Both the position numbers and the translations under genes were made by a program. A DNA stretch of 64,000 nt, from the NCBI GenBank assembly GCA_030390025.1, contig CM059431.1, positions 138,634,001 through 138,698,000 of the forward strand. The letters are read 5' to 3'. The notes beneath the pieces were generated by a model, which saw nothing but the letters and a program-made list of their open reading frames with translations, made no database searches and was not told where the DNA came from. The stretch is from Squalus acanthias (taxonomy: Eukaryota). Below are positions 1 through 64,000 of this stretch, piece after piece (within the stretch, counting starts at the first letter, position 1; every line of letters begins with the position of its first letter).

Positions 1-1110
1 GCCCTCCAGTAACTCAGCAAGGCATCCAGTAGACAGTAATCTGCAACCACGGTAAGCCAATGGTGGAGGGAGTCAATGTTTAACCCAATGGATGTGGTGC
101 TGATCAAGCATAATGCTTTGTCCTGGATGGTGTTGAGCATCTTCAGTGTTGTTGCAACGTCACTTGTCCAGACAAATGGAAAGTGTTCCATCACTCTCCT
201 GACGTGTGTTGTAGGTGGGGGAGAGAATTTGGGGAGTCACGAGGTGAGCCACTCGCCACAGAATACCCAGCCTCTGACCTGCTCCCGTAGACACGGGGGA
301 TGTATGTGGCTGGTCCAGTTCTATTTTGTTTGATCTGGGGGACTTGTTGATAATGTCATTGACTGTCATGGCATATGGCTATGGTATCTCTGGTTGGAGA
401 TGGTCATTGCCTGACCCTGGGAACGGTAGCGTAGTGGTAATGTCACTGGGCTAGTAATCCAGAGGCCTGGACTAATGATTCAGAGACGTGAATTCAAATC
501 CCACCACAGCAGCTGGGGACTTAAATAAATCTGGAATAAAAAGCTAGTATCAGTAATGGTAACCATGAAACTATCGGATTGTCGTTAAAAACCCATCTGG
601 TTCACTAATGTATTTTAGGGAAGGAAATCTGCCGTCCTTACCTGGTCTGGCCTGTATGTGACTCCAGACCCACAGCAATGTGGTTGATCTTAACTGCCCT
701 CTGAAATGGCCTAGCAAGTCACTCAGTTGTAACTAACCATTACGAAACAAAATACCATCACCACACGGACTGCAGCGGTTCAAGAAGGCGGCTCACCACC
801 ACCTTCTCAAGGGCAACTAGCGATGGGCAATAAATGCTGGCCTTGCCAGCGACGCCCAGATCCCATAAAAGGAATTTAAAAAAAAAAAACTTATTTGGTT
901 CGAATATTATTTGCCACATATCAGGCCAAAACTGGATGTTATCCACGTATTGCTGCATGCAGGCATGGACTGCTTCATTATTGGGGGAATTGTGAATGGG
1001 GCCGAACAAACTGCAACCATCAGCGAGCAGCCCCACCTCTAACCTTATGATGGAGCGAAGGTCACTGATGAAGCAGCTGGAAGTAGTTGAGTCTAGGACG
1101 CTGGCCTGGT
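1..1110 (-). mobile_element. Degenerate CR1/L2-group LINE RT-region remnant, interrupted by a SINE
   Basis: Minus-strand peptides (AGQRLGILWRVAHLVTPQ; NEAVHACMQQ) match the better-preserved copy at 60690-61820 (AGKRLGILQRLSHLLTPQ; NEAVHARMQ). Confidence 0.75.
421..889 (+). mobile_element. tRNA-derived SINE with LINE-derived 3' tail and A-tail
   Basis: Pol III A-box-like GGTAGCGTAGTGG and B-box-like GAATTCAAATCCC; tail CAAGAAGGCGGCTCACCACCACCTTCTCAAGGGC...AATAAATGCTGGCC; ends in an A-run. Confidence 0.85.
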
Positions 1111-1559
1111 TTGAGGTCCATATTGAGGGAATTTAAAGTCAGGCAATGAAATGTAGGGTGGAGGTGGTGAAAAGGGAATTGGGTTCAAGGCCAGCGGATA
1201 ATATAAAAAGTCAGGGTTTATGAAAAGTAAAGCAATAATTCAAGGTTCTATCACTGGGGATAAAGGGGAATCTAGTTGTGGAGGATGACGTTTTGAGGAG
1301 GTATCAAAGATTTCCAATAGTTTCTAAAAATGATGGTGGGAGTGCGAGAAGGTGGACTAGAGGAGGATGCGGGATCATAGTTGGAGTTAAATGTAGGGAA
1401 GGATTTGGAGCTGAAAAAATAGCCAAGATGGGTAAGTGACTGGACCCAGAGATAACACACTCCAGGCTGTTAAATCAAATCACAGAGGAGGGAGGACAGA
1501 CTCTCCACAATTGTTCAATCTGTTTTAGATTTAAACAATACACTTGTGCACTGAAGGAG

Positions 1560-1905
1560 CCCAAGTAACGTCTCTGTTCAACAATGGAGGAGAGAGGATA
1601 AACCGGGTAACTAGAACAGTCTACGGCAGTTATGGGCAGAATGCTCGAGTCCGGAATTTAAGGTTGAATTAGTGAATGTTGAGATACAGGGGATGATCAG
1701 GGGAGGCTGGTACTGACTAACTGTAGGCAAGATGTGTTTGACAAATTTGCACGCTTTTTTTAAAGAATGGACTATATAGATCGATGGGATGCAGCATCTG
1801 CGGTGTATATGTGGTTTAAGAAGGTGTTTGATAATGCGGCTCACAGGAGGTTTCAGCTGTTTGGTATAAGAGGCAATGTAGCAGCTTGGATATAAAGTGG
1901 ATAAT
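1560..1905 (+). mobile_element. Highly degenerate CR1 RT fragment
   Basis: Remnants resembling CR1 RT motifs (tgtttgacaaattt; gtgtatatgtggtttaagaaggtgtttgataa). Confidence 0.5.
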
Positions 1906-1935
1906 GAGTTTAATTTTCTCCATTTGTGTTCACAG

Positions 1936-2102
1936 ATCCGAACTCTACAATCACTGAGTTCTTGACAGAGTGTAACGATTACCAGCTGTTCCAGTTGACG
2001 AAATTCTACCGGGACAGACTGGAACAGGCGGTTGAAGGAGGGGTGGACGGAGTCAGCTCGTTGTTAACATACGAGTGGCATTTCAGTGGACAAGAACATC
2101 GG
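1936..2102 (+). CDS. NLR gene, first visible coding exon: N-terminal death-fold (CARD-like) domain, part 1
   Basis: cacag|ATCCG...CATCGG|gtgagt; encodes (D)PNSTITEFLTECNDYQLFQLTKFYRDRLEQAVEGGVDGVSSLLTYEWHFSGQEHR; phase 1 in, phase 0 out. Confidence 0.85.
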
Positions 2103-2679
2103 GTGAGTGGGAGGGACACAGAATGAGTTTGGGTTATTTAAATATCACAGAAGCAACAGGAAATCAGATCTTCGAATCATAGAATGTTACAGAAGAAAAA
2201 TGGCAACTAGGAAAGAAAGGGTTAAAGCTGTTAATATTTTAAAACAGAAACAACAAAAATGTGAAAATACCCACTGGATCCATCAGTCTATGTAAAAAGG
2301 ACAGGGTAACGGGTACGATATTATCCTTTGTGGGCTGAAGTCCAAGGGAACCAAGAATTTTAGCAGGTTCTCTCAGAGACAAGAGACAACTAGCCGGAGT
2401 TTTAGGGAAGGTCATGAGTTGAATATCCAACAAAGTATATAAAGTAAATTGAGGAACTGTGATGATTTTTAAAAATCCGCTGCGGGTTAAAGGAAAGATA
2501 TTTTTATAAAATACTAAACTAGTGAACAAGTATTGAACCCAAACAACCCCAAAAAACCGGTGGGGAATGTCCGATTAACCGAATAGAATGATCCCAATTA
2601 TATTGATTCAGATACCAACGATAAATCAACTTGTTGGTTCTATGAAGATCCTCAGGATGTTCAAGCAAATTATCCAGCT

Positions 2680-3300
2680 ACAGTTAGTAGAATCACAGGA
2701 ACTTACAGCAAGAAAGAAGCAGGCCACGTCGTGCCTGTGCTGGCTCTTTGAAAGAGCAGCCGAGCTCAGTCCCACACGCCCACTATTTGTCCGTAACCCT
2801 GCAAGTTCCTCATCCACAAGTACCTGTCTAACTCCCTTTAAAGCTATTGATGGCATCAGCTTACATCACCTTTTCAGGTCGAGCGATCCAGATCCCGACA
2901 TCACTCTGAGTGAAAACAATTCTCCTCATCACCCCTCTTGATCTTTTGCCAATGAATTTAAATCTATGTCCTCTGGTTATTGGCCCACTCGCCAGACGGA
3001 ATAGTTTTTTCTCTCTGTCAAAACTTTTTATCATCTTGAAACTCTCTATTAGGTCACCTGTTATCCTTCTCTGTTCTAAAGAGAACAGTCCTGACTTTCC
3101 CGATCTAGTAATAGTACATCCTTTTGTACTCTGTCTCTATTTATAAAACTAGGAATCCCGCCTGTTTTTTAACAGCTTTCTCAACTGATTCTGCCAACTT
3201 CAAATAATTCTCTACATAAACCCCGAGGTCTCTGTTCCTTCACCCTGTGTAAAATTGTACAGTTTAGTTTGTATTGCCTCTCCTCATTCTTTCTTCGAAA
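2680..3300 (-). mobile_element. Older CR1 LINE, 3' part (continues at ~6530-7215)
   Basis: Degenerate CR1 C-terminal sequence and tail; peptide RKNEERQYKLN; sequence resumes after the nested CR1. Confidence 0.7.
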
Positions 3301-5060
3301 CATAGAGTCATAGAGAAATACAGCACAGAAAGAGGCCCTTCGGCCCATCGTGTCCACTCCGGCCATCAAGACCTGTCTATTCTAATCCCATTTTCCAGCA
3401 CTTGGTCCGTAGCCTTGTATGCTATGGCGTTTCAAGTGCTCATCTAAATGCTTCTTGAATGTTGAGGGTTCCTGTCTTTACCACCCTTTCAGGCGGTGAG
3501 TTCCAGATTCCAAACACCCTCTGGGTGAAAGTTTTTCCTCAAATCCCCTCTAAACCTCCTGCCCCTTACCTTGAAACTATGCCCCCTGGTTATTGAGCCC
3601 TCTACTAAGGGGAAAAGTTCCTTTCTATCTACCCTATCTATGCCCTACATAATTTGTGCACCTAAATCAGGTCCCTCCTCAGCCTACTCTGCTCTAAGGA
3701 AAATAACCCCAGCCTGTCCAGTCTCTCTTCATAGCTGAAGCGCTCCAGCCCAGTAACATCCTGGTGAATCTCCTCTGCACCCTCTCTAATGCAATCACAT
3801 CCTTCCTATAGTATGGTGACCAGAACTGCACACAGTATTCCAGCTGTGGCCGAACTAGCGTTTTCTACAGCTCCATCATAACCTCCCTGCTCTTATATTC
3901 TATGCCTCGGCTAATGAAGGCATATGCCTTCTTAACCACCTTATCTACCTGTCCTGCTGCCTTCAGGGATCTATGTACATGCACACCAAGGTCCCTCTGA
4001 TCCAGTGTCGTTCCTAGGGTCCTACCATTCATTGTGTATTCCCTTGCCTTGTTAGTCCTCCCAAAATGCATCACCTCACACTTTTCAGGGTTAAATTCCA
4101 TTTGCCACTGTTCTGACCAAAAGTCTATATCATCCTGTAGCCTGAGGCTTCCCTACTCGTTATTTACCACTCCACCAATTTTCATGTCGTCTGCGAACTT
4201 ACTGATCATAGCTCCTACATTCCTATCTAAATCATTAATGTACACACAAACAGCAAGGGACCCAGCACCGATCCCTGCGTTACACCACTGGACACAGGCT
4301 TCCAGTCACAAAAACAACCTTCGACCATCCCCCTCTGCCTCCTGCCACTAAACCAATTTTGGATCCAATGTGCCAAATTGCCCTGGATCCCATGGGCTCT
4401 TACTTTCTTGACCAGTCTCCCATGCGGGACCTTGTCAAAAGCCTTTCTGAAGTCCATGTAGACTACATCAACTGCACTACCCTCATCCACATACCTAGTC
4501 ACCCTCTCTCAAAATTCAATCACATTGGTTAGACATGATCTCCCCCTGAAAAAGCCATGCTGACTATCCTTGATTAATCCTTGCCTCTACAAGTGGAGAC
4601 TAATTCTGTCCCTCAGAATTTTTTCCAATAATTTCCCTACCACTGATGTTAGGCTCACTGGCCTGTAATTCCCTGGTTTATCCCTACTATCCTTTTTGAA
4701 TAATGGTACTACATTAACTGTCCTCCAGTCCTCTGGCAACTCCCCTGTGGCCAGAGAGGATCTGAAAATTTGTGTCCGAGCCCCTGCAATCTCCTCCCTT
4801 GCCTCACACAGCAGCCTGGGATACATCTCGTCTGGGCCTGGGGATTTATCCACTTTTAAGCCCGCTAAAACCACTAATACCTCCTCCCCCTCGATGCTAA
4901 TTTGTTCAAGCATATCACAATCCCCCTGCCTGATTTCTATGCTTACATCGTCCTTCTCCATAGTGAACACAGATGCAAAATATCCATTTAAAACCTCACC
5001 CACATCTTCTGGCTCTACACACACATTGCCACTTTGGTCCCTAATGGGCCCTACTCTTTC

Positions 5061-5810
5061 GATAGCAAAATACTGCGGATGCAGGAAATCCAAAATAACA
5101 ACAGAAAACGCTGGAAAAACTCAGCAGGCCAGGCAGCATCCGTGGAGAGAGAAACAGAGTTAACGTTTCAGGTCGAAGACCTTTCGTCAGAACTGGAAAA
5201 AAGCAGGAAATGAAATAGATTTAAAGCTGGGAAAAGGGGGACGGGATGAAAGAACAAAAGGAGAGATTAAGAGACATTGAGAGACATTAAGAGATAATCA
5301 TGGCCAGAGGCGGTGTTGATGTAACAGGTTGAGGTTAAATGAAGTGTGAAATGCACTGGCAGAATGAAGGACAGCTGCCAGCTTCTGGGAGGGGAAAAAA
5401 AAAGGGGGGGGGCAAACAAAAGGGTGGATGAAAAAATAAAAAATAAATGTGATAGGGGCCGAGGTTATTATCTAAAATTGTTGAACTTGATATTGAGTCC
5501 AGAGGGCTGTAGAGTGCCTAAAGAAAAGATGAGGTGCTGTTCCTCGAGCTTACGCTGCGCTTCCGTGGAACAGTGTAATAGGCCGGGGATGGTGAGGTCA
5601 GAGTGGGAGTGGAGCGGAGAATTAAAATGACAGGCCACCGGGAGCTCGGGGTCCCCCTTATGGACTGAACGGAGGTGTTCAGCAAAGCGTTCACCCAATC
5701 TGCGTTTGGTCTTCCCAATGTAGAGGAGACCACATCGTGAGCAGCGAATACAGTATGCTAAATTGCAGGAAGTACAAGTAAATCGCTGTTTCACCTGGAA
5801 GGGGTGTTTG
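5061..5810 (-). mobile_element. Penelope-like element 3' fragment (GIY-YIG endonuclease plus pLTR) inserted in CR1
   Basis: ORF 5468-5794 YCIRCSRCGLLYIGKTKRRLGERFAEHL...HFN; flanked by gggccct(a/g)ctctttc at 5046-5060 and 5811-5825. Confidence 0.9.
5158..5194 (-). ncRNA. Minimal type I hammerhead ribozyme motif in Penelope pLTR
   Basis: Minus strand AGTT-CTGACGA-A-AGGTC-TTC-GACCT-GAAACGTT-AACT: conserved core, 5-bp stem II, palindromic stem III, AGUU/AACU stem I. Confidence 0.75.
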
Positions 5811-6529
5811 GGGCCCTGCTCTTTCCCTGGTTATCCTCTTGCCCTTAATATACTTATAAAACACCTTGGGATTTTCCTTTAATTTGCCTGCCAGTGTTTT
5901 TTCATGCCCTCTCTTTGCTCTCCTAATTTCTTTAAGTACCCCCCTGCACTTTCTGTACCCTTCTTGGGCTTCCACTGTTTTTAGTCCTTTTGTATCTGCC
6001 AAATGCCTCCCTTTTTTTTCCTAATCCATTCTCGTATATCCCTTGACATCCAGGGTTCCCTGGGCTTGTTGGTCCGACCCTTGACCTTTACGGGAACATG
6101 TTGGCGCTGTACTCACTCTTTTCTCTCTCTCTCTCTCTCTTTCCTTTCTGAATGACTCCCACTGCTCTCGTGGATTTTCCTACAAGTAGCTGATCCCAGT
6201 CCACTTTGGCCAGATCCTGCCTTATCATATTAAAATCGGCCTTCCCCCAATTTAGGACCTTTATTTCCGGTCCATCTTTGTCCTTTTCCATCACTGTCAC
6301 TAAAATGCTCTCCTACTGACACTTCTACCACTTGCCCGGCTACATTCCCTAGAATTAGGTCCAGTCCCGCCCCCTCTCTTATAGAACTTTCTACATGCTG
6401 GCTCAAAAAACACTCCTGGATGCACTTTAAGAATTCTGCACCCTCTAAGCCTTTCACACTCTGACTGTCCCAGTTAATATTGGGGAAGTTGAAATCCCCT
6501 ACTATTATTATTATATCAATTCACACTTC

Positions 6530-7215
6530 TCTGTCATGTGTCTGCCCATTTCCCCAGTCTGTCTATGCCCTCCTGAAGTCTGCTATTATCCTTCTCACTA
6601 TTTACTACCTTTGAGTTCTGCGCAATCTGCAATTTTTTTAAAAATTATGCTCTGTATCCCCAAGTGCAGGTCATTAATATATATCGAAAAGAGCAGTCGT
6701 CCTAATACTGAGCCCTGTGGGACAACACTGTACTCTTTCCTCCAGTCTGAAAAACAGCCGTTTACAACTGCTCTCTGTTTTCTTTCCCTTAGACAATGTT
6801 ATATCAACGCTGCCACTGCCCATTTAATCCCATGGGCTTCTAATTTGCTAGCATGTCTATTACGTGGTTCTTGGTCAAACGTCTTTTGAAAGTCCATATA
6901 CACAACATCAACCGCACTACCCTTGTCAACCGTTAATTCATTAAACAACTCAATCAATTTATTCAACCACGATATGCCTTTAATAATTCCATGCTGGCTG
7001 TAATTTATTAACCCATGTTTTTTCCAAGGGAATATTTTGTCCTGGATTATTGTGTCTAAAAGTTTCTCCACTATCGAGGTTAGGCTGACTGGCCTGTTGT
7101 TGCTGGGTTCATCCCTCTCCCCTTTTTTGAACAGGGGTGTAACATTTGCAACTCTCCACTCCGCTGGCACCATTCACAAGTCCAAGGAGTATTGGAAGAA
7201 TTTGGCTCGAGCCAT
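6530..7215 (-). mobile_element. Older CR1 LINE, RT region (continuation of 2680-3300)
   Basis: ORF 6799-7173 WRVANVTPLFKKG...RPVSLTS...VDVVYMDFQKTFD. Confidence 0.85.
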
Positions 7216-7903
7216 TAGCTGCAGTTCCTGAGAAGCAGTAAATTTTTTGTCTGCGAATTTTAATATCTGGTTCTGCAAATATTCTGCTGACCAGTATCAT
7301 TTATCTGGAGGGAAGATCATCATTCACCCATTTCAAACAAACTAGCGAAGTTAGTGTCAAAAGGATAAACTGGTAACGAATATTCACTTAAAGTAAGTTA
7401 AATACCCTGATCCAGCTGTTGAACAGAATCAGCAGCCTTGAATTCAATAAACTGGCCCAATATGGGGTGACATTGATCTTCAGTATTGTGAAATGGGCTC
7501 ACAGCGAATCAGCGCCCATTTTCCATCGCGCCCGATTTTCCCTCCTGTTGCAGAGTCAGTGTCAGGCTGAACTCAGCAGCAACAAGCAAAGTATCTGTGT
7601 TCAAATTGCTGAGGATGGTCGGTGATTCGACACATTGCTCTGAATTTAGTGATAGATATTTGAAATAAAGCAGCGCACAGTTGTGCCAGAGACAGGTGTG
7701 GAAGGGGGAGTATTGTGAGAGTGCACAGGACCGAAAGCAGGCTCTGTTCCCGGTGGGAAACCAACACCACCTTGTTTTCCTCCTCCTGCTCCACCCAGGC
7801 TGTCCTCTCGCCCAAGTGCTGTAAGAGGACAATCTGCCCCAGTTCATTTTCACTGCAGGCCCTTCACTCCGCTCATCAATATATTCATTATTATTCTCTA
7901 CAG

Positions 7904-8075
7904 AAAGTCACTGAGCTCGTGGAGAAGGGAAACCGGGCGGACAGTTCCAAACTTCTCCTAAATCTGGTGATGGAGAAAGGCTCTGTGGCCCGAAGGACAA
8001 TGTGGGAATCCTTTGTGAAAATGCGCCATGGGGTGCCAAAGCTGGACAAAATACTGAGAGACATACAGGAACACG
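7904..8075 (+). CDS. NLR gene exon: death-fold (CARD-like) domain, part 2
   Basis: ctacag|AAAGTC...CACG|gtacgg; KVTELVEKGNRADSSKLLLNLVMEKGSVARRTMWESFVKMRHGVPKLDKILRDIQEH; phase 0 in, phase 1 out. Confidence 0.85.
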
Positions 8076-8179
8076 GTACGGTAAAATCACACACTGAATT
8101 CAGTTTCACATCTAAAATTACATATTTTACTAAAGTAGTGCACAGATTTGCTTTCATGAAAACTAATTTATTTAAACAG

Positions 8180-8245
8180 GCTTCTTTCGATTTAATGACA
8201 TGAAAGCCACAGAATGTTTATCCGAAGTTCCCAGTCAGCTGAAAG
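8180..8245 (+). CDS. NLR gene 66-nt linker exon
   Basis: aaacag|GCTTC...GAAAG|gtaggt; phase 1-1; gives GFFRFNDMKATECLSEVPSQLK(D), in frame with the NACHT exon. Confidence 0.8.
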
Positions 8246-8499
8246 GTAGGTGATGGGGTGAAGATTTCAAACAGATTATTTCGGTTCTGATTATCAGAGG
8301 CTTTAACTTTGACCATTGGTTTAGACATTTCTAGAATCTGGGGGTGAGAAGTTCAAGAGCTGGGCAAACAGAATTAAACTTCATTTTCACTTGTCACTGA
8401 TTCTGAAATGTGTCCTTGAAATGTGTGGGATGAAGTTACCATTAACACCAGGTTTGGGATTAACTTTAAATATTCGTTGCAAACTGCCGGCGTGACATC

Positions 8500-10765
8500 G
8501 GCCGTCTCGATTTTCTCTGCTCCCCTCGCTCACTCCAACCTACCTCCCTCTGAACTTGCAGCACTCCATTCTCTCAGATCCAACCCCAGCATTCTCATTA
8601 AACCTGCTGACAAGGGTGGTGCTGTTGTTGTTTGGTGAACCGACCTCTACCTAGCGGAGGCTGAACGCCAACTCTCCGACACCTCCTCCTACCTTCGCCT
8701 GGACCATGACCCCACTACCGAACATCAAGCCATCGTTTCCAAGACTGTCACTGACTTCATCTCCTCTGGAGATCTTCCCTCCACGACCGCCAACCTCATA
8801 GTTTCCCAACCCCGCACAGCCCGCTTCTACCTCCTCCCCAAATCCACAAACAGGACTGCCCTGGTAGAACCATCGTTTCAGCCTGTTCTTGCCCCACGGA
8901 ACTTATCTCTTCCTATCTCGACTCTTTTTTCTCCCCTTGTCCAGTCTCTTCACACCTACATCCGCGACACTTCCAATGCCCTCCACCACTTTAACAATTT
9001 CCAGTTTCCTGGCCCCAAACGCCTCCTTTTCACTATGGGCGTCCAATCCCTCTACACCTCCATCCCCCACCAGGATGGCCTGAGGGCGCTCCGCTTCTTC
9101 CTTGAACAAAGGCCCAACCAGTCCCCATCCACCACCACCCTCCTCCGCCTGGCTGAACTTGTTCTCACGTTGAACAACTTCTCCTTTGACTCCACTAACT
9201 TCCTCCAAATTAATGGTGTTGCTATGGGAACCCGCATGGGTCCTAGCTATGCCTGCCTTTTTGTGGGATATGTGGAACACTCTTTGTTCCAGTCCTACTC
9301 GGGTCCCCTCCCTCACCTCTTTTTCCGGTACATTGATGACTGTATCGATGCCGCTTCCTGCTCTTGCCCTGAACGAGATCATTTCAATCACTTTGTTTCC
9401 AATTTCCACCCTTCCCTCACCTTCACATGGTCCATCTCTGACTCTTCCCTTCCCTTCCTCGACTTCTCTACTGCATCTCTGGGGATAGGCTATTGACAAA
9501 CATTCACTACAAGCCCACTGACTCCCACAGCTACCTGGACTGCACTTCCTGCCAACCCGCTTCCTGTAACGACTCTATTCCATTCTCCCAGTTTCTCTGT
9601 CTCCACCGCATCTGCTCTGACGATGCCACCTTCCATACTAGTGTTTCTGACATGTCTTCCTTTTTCCTAACTGAGGATTCCCCTCTACCGTGGTTGACAC
9701 GGCTCTTGACCGTGTCCATTCTATTTCCCGCACCTCTACTCTCACCCCTACCTCTCCCTCCCGGAACCACAATATGGTTTCCTTTGTCCTCACCTTTCAC
9801 CCCACCAGCCTCCACATTCAACGGATCATTTTCCGCCACCTCCAGCGTGATCCCAGCACCAAACACATCTTCCCCTCACCTCCCCTTTCAGCGTTCCGAA
9901 GGGACTGCTCCCTCCACGACACCCTGGTCCACTCCTCTATCACCCCCAACATATCTTCTGCTTCCCACGGCACCTTCCCGTGCAAGCGCAGGAGATGCAA
10001 CACCTGCTCTTTTACCTCCACCCTTCACACTGTCCAGGGCCCTAAACACTCCTTCCAGGTGAAACAGCGATTTTCTTGTTGTACTTGCAATTTAGTATAC
10101 TGTATTCGCTGCTCATAATGCGGTCTCCTACATTGGGGAGAGCAAATGCAGATTGGGTGACTGCTTTGCAGAACACCTCCGTTCAGTCCATAAGGATGAC
10201 CCTGAGCTTCCGGTCGCCTGTCACTTTAATTCTCCGCTCCAGTCCCACTCTGACCTCTTTGTCCTCAGCCTCTTACACTGTTGCTATGAAGCTCAACGTA
10301 AGCTCGAGGAACAGCACCTCATCTTTCGATTAGGCACTTTACATCCTTCTGGACTCAACATCGAGTTCAACAATTTCAGTCCATAACCTCTGTCCATATC
10401 ATTTTTTTCTCTCTCTCACATGGCAGCGGTTGATGATTCTGCCATTGCCATTTACACTTCATCTCGAGTCATCTTTTGTTTCTTAACTTGTCCCAATACC
10501 ATCTCTTTTTGCCTTGCACCATCATCCCTTTTGTCTTTTAATCTCTCCTGCCTTCCATCCTATTTCAGACCTTTCCTTTTGTTCTTTCATCTCCTCCCCC
10601 CACTCCCTGCCTCTACACTTGCTTAAAAACCTGTTCCATCTCCAACTTTTTCCAGTTCTGACGAAGGGTCATCGACCTGAAACGTTAACTCTGATTCTCT
10701 CTCTCCAGATTCTGTCCGACCTGCTGAGTATTTCCAGCATTTTCTGTTTTTATTTTAAATTTGCA
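8500..10765 (+). mobile_element. Penelope-like retroelement (RT, GIY-YIG, pLTR), frameshifted
   Basis: IKPADKGGAVVVW, SLYTSIPH, GVAMGTRMGPSYACLF, FFRYIDD, YKPTDSHSYL, YCIRCS, FAEHLRSV...HFN; terminal pLTR. Confidence 0.93.
10654..10690 (+). ncRNA. Minimal type I hammerhead ribozyme motif in Penelope pLTR
   Basis: AGTT-CTGACGA-A-GGGTC-ATC-GACCT-GAAACGTT-AACT. Confidence 0.75.
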
Positions 10766-11479
10766 GATGTTGTCATTACTCCAGTGGTTTATCCAGCAGT
10801 TCATGTGACTGGCCTTTGCTGCCAGTGGACATCACTGACCGGGATAAAACATCAAGCTCCCAGTGGTCAGTCTGTCTAATACACCGATTAATCAGCAGAG
10901 AAAATTAATTTATTGCGGCTTCCCTGGATGACTCAAATGGATGATGTACCAGTGAGTGTTTAGCCATAGGCCTAGATATTCGGTCGCACACTCCCGGTTA
11001 TCGAGCTCCTGCGGCCAATATTGTGGGCAGGAAGCGCACTCACATTTCCAGCCTGAATTGTGGATCGGGCATTGCTGTGCTGACGGGAGATCACACCAGT
11101 ATAATATAAGAGTGAATATATTATGTAAATAAGGGTCCAGTGCTTCCTGCTGGACCCTTTCCCGCTTTGGGTATGCTGCACCATCTCACACCACGTGCTG
11201 AATCCGCCCAGCAACACCTGACGCAAACCGGCAGGAAGGACCCCTGACCAGCACTATTGAAAGGAATCATGGGGAACTTACAGTTTGGTAATTGCCTTGT
11301 CGGTTCAGGCAGCTGCTTAACTTCTGGGCGTTTCTTGCTGTGTTTTATCATTCTGGAAATTTTGCTTTGTCTAAAAAGAGCAAGATGCTGCTGATCTTGC
11401 ACTGATGTTGACTCACTCATAGATAGTTTGACTGCAGTCATGAGTGGTGGCATAGGACTGCCTTTGGGACTGAAGAAGG

Positions 11480-13112
11480 AGAGGGAGTAGCGGGGAATAG
11501 AGCAGAGAACAGCGAGGGAGAGAGCAGAGGGCGGCGGGGAATAGAGCAGAGAACGGCAGGGAATAGAGCAGAGAACGGCAGGGAATAGAGCAGAGAACGG
11601 CGGGGAATACAGCAGAGAACGGCGGTGAATAGAGCAGAGGGCGGCGAGGGATAGAGCAGAGAACGGCGGGGAATAGAGCAGAGAACGGCGGGGAATAGAG
11701 CAGAGGGCGGCGAGGGATAGAGCAGAGAACGGCGGGGAATAGAGCAGAGAACGGCGAGGAATAGAGCAGAGAACGGCGAGGAATAGAGCAGAGAACGGCG
11801 AGGAATAGAGCAGAGAACGGCGAGGAATAGAGCAGAGAACGGCGAGGAATAGAGCAGAGAACGGCGAGGAATAGAGCAGAGAACGGCGAGGAATAGAGCA
11901 GAGAACGGCGAGGAATAGAGCAGAGAACGGCGAGGAATAGAGCAGAGAACGGCGAGGAATAGAGCAGAGAACGGCGAGGAATAGAGCAGAGAACGGCGAG
12001 GAATAGAGCAGAGAACGGCGAGGAATAGAGCAGAGAACGGCGAGGAATAGAGCAGAGAACGGCGAGGAATAGAGCAGAGAACGGCGAGGAATAGAGCAGA
12101 GAACGGCGAGGAATAGAGCAGAGAACGGCGAGGAATAGAGCAGAGAACGGCGAGGAATAGAGCAGAGAACGGCGAGGAATAGAGCAGAGAACGGCGAGGA
12201 ATAGAGCAGAGAACGGCGAGGAATAGAGCAGAGAACGGCGAGGAATAGAGCAGAGAACGGCGAGGAATAGAGCAGAGAACGGCGAGGAATAGAGCAGAGA
12301 ACGGCGAGGAATAGAGCAGAGAGCGGCGGGGAATAGAGCAGAGGGCGGCGGGGAATAGGGCAGAGAACGGCGGGGAATAGGGCAGAGAACGGCGGGGAAT
12401 AGGGCAGAGGGCGGCGGGGAATAGGGCAGAGGGCGGCGGGGAATAGGGCAGAGGGCGGCGGGGAATAGGGCAGAGGGCGGCGGGGAATAGGGCAGAGGGC
12501 GGCGGGGAATAGGGCAGAGGGCGGCGAGGAATGGGGCAGAGGGCGGCGAGGAATGGGGCAGAGGGCGGCGAGGAATGGGGCAGAGGGCGGCGAGGAATGG
12601 AGCAGAGGGCGGCGAGGAATGGAGCAGAGGGCGGCGAGGAATGGAGCAGAGGGCGGCGAGGAATGGAGCAGAGGGCGGCGAGGAATGGAGCAGAGGGCGG
12701 CGAGGAATGGAGCAGAGGGCGGCGAGGAATGGAGCAGAGGGCGGCGAGGAATGGAGCAGAGGGCGGCGAGGAATGGAGCAGAGGGAGGCGAGGAATGGAG
12801 CAGAGGGCGGCGAGGAATGGAGCAGAGGGCGGCGAGGAATGGAGCAGAGGGCGGCGAGGAATGGAGCAGAGGGCGGCGAGGAATGGAGCAGAGGGCGGCG
12901 AGGAATGGAGCAGAGGGCGGCGAGGAATGGAGCAGAGGGCGGCGAGGAATGGAGCAGAGGGCGGCGAGGAATAGAGCAGAGGGCGGCGAGGAATAGAGCA
13001 GAGGGCGGCGAGGAATAGAGCAGAGGGCGGCGAGGAATAGAGCAGAGGGCGGCGAGGAATAGAGCAGAGGGCGGCGAGGAATAGAGCAGAGGGCGGCGAG
13101 GAATAGAGCAGA
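11480..13112. repeat. 22-bp purine-rich minisatellite (~74 copies)
   Basis: Unit GGCGAGGAATAGAGCAGAGAAC, with blocks of variants such as GGCGAGGAATGGAGCAGAGGGC. Confidence 0.97.
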
Positions 13113-13429
13113 GATCAAGAACAGCTGACACAGGAGGGATCCGGAGAGGCACTCCGCAGAAGGCCATGCCCACAGCGAGTATTCGGGGGCCATTTCCCCG
13201 ACATTAAAGGGAACCTGGATATGTACATGAGGGAAAAGAAACAGATAGATATGCTGATAGTGTGAGATGGTCCGGTGGGATGAGGCTCGTGCGGAGCAGA
13301 TACACCGGCACAGACCTATTCGGCTCTATTGCCTGTTTCAGTGCTATAAACTCAATGGTAATTCTATGTAGCGTCACTGAGGCACCTTCACTTCACCAAG
13401 GGGGCAGTCATCGAGCTATGTCACCTGCT

Positions 13430-14230
13430 GCAGACACAAGTCCAGCAAGGACTGCACTACCTGTGGCCATCAAAGTCATCATGGCCCTTAACTTCAAAAC
13501 CATGGGCACCTTTCAGGCTGCAGCAGGTGACACCAGTGATCTATCAGAGTTAGCAGTCCACTGCTGTATCAGGGAGGTCACTGAGGCTCTCTGTACCAGG
13601 ATGAACACCTATATGTTCTTCCACAAGGAGAGAGCGAAGCAGGATGAGAGAGCACTCGGCTGCGTCCACATGACAGGCTTTCCCAGGGTGCAAGGTACCA
13701 TAGACAGCCGCTACCTTGCCTTGAGTGCTCCCCATCACCAACCTGGCATGTTGATCAATCGTAAGGGAGTCCACTCCCTCAACGCATAGTTGGTTAGTGA
13801 CCACAGGCAACATGTCATACGGACCTGTTCCCATTATCCTGGGAGCAGTTATGACTCATTCATCCTGCGCCAGTCCTCTGTGAAACCTCTATTCAAGCCA
13901 GGTCCTCAAGTTTCAGGCTGGTGCTTGTCGACAAGGACTAATCCCTCTAGACAGGGCTCACTACTGTCAGGGACCCAAGCACAGCTGCAGATCTGGCCTA
14001 CCATGAGAGTCATGCCGTCGTGAGAAACCTCACAGACCAAACAATCGAGCACTACCACTTCCCTAAGCTAGTGTTCAGATTTGTGGTCGTCTGCTGCATT
14101 TTGCAAATCATTGCCATCGTGAGGAGCAACGAGAAGTACTCAAGAAACAAGTGGAGCAGGAAGAGCGGAAGGAGGAGGAGAGGCATCGATCACAGTGCCC
14201 CGAGCTGAGTCAGCTCTCAGAGATCAGTTC
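13430..14230 (+). pseudogene. Degenerate PIF/Harbinger transposase (HARBI1-like DDE)
   Basis: LPVAIKVIMALNF...GFPRVQGTIDS...NRKGVHSLNA*, YPGSSYDSFILRQS; homologous to the transposase at 44587-45747; has stops and deletions. Confidence 0.88.
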
Positions 14231-14487
14231 ATCGAAGAGCGCTTCCTCTAAATCATCACTCCCATTCCCAATACACCAAATGTCCCACAATCCTTACCAC
14301 CGTGCTTACTGCCACCATCCTGTGGCCTTCCTTCAGTCCAGCCTACTGGGACCGGCCCTCACTCCACTACAAAGATCAACACCAACACCAAATTCAGAAC
14401 AATAAACACTTTCATCAAACAATGCAAGTGCATCTCAATGTAATAGTTAACAGAAATCATTAAGAATCAACCTTGTGCCAGCTCTTT

Positions 14488-15930
14488 GGCCGGAATTTTG
14501 CCAGCGCTCAGAGTGCGGGTTTGGAGGCGGGTCCACAGTCAAAAGCACAAAGATTGACCGGGTCGGTATCCCGCTGTAAACCCGCCTCCTTGTCAGTTTC
14601 CCAAGTGTCTCATCTGTCATCCCTGAACAGACCCGACACCAAGCGGCGGGTCAGCCAATTTAAATACTTAAAAGCTTGTTAAAAGGTATTTAAGCATCAT
14701 TTCCCCATGTACTTACCATTTGACCAGGTTTTAACGAGGTTCCCGGAGAGCGGGTATTACGTCAGGTAAGTATGTCGTGTTCTCAATGACTCCATTGCTG
14801 AGTCGGTGACAGATGCCAAAGTGGTCTAAAACCTAGCATTTTACAGCTGTTCATTTCCCAAAATTAGAAGCTGGAGCCTTCATGATTTGGAACCCACTTT
14901 TGCGCTTTATGCAGTTAGGAAGTGTTTGGAGTAAACTCTCTATCCACTGTCACCTCCTTGGAGCAACCTCTCTCACCATTAACAGATCGCTTCTGTCATC
15001 TCAACTTCAGCTGCCATCTATTCCAGCAGCATCGGTACCCTTGAAAAAATCTCACCTTGGTCCTCAGAATCCCACCACGATCAGCAGCACCAGGCACACC
15101 AGCATCACCAACAGCAACACCTGCTCCGCAATAACCTGATGCTGCACAGGACACAGAGCATCAGTACCCGAGCACATAGATGCTAGGGATGGACTCACCA
15201 TGGCCAGATTTACTACACTTAACACTGTACACCCTGACTACCACATGATGTGCCAGGTTGGCACTACCACACACCAGCACTATTAAACGTCTCTACAATG
15301 CCCAAGCCATTCCATTCACACTCATCAGTATTGTGGGGGATCCCATTATATCTGACCATTCACTGCAACTCACTAAGCCAATTCCAAAGGTGCAGACAAT
15401 TCTGTCCAAGAACGCAATGTTTTGAAAATAAAGATGTCAATGTTTCACAGCACATCAACACAAACTTCACATGAATATTGGCTAAAACATCCAAGTGCCT
15501 ACCCTTGTGTGTTCATATTTGGTATACATAGATACATAGGTATGCTTGCAGTAGGTCGAGGTAGAGTGTTAGGGGTGGCTAGTGAGATGTAGATAGAGAG
15601 GGATTGGTGGAGGTGCAAGCTAAGTTGGTGTGAGTAAGGATTAGCAGGAGTAGGATAGGGAAGGCAGATGGTTGGGGATTTGATGAGTGGCACAGCAGGA
15701 TGAGGTTGAGTGTGCGTTGCAGTAACTTTTCATAATCTACTGAGATCATTGAAAGGTTTGTGCCACTGCAGCCTGGTCCTCCTGACGACATCCCTGCTTG
15801 TGCCCTCCTATGCAGTGTGCAAACAGGCTGCATTGGTGTCCTGGGGAGGTGTCTTCCATCCATTGGAAGAGAAGGGAACCTCCCTGCGTGCTGTGACTCC
15901 CTCCATAAGCATATGGAGGGAGTCATGAGC
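14488..15930. mobile_element. Non-autonomous Harbinger derivative with Myb/SANT exon remnant on the minus strand
   Basis: Starts GGCCGGAATTTT (TIR-like); homologous to 23720-24475 and 27046-27390; minus-strand RLAHDSLHMLMEGVTARREVPF. Confidence 0.65.
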
Positions 15931-15934
15931 GAGC

Positions 15935-16855
15935 CTGGATATTGGAATAAAAAGTAGAATTTCTAAATTTGCCGATGGCACCAAACTTGGGGGTGTGAGA
16001 AACAGTGAGGATGATACCAATCGACGGCAACAGGATATAGAAAGGCTAGCAGACTGGGCAGACAAGTGGCAGATGGAATTTAAAACAGAGAAGTGTGAGG
16101 TGATGCATTTTGGCATCAGGAAAGGGAGAGGCAATATACACATGATGGCACAGTTTTAAAGAGTGTTCAGGGACAGAGGGCCCTGTGAGTTAATGTGCAT
16201 TGGTCCGTGAAGGTGGCAGGACATATTGAGAGAGTGGTTAGCAAAGCATATGGGATCTAGAGCTTCATAAATAGAGGTATTGAGTACAAAAGTAGAGAAG
16301 TTATGCTGAACCTTTATAAAGCGCTGGTTAGGCCACAACTGGAGTATTGCGTCCAGTTCTAGTCACCGCACGTTAGGAAGGATGCAGAGGAGATTTACCA
16401 GCATGGTTCCGGGGATCTTAGCTACAAGGACAAGTTGGAGAAGCTGGATTTGTTTTCAATATAGCAAAGGAGGTTGAGGGGTGATTTGATAGAGGTGTAC
16501 AAGATTATGACGGGTTTGGATAGGCTAGACGGGGAAAGGCTGCTCCCACTAGTTGATGGTACAAGGATTAGGGGACACAGATTTAAGGTTTTGTGCAAGA
16601 GATACAGGGGGGATGTGAGGAAAAACGTTTTTACGCAGCGAGTGGTGAGGACCTGGAACTCGCTGCCGACGGAAGTGGGAGAATCAGAGACACTCAATGT
16701 TTTCAAAGGGAGACTGGATAGGCACTTGGTGGAAATAAACTTGCAGGGCTACAGGGTTAGAGCGGGGGAATGGGACTGACTGGATTGCTCTGCAGAGAGC
16801 CGGCACGGATTCGATGGGCCGAATGGTCTCCTACTGTGGCGTTATGACTATGATT
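15935..16855 (+). mobile_element. CR1 LINE 3' fragment
   Basis: SKFADGTKLGG, WQMEFKTEKCEVMHFG, RGDLIEVYKIM, FTQRVVRTWNSLP; tail gatgggccgaatggtctcct. Confidence 0.92.
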
Positions 16856-16859
16856 CATC

Positions 16860-18705
16860 CAATCGTAGCAAGAGAATCGAATCTCCTGCACTTTCTCCTC
16901 TATCCGCTCTCGCACTGTTACCTCTGGTATCCCCCAAGGATCTATCCTTGACCCCCTCCTGTTTATCATCTACATTCTGCCCCTTGGCGACATCATCCGA
17001 AAACACAATGTCAGATTCCACTGGAGAGACCAGCTCTACCGCACCACCATCTCTCTCAGGCCCTCCACTGTCTCGGGTGCGTCAGGCAGCTTGTCCGACA
17101 TCCAGTATTGGCTGAGCAAACACTTCCTCCTATTAAATATTGGGCAGAGCAAAGCCATTGGCCCAAAAATTAGTGCCGCTACGCGAGAGTACGCACTGTG
17201 TACTCTCGCGTATTCTGTCTCCAATTGCCGGTTTTCTGCATGCACTGCGCATGCGCTGAAAACCGGCACTTGGTGAATGGAAAAGGGGGCGGGTCCTAGG
17301 TGAACCGCGTGCGCGCTACAGGCTGCGCGCACGCAGTGCACTTAGTGGTTTCAACGCGCAGGTAAGTACGGAAGATTCTACACAAAAAAAGGAGGAGTAA
17401 GACCCACTTTTAACAAGGTAAGTAGTGAATTAAGTGTTATTTTGAATTTTTTTTAACAGGTATATCTTTTTTAGAGACTTTAAAGACAGGTAAGTTTATT
17501 TTTATAACTTTTTAAAAGATTTTAAATTTTTTCAAAAATTTAATTTTTTATTTAAAATGGTTAATTTATTTAACTATACTTATTTTATTAATGTGATGGT
17601 TTTTTTTAAAAATTTAATTGAGGTTTAGCGGTTCTTTTGGGGGGCTATAGTATTCATAACTTTCACAGCACTTATGTGAAAGTTATGAATGGAAGATGGT
17701 GTGCTGCCATTGGCTCTAACTGAGTCACGTGATCCCACAGCTCGCACGAATTAACTCCGCCGGTGGGATACGCAAGCCCAGCACAGCAGCTGTCCAGAAC
17801 ATCAAGTTCGTGCGAGCTGGAACTGAAAAAGCCAACGCGGAGTGAGAGATCGCGGGGAGGCCTTACCCTCGCACGAAGGCTTCCTCACGAATTTTTGGGC
17901 CACTTTGGTCACGGCCACAAACTCCATTCCCTAGCCACGGACTCCATCCCTCTCCCGGCAACTGTGAGTCTGAACCAGACTGTTTGCAACCAATGCATCC
18001 TATTAAATCCTGAGCTGACCTTTCGCTCCCATACCCTCTCCATCAACAAGGCCACCTACTTCCAACCCCGTAATATTCGCTGTCTGCGCCCCTGCCTCAG
18101 CCCATCTAATGCTGAAATCCTCATTTATGCCTTTGTTATCTCCAGTCTCAATTATTCCAACACTCTAAGGCTTGTCAACCAACCACGTTCCATCCTCTGT
18201 AAATTTGAGCTTATCCAAAACTCTGCTGTGCCAATCGGAACTCGCACCGAGTCCCGTTCACCCATCACCCATGGGCTCGCTGACCTACACCGGCTCCCAG
18301 TCTCGCAGAGTCTTGATTTTGAAATTATCATCCTTGTTTTCAATCCCTCCATGAACTCATCCATCCCTATCTCTGCAATCTTCTCCAGGCCTACAACCCT
18401 CCGAGATCTCCGCACTCCTCAATTTTGAACTTTGTGCATCCCTGATTTTCACTCCTCCACTTTTGGCGGCTGTGTTCACAGCAGCCTCGACCCTGAACTC
18501 TGGAATTCCCTCTCCAACCCTATCCGCCTCTACTTATCGCCTGTTCACTCCTAAAATTCTACCTCTTTGACCAGGCTTTTGGTCACCCGTTCTAATATCT
18601 CTTTATTTGGCTCGGTGTTTCATTTTATCTGATTACGCTCCTGCTGATTCTCTCGGGACGTTATTACTAAGTTAAAGGGGCTATGTCAATTCAAGTTGTT
18701 GTTGT
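16860..18705 (+). mobile_element. L2 LINE 3' region, interrupted by a MITE
   Basis: tccccaaggatctatccttg (PQGSIL), [38 protein letters not shown]2-type tail ending caagttgttgttgtt. Confidence 0.85.
17160..17901. mobile_element. Harbinger-type MITE (742 bp)
   Basis: Perfect 12-bp TIRs GGCCCAAAAATT...AATTTTTGGGCC; GC-rich ends, AT-rich core; splits an L2; flanking trinucleotides imperfect (att/act). Confidence 0.85.
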
Positions 18706-18819
18706 TAATCCCCTTTTTACCTTCACAATAACATTAACATTTCCCTGTGACATGTTAACCGGAAATGTGTAGAATTTCCCAAGAGCTCACCCAAGACTTG
18801 ATCAAATAATTGGGGAACA

Positions 18820-19266
18820 TCAGTACATTGTGAGTCTGTCCCTCTCTCAATCCTGCCCAATCAGTACATTGTGAGCCTGTCCCCCTCTCAGTGCTGCCCA
18901 GTCAGTACATTGTGAGCCTGTCCCTCTCTCAGTGCTCGTCAATCAGTACATTGTGAGCCTGTCCCCCTCTGTGCTGCCCAATCAGTACATTGTGAGCCTG
19001 TCCCCCTCTCAGTGCTGCCCAGTCAGTACATTGTGAGCCTGTCCCTCTCTCAGTGCTCGTCAATCAGTACATTGTGAGCCTGTCCCCCTCTGTGCTGCCC
19101 AATCAGTACATTGTGAGCCTGTCCCTCTCTCAGTGCTGCCCAATCAGTACATTGTGAGTCTGTCCCACTCTCAGTGCTGCCCAATCAGTACATTGTGAGC
19201 CTGTCCCTCTCTCAGTGCTGCCCAATCAGTACATTGTGAGCCTGTCCCTCTCTCTCAGTGCTGCCC
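18820..19266. repeat. ~41-bp minisatellite (~11 copies)
   Basis: Unit CAGTACATTGTGAGCCTGTCCCTCTCTCAGTGCTGCCCAAT. Confidence 0.95.
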
Positions 19267-19675
19267 CATTCCCGATTTGCTATTTGTACAAAAGCTCAGC
19301 TCTGCGGGGTGGGAGGTTCAATCATTTATCCATTATAAACACTACAGCCATATAACCAGAATCACCTGTGGATTTGTATTGAGATGTCTGCAGTACATTG
19401 TACGACAGATAGTATTCACCATCAGAGGGAACATTTCACCTTCACCCAGCTCGCCATGTTAAGTAAATATTAGTGTCCCATGTAGATTTGAAACTTCTCT
19501 CAGAAATTTGCTGTCAATCAAGATTCACATGAACTGTTTTAGTTTTCTAACTGTTTACGATTAAAATTTTGAAATAAATCTTGTTACATTTTACTGAAAA
19601 GCAGTGCAGTATATCGAAGCTTTCTTTGACAATATAACTAACATTGAAACCACTTTTTGTCTGTTCTAACTGAAG

Positions 19676-21413
19676 ATTTTCAACAGAAACATAGGGAAAC
19701 ACTCCGGGTACAAACTGAAACACTGAGAGTGAACACTACCCTAATAAAGGAGAAGGTTAAGGTTTTCCAGCTGGTTGATCGATACGCTGAGCTAACGGTC
19801 ATTTCTACTGTTCGAGATCGGACACTTGTAGAACATGAACTGCTGGCAAGAGGCCGAGACCATGAAGAGTGGAGAGAGAAACATCTCCGGAGAGAACTGG
19901 AAAAAATCCGAACTGATCAATTGTTCCACAGCAGTTTTTCCCGGAGAAAATCCAAATCTGGGAGTTCAGGAGCAGTGAGCGGAGTCCCGGGGATTGGAAA
20001 AACAACAATGGTACAAAAGATTGTTCATGACTGGGCCACTGGGAAAATATACCCACACTTTCAATTTGTTTTCAGCTTTAAATTCCGGGATTTGAACGCT
20101 ATTAACTGTAGAATAAACCTGAGGAATCTGATACTGGATCAGTATCCTTACTTTGGGAATATTCTGGGAGAGCTCTGGAAGACCCCAGAGGGATTGCTGT
20201 TTATATTCGATGGTTTGGATGAATTCAAGGACAGGATCGATTTTGCTGATAATCGGAGAAATACAGAACCACAGTTCATGTGCACAGATCCCGAAGACTG
20301 GTGTGAAGTGTCTGACATTGTGTACAGTTTAATACAGCACAAGCTGCTCCCAGGATGTTCAGTGCTAGTGACCAGCCGCCCCACTGCATTACATTCATTG
20401 GAAAAGGCTGAGATCAGTGTCTGGGCTGAAATCCTGGGATTTGTTGGTGAAGAACGGAAGGAATATTTCAACAAGTTTTTTGAAGATCAGACGGTGGCAG
20501 CAGCTGTTTTCAAACACGTGGAGGAGAACGAGATCCTGTACACCATGTGCTACAACCCTTCCTACTGCTGGATCCTCGGCCTCTCACTGGGCCCCTTCTT
20601 TACACAAGGAGACAGGGAACAGCAGCGACTTCCCAGGACAATCACCCAACTATATTCCTACTATATTTACAACATTCTGAAAAACCATGGCCGAGAGATT
20701 GAAAGCCCCCGTGATGTGTTACTGAAGCTTGGTGAGATGGCCTTCACAGGAGTCTCCGAGAAGAAGATTGTGTTTAGAAATGGAGATTTGATCAAGTACA
20801 ATCTGCAACCTTCCCAGTTCCTGTCTGGGTTCATGATGGAACTTCTGGAGAGAGATGATACTGCCCAGAGCGTGGTGTACACATTCCCGCACCTCACCAT
20901 CCAAGAGTTTGTAGCCGCACTCGCACAATTCCTGACTCCAGATCCCGGGGACATCCTGAAACTCCTCAGAGAATCCCACTGCAAGGAAGATGGGCGATTG
21001 GAGATATTTCTCCGTTTTGTTGCTGGTCTCTCCTCTCCACAGTCAGCTCGGCCCCTGGAGGAGTTTCTGGGTCCATTTCTTCATCAAACCACCTGCCGAG
21101 TGATTGACTGGGTAAAGGAGAAGATTGAGGGAAAGATTGGAGACACGAAGAGTGAAACTGATAAAAGGAACCTCCTGAACACATTCCACTACCTGTTTGA
21201 GTCTCAGAATAAAGCACTGACTCGGGCCACAGTGGGGTCTGTGGAAACACTGACATTTAGTGAATTGGCATTGACCCCGATTGATTGTGCGGTCCTGTCT
21301 CATGTCATTAGACTCTGTGATACCATAAAACACCTCGATCTAAAGGACTGCTCCATTCAGTGTGAGGGACTCCAGCGGCTGGGACCCGTACTGCACAAAT
21401 GCCGGGTGTTGGG
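19676..21413 (+). CDS. NLR gene NACHT exon (FISNA-like region, NBD, HD1, WHD, HD2, first LRR); NLRP3/NLRC3-like chondrichthyan NLR
   Basis: Uninterrupted ORF; Walker A GVPGIGKT, Walker B LLFIFDGLDE, sensor-1 VTSRP, WHD FPHLTIQEF; tgaag|AT acceptor and GG|gtaact donor. Confidence 0.96.
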
Positions 21414-23049
21414 GTAACTGTTTATTTGTCTCTAACTGTTGGGCGAATTGTAGAACAGTCACGGATTGTGTTGTTGTTCCGTAATGAAGGGAAACAAACA
21501 GTTCAGTTAAACCAGAGAGAAGCAGATTCAATACTTATATGACCAAAAATAAGAGGATCGGTTAGTAATTCCCTCAGGACTGGAGAATCTAAACTGGATT
21601 CTTGTGAACAAGTAGGGATTTTATAGTCTTTATCAGATCAGCAAATACAGGTCACTGAGAGTCTGATAATTAATTACAATAAATCATATTTAATATTTAA
21701 TAAGGCTGGACAACGGAAGGTAAACATAAAATATAATCCGGCAGTAAAGATAAAATTAATTTAAAATGTTTTCCACATCCACCATTTCAACTGGATACAG
21801 AACAGAAACCCGAGTTTAAATCATTAACAGTTTGATATTTAGTCCAATACCGTGCAGGCTGTGTCTTGTCGAGGGGGAAGTTTCCTGGATTGGGAATATT
21901 GGGGAATCGGGATTTCTTTCAGCTGTAAATGTTTAGAATTATTCAAAGTCCTGAACGTTGAGTAAAGATTGATATTCAGGATCTTAAATCTGCCGGTAAA
22001 AAGTTTCCAATCTAACATGTTGTGGGGTATTAGCCCCGGAGTACAGACACACACCGGCCAGCGGTGGGGCCTCGCACACAGCGGGCGGCTCCTGGGTAAA
22101 CCGGGGGCAGTGAACCCGGAATTCCCCATAATCCGCCCCCTGTGTGTGAGGCCCTGCTCGGGGAGGGAACTTCCGAAAATTCCCCAAAAACTGTCGGGCC
22201 AATTACCCCTGAAATAAATATAGAGCCAGTTTAATGGGGAATAAAGTGAGAGACTCCCCTCCCCTATAAACTAGGAGCACAGGGACATTTAAAACTTGTA
22301 ACGGGACAGAATAAACCCTCCTTGTTACAAAAAATCCTGGGGGCGGATTTTACAGCAGCAGTTAGCGTTTCACAATATAACTCGCCCCGAGATATTATAC
22401 AGATTAATATAATGCACAGAGTATAAAGTACAGGGAACCACCACTTTATCATTTAATTCCAGGAAAATCGCCCCTTTCCCATAAAATCCAGGATTTAAGG
22501 AGCAGCAGAAATGAGACAAGTTTCTCCAAACATGACGGATCTGGTCACTGAGCTGCAGGAGGGTAATTTTGATCATCAGGGAATGAGAGCGGACTGAGGG
22601 ACATTTAAAGGCTTCACACAGACAGCACTTTATTTAATAAGTACATTTACTGACAGTCCCTGAATATATGGGGAGTTGGGCAGAGTGAGTTTTCTTCCCA
22701 GTGACAGGAAGAGGGAAATTTCGCGGGGTTCAGCGGGCGCGATCGGTGGTGGGTCGGGTGGGAAACTGGATTTTTCCCCAGCGGGTCGGGTCCCCGCTGT
22801 CAACCACCCGCCATGCGCCTTTCCCAAATGTCGGGTCTGTCAGCGCTGAGCAGACCCGATATGCAGCGGCGGGGGAGCTAATTCAGGTCATTATGACCTT
22901 GATAACAGGATTAACAACTATTTTCAGTTCACCTTCAGAGTTTTCCAGGTCGCCCACGGGCTTCACGCTGCTCGGGGATCACATCAGGTAAACAGGGCGG
23001 GAGTTGAATGGCCATGGAATTATCTCATTACTTGACAGCTGGAATCAAG

Positions 23050-23720
23050 AACGTAAGAGCATAAGAAATAGGAGCAGGAGTAGGCCATTTGACCCTTCGA
23101 GCCTGATCCCCCATTCAATGAGATCATGGCTGATCTTCTACCTCATCTCCACTTGCCTGAACTATCCCCATATTCCTTGATGCCCTTAATATTCAAATAT
23201 CTATCGTTCTCTGTCTTGAATATATTCAATGACTGAGCCTCCACAGCCCTCTGGAGTAGAGAATTCCAAAGTTTCACACCCCTCTGAGTGACGACATTTC
23301 TCCTCATCTCAGTCCTAAATAGCTGACCCCTTATTCTGAGACTGTGACCCCTGGTTCTAGACTCCCCAGCCTTGGGAAACATCCTCCCTGCATCTACCCT
23401 CTCAAGCTCTAAGAATTTTGTATGTTTCAATGAGATCACCTCTCATTCTTCTAAAATCTAGAGAATATAGGCTTAGTCTACTCAATCTGTCCTGATAGGA
23501 CAATCCCCGCATCCCAGGAGCAGTCTGGTGAACCTTCATTGCGCTCCCTCTCTGGCAAGTATATCCTTCTTTAGGTAAGGAGACCAAAACTGTACACAAT
23601 ACTCCAGGTGTGGTCTCACCAGGGCCTTATATAATTGCAGTAAGACATCTTTACTCTTGTACTCAAATCCTCTTGTAATAAAGGCAAACATACCATTTGC
23701 TTTCCTAATTGCTTGCTGTT
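23050..23720 (-). mobile_element. CR1 LINE 3' fragment
   Basis: KANGMFAFITRGFEYKSKDVLLQLYKALVRPHLEYC; tail aagaaataggagcaggagtaggcc. Confidence 0.92.
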
Positions 23721-24475
23721 CCTGAATAAAAGCTATCAAAGCTCCCATCCCACCGCCGTTCACTTTCCAAGCTCAGAAACTGTTGCTTACTGCATTTGGA
23801 AGACAGATTGAGATTTATGCAGCTTGCAAATGTTCGGAGCACACTCTCTATCCATTGTCCCCTCACTGCAACAACATCTCTCATCATTGACAGATTGCTT
23901 CTATTACATCAGAATGGGTATGGTTTATACTGTCTCACCTTGGTCCTCAGAATCAGACCATGATCAGCCCCAACACCATCAGCACCAGGCACACCAGCAG
24001 CACCAAGAACCACACCAACCTTCTCCGCCATCACCTGATGCTGCACCAGACAGAGGGCATCAGCATCCGAGCACATTGTAGCCTGGGACGCCAGAGATGG
24101 CCTCATCAAGGCCAGATTTACTTCACTTGACGCTGCCACATGATGCGCCAGGTTGGCACCATCCCATAACAACAACATAAAGCATCCCTACAATGCCCAA
24201 GCCAGTCCTTTCACACTCATCAGCATTGCAGGGGGTACTGTTATGTCTCACCATTCACTGCAACTCACTAAGCCACTTCCAAACTTGCACACAGATCTGT
24301 CCAAGAAAGGAATGTATTGAAAATAAAGATTTCAATGTTTGACAGCACATTAACAGAAACTTCACATGAACATTGGCTAAAACACCCAAGTGCCTTCCCT
24401 TGTGCGTTGTTAGTTGTTATGATTGGACGAAGATGAATGTGAGTGTGCGTGGTGGCTGGTGAGATGGGGATGTGA

Positions 24476-27045
24476 TAAGAGCTTCTACAGGTAATTAAAA
24501 AGGAAGAGAGTAGCTGAAGTAAACGTTGGTCCTCTATAGGATGAGTCTGTGGAATTAATAATGGGAAACAGGGAAATGGTGGAGACTTTGAACAAATATT
24601 TTGTATCGGTCTTCACGTTAGAAGTCACGAAAAGCATCCCACTAATGGATAATCAAGGGACTATTGGGGTGGAGGGTAACTTAAAACAATCACTTTCACT
24701 AGAGAGAAAGTACGAGGCAAACTAATGGGACTAAACGTGGACAAGTCCCTTGGACCCGACGGCCTGCATACAAGAGTCTTAAAAAAGGTGTCTGCAGAGA
24801 TACGGGATGCATTGGTTGTAATCTACCAAAATTCCCTGGATTCTGGAGAGGTCCCAGCAGACTGTAAAACTGCAAATGTAACGCCACTATTCAAGAAAGA
24901 AAGGAGACAGAAACCAGGCAACTACAGTATTGACCAGTTAGCCTAACATCTGTCATTGGGAAAATGCTGGAGTCCATCATTAAGGAAATGATAGCAGGAC
25001 ATTTAGAAAATCATAATGGGCCAGAAATTCGGGTCGGAGGCTTCCCGCGGGTGCAAGCCCCCAACCTGCACTTACCTAGCGCACCTGCCCTTGTGTCTGG
25101 GCCCACTTGGAATACTGATCCTGGGCCTCCTCCAGCTGCCGGCGCGCAGTGCTCGCGTATCCCAGCGGCGCAGTTAGTTCGAAGCGTCCCCTAGGATCAC
25201 GTGGGCCATGGAGAGCCAATCAGAGCAGGGAATCTCCATTCATAGATTTGACAGGAAGACCTGTCAAATCTATGAATAGAGATCGGCCCCAAAACCTCAC
25301 TAAAACTTCAAATGAATTAACAAAAAAATCACATTTTAAAAATAACTATAAATTATACAAAATAACTATTTTAAACAATAATTTAAATTTTTGAAAAAAT
25401 TAATTGCAGTTTTTAACAGGGCTAAAATAAACTTACCTTTCTTTAAAGTATTTAAAAATAATAAACCTGTGGAAAAAATGTTTTAATTTTAGTTAATTCA
25501 CCACTTACCTTGTTAAAAGCTGGCCTTGCGCCTGCTTTTTCCCCGCGCAGCTGATAGGGACTTACCCTCACGGGGAAACCTGTAAAAAAAAAACACACAA
25601 AAAAACCGGAAGTTCGCTGCGTGCACGCTGCCTCCCCCGCGCACGCGGTTGAGCTCCGAACCCCTTCCTTCAAGGGAACGGAAGTTCCGGTTTCCCGTGC
25701 ATGCGCAGTGGGGACCCAAATTTCTGCCCCAATATAGTCAAGCAGAGTCAGCATGGTTTTATGAAAGTGAAATCATGTTTGACAAATTTTCTGGAGTTCT
25801 TTGAGGATGTAACGAGCAGGGTGGATAAAGGGGAACCAATAGATATCGTGTATTTGGATTTCCAGCAGGCATTCGATAAGGTGCCACATACAAGGCTACT
25901 ATACAATATAAGAGCTCAGGGGGTTGGGGGTAATATATCAGCATGGATAGAGGATTGGCTAACTGACAGAAAACAGAGAGTCAGGATAAAAGGGTCAATT
26001 TCAGGTTGGCAAACTGTAACTAGTGGGGTGCGGCCGGGATCAGTGCTAGGGCCTCAACTATTTACAATCTATATTAATGACGTGGATGAAGGGACCGAGT
26101 GTAATGTAGCCAAATTTGCTGATGATCCAAAGAGAGTTGGGAAAGCAAATTGTAAGGAGGACGCAAAGAATCTGCAAAGGGATATAGATAGGCTAAGTGA
26201 GTGGACAGGAATCTGGGAGATGAGTATTATTTGGGAAAATGCGAGGTTATCCACTTTGGTAGGAAAAATGAAAAAACAAATTATTATTTAAATGAGGAGG
26301 GATTCCAAAATGCTGAGGTACAGAGGGATCTGGGGATCCTTGTACACGAATCACAAAAAGTTAGCATGCAGGCACAGCAAGTAATTAGGAAGACAAATGG
26401 AGTGCTGGCCTTTATTGCAAAGGGAATGGAGTATAAAAGTAGGGAAGTCTTGTTACAACTGTACAGGATGTTGGTGAGACCACACCTGGAGTACTGCGTA
26501 CAGTTTTGGTTTCCTTATTTAAGGAAGGATATACTTGCATTGGAGGCAGTTCTGAGAAGGTTCACAAGGTTGATTCTGGAGATGAAAGGGTTGTCTTAGG
26601 AAGAAAGGTTGGGCCTATACTCATTGGAGTTTAGAAGAATGAGAGGGGATCTTATTGAAACATATAAGATTCTGAAGGGGCTTGACAGGGTAGATGTTGA
26701 GAGGATGTTTCCCCTCGGGGAGGTGGGGGGACCTAGAACTCGTGGGCACAGTCTCAGAATAAGGGGTCCCCCATTTAAAACAGAGATAAGGAGGAATTTC
26801 TTCTCTCAGATGGTCGTGAATCTGGAATTCTCTGCCCCAGAAAGATGTGGAGGCTGTGTCATTGAACATATTTAAGGCGGAGATAGACAGATTTTTGAAT
26901 GGTAAGTGAGCCAAGGGTTAAGGGGAGCGGGCAAGGAATTGGAGTTGAGGCCACGATCAGATCAGCTATGATCTTATTGAATAGCAGAGCAGGGTCGAGG
27001 GGCCAAATGACCTCCTCCTGCTCCTTCGTCTTATGTTCTTAGGTT
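24476..27045 (+). mobile_element. CR1 LINE 3' half, interrupted by a MITE
   Basis: [61 protein letters not shown]; tail cttatgttctt. Confidence 0.93.
25018..25730. mobile_element. Harbinger-type MITE (713 bp), related to 17160-17901 in opposite orientation
   Basis: TIRs GGGCCAGAAATTCGGGTC / GACCCAAATTTCTGCCCC; 3-bp TSD AAT; removing it restores the CR1 sequence gaaaatcataatatagtcaagcag. Confidence 0.9.
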
Positions 27046-27806
27046 CTTATAATGTAGATAGACAGAGAGGGATGGGTGGAGGTGCAAGGTAAGTTGATGT
27101 GAGTAAGGATGTGCAGGAGTAGGGTAGGGAAGGCCGAGTGATGAGTGACACAGCAGGATGAGGCTGAGTGTGGCTTTGCAGTAAAGTTTCGTGATCAACT
27201 GATATCATTGAAATGGTTGCGCTACTGCAGCCTCATCCTCCTGACGACATTCCTGCTTGTGTCCTCCTGTGCAATGTGCAACCAGGCTGTGTTGGTCTCC
27301 TGGGGAGATCTCTTCTGCCCATTGGAAGGGAAGGTAACCTCCCTGCGTGCTGTGACTCCCTCCATAAGCATATGGAGGGAGTTATGGGAGAGCCTGGGTG
27401 CAGCCGTGCTCCTCTGTGCAGAGGTTGTCAGTGTTTGCAGCACCTCAATACTGTAGAACACTGACATCACAATGGTCAAACTCAATTTGGCCATTGGCCT
27501 TTTAAGGAAACGGGCTGCTGGCGCATCCTCAATGACGTCATCAGACCTGCTTCCTCTAATTGGTCGGGAAACGCGCTGGGCGGGTCTTAACCAGCCAATC
27601 AAGGGAAAGTCTTTCTACAGAGCGGGGCCGTGACCCGCCACCGACCCCGGCCGCACCCGACCCGTCCAGGTAGGGAAATCACATGGGGAAACCGGGTTAT
27701 TAATTTCCTGAAGTACTTTCAGAGATTGCTATGATATCCGAGAGAGAAAAATATAACAGATCCGGGGTTTGATTCAGTTTGTTCCTCACTCTCTGTTTGT
27801 GTTTAG

Positions 27807-27893
27807 ACTGGGGAACAATAAACTGGGAGATTCAGGAGTAAAACTAGTGTCTGCGGCTCTGAGGAACCCGGAATGTAAAATACAGGAACTGGA
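27807..27893 (+). CDS. NLR gene LRR exon (87 nt)
   Basis: gtttag|ACTGGGG...CTGGA|gtaagt; [28 protein letters not shown]; phase 2-2. Confidence 0.92.
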
Positions 27894-28036
27894 GTAAGTA
27901 CCAGACTGTGTGAGATTGTGTTCATGATAACTGGATGTCTGACACTGTACATTATTAATAGTATCTGTAATAGTGTTATTTATAGACTCTGGGGATTTAC
28001 TCTGGTTCCTGCTATTTCTCTCTCTCTGATCCCCAG

Positions 28037-28207
28037 GCTGTATGATGTCGGTCTCACAGGTTCTTGTGCCGAGGATCTCGCCTCCGCTCTCAGTACAAAC
28101 CGCTCACTGACGGATCTGTATCTGGGTAATAATAAATTGGGAGATTCAGGAGTGAAACTAGTGTCTGCGGCTCTGAGGAACCCAGACTGTAAAATACAGG
28201 AACTGTG
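28037..28207 (+). CDS. NLR gene LRR exon (171 nt)
   Basis: ccccag|...|gtaagt; [56 protein letters not shown]. Confidence 0.93.
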
Positions 28208-28344
28208 GTAAGTACCAGACTGTGTGAGATTGTGTTTATAATAACTGGATGTCTAACACTGTACATTATTATTATCAGTAATAGTGTTATTAATAAACTC
28301 TGGCGAATTACCCTGATTCCTGTTATTTCTCTCTCTGATCCCAG

Positions 28345-28515
28345 GCTGGATGCTGTCGGTCTCACAGATTCTTGTGCCGGGGATCTCGTCTCCGCTCTCA
28401 GTACAAACCGATCACTGACGGTTCTGGACCTGGGTTATAATAAACTGGGAGATTCAGGAATGAAACTGCTGTTTGCGACTCTGAGGAACCCGGAATGTAA
28501 AATACAGTCACTGCA
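28345..28515 (+). CDS. NLR gene LRR exon (171 nt)
   Basis: cccag|...|gtaagt; [56 protein letters not shown]. Confidence 0.93.
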
Positions 28516-28655
28516 GTAAGTGCCAGACTCTGAGATTGTGTTTATAATAACTGGATGTCTAACACTGTACATTATTATTAGTATCAGTAATAGAGTTATT
28601 AATAAACACTGGGGATTTACTCTGATTCCTATTATTTCTCTCTCTTTGATCCCAG

Positions 28656-28826
28656 TCTATGGGATGTCGGTCTCACAGATTCTTGTGCCGAGGATTTCGC
28701 CTCCGCTCTCAGTACAAACCGGTCACTGACGGAGCTGAACCTGAGTAAGAATAAACTGGGAGATTCAGGAGTGAAACAATTGTCTGTTGCTCTGAGGAAC
28801 CCAGAGTGTAAAATACAGCAACTGCG
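28656..28826 (+). CDS. NLR gene LRR exon (171 nt)
   Basis: cccag|...|gtaagt; [56 protein letters not shown]. Confidence 0.93.
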
Positions 28827-28967
28827 GTAAGTACCAGACTGTGTGAGATTGTGTTTATAATAACTGGATGTCTGACACTGTACATTATTATTCGAATCAG
28901 TAATAGAGTTATTAATAAACTCTGGGGATTTACCCTGATTCCTGTTATTTCTCTCTCTGAACCCCAG

Positions 28968-29138
28968 GCTGGATGCTGTCGGTCTCACAGATTCTTGTGC
29001 CGGGGATCTCGTCTCCGCTCTCAGTACAAACCGCTCACTGACGGTTCTGAATCTGGGTAATAATAAACTGGGAGATTCAGGAGTGAAACTACTGTCTGTG
29101 GCTCTGAGGAACCCGGACTGTAAAATACAGAAACTGCG
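28968..29138 (+). CDS. NLR gene LRR exon (171 nt)
   Basis: ccccag|...|gtaagt; [56 protein letters not shown]. Confidence 0.93.
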
Positions 29139-29168
29139 GTAAGTACCAGACTGTGAGATTATGTTTAT

Positions 29169-30135
29169 TCTTCTCTTCTTAGGCATTCCCTCGGAACCGA
29201 GGATGACTTGCTTCCACATTAAAAATGAGTTCTCAGGTGACTGATGAGTCCAATGCGGGACCTACAGTCTCTGTCACAGGTGGGGCAGACGGTGGTTGAA
29301 GGGGCGGGTGGGTGGGGTGCTAGGGTTGACGTGCGCTCCTTGCGCTGCTTGCGCTGGGCTTCCGCTTGCTCCCGGCGAAGAGACTCGAGGTGTTTGGCGC
29401 CTTCCCGGATGCTTCTCCTCCACTTTGTGCGGTCTTGGGCCAGGGATTCACAGGTGTCGGTGGGGATGTTACACTTTTTCAAGGAGGCTTTGAGGGTGTC
29501 CTTGAAGCGTTTCCTCTGCCCACCTAGGGCTCTCTTGCCGTACCAGAACTCCGAGTAGAGCGCTTGTTTTGGGAGTCTCGTATCGGGCATGCGGACAATG
29601 TGACCCGTCCATCGGAGCTGATCGAGCGTGGTCAAAGCCTCGATGCTGGGGATGTTGGCCTGAGCAAGAACTCTGACGTTGGTGCGCCTATCCTGCCAAT
29701 GGATTTGCAGGATCTTGCGGAGGCAGCGTTGGTGGTACCTCTCCAGTGCTTTGAGGTGCCTGCTGTACATGGTCCATGTCTCTGAGGCATACAGCAGGGT
29801 GGGTATCACTGCTGCTCTGTAGACCATGAGCTTAGTGCCGGGTTTGAGGTCCTGGTCTTCAAACACTCTCTTCCTCACGCGACCGAAGGCTGCACTGGCA
29901 CACTGAAGGCGGTGTTGGACTTCGTCATCGACGTCTGCCCTTGTTGACAGTAGGCTCCTGAGGTATGGAAAGTGGTCCACGTTGTCCAAGGCCTTGTCGT
30001 GGATTTTGATAATCGGGGGGCAGTACTGTGTGGCGGGGGCAGGTTGGTAGAGGACCTTTGTCTTACGGATGTTTAGTGTAAGGCCCATGCTCTCGTACGC
30101 TTCGGTGAAGGTGTTGACGATGGTTTGGAGTTCGA
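29169..30135 (-). mobile_element. RTE-clade (BovB-like) LINE, 5'-truncated, open reading frame preserved
   Basis: GLTLNIRKTKVL, FPYLRSLLS, LLYASETWT, LRWTGHIVRMPDTRLPKQ, C-terminal CPTC...HLRTH zinc knuckle; tail gaagcaagtcatcctcg...aagaagagaaga. Confidence 0.93.
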
Positions 30136-30256
30136 CCTCCGCTCTCGGTACAAACCGCTCACTGACGGTTCTGAATATGGGTAATAATAAACTGGGAGAT
30201 TCAGGAGTGAAACTACTGTCTCTGAGGAACCCGGACTGTAAAATACAGAAACTGCG
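30136..30256 (+). pseudogene. Decapitated LRR exon (native acceptor and 5' part deleted at the RTE junction)
   Basis: [39 protein letters not shown] with intact |gtaagt donor and a 6-nt deletion relative to sister exons. Confidence 0.85.
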
Positions 30257-30397
30257 GTAAGTACCAGACTGTGAGATTGTGTTTATAATAATTGGATGTC
30301 TAACAGAGTACAATATTATTAGAATCAGTAATAGTATTATCAATAAACACTGGGGATTTATTCTGATTCCTGTTATTTCTCTCTCTCTGATCCCCAG

Positions 30398-30565
30398 GCT
30401 GCGTGATGTCGGTCTCACAGATTCTTGTGCCGAGGATCTCGCCTCCGCTCTCAGTACAAACCGCTCACTGACGGGTCTGAATCTGGAATCAAACTCCTTC
30501 ACAGACCAATCTGTCCCCGCTCTCCGCCATCTCATACTGACCTGCAGGAGTCTGGAGCGGATCCG
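30398..30565 (+). CDS. NLR gene penultimate LRR exon (168 nt)
   Basis: ccccag|...ATCCG|gtgagt; [55 protein letters not shown]. Confidence 0.92.
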
Positions 30566-30736
30566 GTGAGTGTTTGTGTTAATGTTTAATGTAATAAATG
30601 AAATATAAATGGATTCAGTCACTTTTATGGGTAATATTTGTCTGTAATTATTATTGAAATATTAACCCCAGTCTCCCTGTTACTTACACTGTTGTTCAAT
30701 CTGTTTATTTACTGTTTAATCTTTAATCTGTTTCAG

Positions 30737-30824
30737 GCTGTTGGGGAATCAGTTCAGTTCAAATGGAAAGAATAAGCTGGAGTCGCTGCGGGGATCCAGA
30801 CGTGGACTGAGAGTGGATGTGTGA
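30737..30824 (+). CDS. NLR gene terminal coding exon
   Basis: tttcag|GCTGTTG...; LLGNQFSSNGKNKLESLRGSRRGLRVDV then TGA. Confidence 0.9.
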
Positions 30825-31164
30825 ACATTTCAATTGATGACCATCACTGGTCTTATAATATGACCATTTTTGGCCGATTTTCTGACCCTTCCCTTTAAGT
30901 GGCCGCGCTCCGGGTTTAAATCCTATCGGCCCCTTTAAGTGTTTCCAGCTCGAGCTGAGCGAGCATCATCTCCCATTGTGAGGTCAGAGGCCCAGACACA
31001 GGGTCACGAGACTCAGCCGCCCGGCCCCACAGCGCTGCTTCTGCAGGATATCCGGGGCTGAATGTTCCCAATGGGGCACTGGGGAAATGCACAGACAGGA
31101 AGGGCCCAGGGTGGGGCTCAGTCTGGGCTGCAGTGGGACACTGACAATCTCACTCAGTATTGCT

Positions 31165-32442
31165 GGGTGTCTCAGTGAGGTGTCAGACTCTGTAACAAGT
31201 GTCGCTGTGTACAGTGTGTGTCACTCCCAGTGAGGAGTCAGACTGTAACAAGTGTCCCTGTGTACAGTGTGTGTCTCTCCCAGTGAGGAGTCAGACTGTA
31301 ACAAGTGTCCCTGTGTACAGTGTGTGTCTCTCCCAGTGAGGAGTCAGGCTCTGTAACAAGTGTCCCTGTGTACAGTGTGTCTCTCCCAGTGAGGGGTCAG
31401 ACTTTGTAACAAGTGTCCCTGTGTACAGTGTGTGTCTCTCCCAGTGAGGAGTCGGACTCTGTAACAAGTGTCCCTGTGTACAGTGTGTGTCTCACCCAGT
31501 GAGGAGTCGGACTCTGTAACAAGTGTCTCTGTGTAGAGTGTGTGTCTCCCCCAGTGAGGAGTCAGACTCTGTAACAAGTGTCCCTCTGTACAGTGTGTGT
31601 CCCTCCCAGTGAGGGTTCAGACTTTGTAACAAGTGTCTCTCCCAGTGAGGAGTCAGACTCTGTAACAAGTGTCCCTGTGTACAGTGTGTGTCTCCCAGTG
31701 AGGAGTCAGACTCTGTAACAAGTGTCCCTGTGTACAGTGTGTGTCTCTCCCAGTGAGGAGTCGGACTCTGTAACAAGTGTCCCTGTGTACAGTGCGTGTC
31801 TCTCCCAGTGAGGAGTCAGACTCTGTAACAAGTGTCCCTGTGTACAGTGTGTGTCTCCCAGTGAGGAGTCAGACTCTGTAACAAGTGTCCCTGTGTACAG
31901 TGTGTGTCTCTCCCAGTGAGGAGTCGGACTCTGTAACAAGTGTCCCTGTGTACAGTGTGTGTCTCTCCCAGTGAGGAGTCGGACTCTGTAACAAGTGTCC
32001 CTGTGTACAGTGCGTGTCTCTCCCAGTGAGGAGTCAGACTCTGTAACAAGTGTCCCTGTGTACAGTGTGTGTCTCTCCCAGTGTGGAGTCGGACTCTGTA
32101 ACAAGTGTCCATGTGTGCAGTGTGTGTCTCTCCCAGTGAGGAGTCAGAATCTGTCACAAGTGTCCCTGTGTACAGTGTGTGTCTCTCCCAGTGAGGAGTC
32201 AGACTCTGTAACAAGTGTCCCTGTGTACAGTGTGTGTCTCTCCCAGTGAAGATTCAGACTCTGTAACAAGTGTCCCTGTGTACAGTGTGTGTGTCTCCCA
32301 GTGAGGAGTCAGACTCTGTAACAAGTGTCCCTGTGTACAGTGTGTGTCTCTCCCAGTGTGGATTCAGACTCTGTCACAAGTGTCCCTGTGTACAGTGTGT
32401 GTCTCTCCCAGTGTGGAGTCTGACTCTGTAACAAGTGTCCCT
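31165..32442. repeat. ~56-bp minisatellite (~23 copies) downstream of the NLR stop codon
   Basis: Unit CCCAGTGAGGAGTCAGACTCTGTAACAAGTGTCCCTGTGTACAGTGTGTGTCTCT. Confidence 0.97.
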
Positions 32443-32750
32443 ACAACCCTCCGAGATCTCTCCACTCCTCTGGCCTGTTGCACATCCTCGATTTTCGTTG
32501 CTCCACATTGGCACCTTGACTTCAGCTGCCAAGGCCCAAAACTCTGGAATTCCCGCTCTAAACCTCTTCGCAGCTCTACCTCTCTCTCCTCCTTCTTTAA
32601 ACGCTTTTTAAAACCTACTAGTTTCACCAAGCTTTGGGCCATCTCTCCTAAAATCTCTTTATGTGGCTCAGTGTCAAATGTTGTCTGCTAATTGCCTTGT
32701 GTCCTTTCATTACATTGAAGCTGCTATATAAATTCAAGTTATTGTTGTCC
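32440..32750 (+). mobile_element. L2 LINE 3' end
   Basis: ctacaaccctccgagatctc...ctctggaattcc...caagttattgttg, matching 18390-18705. Confidence 0.8.
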
Positions 32751-32762
32751 CTGTGTTGTGTT

Positions 32763-32768
32763 AATAAA
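32763..32768 (+). terminator. Candidate poly(A) signal of the NLR transcript (alternatives near 32814 and 32843)
   Basis: First AATAAA I find after the stop codon; usage is inferred. Confidence 0.4.
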
Positions 32769-34602
32769 ACTCCACCGCTTATGTCAACTCACGCCTGGTC
32801 TCCTCGACATTTTCAATAACTTCTTATTGTTTTAATATACTGAATAAAATTTTCTCTAAAGTACATCCCACCTTCTCCCCCTCTGGGGGAGGCCTCAGTC
32901 CGTCCCCTCTGGGGGAGGCCTCGGTCAGTCCCCTCTGGAGGAGGTCTGAAAGTAAAAGCTGCTATGTGATCTTTGCATTCTTCTAATTCCCCTCCACTCA
33001 AATCAGGACAAGACAGGCTGGCAGGCAGTTTGAGGGACACACAAAATAAAGACAACGTGCAGAATAGAAATGAAAACAGAAAATGCTGGAAATACTCAGC
33101 AGGTCAGGCGGCATCTGTGAAGAGAGAAGCAGTGTTCATGTTTCAGGTCGATGACGTTTCGTCAGAACCATGACAGAATCTGACGAATGGTAATCGAGAT
33201 GAAATGTTAACTCTGTTTCTCTTTCTCTCTCCACAGATGCTGCCTGACCTGCTGAGTATTTCCAGCATTTTTCTGTTTTTATTCCCAATTTCAGCATCAG
33301 CAGTATTTTGCTTTTGATGCAGAATAGAAAGCCTGTATCTGTAGGCCGCAAAATGAAAAGATAAGATACTGAAAAGTGTCTTTTTACTTTTAAACTGCCA
33401 AACACAGCAGAGCAATGAGAGAAAAAAACTTTCTTTCATTGCTGATGGTGTTGTGTGGCAATTTTGCAGGCTGGCCTGTGCGTGTGTGTGTGTGTGAGAG
33501 AGAGAGAGAGACAGCAAAAGCTGGTGTGTAAGCAGGGCTTGACTGAGTTCGAGTTACCTGCTGTGTGCATTGATATTGCATCTCATGTCTGAAAAAAACA
33601 GATAGTATACACCATTAGATCATACTGATTTAATTCCAGACTGCAATGCTGTGGGATCTTACTTTGCCTTTCTTTCAAGACTTTAGTAAAAAGAGAAGCT
33701 ACATATATACATCAAGCCAATTGATTTTTTTCTAGACTGGACTTTATCGAGGAATTTTTGTGGGGTGTTTCAGATCATATCCTGCGGTGGGATCTTACTC
33801 TACCATTAAGCCCAAACCAAGTCAAGACTTTTGTAAAAACAAAGTATATATATATATTTTTTAAAATATTTTCAGAATAATCCATTTGATGTTTTTTGGG
33901 ACTGGGCTTTATTGGGGAATGTGCTTGGGTGTTTTCAGAGCAAAAGCTGCTCTGCGATCATTCCATTCATTTTATTCCATTCCACGCAAATCACAGACAG
34001 GCAGACATTTAGTTAACAAAAGTAAAGTAGATATATTATTATTTATCCCTGATTGTATTTCCTTTTCACTCTCCCTGCCTTTCATTTCCTCGTGGGGACC
34101 CGGAATTCACCGGCCTTGGCTTCACCTCTTCCTGTTGGATTGTCCTCATCAAACATGGCTGCCGATCAGGAAGGGACATCATCAAAAGTAGGCACTCCCA
34201 GGCTGCACCCCTTTCAAAATGGATGTGTGTGTGTGAGTTTCTGCAAATTGCAGAGTCTGTGTGAGTGTGTCTGTAAGTGAGTGGGTGTCTGTGTGTCTGC
34301 AAATTGCAGAGTCTGTGTGACGGTGTCTGTGTGGGTGTCTGTGTGTCTGCAAATTGCAGAGTCTGTGTGAGTGGGTGTCATGTTACTGTACATTTTAGTT
34401 CAATGCGGGTGGGAGACTGAATGAGTTACAGTCAGACACACAATCAGTGAGAGCAAGAGAGACATGAAATCAAAAGGCAAGTTGCAGAATAGAAAGCCTG
34501 TTTCTGTAAGCCACAAAGTTAAAAGATAAGATACTGAAAAGTGTCTTTTTGATATTAATCTTCCAACACGGCAGTCGTCCCTCTGTAGGCTGGCCAGGCT
34601 GT

Positions 34603-34633
<31 letters not shown>

Positions 34634-35363
34634 AGGGGTAAAGCTGGTGTTTGTGTGAGATGTGGTCTGCTGTCTTATTACCAGCTGTTGTTGTATTAAA
34701 CCCTATTGATTTCATTCTGGCCTAGTCCACATGTAATGCTGTTGTGTATCACTTTATTGCACTTTATTTCATTTCACTTCACTTCAAGACAGACAGTCAG
34801 TCAATGAGATACTGAAAAAAGTCTGTGTACTGTCTGACAAAAGCTGCTCTGGGATCTTTGCATTCTTTTTATTCCACTCTACTCAAATCAAGACAAGGCA
34901 GGCTGGCAGGCAGTGAGAGAGACACATGAAATCAAGACAACATGCAGAATAGAAATAAAAACAGAAAATGCTGGAAATACTCAGTAGGTTAGGCAGCATC
35001 AGTGGAGATACAGAGAAACAGAGTAAATGTTTCAGCTCGATAATCTTTTGTCAGAACCTTGCCAGAATCTGACAAAAGGTAATCGAGCTGAAACATTAAC
35101 TCTGTTTCTCTCTCTCTCTCACAGATGCTGCCTTACCTGCTGAGTATTTCCAGCATTTTCTGTTTTTATTTCAGATTTCCCACATCCACAGCATTTGCTT
35201 TTGATGCAGAATGGAAAGCCTGTTTCTGCCGGCCGCTAAATTAAAAGATAAAATACTGAAAACTGTCTGTTTGCTTTTAAACTGCCAAACAGAGCAGAGC
35301 AATGAGAGAAATCAACTTTCTTTCATTGCTGACAGTGATTTGTGGCAATTTTGCAGGTTGGCC

Positions 35364-35402
<39 letters not shown>

Positions 35403-35430
35403 CAAACAGACAGCAACAGCTGGTGTGTTT

Positions 35431-38400
35431 CGAAGATAGGAGCAGGAGTAGGCCATTTGGCCCCTCGAGCCTGCTCCGCCATTTAATGAGATCATGGCTG
35501 ATCATCCAAATTCAGTACCCTGTCTCTGCTTACTCCCCATATCCCTTGATCACTTTAGCCTTAAGAAATATATTGATCTCCTTCTTGAATATATTTAATG
35601 AATTGGCCTCAACTGCCTTCTGTGGTAGAGAATTCCACAGGTTCACCACTCTCTGGGTGAAGAAATTCCTCCTCATCTCAGTCCTAAATGGCTTACCCCT
35701 TATCCTTAGACTGTGACCTCTGGTTCTGGACTCCCCCGCCACAGGGAACATCCTTCCTGCATCTAGCCTGTCTAGTCCTGTTAGAATTTTATAAGTTTCA
35801 ATGAGATCCCCTCTCATTCTTCTAAATTCTAGCAAATATAAGCCTAATTGACCCAATCTCTCTTCATACGTCATTCCCGCCATCCCAGGTATCAGTCTGG
35901 TAAATCTTCGCTGCACTCCCTCTATGGCAAGAACATCCTTCCTCAGATAAGGCGACCAAAACTGCGCACACGACTCAAGGTGTGGTCTCACCAAGGCCTT
36001 GTACAACTGCAGCAAGACATCCTTGCTCCTGTACTTGAATCCTCTCACTATGTGGCCAACATACCATTTGCCTTCTTAACCGCCTGCTGCACCTGCATGC
36101 TTACCTTCAGCGACTGCTGCACAAGGGCTCCCAGATCTCGTTGCACTTCCCCTTTTCCTAATCTATTGCCGTTCAGATAATAATCTGTCTTCCTGTTTTT
36201 GCCACCAAAGTGGATAACCTCGCATTTATCCACATTATACTGCATCTGCCATGCATCTGCCGAATCACCCAACCTGTCCAAATCATACTGGAGTTTCTCT
36301 GCATCCTCCTCACAGCACACACGCCCACCCATCTTTGTGTCGTCTGCAAACTTGGAGATATTACATCTAGTTCACGCGTCTAGATCATTCATATATATTG
36401 TGAATAGCTGGGGTGCTAGGACCGATCCCTGCGGTACCCCACTAGTCACTGCCTGCCACTCAGAAAAAGACCTGTTTTTTCCAACTCTTTGCTTCCTGTC
36501 TGCCAACCAATTCTCTATCCAAATCAGTACCTTACCCCTGATCCCATGTGCTTTAACTTTGCACGCTAATCTCTAATGCGGGACCTTAGCGAAAGCCTTC
36601 TGAAAGTCCAAATACACCACATCCAATGGTTCTCCCTTATCTATTCAACCAGTTACATCCTCAAAAAATTCCAGTAGATTGGTCAGGCATGATTTAACTT
36701 TTGTAAATGCATGTTGACTTTGTCCGATCCTGTCACTGTTTTCCAAGTGCTCTGCTATTACATCTTTTATAATGGACTCTAGCATTTTGCCCACTACCGA
36801 TGTCAGGCTTAACGGTCTATAATTCCCTGTTTTTTCTCTACCACCTTTTTTAAATAGTGTGGTTACATTAGCTACCCTCCAATCCATGGGAACTGTTCCA
36901 GAGTTTATAGAATTTTGAAAGATGAACACCAATGCATCTACTATTTCTAGGGCCACTTCCTTAAGTACCCTAGGATGTAGATTATCAGGCCCTGGGGATT
37001 TATCGGCCTTTAATCCCGTCAATTTGCCTAACACCATTTCCCCAGAAATACTGATTTCATTCAATTCCTCCCTCTCATTAGACCCTATGTTCCCCAACCT
37101 CTCTGGGAGTTTATTTGTGTCCTACTTTGTGAAGACAGAACCAAAGTATGTATTTAATTGGTCCGCCATTTCTTTGTACCCCATTATAAATTCCCCTGAT
37201 TCTGACTGCAAGGGACCTACGCTTGACTTCACCAATCTTTTTCTCTTCACATATCTATAGAAGCTTTTACAGTCATTTTTTATGTTCCTCGTAAACTTAC
37301 TCTCATATTCTATTACCCCTTCTTAATTAATCCCTTTGTTCTCCTTTGGTGAATCCTAAACTGCTCCCAATCCTCAGGTTTGCTGCTTTTTCTGGCCAAT
37401 TTATATGTCCTCTCCTTGGATCTTTATATTTTTATTCAAAAACAATAATACCTGTAAAACTCATCAATTACATAGTAATTCCATTACATAGTAAATCCAT
37501 TACATTCATCCATCACAGTAAAAAATAAAGCCTTAAAAACAGCCTTATAGTTAATATAAATGCAATGATTAATTTTACAAATAATCAATAATGTTTACAG
37601 TACAAATACCCTTAAACAATACCACACAACTTTTTAGATTTAAAAAAGTAAATCTCAAAGTTAACTCCACATAAAACAAAAATCATTTCAACACCAGTCT
37701 ACAAACACATAGCACCATCATAATCCAATTAAATGCTACAGATAACATTTATTCCAATAAACCAAGAAAAAAAACCCGTTTAGTGTAGGGAGGTACTGAG
37801 GAGGGTATCAAGGTCGCAGGAATGTACCGGCAGACAGGAAGATGGCTTGAAGTGTGTCTACTTCAATGCAAGGAGCATCCGGAATAAGGTAGGAGAACTT
37901 GGAGCGTGGATTGGTACTTGGGACTACGATGTGGTGGCCATTACGGAGACATGGTTAGAACAGGGACAGGAATGGTTGTTGGAAGTTCCGGGGTATAGAT
38001 GTTTCAGTAAGAGTAGGGAAGTTGGTAAGAAAGGTGGAGGAGTAGCATTGTTAATCAAGGATAGTTTAACAGCGGCAGAAAGGCAGTTCGAGGGGGATCT
38101 GCCGTCTGAGGTAATATGGGCTGAAGTTAGAAATAGGAAAGGAGCGGTCACGTTGTTAGGAGTTTTCTACAGGCCCCCAAATAGTAATAAAGATGTGGAG
38201 GAAGAAATTGCAAAGCAGATTATGAATAGGTGTGGAGGTCACAGAGTAGTTGTCATGGGTGACTTCAACTTTCCAAATATTGATTGGAACCTTTATAGGT
38301 CAAACAGTTCGGATGGGATAGTTTTTGCACAGTGTGTGCAGGAGGGTTTCCTGACACAATATGTGGATAGGCCGACAAGAGGTGGGGCCACGTTGGATTT

Positions 38401-41400
38401 GGTACTGGGTAATGAACCGGGCCAAGTGTTTGATTTGTATGTGGGAGAGCACTTTGGAGATAGTGACCACAATTCGGTAACTTTCACTATTGCAATGGAG
38501 AGGGATAGGGCCATATGGCAGGGCAGGGTTTATAATTGGGGGAGGGGTAATTATGATGCGATTAGGCAAGAATTAGGGAGTATAAGATGGGAACAGAAAC
38601 TATCAGGGAAAGGCACAAACGAAAAGTGGAGCTTTTTCATGGAGCAATTACTGCGTGTCCTTGATAGGTATGTCCCTGTCAGGCAGGGAGGAAATGGCCG
38701 AGTGAGAGAACCATGGTTCACAAAAGAGGTTGAATGTCTAGTCAAGAGGAAAAAGGAAGCGTATGTAAGGATGAGAAAACAAGGTTCAGTTGGGTCGATT
38801 GAGAGGTACAAGGTAGCAAGGAATGAGCTAAAAAAAGAGCTTAGGAGAGCTAGGAGGGGGCATGAGAAGTCCTTGGCGGGTCGGATCAAGAAAAACCCCA
38901 AGGCTTTTTACTCTTATGTGAGAAATAAAAGAATGACCAGGGTGAGGGTAGGGCCGGTCAAGGACAGTAGTGGGAACTTGTGCATGGAGTCAGAAGAGAT
39001 AGGAGAGGTGATGAATGAATACTTTTCGTCAGTGTTCACCGAGGAGAGGGGTCATGTTCTTGAGGATGAGAGTGTGATAAAGGTGGATAGGCTGGAGGTG
39101 GTAGATGTTCTGAGGGAAGATGTTTTAGCAATTTTGAAGAACCTGAGGGTCGATAAGTCCCCTGGGCCAGATGGGATATATCCTAGGATTCTTTGGGAGG
39201 CAAGGGAGGAGATTGCAGAGCCTCTGGCTTTGATCTTTGGGTCCTCACTGTCCACGGGGATGGTGCCAGAGGACTGGAGAGTGGCGAATGTTGTTCCTCT
39301 CTTCAAGAAAGGAAATAGGAATGACCCTGGTAATTATAGGCAGGTTAGTCTTACTTCGGTGGTTGGTAAGATAATGGAAAAGGTCCTGAGGGATAGGATT
39401 TATGACCATTTGGAAAGGGGCAACTTAATCAGGGATAGTCAACACGGATTCGTGAAGGGTAAGTCTTGCCTAACAAATTTGATTGAATTCTTTGAGGAGG
39501 TAACTAAGTGTGTAGATGAAGGTAGAGCAGTTGATGTCGTATACATGGATTTTAGTAAGGCGTTTGATAAGGTTCCCCATGGTCGGCTCATGAAGAAAGT
39601 AAGGAGTTGTGGGATAGAGGGAAATTTGGCCGATTGGATAAGTAACTGGCTATCTCATAGAACATGATGCGGAGATGCCGGTGTTGGACTGGGGTGGACA
39701 AAATTGAGAGGAGAAGGCAGAGGGTGGTGGTGGATGGAACATTTTCGGACTGGAGACCAGTTACCAGCGGTGTGCCACAGGGGTCGGTGCTGGGTCTTCT
39801 GCTGTTTGTGATTTTTATCAATGACTTGGAGGAGGGGACTGAAGGGTGGATCAGTAAATTTGCTGATGACACCAAGATTGGTGGAGTAGTGGATGAGGTG
39901 GAGGGCAGTTGTAGGCTGCAAAGAGACATTGATAGGATGCAGAGCTGGGCCGAAAAATGGCAGATGGAATTTAACCCTGATAAGTGCGAGGTGATTCATT
40001 TTGGTAGGGCAAATTTGAATAAGGATTACAGGGTCAACGGCAGGGTTCTGAGGAACGTGGAGGAGCAGAGGGATCTGGGGGTTCATATCCACAGATCTCT
40101 GAAGGTTGCCACTCAAGTGGATAGAGCAGTAAAGAAGGCCTATGGTGTGTTGGCGTTTATTAACAGAGGGTTTGAGTTTAAGAACCGTGAGGTTATGCTG
40201 CAACTGTACAGGACCTTGGTGAGACCACATTTGGAATATTGTGTGCAGTTCTGGTCACCTCACTATAGGAACGACGTGGAAGCATTGGAAAGAGTGCAAA
40301 GGAGATTTACCAGGATGCTGCCTGGTTTGGGGGGGAGGTCTTATGAGGAAAGATTGAGGGAGTTGGGGCTTTTCTCTTTAGAGCGGAGGAGGATGAGAGG
40401 CGACTTAATAGAGGTTTATAAGATGATGAGGGGGATAGATAGAGTGGATGTTCAGAGACTATTTCCTCGGGTAGAGGCAGCTGTTACAAGGGGGCATAAC
40501 TATAAGGTGCATGGGGGGAGATATAGAAGGGATGTCCGAGGTAGATTCTTTACTCAGAGAGTGGTTGGGGTGTGGAATGGACTGCCTGCTGTGATAGTGG
40601 AGTCGGACACTTCAGGAACTTTCAAGCGGTTATTGGATAAGCACATGGAGCACACCAGAGTGATAGGGAGTGTGATAGCTTGATCTTGGTCTCGGACAAT
40701 GCTCGGCACAACATTGAGGGCCGAAGGGCCTGTACTGTGCTGTACTGTTCTATGTAGCTATGTATGCCAGTCCTACTGGCATTGTTCTTTCGATCATTTG
40801 ATCATTCATTCAATTGTTCGTTCGTTCATTCAAGCGTTCGTTCGTTCGATCGAGCGTAAGTTCCAATATGTATGTCTGAATGCGTGCGTGCGTATCATTT
40901 GTCTTATTGCGTGCCTGCATGCGTTCACTCGATTATCGTTCGTTTGATCGTTCACCACGTGATCATTCATTCGCTCGAGTGTAAGTTCCAATGTGCATGC
41001 TTGCGTCTCCTTGGATCTTATACTATCCCTAATTTCCCTTGACAGCCACGGTTGTGTCAACTTTTTTCTTTTATTTTTATGCCAAACTGGGATGAACAAA
41101 TTCTATAGTTCATCCATACGATCTTTAAATGTTTGCCATTTCCTATCAAACGTCAACCCTTTAAGTAACGCTCCCCAATCCATCCTAGCCAACTCGCGCC
41201 TCATACCATCGTAGTTTCCTTTATTTAATTTCAGGACCCTAGTCTCTGAGTCAACTACTTCACTCTCCATCTTAATGAAGAATTCTATCATAGTATGTTC
41301 GCCCCTCCCCAAGGGGCCTCGCACAACAAGATTGCTAATTAATCCTTTCTCATTACATAATACCCAGTCTAAATGGCCATTTCTCGAGTTGGTTCCTCGA

Positions 41401-41739
41401 CATATTGGTCCAGGAAACCATCCCGTATACACACTAGGAATTCCTCTTACACGGTATTGTTACTAATTTGGTTAGCCCAATCTATATGTAGATTAAAGTC
41501 ACCCATGATAACTGCTGTGCCCTTATTGCACGTGTTGCTAATTTCCCATTTAATGCCATCCCCAACCTTAGCATTACTATTTGGGGGTCTTTATACAACT
41601 CCCACTAACGTTTTCTGCCCCTTGGTATTTCTCAGCTCTACCCATACAGATTCCACATCATCAGAGCTAATATCCTTCCTTACTATTGTGTTAATCTCCT
41701 CTTTAACCAGCAATGCTACCCCACCTCCTTTTCCTTTTT
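35431..41739 (-). mobile_element. CR1 LINE (endonuclease to 3' tail) inserted in macro-repeat copy 2 and itself interrupted at 37425-41005
   Basis: ORFs 35530-36048, 36048-36332, 36645-37097, 41103-41432 with CR1 RT/EN motifs; macro-repeat resumes at gcagggctt (~41740). Confidence 0.93.
37780..40762 (+). mobile_element. Young CR1 LINE, near-intact ORF2 (APE endonuclease plus RT) split only by a 53-nt insert
   Basis: ORF 37847-39667 (YFNARS, ITETWL, MGDFN, SDH, KSPGPDG) and ORF 39664-40683 (PQGSVLG, FADD); tail ggcctgtactgtgctgtactgttctatg. Confidence 0.96.
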
Positions 41740-43472
41740 GCAGGGCTTGTATGTGTTCAAGTTATCTGCCGTGTGCATTGTTACTGCATCTCATGTCTGA
41801 AAAAAACAGAAAGCATATACCATTAGATTATACTGATTTAATGCCAGACTGCATTATTGTGGGAACTTACTTTGCCTTTCTTTCAAGAATTTTGTAAAAA
41901 GCAAGGCTGCCTATATACATCAAGCTATTTGATATTTTTCTGTACTGGACTTTATAGGGGAATGTTTGTGTAGTGTTTCATGGCACATCCTGTTGTGGGA
42001 CCTTATTCTCCCCTTCAGCCCAACCCAAACAAGACAAGACATTTGTAAAAAAAAAAGTATATATTATATTTTTTAATTATTTTCAGAATAATCCATTTGA
42101 TTTTTTTCTGGACTGGGCTTTATTGGGGAATGTGCTTGAGATGTTTTCAGAGCGAAAGCTGCTGTGCCATCATTCCATTCATTTTATTACATATATAAGT
42201 ATATATGTTATTATTTATTCCCGATTGTATTTACTTCTTTTCACCCTCTCGGGCTTTCATTTCCTCTCGGGGACCCGGATTTCTGGGGCCTTGGCTTCAC
42301 TTCTTCCTGTTTGATTGTCCTCATCAAACATGGACGGACAACCAGGAAGGGACTTCATAAAAAATTGACACTCCCAGGCTGCAAAATCCCTTTCAAAATA
42401 AATATGTGTGTGTGAGTTTCTACAAATTGTAGAGTCTGTGTGAGTGAGTCTGTATGTGCCTGGGTGTCTGTGTTTCTGCATATTGCAGAGTCTGTGTGAG
42501 TGTGTGTCATGTTATTGTACATTTTAGTTCAATGTGTTTGGGAGGGAGACTGTGTGAGTGGCAGACAGTCAGTGAGAGCGAGAGAGACGTCAAAACAAAA
42601 GGCAAGTTGCTGAATAGAAAACCTGTTTCTGTAGGCCACAAAGTGAAAAGATAAGATACTGAAAAGTGTATTTTTCGTTTTAATCTTCCAACACGGCAGT
42701 CATCCCTCTGCAGGCTGGCCAGGCTGTGAGTGTGTGTGTGAGAGAGAGAGAGGACAAAAGCTGGTGTTTGTGTTAGATGTGGTCTGCTGTCTTATTACCT
42801 GTTGTTGTATTAAACTCTATTGATTTCATTCTGGTCTGGTCCACATGTAATGCTGTTGTGTATCACTTTATTGCACTTTATTTCACTTCACCTCACTTCA
42901 AGACAGACAGACAGTGAGATACTGAAAAATATATTTGTGGACTGTCTGACAGTTAAAGCTGCTTTGGGATCTTTGTATTCATTTTATTCCACAACACTGA
43001 AATCAAGACAAGACAGGCAGGCAGGGAGAGAGACACATGAAATCAAGACAACATGCAGAATAGAAATAAAAACAGAAACTGTTGGAAATACTCAGCAGGT
43101 CAGGCAGCATCTGTGGAGAGAGCTAGAAACAGAGTTAACGTTTCAGCTCGATCACCTTTCGTCAGAACCTTGCCAGAATCTGACAATAGGTCATCGAGCT
43201 GAAACATTAGCTCTGTTTCTCTCTCTCTCCACAGATGCTGCCTGACCTGCTGAGTATTTCCAACAGTTTCTGTTTTAATTTCAGATTTCCAGCATACGCA
43301 GTATTTTGCTTTTGATGCAGAATAGAAAGTCTGTTTCTGTAGGCCGCAAAATGAAAAGATAAGATACTGAAAAGTGTTTTTTTGCTTTTCAACTCCCAAA
43401 CACAGCAGAGCAATGAGAGAAATCAACTTTCTTTCACTGCTGACAGTGTTTTGTGACAATTTTGCAGGCTGG

Positions 43473-43508
<36 letters not shown>

Positions 43509-44586
43509 AGTGAGAGAGAGAGAGATAGAGAGAGAGAGAGAACAGAGGCTGGTGTACATGCAGAGCATGTCTGTGCTCAAGTTATCTGACATGTGCATTG
43601 GTACTGCATCTCATGTCTGGAAGAAACAGAAAGTATACATCAGTAGATCATGCTGATTTCATTCCAGACTGCACTGCTGTGGGATCTTACTTTGCCTTAC
43701 TTTCAAGACTTGAAAAAGTCAATGCTACATATATACATCAAACCATTTGTTTTTTCTGGACTGGACTTTATCAGGGAATCTTTTTGAGGTGTTTCAGAGC
43801 ATATGCTGCTGTGGGATCTTACTCTCCCTTTAATTCCCAACCCAACCCACCTAAGACAAGATTTTTGTAAAAACAAAGTATATATAATATATATTTTTAA
43901 GATTACTTTCAGAATAATCCATTTGATTTTTTTTGGACTGGGATTTATTGGGGAATGTGCTTGGCGTGTTTTCAGAGCAAAAGCTGCTGTGGGATCTTTC
44001 CATTCATTTTATTCCACTCCACGCAAATCACAGACAGGCAGATATTTTCCTTACAAAAGTAAAGTTCATAGGGGTAAAAATTCAGTTGGTTGCGCCTCCC
44101 GTTAGCGCCTTAAGAGGGCGCTAATGGGGCGCAAAGCCGCTAGCGCCCGGGCGCAGCGATGTTTGCGCCGCTCGGGAACTTAACTAGACATTGTGCGGCG
44201 GCGCTAAGCTTTACCGCCGCGACCACCTGCGCGCGCAGATTGTGACGTCATTCCATGGTGCAACGCCCTTGTGGCGCCCCGGAGCGGAAATTGAGTGGCG
44301 CCCCCTGCCTTACCACCTGGCGCATCCAACGACCGAAAGACTGGAACGCTATCAATCGCTGTGGGACTGGGGGGGGGGGCGCTATTTAAAGGGGGCCTCT
44401 TCCTGTCTTTTTCTGTGGTTGACATTTATGCACCACTCGTTCTGAGAGAGAGAGAGAGAGATTCGGAGAGAGAGAAAGAGAGACTTCTGCATTGAGTCAA
44501 CGCTTTGTGAGGTAGTTTTGCCTACTGATCCTAACTTCGCTACTACTTTGGTTGCTGTCCTTCATTACTTTGCATGCAAAGAGACT

Positions 44587-45747
44587 ATGGGGGCTGCACT
44601 GATTGGGGGCGACGTCCTGCTCCAGCTGAATCGGAGGACACAGAGACGCAGAGAGAGAGTGGCAATGATGGCCAGACGGAGGAGGGCCAACAGGCGTATG
44701 TACAGGAGAGCTTACCCTCCCAGGGTATATCGTGAACAGCTCTCCTACATTCATTTGTCTGAGGAGCTGTGTTTGCGAAGGCTGCGATTCAGCAAGGAGG
44801 TGGTCACTGAGCTCTGCCACCTGCTGCAGCCAGATCTGCAGCCTCAACTGAGGTCCAGGACATCTCTGTCGGTGGCAGTGAAGGTCACAGTGGCTCTCAA
44901 CTTCTATGCTACTGGCTCATTTCAATCTGCTGTTGGGGACCTCGCCAATATCTCCCAGTTCGCGGTGCATTGCTGCATCCGGCAGGTCACAAATGCCCTC
45001 TTTAAAAGGAGACGAGAGTTCATCTCTTTCCCCATGACCCCAGACAAGCAGCGTGACCGCGCTCTGGGGTTTGCGAGGATAGCGGGCTTCCCCATGGTGC
45101 AGGGCGCCATTGACTGCACGCATGTAGCTTTGCGTGCTCCACATGAGAATGCCGAGGAATTCCGGAACAGAAAGGGGTTCCATTCCTTGAATGTTCAGTT
45201 GGTCTGTGACCACAGACAGCTGATACTCGCTGTCAATGCCCACTATCCTGGCAGCTGCCACGATGCTTTTATCCTGCGCCAGACTACTGTGGCAGAACTG
45301 TTCGAGGCACCGCATCAGCCAGTTGGTTGGCTTCTCGGGGACAAGGGGTATCCATTGAGCACCTGGCTGATGACACCGCTCCATACGCCCAACACCCCTG
45401 CTGAGCTGCGGTACAATGAGAGCCATCAAGCTACCAGGATCATCATTGAGCGCACAATCGGCGTGCTGAAGCAACGGTTCCGCTGTCTCGATCATTCTGG
45501 AGGAGCCCTGCAGTACTCGCCTGAGCGAGTATCCAACTTCGTAGTTGTGTGCTGCATGTTGCATAACATGGCAATCGTCAGGACCCAGCCAATAACACCA
45601 GGCCTTGGAGCACCACCAGAGGAGGAGGAGGAAGAGAAGGAAGAGGACGAGGAGGATGATCATCAGCAGCACCAAGGCAGAAGGGCGGCCCACAATGGTG
45701 AAACTGCAAGAGCCGTCCGTCAACGGCTGATAGCAAGCCGCTTCTAG
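44587..45747 (+). CDS. Harbinger DDE transposase (HARBI1-like), intact single-exon ORF
   Basis: GAIDCTHV, NRKGFHSLNVQLVCD, PGSCHDAFIL, LLGDKGYP, YNESH..TRIIIERTIGVLKQRFRCL; ATG at 44587. Confidence 0.93.
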   Translation: MGAALIGGDVLLQLNRRTQRRRERVAMMARRRRANRRMYRRAYPPRVYREQLSYIHLSEELCLRRLRFSKEVVTELCHLLQPDLQPQLRSRTSLSVAVKVTVALNFYATGSFQSAVGDLANISQFAVHCCIRQVTNALFKRRREFISFPMTPDKQRDRALGFARIAGFPMVQGAIDCTHVALRAPHENAEEFRNRKGFHSLNVQLVCDHRQLILAVNAHYPGSCHDAFILRQTTVAELFEAPHQPVGWLLGDKGYPLSTWLMTPLHTPNTPAELRYNESHQATRIIIERTIGVLKQRFRCLDHSGGALQYSPERVSNFVVVCCMLHNMAIVRTQPITPGLGAPPEEEEEEKEEDEEDDHQQHQGRRAAHNGETARAVRQRLIASRF

Positions 45748-45992
45748 GGCCCCTGCTGTGGAAATGGCTTCTGCCATTGCTAACAACATCAATGAACCCA
45801 GCACGCAACCCCTAAGCCGGCCAAGGCACCAATAATTCCAAACACCAAACATGTATATTTTGAATACAAAAACGTATTTTTTTTACAAACTCTGTGTGTG
45901 TCAATTCCTCATGACAAACTCATAGAAATAAACACAAAAAAACAGTCAATAACATAACTGGTTCTCACAACCTGGAGATAATGTCCAAAACA

Positions 45993-47890
45993 CTAAACAA
46001 AAGTTGGACCACGAACCTCGGCCTTTAATAAAAAAATGACCAGCATTTTGTCACACCTCCTACTTTTGCCCTTCGAGGGTGATCTCCTTCCCTTGCGCAC
46101 TTCCCCCCTTCTAACCCTATTGCTCCTCCGTAATGGGACCGCAATGGCTGCAGCAAGGCTGGTGGAAGGCTGCTGATCGTCAGACCCTGACACTGCAGAT
46201 GCCCCTGAAGGACGGCCTCGACTAGTTCTGGGCCTGGAGGGCCCGGCTGCAGACTGCACCAACTCTGCATGGGCGGCAGCAGTCTGTCCTACAGGCGGTG
46301 GCAAGTGCAGTGGAGAAGTGACAGTGTTGGCAGCAGGAATGCTGTCATCGTGAGAGAGGACAGCAACTCACTGCTCGCCCGACACACTGGCACTCCCACG
46401 GGGCAGCACTTCAGCATCCGGAGCAATCTGCTGGAGCACAGATTGCTGGCCTGCTGCGGCGCGGTGAGAGCCCCGGGGACATGTGAACGAACCATCGAGG
46501 TTGGCAGCAGTCAGTGCTCGCGTGGCCTCAATCTGAGTCTGCATGAGAGCAGTCAGAGATGGGATCACGGCAGTCAGTGACTGAATTGCTGCACTAAGCG
46601 TTAGTGTGGCATCCGCCTGTGCTAGAGCGAAGTGCTCCACACTCCTTGCCAGTGACTCAATGCATTCGGGCACCCTTCCCACTGCACCCAAGATCCCAGT
46701 GTGCATGCCCACCGCCTGGGTGTTCATTTCTGCGATCAGCCGCTCCTCCTCTGCATCCATTGCAGTAGGAGTCTCTGGCATACTCTCCCTCTGGGGAGAA
46801 GGCCCCCGTTCTTCCCTACCCCCATGGCGTTCCTGCAGCCCGCTGGGTCCTGGAGCTTCACCCTCATCAGACCCTTCCCCCCTGCTCCCCTCCAGGGAAG
46901 GCGTGTTCCCAGTGTGGGCATGGGCTTCCTCGGGTGAGGGTGGCACTGATGCTCCGGCTTCCTCTTTCTCCTCGGCTGCAGCTTCACTCCCAGTGGCAGC
47001 TTCAGGGCCCGTCTCCTCAGCTGGTGAATCACCATCTGAAAGCAGGGAGGTACAAGAGTGGCTTTAGCGTGAGGACAGGGTGGCAGTAAGGGAGGAATAA
47101 GTGCAGCGAGTTAGCAATTTGGATTGAAAGTGTCAAAGGCTGGTGTTGTGAGGGACAAGTGGAAGGACAGAGGACAAAAAGGTGATGACCTTACCATTGC
47201 TGTCCAGAACGGGGTCGGCGTCTCTAGTGGCGACGGGACCGATCACCCGGCTTGCCACAATCCTGTGGACGCGCTCCTCAAGATCACTGAGGGGTTGCAG
47301 CTGAGGCCGCCCTCCACCTGTCCGTTGCTGCTGTCTCCGATTATGCGCCAGCTTGGCCTGCAAGAAAAAGGACAGCATCTGAGTAAATATACAGCCATGG
47401 TCTTGCCTGATGTGCCTCCCATAGGTGAATAGCCCTTACTGTATGCAGCCTTGGTCTTTCCTGATGTGCCTCCCATAGGTGAATAGCCCTTACTGTATGC
47501 AAAGTGTGGAATGTGTGTGTGTGTTTCAAGAAAGGGCCATAGGTGTTGGATGAGTGTTGTGCATTGGGGTTTTAAGACCCTCTGGCCATAGAGTGAGGTT
47601 GAGATGGAGGGATGGAGAGGTATTGAGAAAAAGCCACTCACCCTGACGACCCGAGTGAGGTCGTTGAACTTTTTGCGGCATTGAACATGGGTCCTGGGCA
47701 CCATGCTCCTGGAGGAGACGCTCTGAGCCACCTCCCTCCACACTCTTCTGTACTCGCGTGGCAAAGACCTCCTGCCACTCTCAGGGAAGAGTATACATCT
47801 TCTGCGCTCCACCGCGCCAACCAGAGCATCCAAGGCACGCTCGGTGAAGCGATGAGCTCGTTCTGTCACCCTCTCCATCCTTGGCAGCAA
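45993..47890 (-). CDS. Harbinger Myb/SANT-like DNA-binding protein; exons 47890-47642, 47357-47195, 47035-45993; one in-frame TGA at 46370-46368
   Basis: RFTERALDALV...WREVAQSV...RTHVQCRKKFNDL; GT-AG sites with consistent phases (0, then 1); ORFs 46368-46946 and 45993-46304 share a frame. Confidence 0.85.
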
Positions 47891-48584
47891 AATGGATTCA
47901 CAGGTCTCTCCAGGCCTAGATTCAAGGCTGCAATGAGCAGGGTGTGTCTGGGGAGCAAGTTGCCCACCCCCCCCCCCCCCCCGCTTTAAGAACTGGCCGG
48001 TGCCAGTGTGTCTGTGTTCCCTCGCTAACTGGCAGCACCTGCGCTGCGCTCGCGCGCTGAGTTAGCGCCTCACTGCTCGGCCTTTTCGCCTTAAGACAGG
48101 TGTGCAGCACCTGATTTAGCGCTCCACTCACCTCCCGGGGCGGTAAAAGTGAAGTTTCCAGTCAGTGGCGATAATTAGCGCCAGGCGCTAATATTTGCGT
48201 CCAGATGATATTTGCGCCCCAAACGGGGCGCGACCTAATTTTTCCCCCATATATTATTATTACTTATTCTTGATAGTATTTACTTCTTTTCACCCACCGT
48301 CCCTGCCCATCTCACCCCCTACATGCCTGTTCACCCGCTCTACTCCCCCAGTCCCTTGTGGTCCTGAGCTCCACACTCACTCACGCAGGAGCTGAGTGGG
48401 CGAGCTGCAGCCACCATTCCTTCCTTCCTTCCTGCGCCATGTGCTGCCTGCCTGGGTGTGTCTGTGAGCAGCAGCACATCCTGTCAGCGGCTCCAGACAA
48501 TGGCTGCTCACAGAAGCCGGGCGAGACCCCGCTCTGCAACACAGGCTGCGCGCTCATTTAAAGTGACGGTTCATTGAAAAGTGA

Positions 48585-48690
48585 TATACCATTGCAAAGT
48601 ACTATTATTTTGCAAGGTCTATTCCATTGCAAAGTACTATTATATTGCTAGGTCTATTCCATTGCAAAGTGCTATTCCATTTCAAAGGAC
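48585..48690. repeat. Short degenerate tandem repeat (ccattgcaaagt..tatt)
   Basis: Repeated ccattgcaaagtactatt / ggtctattcc units. Confidence 0.7.
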
Positions 48691-49315
48691 AATTATACAA
48701 TCATAAACATTTGCGGCACAGAAGGAGGCCATTCGGCCCATCGAGCCCATGTCGACTCTCTGCAAGAGCACTTCAGCTACTCCCACTGCCCCGGCCTTCC
48801 CAGTAGCCCTGATTTGTTTCCCTTCAGGTACATATCCAATTCCCTTTTGAAAGCCATGATTGAATCTGCCTCCACCACCCTTTCCGGCAGTGCATTCAAG
48901 ATCCTAACCACTCGCTGCGTCAAAAAGCTTTTCCTGATGTCGCCTTTAGTTCTTCTGCCAGTCACCTTAAATCTGTGTCCTCTGGATCTCGACCTTTCCG
49001 CCAATGGGAACAGTTTCTCTCGATCTGCTCTGTCTAGGCCCCGCATGATTTTGCACACCTCTATCAAATCTCCTCTCAACCTTCTCTGCTCTAAGGAGAG
49101 GAGCCCCAGCTTCTCCAGTCTATCCACATAACTGAAGTCCCTCATCCCTGGAACCATTCTTCTAAATATTGTCTGCACCCTTTCTAAGGCCTTCACATCC
49201 TTCCTAAAGTTTGGTACCAGGAATTGGACACAATACTTCAGTTGAGGTCGGACCACTGTTTTATAAAGATTCATTATAACTTCCTTGCTTTTGTACACTA
49301 TGCCTCTATTTATGA

Positions 49316-49464
49316 TAGGTACACATGCATTGTTCTCTATCTATATATGCTTTGTCGAGTCTGTATTTCTTTACTACTTCACCTGAGGAAGGGGCGATCG
49401 ATAGCTCCGAAAGCTTGTGATTTCAAATAAAACTGTTGGACTATAACCTGGTGTTGTGCGACCT
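49316..49464 (+). mobile_element. 149-bp Penelope-pLTR-type mini-insert with hammerhead motif (49379-49420)
   Basis: 12-bp TSD CTCTATTTATGA (49304-49315, 49465-49476); TCAC-CTGAGGA-A-GGGGC..GCTCC-GAAAGCTT-GTGA, then AATAAA. Confidence 0.85.
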
Positions 49465-50101
49465 CTCTATTTATGAAGCCCAGGATCCCGTTTAATGTTT
49501 TAAACACTTTCTCAACCTGCCCTGCCACCTTCAACGATTTGTGCACATATATCCCCATGTCTCTCTGTTCCTGCACCCCCTTTAGAATTGTACCCTTTAG
49601 TTTATATTGCCTCTCCTCATTCTTCCTACCAAAATGTATCACTTTTCAATTTTCTGCTTTAAATTTCATCTGCCCCGTGTCCGCCCATTTCACCAGCCTG
49701 CCTATGTCTTCCTGAATTCTATCACTCTCCTCCTCACTGTTCACTATGCTTCCAAGTTTTGTGTCATCTGCAAATTTTAAAATTGTGCCCTGTACACCCA
49801 AGTCCAAGTCACTAATATATATCAAGTAAATCAGTGGTCCTGGTACTGACCCCTGGGGAACACCACTGTATATCTTCCTTCAGTCCAAAAAACAACCGTT
49901 CATCACTACTCTCTGTTTCCTGTCACTTAGCCAATTTCGTATCAATGTTGCCACTGTCCCTTTTATTCTATGGGCATTAACTTTGCTGGCAATCCTATTT
50001 TGTGGCACTTTATCAAATGCCTTTTTGAAGTCCATGTACACCACATAAACTGCATTGCCCTCATCAACCCTTCCTGTTACCTCATCAAAAAACTCGATCA
50101 A

Positions 50102-50370
50102 CACCTCCTCTTGCCTTGATCATCTCTTAATGTCTCTCAATGTCTCTTAATCTCTCCTTTTGTTCTTTCATCCCCTCTCCCTTTTCCCAGCTTTATCCTT
50201 GCTTTAAATCTGTTTCATTTCCTGCTTTATCCAGTTCTGACGAAGGGTCTTCGCCCTGAAACGTTAACTCTGTTTCTCTCTCTCCACGGATGCTGCCTTG
50301 CCTCCTGAGTTTTTCCAGCGTTTTTTGTTGTTATTTTGGATTTCCAGCATCTGCAGTATTTTGCTATCGT
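50102..50370 (+). mobile_element. Penelope pLTR fragment with hammerhead motif (50233-50269)
   Basis: Close reverse-complement match to 5061-5310; AGTTCTGACGAAGGGTCTTCGCCCTGAAACGTTAACT. Confidence 0.88.
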
Positions 50371-51124
50371 ACTCATTTAGTACGTCAGCCATGCCCTCTC
50401 CCTCCATGTGTAGGTGTCCTTTTTGGTCCCTAATCGGCCCCACCCCTCCTCTTACTACTCATTTATTATTGGTATGCCTATAGAAGACTTTTGGATTCCA
50501 TTTTATGTTAGCTGCCAGTGTATTGTCATACTCTCTCTTTGCCCCTCTTTCCTTTTTCACTTCCCCTATGAACTTTTTATATTCAACATGGTTCTCACTT
50601 GTACACTCAACTAGAGATCTGTCATACGCCCCCTTTTTCTGCTTCATGTTCCTCTCTATCTCTTTCGTCATCCAGGGAGCTCTGGCGTTTGTTGCCCTAC
50701 CTTTTCCCCTTGTGGGAATGTACCTCAACTGTACCCAAACCAACTCTTCTTTAAAGGCATTCGATTGTAGTTTTGCCAGCAAATTTTTGATTCGAATTCA
50801 CCCAGGCCAAATCCGTTCTCAACCCACTGAAAGTGGCCTTCCACCAATTAACTATTTTACTCTAGATTGCTCCTTGTCCTTTTCCATAGCTAATCTAAAC
50901 CTTATGATTCTATGATCATTGTTCCCTAAATGTTCCCCTACTGACTCTGGCTCCACTTGACCCACCTCATTCCCCAGAGTCAGATCAAGCAATGTCTCCT
51001 TCCTTGCTGGACCGGAAACATATTGATCAAGAAAGTTCTCCTGAACACACTTCAGAAATTCTTCCCCCTCTCTGCCCTTTGCACTATTACTATCCCAGTC
51101 TATATTTGGATATTTGAAGACCCC

Positions 51125-51432
51125 TATTTCTGTCTTCTATTTCTAATTAAAAAGTTAGTGCTCCCCATTCTTCCCCTGTTCTCTGTTTCCAATTAAACAG
51201 TTACTGTGTTCCGCTAAATTCCCCAGTCCGCTATTTCTATTTAATCAGTTGTTGTGTTCCCCTAAATCGTCCTGTCTGCTATATCTAACTAAACAGTTAC
51301 TGTGTTCCCCATTCTTCCCCTGTTCTCTATTTCAATTTAAACAGTTAACGTGATCCCCTAAATTCCTCTGTACTATATTTCTAATAGAACAGTTACTGTA
51401 TTCTCCTCAATTTCCCATGTTCTGCTATTTCC
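51125..51432. repeat. ~40-bp degenerate minisatellite (~8 copies)
   Basis: Unit like CTATTTCTAATTAAACAGTTACTGTGTTCCCCTAAATTCCCCTGTT. Confidence 0.85.
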
Positions 51433-51434
51433 AG

Positions 51435-52970
51435 TAATGCCATCTCGAGCTCATCTTGTCCATGAAACCCAGCTCCGACTCTCTCGACCCTCTTCCCACT
51501 AAATTGCTGACCATCCCCTTCCCTCCCTAGCCCCATGTTGGCTGATATTGTGAACGGTTCCCTCTGCTCCGGTACTGTTCCACACCCTTCCAAATCTGTC
51601 GTCATCAACCCTCCTAACAAATCCACACTGACCCCTCTATCTTTACAAACTACTGCCCATCTCCAAACTCCTGGTCCTCTCCAAAGTTCTTGAACATGTA
51701 GTCTTCTTTCAAATCCGTGCCCATGTTTCCCGCAACTCCATGTGTGAACCTCTCCAATCTGGTTCCCGCCTCTGCCACAGCACTGAAATGGCCCTTAGCA
51801 AAGTCACAAATGATATCCTATGTGTGACTGTGGCGCACTATCCCTCCTCATTCTTCCCCTTTTGACACGGTTGACCACACCATCCTCCTCCAATCCATTC
51901 CTCCATTATTGAGCTGTGTGGGACCGCCCTCGCCTGTTTCCATTCTTACCCCGCAGTCAGGACCAGAGAATATGCTGCAATGCCTTCTCTTCCTGATCCC
52001 GCACCGTTACCTCTGGAATCCCCCAGGGAACTATCTTCGCCCCCTCCTATTGTTCATTAACATGCTGCCCTCGGCGACATCATTTGAAAACACAATGTCA
52101 GATTCCACATATAAGTTGATGCCACACAACTCTACCTCATCACCACCTCTCTCAACCAATCCATTGCCTCTGTGTTATCAAACCGCGTGTCTGATATCCA
52201 GTCCTGGATGAACAAAAATATCCTCCAATTAAGCATTGGGAAGACTGCAGCCATTGTCTATGGTCCCCGCACAAACTCCATTCACTAGCCACTGTTTCCA
52301 TCCCCCTCCCTGGCCAGTGTCTCAGGTTGAACCGGACTATTGTCCACCTCGCTGTCCTGTTTGACCCTGAGCTGAGCTACTGACCGCAGATCCAGTCCAT
52401 CACAAAGACTGTGTCACATCGATCAGCTCTGCTCCATCTGGCACAAAATCATCATTCATATCTTTGTCACCTCCAGACTTGTCTTAGCCAATGCTCTCCT
52501 GAACTGTCTCACATCTTCCGCTCTCCATAAACATGAGCTCATCCAAAACTCTGCTGCCTGTAACCTAACTCGCACTAACTCCGAGTCACAGGGCAACCCT
52601 GTGCTCGCTGATATACACTGGCTCCCTGTCGAGAAACATCTCGATTTCAAAATTCTCCATCATTGACAAGCCTCTCCCTATCTCTGCAACCTCCCCCAGC
52701 TCTACAGGTCCTATAATGTGCAGTTACATCCTTACAAGAGTAGATATTGCGAGATTTAATTTTTAAAGTCTCTGATAAATCTGCGGTGCTCCTACACGGC
52801 CTCTTGTGCATCGCTCACATTCTTCAGCCCTCCATTGGTGGCTGTGCATTCAGCTGTTCAGTCCTTAAACTCTGGCATTACCTCCCTAAAGCTCTCCAAC
52901 TCTCACCTACTTTAAGACGCTCCTTAAAACGTCCCGGTTTGACCACGGTTTTGGTCATCTGTCCTAAATT
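51435..52970 (+). mobile_element. Degenerate L2 LINE (RT to 3' end)
   Basis: L2 RT remnants (aaactactgcccatctccaaactc, tttgacacggttgaccac, gagctcatccaaaactctgctgcc); homologous to 16860-18705. Confidence 0.85.
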
Positions 52971-53022
52971 TTGGCCTGGATTTTGCAGTCAGCAGTGGAC
53001 TAGCAGCGCTCGCCGTTCATTA

Positions 53023-53450
53023 TGTTGTGGGAAATCACCACTCGGAGTCAGACTTAAAGATTCAACATGCAGTTTATTGAACAAAGCTTTGGGAGAAGTA
53101 GTGCACAGTCACTTCTTCTCAATTTAAAATGGCTGTTGTACTTCTTTTTATACATTCCACAAGCACAGCAGTCTTGGTTAGTTACACTTTAGCCAATTAT
53201 TCCCCCCTAGCAACAATGACCTCCAATTACATTCCTTTAAGAACAACCGTTATCTGGACCTTGGTGGTCTGGCTTTTGTCTGTTCTGTAGTTTCAGTAAA
53301 TGACAGGAGGTAGCTCAAGGTTGGTTAGCACATTTTAATGTCTTTTCACAGAGTCCATTTTGTTTCACAGAGTCCCTTTGTTTCACAGAGTCCATTTTGT
53401 TTCACAGAGTCCATTTTGTTTCAGGTAACCATCTCACTTTTACCACAACA
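53023..53450 (-). repeat. ERV 3' LTR
   Basis: TGTTGTGG...CCACAACA; preceded on the minus strand by PPT AAAAGGGGGAAT (53451-53462); AATAAA at 53073-53078; TATAAAA near 53146-53152; 19-bp U3 repeats. Confidence 0.96.
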
Positions 53451-53576
53451 ATTCCCCCTTTTGGTCCTGGAGGATGTTCACGAAATCCAGATGACCAAAC
53501 GACCTCTATGTGTGTGTGTATATCTTTGGGGAATCCACCTCCCTGGTGTTCCGCACATATGACTCCAAGTCACTCT

Positions 53577-55037
53577 TCACAGGTACCTGTCTAGGTCGCC
53601 CTCTCCTTCTCTGGCGTCTTCGGGTGTTCCCATTAGATGTTCTTCCTCAGTGGCCACGCTGGCCCCTGGCACAATCCGAGCCATCATGACTTTACAGCAG
53701 ATATTAAAACATCCGATAATCAAACAACAGACAATTATTATTATAACAAGAATAATTAGTCCATGCATTAAATAAGACCCCCAAGATCCCCCCAATAACC
53801 ATTCGAGCCAGCCATTCCCCTTCTTGGGGCCTTGTCTAAAGTCATCGAGCTGCTTTCTTATGTCATTAATGGCTTGGGTGATGTTGTAGGATTCATCTGT
53901 AACATGCGTTATACATTTGTCTCCGATTATTGTGCATACTCCCCCCTGCTGGGCTAACTGATAATCCACAGCATAGCGGGTCTGCTGCGCGTACAATCTT
54001 AATTCAGCCAGTTCTCGGTTGATGGCATCCAGCCCCTTTGCTGTGCTGTTTCCCAGAATGGTTAATCCACAGATAAGATAGTTCCTATTTTTAGTACTAA
54101 CCACTCCTGCTGTTCCCCCCAGAGACAGGGCCCCTAGAAACCCGTAGCCGAGTGAGGATCCCAGTGTGACCGGATCCTTCCAATCGGCACAAAATTCCTG
54201 GCTGATGGCCCGTGTTACTATCTTTCTCCGGGTATGCCCCTTTCGAGGGCATGGAACAGTGAGTGGTCCTATTGCTCCTACTGCAAAGAGGATCGGGAGG
54301 GTTGGTGTTGCCGTCGTGAAGGTACCGTCGAGGAGGAACACAAATCCCTTTTTGGCTCGGTAACATTTAACATCCTGGTTATTTCTCCGTACGAACTGAT
54401 TATACCGCCAATTGCTCGGTTCACTTGACTTTCCACCCGATCCTACCAATTGGTAAGTATCAAACGGGTATGTCCATGTGGCTGAGCTGACATGAGTCCC
54501 ATTACACTGACCACAAATGAATTGCCTCCCCGCGGTCACATTCAGGCATCTTTGCTCGTTACAGGTACAAGCAAACTGGCCTCTGTTTACTTGACAGTGC
54601 TGACGGGCACACTGCGTCTGTACACAGGAAACATTCTCGGGGACCAAGGCATATGCACACCCCCATCCTTGTCCCGAGAAGCAAAGCGGGTAGCTTGTAT
54701 CGTCTGAGCATACTCTCCCGTTTACTCCCCGGACCCCCCTGCACACAGGATTTGTGGAGTTTATTAGTTCCACACATCTTCCCTGTATACCCCTCCCATA
54801 TTGACCTGTATGTCCCTTACAGGGTACGTCCGAGGTATCTGCCGTATATAAATCAAGGGGGGTCCACCCGGGGGTGGCCACGAACAGGGCCTCTACGGAT
54901 TGGGCTAGCGGGTAACACACGGTTCGATTACCGTGTAAATGTACATGGGTCTTGTAAAATAAGTTATCTTTTAATCCTGTCAGCTTTACAACCGTGACAA
55001 CATAGAGTGACGCAATTATATACGCTATCTTAGACAT
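53577..55037 (-). CDS. env: Retroviral envelope glycoprotein, intact, 486 aa from the ATG at 55037
   Basis: Hydrophobic N-terminus, Cys-rich SU, basic cleavage region RRKIVTR, fusion-peptide-like LGYGFLGALSLGGTAG, heptad plus ISD-like QTRYAVDYQLAQQGGVC, CX6C, TM LIILVIIIIVCCLIIG, cytoplasmic tail. Confidence 0.92.
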   Translation of the reverse strand: MSKIAYIIASLYVVTVVKLTGLKDNLFYKTHVHLHGNRTVCYPLAQSVEALFVATPGWTPLDLYTADTSDVPCKGHTGQYGRGIQGRCVELINSTNPVCRGVRGVNGRVCSDDTSYPLCFSGQGWGCAYALVPENVSCVQTQCARQHCQVNRGQFACTCNEQRCLNVTAGRQFICGQCNGTHVSSATWTYPFDTYQLVGSGGKSSEPSNWRYNQFVRRNNQDVKCYRAKKGFVFLLDGTFTTATPTLPILFAVGAIGPLTVPCPRKGHTRRKIVTRAISQEFCADWKDPVTLGSSLGYGFLGALSLGGTAGVVSTKNRNYLICGLTILGNSTAKGLDAINRELAELRLYAQQTRYAVDYQLAQQGGVCTIIGDKCITHVTDESYNITQAINDIRKQLDDFRQGPKKGNGWLEWLLGGSWGSYLMHGLIILVIIIIVCCLIIGCFNICCKVMMARIVPGASVATEEEHLMGTPEDAREGEGDLDRYL

Positions 55038-55143
55038 ATTTGTTACGTTCCAACAATATAATATTAATTTGGACTTGCTTGCAGTCGTCACCTGTTTGGG
55101 GAAGGTATCCTGGTTACTTTATTGATTAATCGTGAATCGTATG

Positions 55144-55793
55144 CTACTCATTAATTTCTTTGTACAATTTCAGCTGGGTCCAATGTTTCCATACACCCTT
55201 CCCTCTTATGTCCAGACAGGCACAGGTGTCTCCACTGATTATGACCTCATATGGGCCATTCCATTTTGGTGCAAACCCCGGTTTTTCAGGTAATGTTTTT
55301 ACCATGACGCGACGTCCTGCCATCGGGACGGCAGGGAGCATTTCAAGCTCTCTCTGTGCGTCTCTTTCTTCCTGATTGTCTCTTACTAATTTACGCATCC
55401 CTTTTAGTTGGGCGCTTAGTTCCAAAACATATCGCTTAATTTTGTCCTTTAGTGGGCCTACATCGGCCCCACCTGTTATGATGTTTTCTGGTAATTGCAT
55501 CGCCCTTCCTGTCATTAGTTCATAAGGGGTTAATCCGGTTGTCCGGTTTGTCGTGGCTCTTAACTTCATTAATATAATCGGTAATACTTCTGTCCACGTT
55601 TTTCCTGACGTTTGCATGGCCTTGGCCAGGGCATTCTTAAGGGTTCGGTTCATGCGTTCTACCATTCCAGAACTCTGCGGATGGTAAGGGATGTGGAATT
55701 TTTGTTTTATTCCCATCAGTTGGCACACTGTTTTTATCACCTTTCCGGTGAAGTGCGACCCTTGATCCGAATCAATTTGTATGGGTGTTCCCC
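55144..55793 (-). pseudogene. pol: Integrase C-terminal half (pol remnant)
   Basis: WGTPIQIDSDQGSHFTG...HIPYHPQSSGMVERMNRTLK...TGLTPYELMTGR...PKWNGPY; HHCC zinc finger and first catalytic Asp are absent. Confidence 0.93.
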
Positions 55794-56308
55794 ATATTAA
55801 CTCTGTTCCCTTTAGTCTGTCCTAGATCGCGTTCCCAGCATATATCCCCGATCGGTCGGCCCTTTCCTGATGTATTGGTAAGGGCTAGAAAAGGAGGTAC
55901 TTTCGTATAATCATACGTCGGCTTGTACCATCCCTTAAAATTTTCTAACGAATATCCTCCCCCCTTAAACTCGTTTCTTAGGCTAGACCACTTTTGTTCC
56001 CATTTAATTCCGAAGGTGGATAGGGTGGTATTTTTCTGTTTTGTATGATTTTTATTAATTATCCATTCTGCCATATCTGTGAGGTTCAAGGGTATCGGTC
56101 GCAGAGGTATTCCTCCTTTCACATGGGTAGGAATATGGCTACATACCCAACAGGCGTTTATCCCACTTTTTTTGGCATACTTATATGACATATATACAAA
56201 AAAAGTGTTCATATGTAATTCTCGTTTCTTTCGGGGTTCTTTTCTTCTCCCTTGGCAGGCTATACATATCAGTCCGATTAGTAGGTAAAACGTAAATAAC
56301 AGCTTCAT
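55788..56308 (-). pseudogene. N-terminal fragment of a second env (signal peptide plus CWVC SU), joined out of frame to integrase
   Basis: MKLLFTFYLLIGLICIACQG signal peptide, RKKR, NTF, CWVCSHIP CXXC motif; ends at RVNMG. Confidence 0.8.
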
Positions 56309-58816
56309 TATTTAAGTCTTTTCAAATTCAAATTCAACTGTCCTTTCCGGTGTTCCAATTCTGCCCCGCCTGGGGTATCCTCTGTTTCTTCTATCTTCCT
56401 GATTTCAAGCAACATTACAGTTTAACATTTAATCAACAAATCATGGACTTAAAAGATTCTCCAGATCTCTCTTTTACTCATATCCATCTTGTGGATAATT
56501 CTTACTAAACATGATTTCTCCTTAGCCCTCAATTGTCCCAATTCAGATTCCAGGTAACTCTCCACTTCAACTTCAATTTCAATCCTTCTAACAGGTACCA
56601 GTGTGTTTAACTCTATTCTGATTGTTTCATTAATTAGATAGTTTCTCGATGGAGTATGTGTCAATGCTTTAAAAGTTGTCTTGCTCTCCTGAGCCACATT
56701 AACCATTTCATGTCTTGCTGTTGTCCAGTAACTGAGCATGTCTGAGACCCGTTCTTCAGTGCAGATTCACCATACATTCCCAGATGGTAATCGCTTCATA
56801 CGTAACAAATCACATTTGCACACTCATACCGGTATCTCAATATCATGCCACATGTGCCTTTCTCGGGCTTTCAGGTATCTTATCAAAAGACTGTCTTTGT
56901 TCATCTTCTTCTGCATGGTCCCAATATCTTGGATAGTGGCCAGGCTATCAAATTCAGTTTTCTTAAAAGTTCATTATAGGCAGGGACACAAATGTCTCCA
57001 AGAGAAAGCTATCAATTTACTATTCTTAACTGCACTTTCCTGACTTTCACTAGCAAGTTTTTTTAAAATTCCCATTCAGCAGTGTAATTTCTCCTGTTTC
57101 AATTTTATACATCCCATTAATTACCATTCATATCTCATTCATGAGCCCTGGAGTAACTTTACTGTCCAGTACAATATTTAAGATTGAAAACATAGATTAA
57201 ACATTCTCACTAGGTCCAAGTTACTAACACTTTTTATTTATCATTATTTTAGAGGATCTTTTATTTTCCCAAAAGTAACCCAAAATATATCTAGTGCCTG
57301 AGTCTATATTGTTATTACAAAATTATCCCAAAATCCAAACAGCAGTACTGTTGAACTGATTGACAAAACCCATGTTCAATTTCATTTCTATCAATTTATC
57401 TTCCATTTCCAATTTCAGAAACAAATGATTTCCAGGCTAGGTGGTTTATACAGTGTTTTAACATTAGAGACAGAAGTGCTGCAATTAGTTTACAAGGTAA
57501 CTTCCATATAACAAAAGAAAGAAGAGAATCCATTGTGACTCTGCTTAGAGCCCAAGGGGTTAATTTATCAAATCATAATTTTCCTTCTGTCACTGTGGGG
57601 AAATATTAACTTAAAATTAATAATGTCCAATATCTTTAAATGTCACACCGAAGTTATTGCTTGATGAACTTAATCAGCTGTCAGTGGAAAGGGTTAACTC
57701 CTTTGCAGGTTTTTAAGAAGGTGGAGCAAAACATTATCAGGCGCACGCAATTGCGTCACTTCACGTAAATTAAAAAAAAACTTTCCCGATCCAAAAAAAG
57801 CAGTTGTGTTTTCACACTTTAACTGAACACGAACAGAACAGATAAAACAAAACAAAATAGCACATGCTTGCAGAACTAGTAAATTATATCATATTTCTTA
57901 TTGTCCTTTCTTCAGATATCTTTCCAAAATACTGTAAAAACATTGAATTTAAACAAATCAAATCAGAGTGCTTTGGAAGATTTCACCATAGCAACCGCAA
58001 CTCCAAGGTTAAATCTTAGACCGAAACTTAATCTTTTGTTAAACAAACTTTTTTTTTTTTTTTTTTGTTGTTCTTCTCAGTTTTTACACACCAGCTTAAC
58101 TTAAATTGTAATTCAAATTATTATTTATTTATTTTTATTTATTTTTTTCTCTGGCACAATGCTTTCCCTGCAAAGTCTGATATAAAATTCCTGTCTATCC
58201 CTGACAGTAAAGGTGAATTTCCTTGTGATTCCTCTGCCAATGGTATGGACCAGAACCCATTCTGTATCCAAGACTGTAAATATTTCAAAATCTGGTTTCA
58301 GACCATTAAATATCTTATTCAATGCGGTCTACACAAATTTACACCAACCAGAATTTCACCGTGCACAATGAAAGTCTGGTTTTTAATAGGTTAATTAACC
58401 TCAATAATTCCAATTCAATCCAGATCAATTTTTTTTAAACTAACCAGTGTCAGTTGCAAAATAAAGAACACATCGTCACATTAACAAAGAAACAATTACC
58501 ATGCCTTGTAAACATTCAAATTAATTGTCATTTTCTTTCCAGGCACATTGGCAACTGTGACTTCAAGGCTGAAGCTTATACCTCTTTTGTAAAACAATTA
58601 ACAAACTTAAAACAACACACTTGAGTATCATTCAAGACAAGTCTTCAAAGAGTTAAAAACAGCTTTTAGCTCTCTGTACAAAAGAGTGGGTGGAGCTAAA
58701 ACATAAACAAACTGACAGACACTTTTTTTAGGCAGATTTTTTTTTCCAGGGACAAAATAATACTGTAACTTAACAAACTTAAACATTCACACAATCAGGA
58801 ATCTTTTACACACTTT

Positions 58817-59188
58817 TCACACAACTGAGATCCCAGTATTCCTTTTAAGATTCCTTTCACTCAACAAATCTTGTATATATGTATATGTATATATATATAT
58901 ATGTATATTGTCAGTATTCAATCGTTTAGTCCCATTCCATGGTCTGTTATTAGTCAAATTCATCAAACTGGTAGTATTGAACCACCAGCTTTCCATGGAA
59001 CTCCCTGCCCCGTACGTAATAAACTTTTGTATGCAACGACTTTTCCCCATATTAACTCTCTGTTGTTCTAAGGTCTGGGAAACATCCCAGCCATCCTTTT
59101 GCATCTTCTTAATCAACGAGCGTCTGTCTGTCATATATTTATCAATAAGGGAACCTGCAGGTCCCCACTTAGTTTCCCCATCTTTCAT
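58817..59188 (-). CDS. Chimeric short ORF: possible gag N-terminus fused to an env SU segment
   Basis: First ATG ORF after the leader; RVNMG junction shared with 55788-55804; three N-glycosylation sequons downstream. Gag identity is by position only. Confidence 0.45.
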   Translation of the reverse strand: MKDGETKWGPAGSLIDKYMTDRRSLIKKMQKDGWDVSQTLEQQRVNMGKSRCIQKFITYGAGSSMESWWFNTTSLMNLTNNRPWNGTKRLNTDNIHIYIYTYTYIQDLLSERNLKRNTGISVV

Positions 59189-59189
59189 C

Positions 59190-59454
59190 TTACGGGCTTT
59201 TAAACCCCCTATCTTGCGGGCTTTTAAACCCCCCTCTCCTACGGGCTTTTAAACCCCCTATCTGTTTATACTCACGGCCACGATTACCGTCTCAGCAACG
59301 TGTTTCCTCCACCGGAACCCTCGTCTCTTACGGGCTTTTAAACCCCCTATCTTGCGGGCTTTTAAACCCCCCTCTCCTACGGGCTTTTAAACCCCCTATC
59401 TGTTTATACTCACGGCCACGATTACCGTCTCAGCAACGTGTTTCCTCCACCGGA
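59190..59454. repeat. ERV leader repeats (CGGGCTTTTAAACCCCC units within a duplicated ~140-bp block)
   Basis: Block 59188-59314 is repeated at 59327-59454. Confidence 0.9.
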
Positions 59455-59895
59455 GTCCGGCTCTAGGTCAGGGTGATCAGCTCCTTACCGCACCGCTTAA
59501 AACTACAAACAGTACATACTCGTGAATTCTTATACTTTATGTACCTCTGCGTTTGTTCGCCACTACAGAGTTTGATGCCGAATGGTCCTTACTACTTGTG
59601 CTTCACGATCCTAAGTGCCTTGGTGCCTCTACGCCCACTTTATGGTCCTGACCATCGCGTGGGGGATTTCCCCTCTTAACAACCGGTCTAAGGCTGCGCG
59701 TTTGAGAAAGGCACTTCCTTGTCCTTAGTCGATCAGCACAAGCAATCAATTCCCGTTTCTATCCGATAGTCCCATAAATTCCCCTAATTTTTACCGGTTT
59801 TTAACTGCATTGTTGGCTCAGTCTGACTCCCACAGTTCAATAATCTCTACTCCAGTTCGCTGATCGAGGCCAACCGATCAACTCACCAGCAGTGA

Positions 59896-59914
59896 GATCC
59901 TGTTCGTGACGCCA
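59896..59914 (-). promoter_or_regulatory. ERV primer-binding site, tRNA-Lys(UUU)-like, followed by a splice donor CTG|GTGAGT at 59886
   Basis: TGGCGTCACGAACAGGATC three nt inside the 5' LTR boundary; compare Lys3 PBS TGGCGCCCGAACAGGGAC. Confidence 0.8.
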
Positions 59915-59917
59915 ATT

Positions 59918-60345
59918 TGTTGTGGGAAATCACCACTCGGAGTCAGACTTAAAGATTCAACATGCAGTTTCTTGAACAAAGCTTTGGGAGAAGTAGTGCA
60001 CAGTCACTTCTTCTCAATTTAAAATGGCTGTTGTACTTCTTTTTATACATTCCACAAGCACAGCAGTCTTGGTTAGTTACACTTTAGCCAATTATTCCCC
60101 CCTAGCAACAATGACCTCCAATTACATTCCTTTAAGAACAACCGTTATCTGGACCTTGGTGGTCTGGCTTTTGTCTGTTCTGTAGTTTCAGTAAATGACA
60201 GGAGGTAGCTCAAGGTTGGTTAGCACATTTTAATGTCTTTTCACAGAGTCCATTTTGTTTCACAGAGTCCCTTTGTTTCACAGAGTCCATTTTGTTTCAC
60301 AGAGTCCATTTTGTTTCAGGTAACCATCTCACTTTTACCACAACA
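59918..60345 (-). repeat. ERV 5' LTR (promoter)
   Basis: Identical by eye to 53023-53450 except position 59971 (AATAAA to AAGAAA on the minus strand). Confidence 0.96.
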
Positions 60346-60689
60346 ATTACACTTCCACTTGGCCACAGATTTTCTCCGGGCTTTTGCTCTGGAAAATTGC
60401 GGTGATTAGAAATCCAAAACAGCGCGGCGACCTCTACAGGGGATCTGGGACACAGGTGAACAGGCCAAGCAACTGTGCAACTCCTCAACCAATCAGATTA
60501 AAGAATCCTTACTGAGGCTCTCAGCGTCTGAACCAGGAAGCGTAAATTAGAATAGTTAATTCAGTGACAAATCAAGCACAGAAAGCGAAATAAAGAGAGA
60601 AATGTAAACTGCAAGTAAGAGAGTGAGAGATACAAGAGACAAAAGAAAAAGTTAAAGAACTTTTTTTTAAAACTTCACCAATAATTCCT

Positions 60690-61820
60690 TTTTTCTTCAT
60701 TCTTGGGATGTGGGCGTCTCTGGCAATGCCAGCATTTAATTTCTATTCCTAATGCCCCTTGAGAAGGTGGTGATGGGCCACCTTCTTGAATCACTGCAGT
60801 TCATGAGGTGAAGGTACTCACATATTGCTGGTGATATATTTCCAAGTCAGGATCATATGTCACTTGGAGGGGAACCTGGAGGTGGTGGTGTTCCCATGCG
60901 CCTGCTGCCCTTGTCCTTCTAGGTGGAAGAGGTCGCAGGGTTGGGATGTGCTGCTGAAGAAGCCTTGGCGAGTTGCTGCAGTGCATCTTGTAGATGGTAC
61001 ACACGGCAGCCACGGTACGCCGGTGGTGGAGGGAGTGAACGTTTAAAGTGGTGGATGGGGTGCCAATCAAGCGGGCTGCTTTGTCTTGGATGGTTTCGAG
61101 CTTCCTAAGTGTTGTTGGAGCTGCACTCATCCAGGCAAGTGGAGAGTATTCCATCACACTCCTTTGTTGTGCCTTGTAGATGGTGGAAAGGCTTTGGGGA
61201 GTCAGGAGGTGAGACAATCGCTGCAGAATACCTAGCCTCTTACCTGCTCTTGCAGCCACATTATTTTAGTCTAAGTTTCTGGTTAACGGTGACCCCCAGG
61301 ATGTTGATGGTGGGGGATTCAGCGATGGTAATGGCATTGAATGTCAAGGGGAGGTGGTTAGACTCTCGCTTGTTGGAGATAGTCATTGCCTAGTACTTTT
61401 GTGGCACGAATGTTACCTGCCACTTATCAGCCCAAGCCTGAATGTTCGCCAGGTCTTTTTTGCATGCGGGCATGGACTGCTTCATTATCTGTGGAGTGGT
61501 GAATAACGCTGAACACTGTGCAGTCATCAGCGAACATCCCCACTTCTGACCTTATGAAGGAGGGAAGGTCATTGATGAAGCAACTGAAGATGGTTGGGTC
61601 GAGGACACTGCCCTGAGGAAATCCTCCAGCGATGTCCTGGGGCTGAGATGATTGATGTTCAACCACAAGAACTATCTTCCGTTGTGCTTGGTATGACTCC
61701 AGCCTGTGGAGAGTTTTTTCCCTGATTACCATCGACTTCAATTTTACTAGTGCCCCTGGATTCCACACTCGGTCAAATGCTGCGTTGATGTCAAGGGCAG
61801 TCACCCTCACCTCACCTCTG
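60690..61820 (-). mobile_element. CR1/L2-group LINE 3' region
   Basis: ALDINAAFDRVW, PQGSVL, MFADD, RSVMEYSPLAW, IQDKAARLIG; 3' tail at 60690-60800. Confidence 0.9.
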
Positions 61821-62139
61821 AAAACTGCCATTTGCGGAAGGGAATTCCAAATTTCTACCACACTTTTCACGTCGAATTGTTTCCTAACTTAACCCCTGGC
61901 TCTAATTTTTTAATATTTGTCCCCCAATCCTAGACGTCCCAAACATTGGAAATGTTTTCTTTCTATCTCCCCTATTAGCTCACCTCCAATGCTAATACAA
62001 CCTTCCTCAGGTGCCCAGAACTGAACCCAATCCTCCAACTGTGGTCTATCCAGGGCTTTGTATCGCTAGAGCATCAGCAGCACATGTCTATATTGGAATC
62101 CCCTAGATATACCTGCCCATGATAATTTAATGATTATTT

Positions 62140-62483
62140 TATTCATTGGACATGTGGACGCCGCCAGCTATGCCAGTTTTCATTGTTGGTGGCGAGCTGC
62201 CTTCTTGAATAAAAGTGAGTGGTTTGCTAGACCATTTCAGAGTGCAGTTAAAAGTTAACCAAATTGCTGTGGTCCTGGAATCACACACAGGCCAGAATGG
62301 CAGATTTTGGCTCAATTCGGGAACCAGATGCATTTTTGCGATGATGTGGTAGTTTTGCCATTACTGATTGATTATTTAATTGAATTTAAATTCCCCAGCT
62401 GCTGTGGGGGGATTTAAAACCCATCTCTATGGATGACCTCAGGATTACTACTCAAATAACAGACCCACTATGCTACTGTACCC
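62140..62483 (-). mobile_element. Degenerate copy of the SINE at 421-889
   Basis: Reverse-complement matches (gctagaccatttcaga; aattccccagctgctgtgg; ccactatgctac). Confidence 0.8.
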
Positions 62484-62620
62484 ATATGTACAATGAACCC
62501 TAAGTCTCTTGGAATCTCCACTTTTTCTAGCCTTTTACCATTTAGAAAGTATTCTGATCTATCCTTATTAGGTCCTAAGTGGAAGACCTCACACTTCTTC
62601 AATCCAGTTGCCATAATAAA

Positions 62621-62932
62621 GGCAACATGGTGGCATAGTGGTTAGCACTGTTGCCTCACAACACCAGAGACCCGGGTTCGAATCCGGCCACGGGTGACTG
62701 TCTGTGTGGAGTTTGCACATTCTCCCCGTGTCTGCGTGGGTTTCTTCCGGGTGCTCCGGTTTCCTCCCACAGTCCAAAGATGTGCGGGTTAGGTTGATTT
62801 GGCTATGATAAATTGACCCTTAGTGTTAGGGGGGATTAAATAAGTGGGGTTATGGGGATAGGGTGGGATATGTGTCGGTGCAGGCTCGATGGGCCGAAAT
62901 GGCCTCCATCTGCACTGTGGGGACTCTGTGAA
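62621..62932 (+). mobile_element. HE1-like V-SINE
   Basis: tRNA head TGGCATAGTGG / GGTTCGAATCC; V-domain tgtgtggagtttgcacattctccccgtgtctgcgtgggttt...ccggtttcctcccacagtccaaaga; CR1-type tail gatgggccgaaatggcctcc. Confidence 0.92.
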
Positions 62933-63797
62933 TTTTGCCCATTCACAATCTATTAATATCTCTCTGTAAGTTCATGCTTCCATCTGCACTGCTTACAATG
63001 CCGCCTATCTGTGTCATCATCACACTTCGATGTGCGGCTCTCAATCCGAACTTCTAAATCGATAATGAATAGGGTGAATAGGTGAGGCCCCAACACAGAA
63101 CCCTCGGGACACCACTCGTCATATGCTGCCAACTGAAGTACCTGCCCATTATCTGTACACTCTGTATTCTGTCACTCAAAAAATGTCCTAACCAGGACAA
63201 TAATTTGCCTTCAATTCCACGAGCATCAACTTTAGCTAACAGCCTCTTTTGAGTGAATTTATCGAATGCATTTTTGCCCATGTATACTTGTTTTTAATGA
63301 TTTGTGAACTGGGACTCACAAACCTCTTTGCTCCTCAAGTTAGCAGCTTCCCATCATTTAAAAATACTCCGAACTATCTTAGTTGTTTCCAAAGTGGATG
63401 AACTTTTGTACAATGAACTCGATTTGCCATAATTTTGCCCACTCACGTCATCTGTCTCTGTCGCTTACTACTACAGTGCCTTCGAACTTAGTGCGAACTT
63501 GGAGCTGCCGCACTCTGTTGCTCCATCCACGTCATTAATAAATATGGTGAAAAGATGACGATCCAATACAGATATCTGGGGAACAGCACTTCTCACATCT
63601 GACGCCGCTGCTAAACAGCGTGTCGCTTGTGGGAGGGAGAATATTCCTCAAGTGAAGCCTGTATGAGGCAGTCAGCCTGGGTGTGTGAGAAAAATGTGCT
63701 GTACAGAGTGGATCACTGGAGAAGCAAATGGAAAATATAGAGGGTGTAATGATGCACGGCAGCCGGTGAAGGTCGCTGTGTGAGCTTGAGATCCAGA

Positions 63798-63871
63798 GCG
63801 TGGATTTCTCAGTTAGTAGAGCATCAGCCTTTATAATCTGAAGGTCCAGGTTTCAGGTTCCTGGTCAGGTG
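63798..63871 (+). pseudogene. tRNA-Lys(UUU) pseudogene
   Basis: GCGTGGATTTCTCAGTTAGTAGAGCATCAGCCTTTATAATCTGAAGGTCCAGGTTTCAGGTTCCTGGTCAGGTG aligns to vertebrate tRNA-Lys-TTT, with broken stems and an insertion in the anticodon loop. Confidence 0.8.
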
Positions 63872-63911
63872 TTCATTTATATCACGAGTCTAATCTCCAC
63901 ATTCGTGCATT

Positions 63912-64000
63912 GACATAGAACAGGAGCAGGCCATTTAGCCCCTCGAGCCTGTTCTGCCATTCATTGAGATCATGGTTGATCTGTGACCGAGTTCAAAAAA
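63912..64000 (-). mobile_element. CR1 3' tail, cut by the window end
   Basis: aggagcaggccatttagcccctcgagcctgttctgccattcattgagatcatgg, as at 23060 and 35435. Confidence 0.8.

Follow-up and report, generated by a model that had tools for sequence, protein, structure and literature searches.

A described counterpart of the element analysed here is recKoRV1, a recombinant of KoRV and PhER (PMC6112702) in which the ends derive from a young invading retrovirus and the centre from an older, degraded but transcribed retroelement, with microhomologies and many copies mobilised by the integrase of a helper. For the envelope gene, the ectodomains of cartilaginous-fish ERVs have been placed as sister to the GP of Ebola-, Cueva-, Marburg- and Dianloviruses, and 14 chondrichthyan loci, Rhincodon among them, are tabulated with E values of 1e-8 to 1e-17 (Barreat and Katzourakis, 2024; PMC11521997). 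Intact env genes inside defective proviruses are likewise known from syncytins, Fv4 and HERV-T (PMC9967133), but each of these is a single locus, fixed and under selection, whose expression and function have been demonstrated, whereas for the shark env such properties would be hypothetical.

The element lies on the minus strand of a window of 64,000 nucleotides of Squalus acanthias DNA and comprises, in its own 5' to 3' order, the following features.

60346..60349, unstranded: 4-bp TSD flanking the 5' end of the element, ATTA on the plus strand
59918..60345, minus: 5' LTR, 428 bp, TG...CA, with a TATA-like box at 60047
59897..59914, minus: PBS-like 18-mer starting with TGG, separated from the LTR by a 3-nt spacer
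59881..59889, minus: consensus splice donor; the intron would start at 59886
59188..59454, minus: 138-bp tandem duplication in the leader
59060..59188, minus: putative gag N-terminal stub, 43 codons, assigned from its position
55788..59059, minus: insert of 3,272 nt, circularly permuted, from a second, far more abundant ERV family
58934..59059, minus: short piece from the downstream part of env-A, the second env, now displaced to the insert start
58173..58328, minus: decayed, frameshifted RT motif of the second family, a weak match
55788..56308, minus: 5' part of env-A, with signal peptide and CWVC motif, of classical fish gamma type
55144..55794, minus: open C-terminal half of integrase, 216 codons, with epsilon/gamma-like fish ERV relatives
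55092..55105, minus: splice acceptor, its AG ending at 55092, 54 nt 5' of the env ATG
53577..55037, minus: intact env, 486 aa, open from the ATG at 55037 to the stop at 53577
53452..53462, minus: polypurine tract (PPT)
53023..53450, minus: 3' LTR, 428 bp, TG...CA, with a canonical polyadenylation hexamer at 53078
53019..53022, unstranded: TSD on the 3' side, 4 bp, ATTA on the plus strand

The sequence-only reading had reported 428-bp LTRs with one mismatch, a perfect ATTA TSD, a donor after the PBS, an acceptor 54 nt before an env ATG that is the first ATG downstream of it, and an uninterrupted 486-aa env, all of which are present in the sequence, the mismatch falling at 59971, where it alters the 5' LTR's polyadenylation hexamer. 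The PBS is presumably of tRNA-Ser(CGA) type; no published mention of its 18-mer was found in a literature search. An Rfam comparison gave no match. The element contains no complete gag, pro or pol, which, together with the fresh TSD, the near-identical LTRs, deep identical env contigs and the presence of both recombinant junctions in other runs, supports the proposal that it is non-autonomous and was mobilised in trans.

Other parts of that reading require revision. The label "gag-pol-less" was too strong, since the integrase half (55794-55144) is open and matches both rve (E 7.5e-6) and an integrase profile (iE 5e-69), with its closest Pol relative, P0044, at 74%; it lacks the zinc finger and the region of the first catalytic Asp. 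Protease and RNase H are indeed without a match in the element (39 Pol relatives and a Pol profile), but the stated absence of RT gives way to the weak frameshifted motif at 58328-58173 (tblastn E 9e-4; profile iE 0.03-0.06). The gag stub has no family match in databases. Nor can an env-only cassette describe an element that also carries an integrase half, an RT motif and a truncated env-A. Both env-A (56308-55788) and the permuted 3.27-kb insert around it had been overlooked.

In place of its own middle, the element carries rearranged sequence from a different retrovirus, which makes it a recKoRV-like recombinant. The intact env and env-A separate as two classes with 100/100 support. Env-A is truncated, without TM, and has 30 relatives at E<=0.001; a search among longer proteins gave none. 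Full-length env-A relatives match TLV_coat and carry CX6CC in 11 of 11 cases. Its displaced piece covers profile positions 148-182, continuing positions 4-156 of the 5' piece (iE 0.21 for the displaced piece alone). An identical 17-mer stands at both insert ends (59059-59043 and 55804-55788) as a direct repeat, a comparable terminal repeat having arisen in 1 of 500 shuffles. This 17-mer falls in the env-A reading frame and not in target sequence, and the homology of integrase relatives begins at a Trp overlapping its last bases, as expected for a microhomology switch. At 55788, one X13 contig runs on into a loose end identical to 59042-59026. Within the insert, a test of low sensitivity identified nothing arranged like an LTR, PBS or PPT, which counts, within that sensitivity, against a 1-LTR circle. 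Compared with recKoRV1 (PMC6112702), the shark insert differs in having no recognisable LTR, in its circular permutation and in its 17-nt terminal repeat, and the ORFs of recKoRV are disrupted, env included, whereas the shark env is open.

Contigs from four runs (X1, X6, X9 and X13) bearing two organism labels extend these observations beyond the window; X6 and X13 are DNA runs, X1 is RNA by guess only, and no RNA record occurs among 20 runs. Four further organism labels (C, D and E, with shares of 0.53, 0.52 and 0.33, and F, with 0.05) do not enter the evidence. Across all four runs and both labels, env contigs are nearly identical to the window. The X6 env contig, 1,394 nt long with 0 differences, reaches a depth of 1,240, whereas the shallowest of the listed contigs have about 17, and this roughly 70-fold ratio suggests tens of young copies, contig depth not being a true copy number. 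In X6, depth is about 1,240-1,850 over env, the integrase end and the leader, and 8,700-97,000 over the insert; X13 has similar steps at both insert ends, whereas X1 covers the whole recombinant at even depth, without the insert excess of both DNA runs. The left junction is crossed by X9 rec30 and X1 rec6 and the right by X9 rec28 and X1 rec3, the latter reaching 22 nt into integrase; both junctions thus occur in independent runs and under two organism labels, in the depth class of env. Among the listed contigs, env and integrase agree with the window throughout about 2.9 kb, while the 1.1 kb covering leader and LTR holds two clean private differences; numbers this small permit no test, though they do not speak against selection. 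Related loci were absent from viral_contigs and metagenome_contigs.

Taking together the observed anatomy, the two sequence sources, junctions that recur beyond the window's own assembly and the identity of env across runs, we assign a probability of roughly 70% to the reading that a young shark retrovirus recombined with an abundant resident ERV and was copied in trans, env being intact by youth. Family 1, a shark retrovirus that was active recently, would have been packaged together with RNA of an older, very abundant ERV (family 2), and the two would have recombined during reverse transcription, probably by template switching. Family 1 would have supplied the LTRs, PBS, leader, gag stub, integrase end, env and PPT. 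Where most of gag-pol had been, the recombinant would carry the permuted 3.27-kb stretch of family 2, with its decayed pol and truncated env-A. With its cis signals intact, the recombinant could have been copied in trans by the Gag-Pol of a presumed helper to what depth suggests may be tens of near-identical loci, the window element being one. Env would probably be translated from ordinary retroviral spliced RNA, and its reading frame would persist as one needed by the ancestral virus, in copies too young for decay. A contig break in X1 at 55795/55796, the predicted integrase junction, gives a weak hint of a helper. Several points weigh against the model: contig depth is an imperfect guide to copy number, no helper was found, env and integrase are free of differences where leader and LTR are not, the RT remnant is weak, and the gag stub lacks a database match.

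The intact env has a signal peptide, a Cys-rich SU and a membrane anchor at about 416-455. Its SU/TM site, at residue 276, is non-canonical, so that its processing would be hypothetical; a K/R-X-K/R-R furin site occurs at the SU/TM boundary in 0 of the 10 aligned family sequences covering it. Reading a broken furin site as the mark of a restriction factor was rejected, the non-canonical motif being family-wide. The loop from Cys283 to Cys323, both conserved and probably joined by a disulfide, encloses a hydrophobic stretch, and HR1 bears a glycan site at N330; both Cys323 and this glycan have aligned counterparts in filovirus GP2. The shark env resembles avian gamma-type (alpharetrovirus-like) Env in its HR1 glycan and in having, beyond the cleavage site, two cysteines that flank a hydrophobic stretch, and the same Cys-flanked internal fusion peptide and glycan are those of avian-type or filovirus-like Env. 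It differs from avian and canonical gamma-type Env alike in having neither a furin site of canonical form nor the third Cys of CX6CC, leaving a CX6C (third Cys in 0 of 12 family rows vs 11 of 11 env-A relatives). The single CXXC in SU, at 175, is kept in 8 of the 9 relatives covering the position, and is a candidate counterpart of the gamma-type motif. By sequence, SU has no relative of solved structure; by its features it scores 0.92-0.93 to Avian_gp85/TLV_coat clusters. The match to ASLV TM is weak (E 0.6-0.8). All six named relatives, out of ten, are from sharks, which supports a cartilaginous-fish host indirectly.

The best matches of env are to filovirus GP2, at 69.7 bits vs 33.4 for syncytin-2, and 38 of its 56 PDB matches rank above the first syncytin. 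A control fish gamma env, P0015, scored nearly equally against filovirus GP2 (52.3) and syncytin-1 (55.1), so that part of the filovirus affinity is general to fish envs. By these alignments, env resembles the shark type for which a sister position to filovirus GP2 has been published (PMC11521997), being likewise a shark ERV env with best matches to filovirus GP2. The loci there are ectodomain fragments, whereas env here is full-length, very young and apparently multi-copy; the passages and table consulted describe neither an env of this kind nor its cleavage and cysteine features.

The sequence-only reading further interpreted the element as an env expression cassette, an env supplier and a candidate for early co-option. 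The splice sites are simply the standard, inherited env sites of a retrovirus. The acceptor is plausible from its position, although it lies outside the element's ten most pyrimidine-rich AGs. Contigs cross both sites unspliced (donor: X1 rec7, X9 rec30, X6 rec22; acceptor: X1 rec2, X9 rec27, X6 rec18), and the 59887-to-55091 joint was not among 15 of 87 contig joints, absence not being implied, as contigs drop rare forms. A defective family kept env-competent, supplying Env to an env-less helper and spreading jointly with it by reinfection, is rather unlikely: env is the sole whole gene, complete with both splice sites and identical across runs, and the even depth of X1, if RNA, hints that the recombinant is itself transcribed, but youth alone explains the intactness and leaves the supplying role unsupported, no helper was identified, and K/R-X-K/R-R is missing from the SU/TM site in all 10 family members that cover it.

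Comparably doubtful is a bolder reading in which a shark retrovirus lineage with a filovirus-GP2-like, furin-independent env has very recently been invading germlines across species, its commonest relic having captured exactly one lap of a circular template from a resident ERV and, being defective but transcribed, acting as Env supplier for its helper. The captured stretch would then equal one unit plus 17 nt, an excess close to the polymerase-to-RNase H distance of RT, which is roughly 18 nt.

Early host co-option of the locus, as fusogen or receptor-blocking factor, is very unlikely. For the sole LTR mismatch to lie in the hexamer of the 5' LTR, the chance is about 0.7% by a post hoc calculation. 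This change would favour read-through into env, and the variant occurs in no contig, every contig from the four runs having the canonical letter at 59971; it is nevertheless a single mutation and possibly an assembly error. At the observed LTR divergence, an intact env is expected under neutrality with a probability of about 0.78 (range 0.24-0.99), so co-option is not needed. The family looks multi-copy and is very young, no sign of a fixed orthologous locus emerged from a filled/empty site comparison in which the 5' flank is itself repetitive, and the protein records of 5 of 10 relatives stop before the membrane anchor. Env is most likely intact because the element is young, not through adoption by the shark, largely as the sequence-only reading had allowed in naming recency as the alternative; on present evidence the element is not a shark syncytin.

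Also very unlikely is a mosaic produced by chimeric assembly, or by one insertion of family-2 sequence into one provirus at the DNA level, for although the insert is a high-copy repeat, error-prone for assemblers, and its 17-bp direct repeat is TSD-like, both junctions recur in independent runs under two organism labels at env-like depth, and the 17-mer belongs to the env-A frame rather than to a target.

A literature search that covered few subscription journals found no paper with a title or opening abstract lines on the element, on shark env co-option or on a permuted ERV insert, and prior description is possible. Under the recombinant reading, sharks too would provide a case of an invading retrovirus disabled in the manner of recKoRV, here with env surviving, and reverse transcription round a circular template may have left the permuted insert as its fossil. 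Env would offer a whole, unmutated representative of the shark group proposed as source of the filovirus GP2 ectodomain, and a natural full-length gene for studying its ancestral features, namely the internal fusion loop, the HR1 glycan, SU-TM cysteine loss and a non-furin site. A difference between runs lies in the leader, whose 138-bp duplication is missing from the X9 contig.

The element is a real, young, non-autonomous recombinant shark ERV whose unusual points are an intact full-length env of a filovirus-like shark type and an insert that is permuted and carries the same 17 nt at both ends. Its parts are as follows.

60345 to 53023, minus strand: provirus, defined by paired LTRs and a TSD
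58328 to 58173, minus strand: weak, frameshifted RT motif (relatives and profile match)
56308 to 55788, minus strand: second env (env-A), 5' portion, with 30 relatives
55794 to 55144, minus strand: open C-terminal half of integrase (relatives and profile match)

The two LTRs, each 428 bp long with a TG start and a CA end, differ at a single position (59971), and the TSD around the provirus is 4 bp. A PBS-like 18-mer lies three bases past the 5' LTR, a polypurine tract just before the 3' LTR, and the window env starts at 55037 and has 486 open codons. A splice donor (59886) and acceptor (55092) are present, with 54 nt from the acceptor to the first ATG, which is that of env. The one-mismatch LTRs, the TSD, the open env, both splice sites and the 54-nt spacing had been noted in a sequence-only reading and are found in the sequence; its interpretation of them as an env expression cassette does not hold. 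In the predicted unspliced RNA 104 ATGs precede env, which would therefore need splicing; as env of simple retroviruses generally needs the splice, the donor and acceptor are inherited retroviral features, not a special arrangement. The description as gag-pol-less stands in part: comparison with 39 Pol relatives yielded no protease or RNase H match in the provirus, whereas the integrase half and the RT motif are present. These two pieces and env-A had escaped the sequence-only reading.

Contigs of four public runs were compared over 53451–60900 (organism label A for X6, X13 and X1, B for X9; by guess, X6 and X13 are DNA, X1 and X9 RNA). The LTR mismatch alters the polyadenylation hexamer on the 5' LTR side, and since every contig compared carries the canonical letter, the change is either confined to the window copy or an error of assembly. 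At the start of U3, a 19-nt unit repeated 4.3 times (60239–60318 and 53344–53423), likely an enhancer repeat, forms an array that varies between the runs' contigs. Each of the four runs has a second integrase haplotype with four linked differences (55672–55687), and one contig of X6, of depth 1,274, skips 200 bases within 55242–55443; sub-families or a related element are possible readings of both.

Depth in X6 is about 1,240–1,850 over env, the integrase end and the leader and 8,700–97,000 between about 55,700 and 58,900, a step also seen in X13 and larger in X9, so the centre of the provirus comes from a family of much higher abundance. A 17-mer, part of the env-A reading frame, opens (59059) and closes (55788) this insert, the copies lying 3,255 nt apart; such a terminal repeat was seen in 1 of 500 shuffles. 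Bases past the left copy continue env-A: a profile of env-A relatives matches 56290–55784 at positions 4–156 and 59065–58934 at positions 148–182 (weak alone, iE 0.21), and one X13 contig departs from the window at 55788, bearing the 17 letters found past the left copy. The profile order and this departure indicate that the insert is circularly permuted and spans one unit and a further 17 nt. One RT lap round circular RNA or DNA, which would predict a short terminal repeat, is a possible source, rated below even odds; the alternatives are three template switches or a template that was tandem or dimeric. Integrase homology in relatives begins inside the right 17-mer, which is consistent with a microhomology-guided template switch. 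Because contigs of other runs span the insert junctions (X9 rec28 and rec30; X1 rec3 and rec6), the mosaic is not peculiar to the window assembly. Full-length env-A relatives are ordinary fish gamma-type envs (CX6CC in 11 of 11), and a 100/100 branch in a tree of 23 rows separates env-A relatives from the window env. The mosaic design, one retrovirus's ends round a second element's piece, is that of recKoRV1 (PMC6112702), where the ends come from KoRV and the piece between them from PhER, an older element; the window provirus differs in that its env is whole.

In X9 the insert family reaches depth 100,000–330,000, some 20-fold above a LINE fragment whose own depth is far greater in the DNA runs; this may be a non-autonomous ERV family with very high transcription. 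None of the runs listed is recorded as RNA. Depth in X1 is 155–510 over the whole recombinant, without the env-A excess of both DNA-by-guess runs, a hint that X1 is RNA with the recombinant transcribed. The unspliced form exists, since contigs of X1, X9 and X6 run through donor and acceptor without a splice; a spliced joint is not among the contig joints listed, a list that cannot show absence.

Mobilisation in trans, as the sequence-only reading proposed, is well supported. A role of the provirus family as Env supplier is possible, at low probability. Host co-option of this locus, its further suggestion, is unlikely. From the single mismatch over 428 bp, K is 0.0023 (95% range 0.00006–0.013), for an insertion age of about 0.5–6 million years at the point estimate (assumed rates 0.2–2.2 x 10^-9 per site per year), at which a neutral env of this length would lack stops and indels with probability ~0.78 (0.24–0.99; indel rate assumed to be one tenth of substitutions). 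The long env contigs listed show 0 differences from the window (X6, 1,394 nt; X9, 880 and 1,154 nt; X1, 931 and 895 nt), and a few divergent low-depth contigs also map to env. Depth is 1,240 for the X6 env contig and ~17 for the shallowest contigs listed, from which we infer roughly 35–70 env copies per genome, contig depth being no copy number. Of the 20 runs listed, 17 contain half or more of the words sampled, across 9 studies. The env identity between A and B would mean that the two are close relatives, that a single species bears both labels, or that transfer was recent.

The window env has 10 relatives among 7,817 candidates (45–80% identity), and all six named ones are from sharks. Filovirus GP2 is the best match of its TM part: of 56 PDB matches, 38 score higher than any syncytin, and the top match has 69.7 bits against 33.4 for the first syncytin; that chain is labelled only 'Envelope glycoprotein', its filovirus identity being inferred. 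The family profile matches filovirus GP2 at E 1e-19. With an ordinary fish gamma env as control, that chain gives 52.3 bits and syncytin-1 gives 55.1, so part of the affinity is general; on sequence scores, the window env family is shifted towards filoviruses beyond this. Like filovirus GP2, it has a cysteine before HR1 and an HR1 glycan, and a published analysis (PMC11521997) has shark ERV ectodomains as the sister group of the GP of Ebola, Cueva, Marburg and Dianlovirus. Cys283 and Cys323 bracket a hydrophobic stretch, a layout matching the internal fusion loop of avian-type Env described in bioRxiv 2021.11.23.469661, where CXnC variants are already known; similarity of SU features to Avian_gp85 clusters at 0.92–0.93 is a lead. 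Of the gamma-type hallmarks named in PMC9967133, the third CX6CC cysteine is found in 0 of 12 rows of the family and a K/R-X-K/R-R site in 0 of 10. Being family-wide, these absences are not damage. The SU/TM site may fit an SKI-1/S1P-like pattern, such a protease being a candidate for the cleavage.

One relative (P0013, XP_048473945.1), a Rhincodon typus RefSeq 'erythropoietin receptor isoform X1', carries at residues 6–402 an ectodomain of the window env family (61% identity to the window env), followed by a membrane anchor and tail of receptor type. Either the gene model splices an ERV in an intron onto EPOR, or the env-EPOR chimera is real and would then be reminiscent of v-mpl.

Elsewhere in the window lie the following.

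11490 to 13114: minisatellite, 22-nt unit, 74 copies, 96% matches
19648 to 21417, plus strand: NACHT exon of an NLR gene
27808 to 30254, plus strand: at least six LRR exon repeats of the NLR gene
within 44446 to 45747 and 47243 to 48061, opposite-strand pair: open frame for a transposase of PIF/Harbinger type (match to DDE_Tnp_4, E 6e-41)

The NLR gene (19648–30254) is ~23 kb from the provirus, past which the window holds no LRR exons. The opposite-strand frame beside the transposase looks like its Myb/SANT partner.

Follow-up and report, generated by a model that had tools for sequence, protein, structure and literature searches.

A family of endogenous retroviruses in Squalus acanthias with a circularly permuted segment of a second retroelement in place of much of gag-pol

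The window, the 64-kb stretch of DNA analysed here, contains an endogenous retrovirus (ERV) that is almost certainly a helper ERV whose gag-pol portion has been swapped for a permuted segment of a donor element. Alignment to a parent-type helper copy, L053, shows that 4,131 helper nucleotides, from early gag to mid-integrase, are absent from the window element, and that 3,272 nt of donor sequence in circularly permuted order are inserted. On the minus strand, the element reads LTR, leader, gag start, donor piece B, AT-rich DNA, donor piece A, the 3' part of integrase, a full env and LTR (Table 1). The preliminary description of this DNA had the order right, and its main proposal, that most of gag-pol gave way to a permuted 3.27-kb segment of a different retrovirus, is borne out by the identification of both parents and by the contiguity of A and B in the donor. 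The recombinant forms a young, non-autonomous ERV family of at least 25 copies.

Table 1. Features and junctions of the recombinant element, in minus-strand order (positions in the window)
Feature	Position	Strand	Remarks
5' LTR, helper-derived	59918..60345	-	428 nt; 1 difference from the 3' LTR; 100% identical to the L053 LTR
Primer binding site	59897..59914	-	begins 3 nt past the LTR; presumably of tRNA-Ser type
Helper leader, presumed packaging signal	59189..59896	-	60345-59060 against L053: 98% identity, 2 substitutions, one gap of 24 nt
Tandem repeat of 138 nt at the leader	59188-59454
Helper gag start	59060..59188	-	about 43 codons; frame continues into piece B
J1, helper gag to B	59059-59057	-	3-nt strict microhomology
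17-nt repeat, upstream copy	59043-59059	-	identical to the downstream copy
Piece B, donor env SU	58907..59059	-	153 nt (51 codons); directly follows A in the donor, in the same frame
TA-rich donor 3' UTR	58872..58906	-	about 35 nt; rest of env already gone in the donor subfamily
J2, end of B to upstream donor	58872-58878	-	7-nt microhomology
AT-rich decayed donor gag-pol interior	56309..58878	-	RT remnant inside
RT remnant in AT-rich DNA	58313-58167	-	tblastn, E 1.3e-5
Piece A, donor env N-terminus	55788..56308	-	hydrophobic start, RKKR, CWVC
17-nt repeat, downstream copy	55788-55804	-	identical to the upstream copy
J3, donor A to helper integrase	55795-55788	-	8-nt microhomology
Helper integrase, 3' part	55144..55795	-	Pfam rve; 100% identical to L053; out of frame with A
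Helper env	53577..55037	-	486 aa from ATG; Pfam TLV_coat and Ebola-like HR1-HR2
3' LTR	53023..53450	-	purine tract just before

The recombinant retains the LTRs, primer site, leader, purine tract and env of the helper. L053 has the same LTR together with gag, pol and env frames, in which we found zf-CCHC (gag), RVP-RVT_1-RNase H-rve (pol) and TLV_coat (env); its reverse transcriptase (RT) is nearest to the foamy-virus and MLV RT structures, with similar scores for both. From position 55795 onward, the window element is 100% identical to L053, and its integrase part is 100% identical to six matches with long pol frames among the 150 scored. About 6-16 helper copies are present in the genome. 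ARAGORN detected no tRNA within the window.

The donor is a second, non-autonomous, env-bearing LTR element of the same genome. Its copy L054 has 562-nt LTRs of its own, a different primer site and an AT-rich interior, and is 97.4% identical to positions 58878-55788 of the window over 3119 columns. Among the best 150 of the 1,204 candidate matches to piece A that were scored, about 125 are not copies of the recombinant family. Proviruses with A and B contiguous, for which the preliminary description had proposed a genome search, do exist: in eight of the ten loci L043-L052, A passes through the 17-mer straight into B, and the remaining two loci are copies of the recombinant family. The two pieces were also rightly described as joining into one env frame, as they lie in single frames of 490 and 494 aa in the natural donor copies L055 and L056, both of which match Pfam TLV_coat (E 1e-15 and 9e-15); the L055 frame has CWVC and CX6CC. 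Thus, A runs into B in donors and not into unrelated sequence, and B is donor env rather than ordinary gag or leader. Piece B is 98% identical to L055 and L056 at the amino acid level. It had been taken as env throughout, which holds for its first 153 nt; the following 35 nt or so are 3' UTR, since the closest donor subfamily already lacks env beyond B. The 2.5 kb of AT-rich DNA noted earlier can now be identified as decayed donor gag-pol because it holds an RT remnant and because integrase remnants are still present ahead of env in L056. The A and B haplotypes differ too little among donor subfamilies to be assigned to one of them.

The reading frames of the recombinant reflect this history. 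The preliminary description had piece A fused to integrase; the DNA is indeed joined, but the two are not in frame, and the 178-aa A frame stops at 55772-55774, four codons past the 17-mer. No Pfam domain was detected in piece A or in the gag-B frame. A search with piece A among longer proteins gave none of 192 candidates at E <=0.001, which is weak evidence, and the env identity of A was settled instead from the natural donor copies. Piece A has no significant similarity to the helper env, and alignment of the donor and helper env proteins is confined to helper-frame residues 337-500, at about 35%. In the ten copies examined, the A frame and the helper env frame are always open, and the length of the fused gag-B frame varies (67, 109 or 123 aa). 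As the copies differ from the window by only 0.2-0.5%, the intact A frame in all ten shows no selection. Secreted truncated-Env restriction factors such as Refrex-1 and suppressyn are expressed, secreted and conserved by selection, and they block a receptor.

A census in which each junction was searched separately, and the best 40-41 matches scored per junction, found J1, J2 and J3 each spanned at full length in the same 25 loci; no locus with J1, J2 or J3 alone occurs among those matches. This co-occurrence identifies an amplified family and not an artefact. The spacing between J1 and J3 is 3,239-3,265 nt in 24 loci and 3,385 nt in one. Of 17 scored candidates for the whole 7.3-kb element, 15 places, the window included, match it nearly end to end at 99-100%. 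The 428-nt LTRs have the TG...CA ends of a provirus, the two LTRs of a copy are identical in eight copies and differ at one of the 428 positions in two, and target duplications of 4-5 nt flank nine of the ten copies examined, including a 4-nt duplication at the outer edges of the window element. The family spreads by integrase-type insertion. An assembly collapse at the 17-mer, raised in the preliminary description, or a sequencing artefact there has next to no probability: the at least 25 loci have distinct flanks, nine of the ten copies examined carry such duplications, and contigs from two of four outside sequencing runs (X1 and X2, from two studies, one of which may underlie the assembly) cross both J1 and J3 with at least 31 letters on each side. 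Among the 32 listed of 5,272 pieces, none bridges J2 by 31 letters on both sides (27 in X2), and none from runs X6 and X12 bridges J1 or J3 by the 31-letter rule. The recombinant outnumbers the helper among the matches scored, with at least 25 copies against six near-identical ones. VL30 and MaLR are non-autonomous ERVs amplified by complementation in trans, and this would most simply account for the amplification seen here as well, with Gag and Pol presumably supplied by helper copies.

Two copies of a 17-mer bound the insert. Their identity was already reported in the preliminary description. When 53454-59187 was shuffled 200 times with dinucleotides preserved, no exact repeat reached 17 nt, the longest per shuffle being 11-16 nt. 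The repeat is donor sequence present twice and not a target duplication. At J1, allowing a 2-nt slip extends the microhomology to 7 nt. A match of 11 nt between gag and the donor begins 9 nt into the repeat, and the crossover is not placed there. As a helper match to the donor end, the gag site ranks first (12.5 against 11) only when four upstream donor bases are included in the query, and is otherwise tied with two other sites. Helper gag and integrase have an 11-nt word in common, which contains the 8-nt match of J3.

The preliminary description offered two routes to this structure, two microhomology-guided template switches or recombination with a circular intermediate. Two switches are insufficient because a third junction, J2, lies inside the insert. 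Neither does a simple crossover with a circle fit: the repeat is donor-derived on both sides, the microhomologies of the outer junctions differ, 4,131 nt of helper were lost, and J1 lacks the gag bases that such a crossover would keep.

We consider it probable that three template switches within one reverse transcription of co-packaged helper and donor RNA formed the hybrid. Since minus-strand synthesis proceeds from integrase to gag, the order of events would be J3, J2, J1. RT on the helper integrase would jump to the donor env at the 8-nt match, then copy A and about 3.1 kb of upstream donor, with RNase H destroying the copied stretch and sparing the donor RNA located 3' of the entry point. 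Stalled near two predicted hairpins, RT would re-anneal through 7 nt to this intact RNA about 190 nt 3' of the entry. It would then copy B until it reached the RNase H-cut end at the entry point, 14-17 nt into a stretch that it had copied before. With its template exhausted, it would switch to helper gag through 3 nt, the 11-nt match perhaps serving for docking. As exit would be forced at the cut end, it would coincide with entry, the 17-nt repeat would arise, and the last junction would be the weakest. In this manner, a single linear donor RNA could yield both the permuted order and the short repeat of donor sequence, and a circle would not be required.

Several observations fit this sequence of events, besides the presence of both parents, the microhomologies and the co-occurrence of the three junctions. 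J1, where exit would be forced, is the weakest junction, and RT would have gone past the 11-nt match without leaving its template there. The model of forced copy choice at breaks in the RNA is established, and so is deletion with insertion by retroviral template switching, according to the cited excerpts (PMC3187697, PMC4997597 for the latter). For HIV-1 RT, the excerpted data place RNA cuts 18 bp behind the primer end, with fragments trimmed in a 13-19-nt window (PMC3185654). The observed overlap of 14-17 nt falls within that window, although this is a single event and the distances are those of HIV-1 RT and not of the RT involved here. We give slightly less than even weight to the reading of the 17-nt donor-side repeat as a fossil RNase H footprint, in which RT falling back onto the uncopied 3' part is halted at its own cut. 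Other considerations weigh against the formation of the hybrid in one round. Three non-homologous switches per cycle represent a rare event, non-homologous recombination being at least 1000-fold rarer than homologous recombination in the excerpted account (PMC3187697). Co-packaging is only presumed, and the donor LTR and primer site differ from those of the helper. The 11-nt word common to helper gag and integrase could have sufficed to place both outer junctions here, with no part for RNase H. With one assembly and the best 40 candidates scored per junction, there may have been intermediates that are now lost, and micro-duplications of 1-27 bp have also been found at DNA-circle insertions, as excerpted (PMC7450558).

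A stepwise origin would spread the switches over several cycles. A backward jump of RT at J2 would duplicate 3,255 nt of the donor in tandem, and this donor would later recombine with the helper by two switches, in at the 17-mer of one unit and out at that of the other, guided by the word common to gag and integrase, and the intermediates would since have been lost. One or two switches per cycle would then suffice. The 17-mer is matched by both helper gag (11 nt) and helper integrase (8 nt), and exact matches of at least 11 nt in the upstream helper exist for only 2.8% of donor 27-mers. We nevertheless regard this origin as unlikely, as the crossover bypassed the 11-nt match and used 3 nt, the 669 exact matches of at least 8 nt between the helper and donor interiors imply that entry was not confined to the 17-mer site, and the census yielded no single-junction locus among the 40-41 matches scored per junction. 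A little more doubtful is a co-packaged circular donor RNA of 3,255 nt closed at J2, around which RT would travel once before leaving at an RNase H nick. The permutation, the exit at the entry point and the 17-nt repeat would be explained equally well, with two switches; however, a microhomology of 7 nt is characteristic of template switching or DNA end-joining and not of RNA ligation. Spliceosomal back-splicing at J2 was rejected, since neither strand shows GT/AG anywhere in the 7 nt over which the junction is ambiguous.

A circle of genomic DNA is also conceivable. Donor DNA would have been excised as eccDNA through joining at the J2 microhomology, and MMBIR or end-joining would then have placed it in a helper provirus, with deletion of 4.1 kb. 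Reversed order, microhomologies and gains or losses of 1-27 bp make up the published signature of circular DNA, according to the excerpt (PMC7450558). We find this improbable: the target would have been one of about 6-16 helper copies of some 8 kb each in a genome of 3.7 Gb, both the donor and the recipient are retroviral sequences, a single crossover would have retained ten gag bases that are absent at J1, and a nearly identical donor exit in a second family points to a cause at the RNA level.

That second helper-donor family, which lends the template-switch model independent support, emerged from the helper gag search, in which 24 of 40 matches end at one common point. In one of them, L057, an LTR, leader and gag of the helper lineage are joined to the same donor interior, and its junction is spanned by 27 of 40 scored matches at 94-100%. 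The donor breakpoint is located 14-27 nt from J2. The second family is older than that of the window, whose interior is 97% like L054 and only 87-90% like L057 (73% in one gapped block). Because of this divergence, and because the second family lacks donor bases that the window element has, the two recombination events were independent. The shared exit spot has two predicted hairpins and the lowest folding z of 124 donor windows (-3.0, with 2 of 200 shuffles as good). As this is the best of 124 windows, a z of -3 is modest, and the predicted hairpins are suggestive only.

Judged by analogy, this type of recombinant is already known, and the closest known case is recKoRV1, a recombinant of KoRV and PhER. 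According to the excerpted report, recKoRV1 is also a young ERV that keeps its LTRs, leader and 3' end, while a non-autonomous host retroelement, present in many copies and bearing env, takes the place of its middle; it likewise has microhomologies at its breakpoints and many insertions with target duplications, and several independent recombinants arose from the same two parents (PMC6112702). The corresponding features here are helper ends around a segment of a non-autonomous ERV, microhomologies of 8, 7 and 3 nt, at least 25 loci and a second family. In contrast with recKoRV1 as excerpted, the insert in the window is permuted, a third junction lies within it, 17 nt of donor sequence are present twice, the helper env is whole, no donor LTR is included, and the parents are unrelated to KoRV and PhER (PMC6112702). 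The element is not a recKoRV proper, which has KoRV and PhER as parents and a collinear insert with two breakpoints, given its three junctions, its permuted order and its parents, which are this genome's own elements.

Other known systems share part of these properties. Deletion with insertion, or patch repair, by retroviral template switching also involves non-homologous switches at short matches to co-packaged RNA and forced copy choice, whereas a permuted multi-kb insert with coinciding exit and entry, amplified in the germline, is not described in the excerpts concerned (PMC3187697, PMC4997597). Circular-DNA duplications, such as human cSDPs and cattle colour-sidedness, have reversed block order, microhomologies and micro-duplications; as excerpted, each is a large one-off event at the DNA level, at an arbitrary site and with homologies of 1-2 bp, unlike the present joining of two retroviral genomes with 7-8-nt homologies followed by amplification through retrotransposition (PMC7450558). 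Their reversed block order is found in the window element as well, and junction scars do not separate a DNA circle from RT switching. Non-autonomous ERVs complemented in trans similarly keep their cis signals, lose gag-pol and have more copies than their helper, according to the excerpt, but here foreign sequence was captured and an open helper env was kept (PMC10435555). The literature searched, in which older virology is thinly covered, yielded no ERV described as carrying a permuted insert, and vector studies may hold a precedent. The new and testable parts are the permutation, with its potential RNase H footprint, and the exit point common to two families.

Both parents and the product occur together in this genome at 97-100% identity, which allows every junction to be placed to the single nucleotide. 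The family is a rare natural record of a multi-switch recombination whose product came to outnumber its helper. The recKoRV pattern, a resident element disabling a young retrovirus, now extends to another group of vertebrates, here with two families of independent origin. If the RNase H reading is right, the genome would also hold a second system resembling that of recKoRV, in which the donor RNA has a recurrent exit point. The proposed mechanism also offers a testable, circle-free route to circular permutation, with a predicted repeat length set by RNase H. If the RNase H footprint is general, permuted inserts in LTR elements would be no evidence for circular intermediates, and they should bear donor-side repeats of about 13-19 nt.

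The locus L057 (G000:C8:67538300-67546600) belongs to a second, older family of recombinants between the helper, that is, the ERV that shares its LTR with the window element, and the non-autonomous env-bearing donor. When the genome was searched with the L057 junction, the junction was spanned in 27 of the 40 scored matches. The 3' half of L057 is an additional mosaic, with protein-level identities to the helper of approximately 50% in the integrase and approximately 63% in the TM part of env. At the place where both this family and the window family exit the donor, two hairpins are predicted (L054:5523-5602, minus strand, in a donor copy; window 58850-58878), and folding of another donor copy, L056, predicts the same two.

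The donor copies (L044-L052 and L054-L056) vary widely. Many of them lack the 3' part of env beyond piece B, the TA run that follows this piece differs in length from copy to copy, and some harbour a block of approximately 1 kb with integrase remnants upstream of env.

Later changes are found in several copies of the window family: a deletion of approximately 750 nt from env in L018 (G000:C20), a duplication of approximately 130 nt in the copy near 31.71 Mb of G000:C4, and a shortened TA run at J2, the junction inside the insert, in the copy near 6.41 Mb of G000:C2450. The window also contains features outside the ERV, including an open frame with one stretch that resembles a Myb/SANT-type Harbinger protein.

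Other features of the window
Feature	Position	Details
22-nt-unit array	11350-about 13250	in register over about 73 windows, each 300 nt long
Inverted repeat	43063-43282	104-nt arms, 92% complementary, 12-nt gap
Open frame, 272 aa	47243-48061	minus strand

As for the helper-type copy L053, its 3' LTR carries a 333-nt insertion (L053:9088-9422) similar to a repeat seen in another flank. The leader of the window element contains a 138-nt tandem repeat (window 59188-59454), and this region is 24 nt longer than in L053. Finally, the integrase search revealed a large, related ERV family genome-wide, whose integrases are 81-83% identical to that of the helper and many members of which have pol frames of 1,185 aa.
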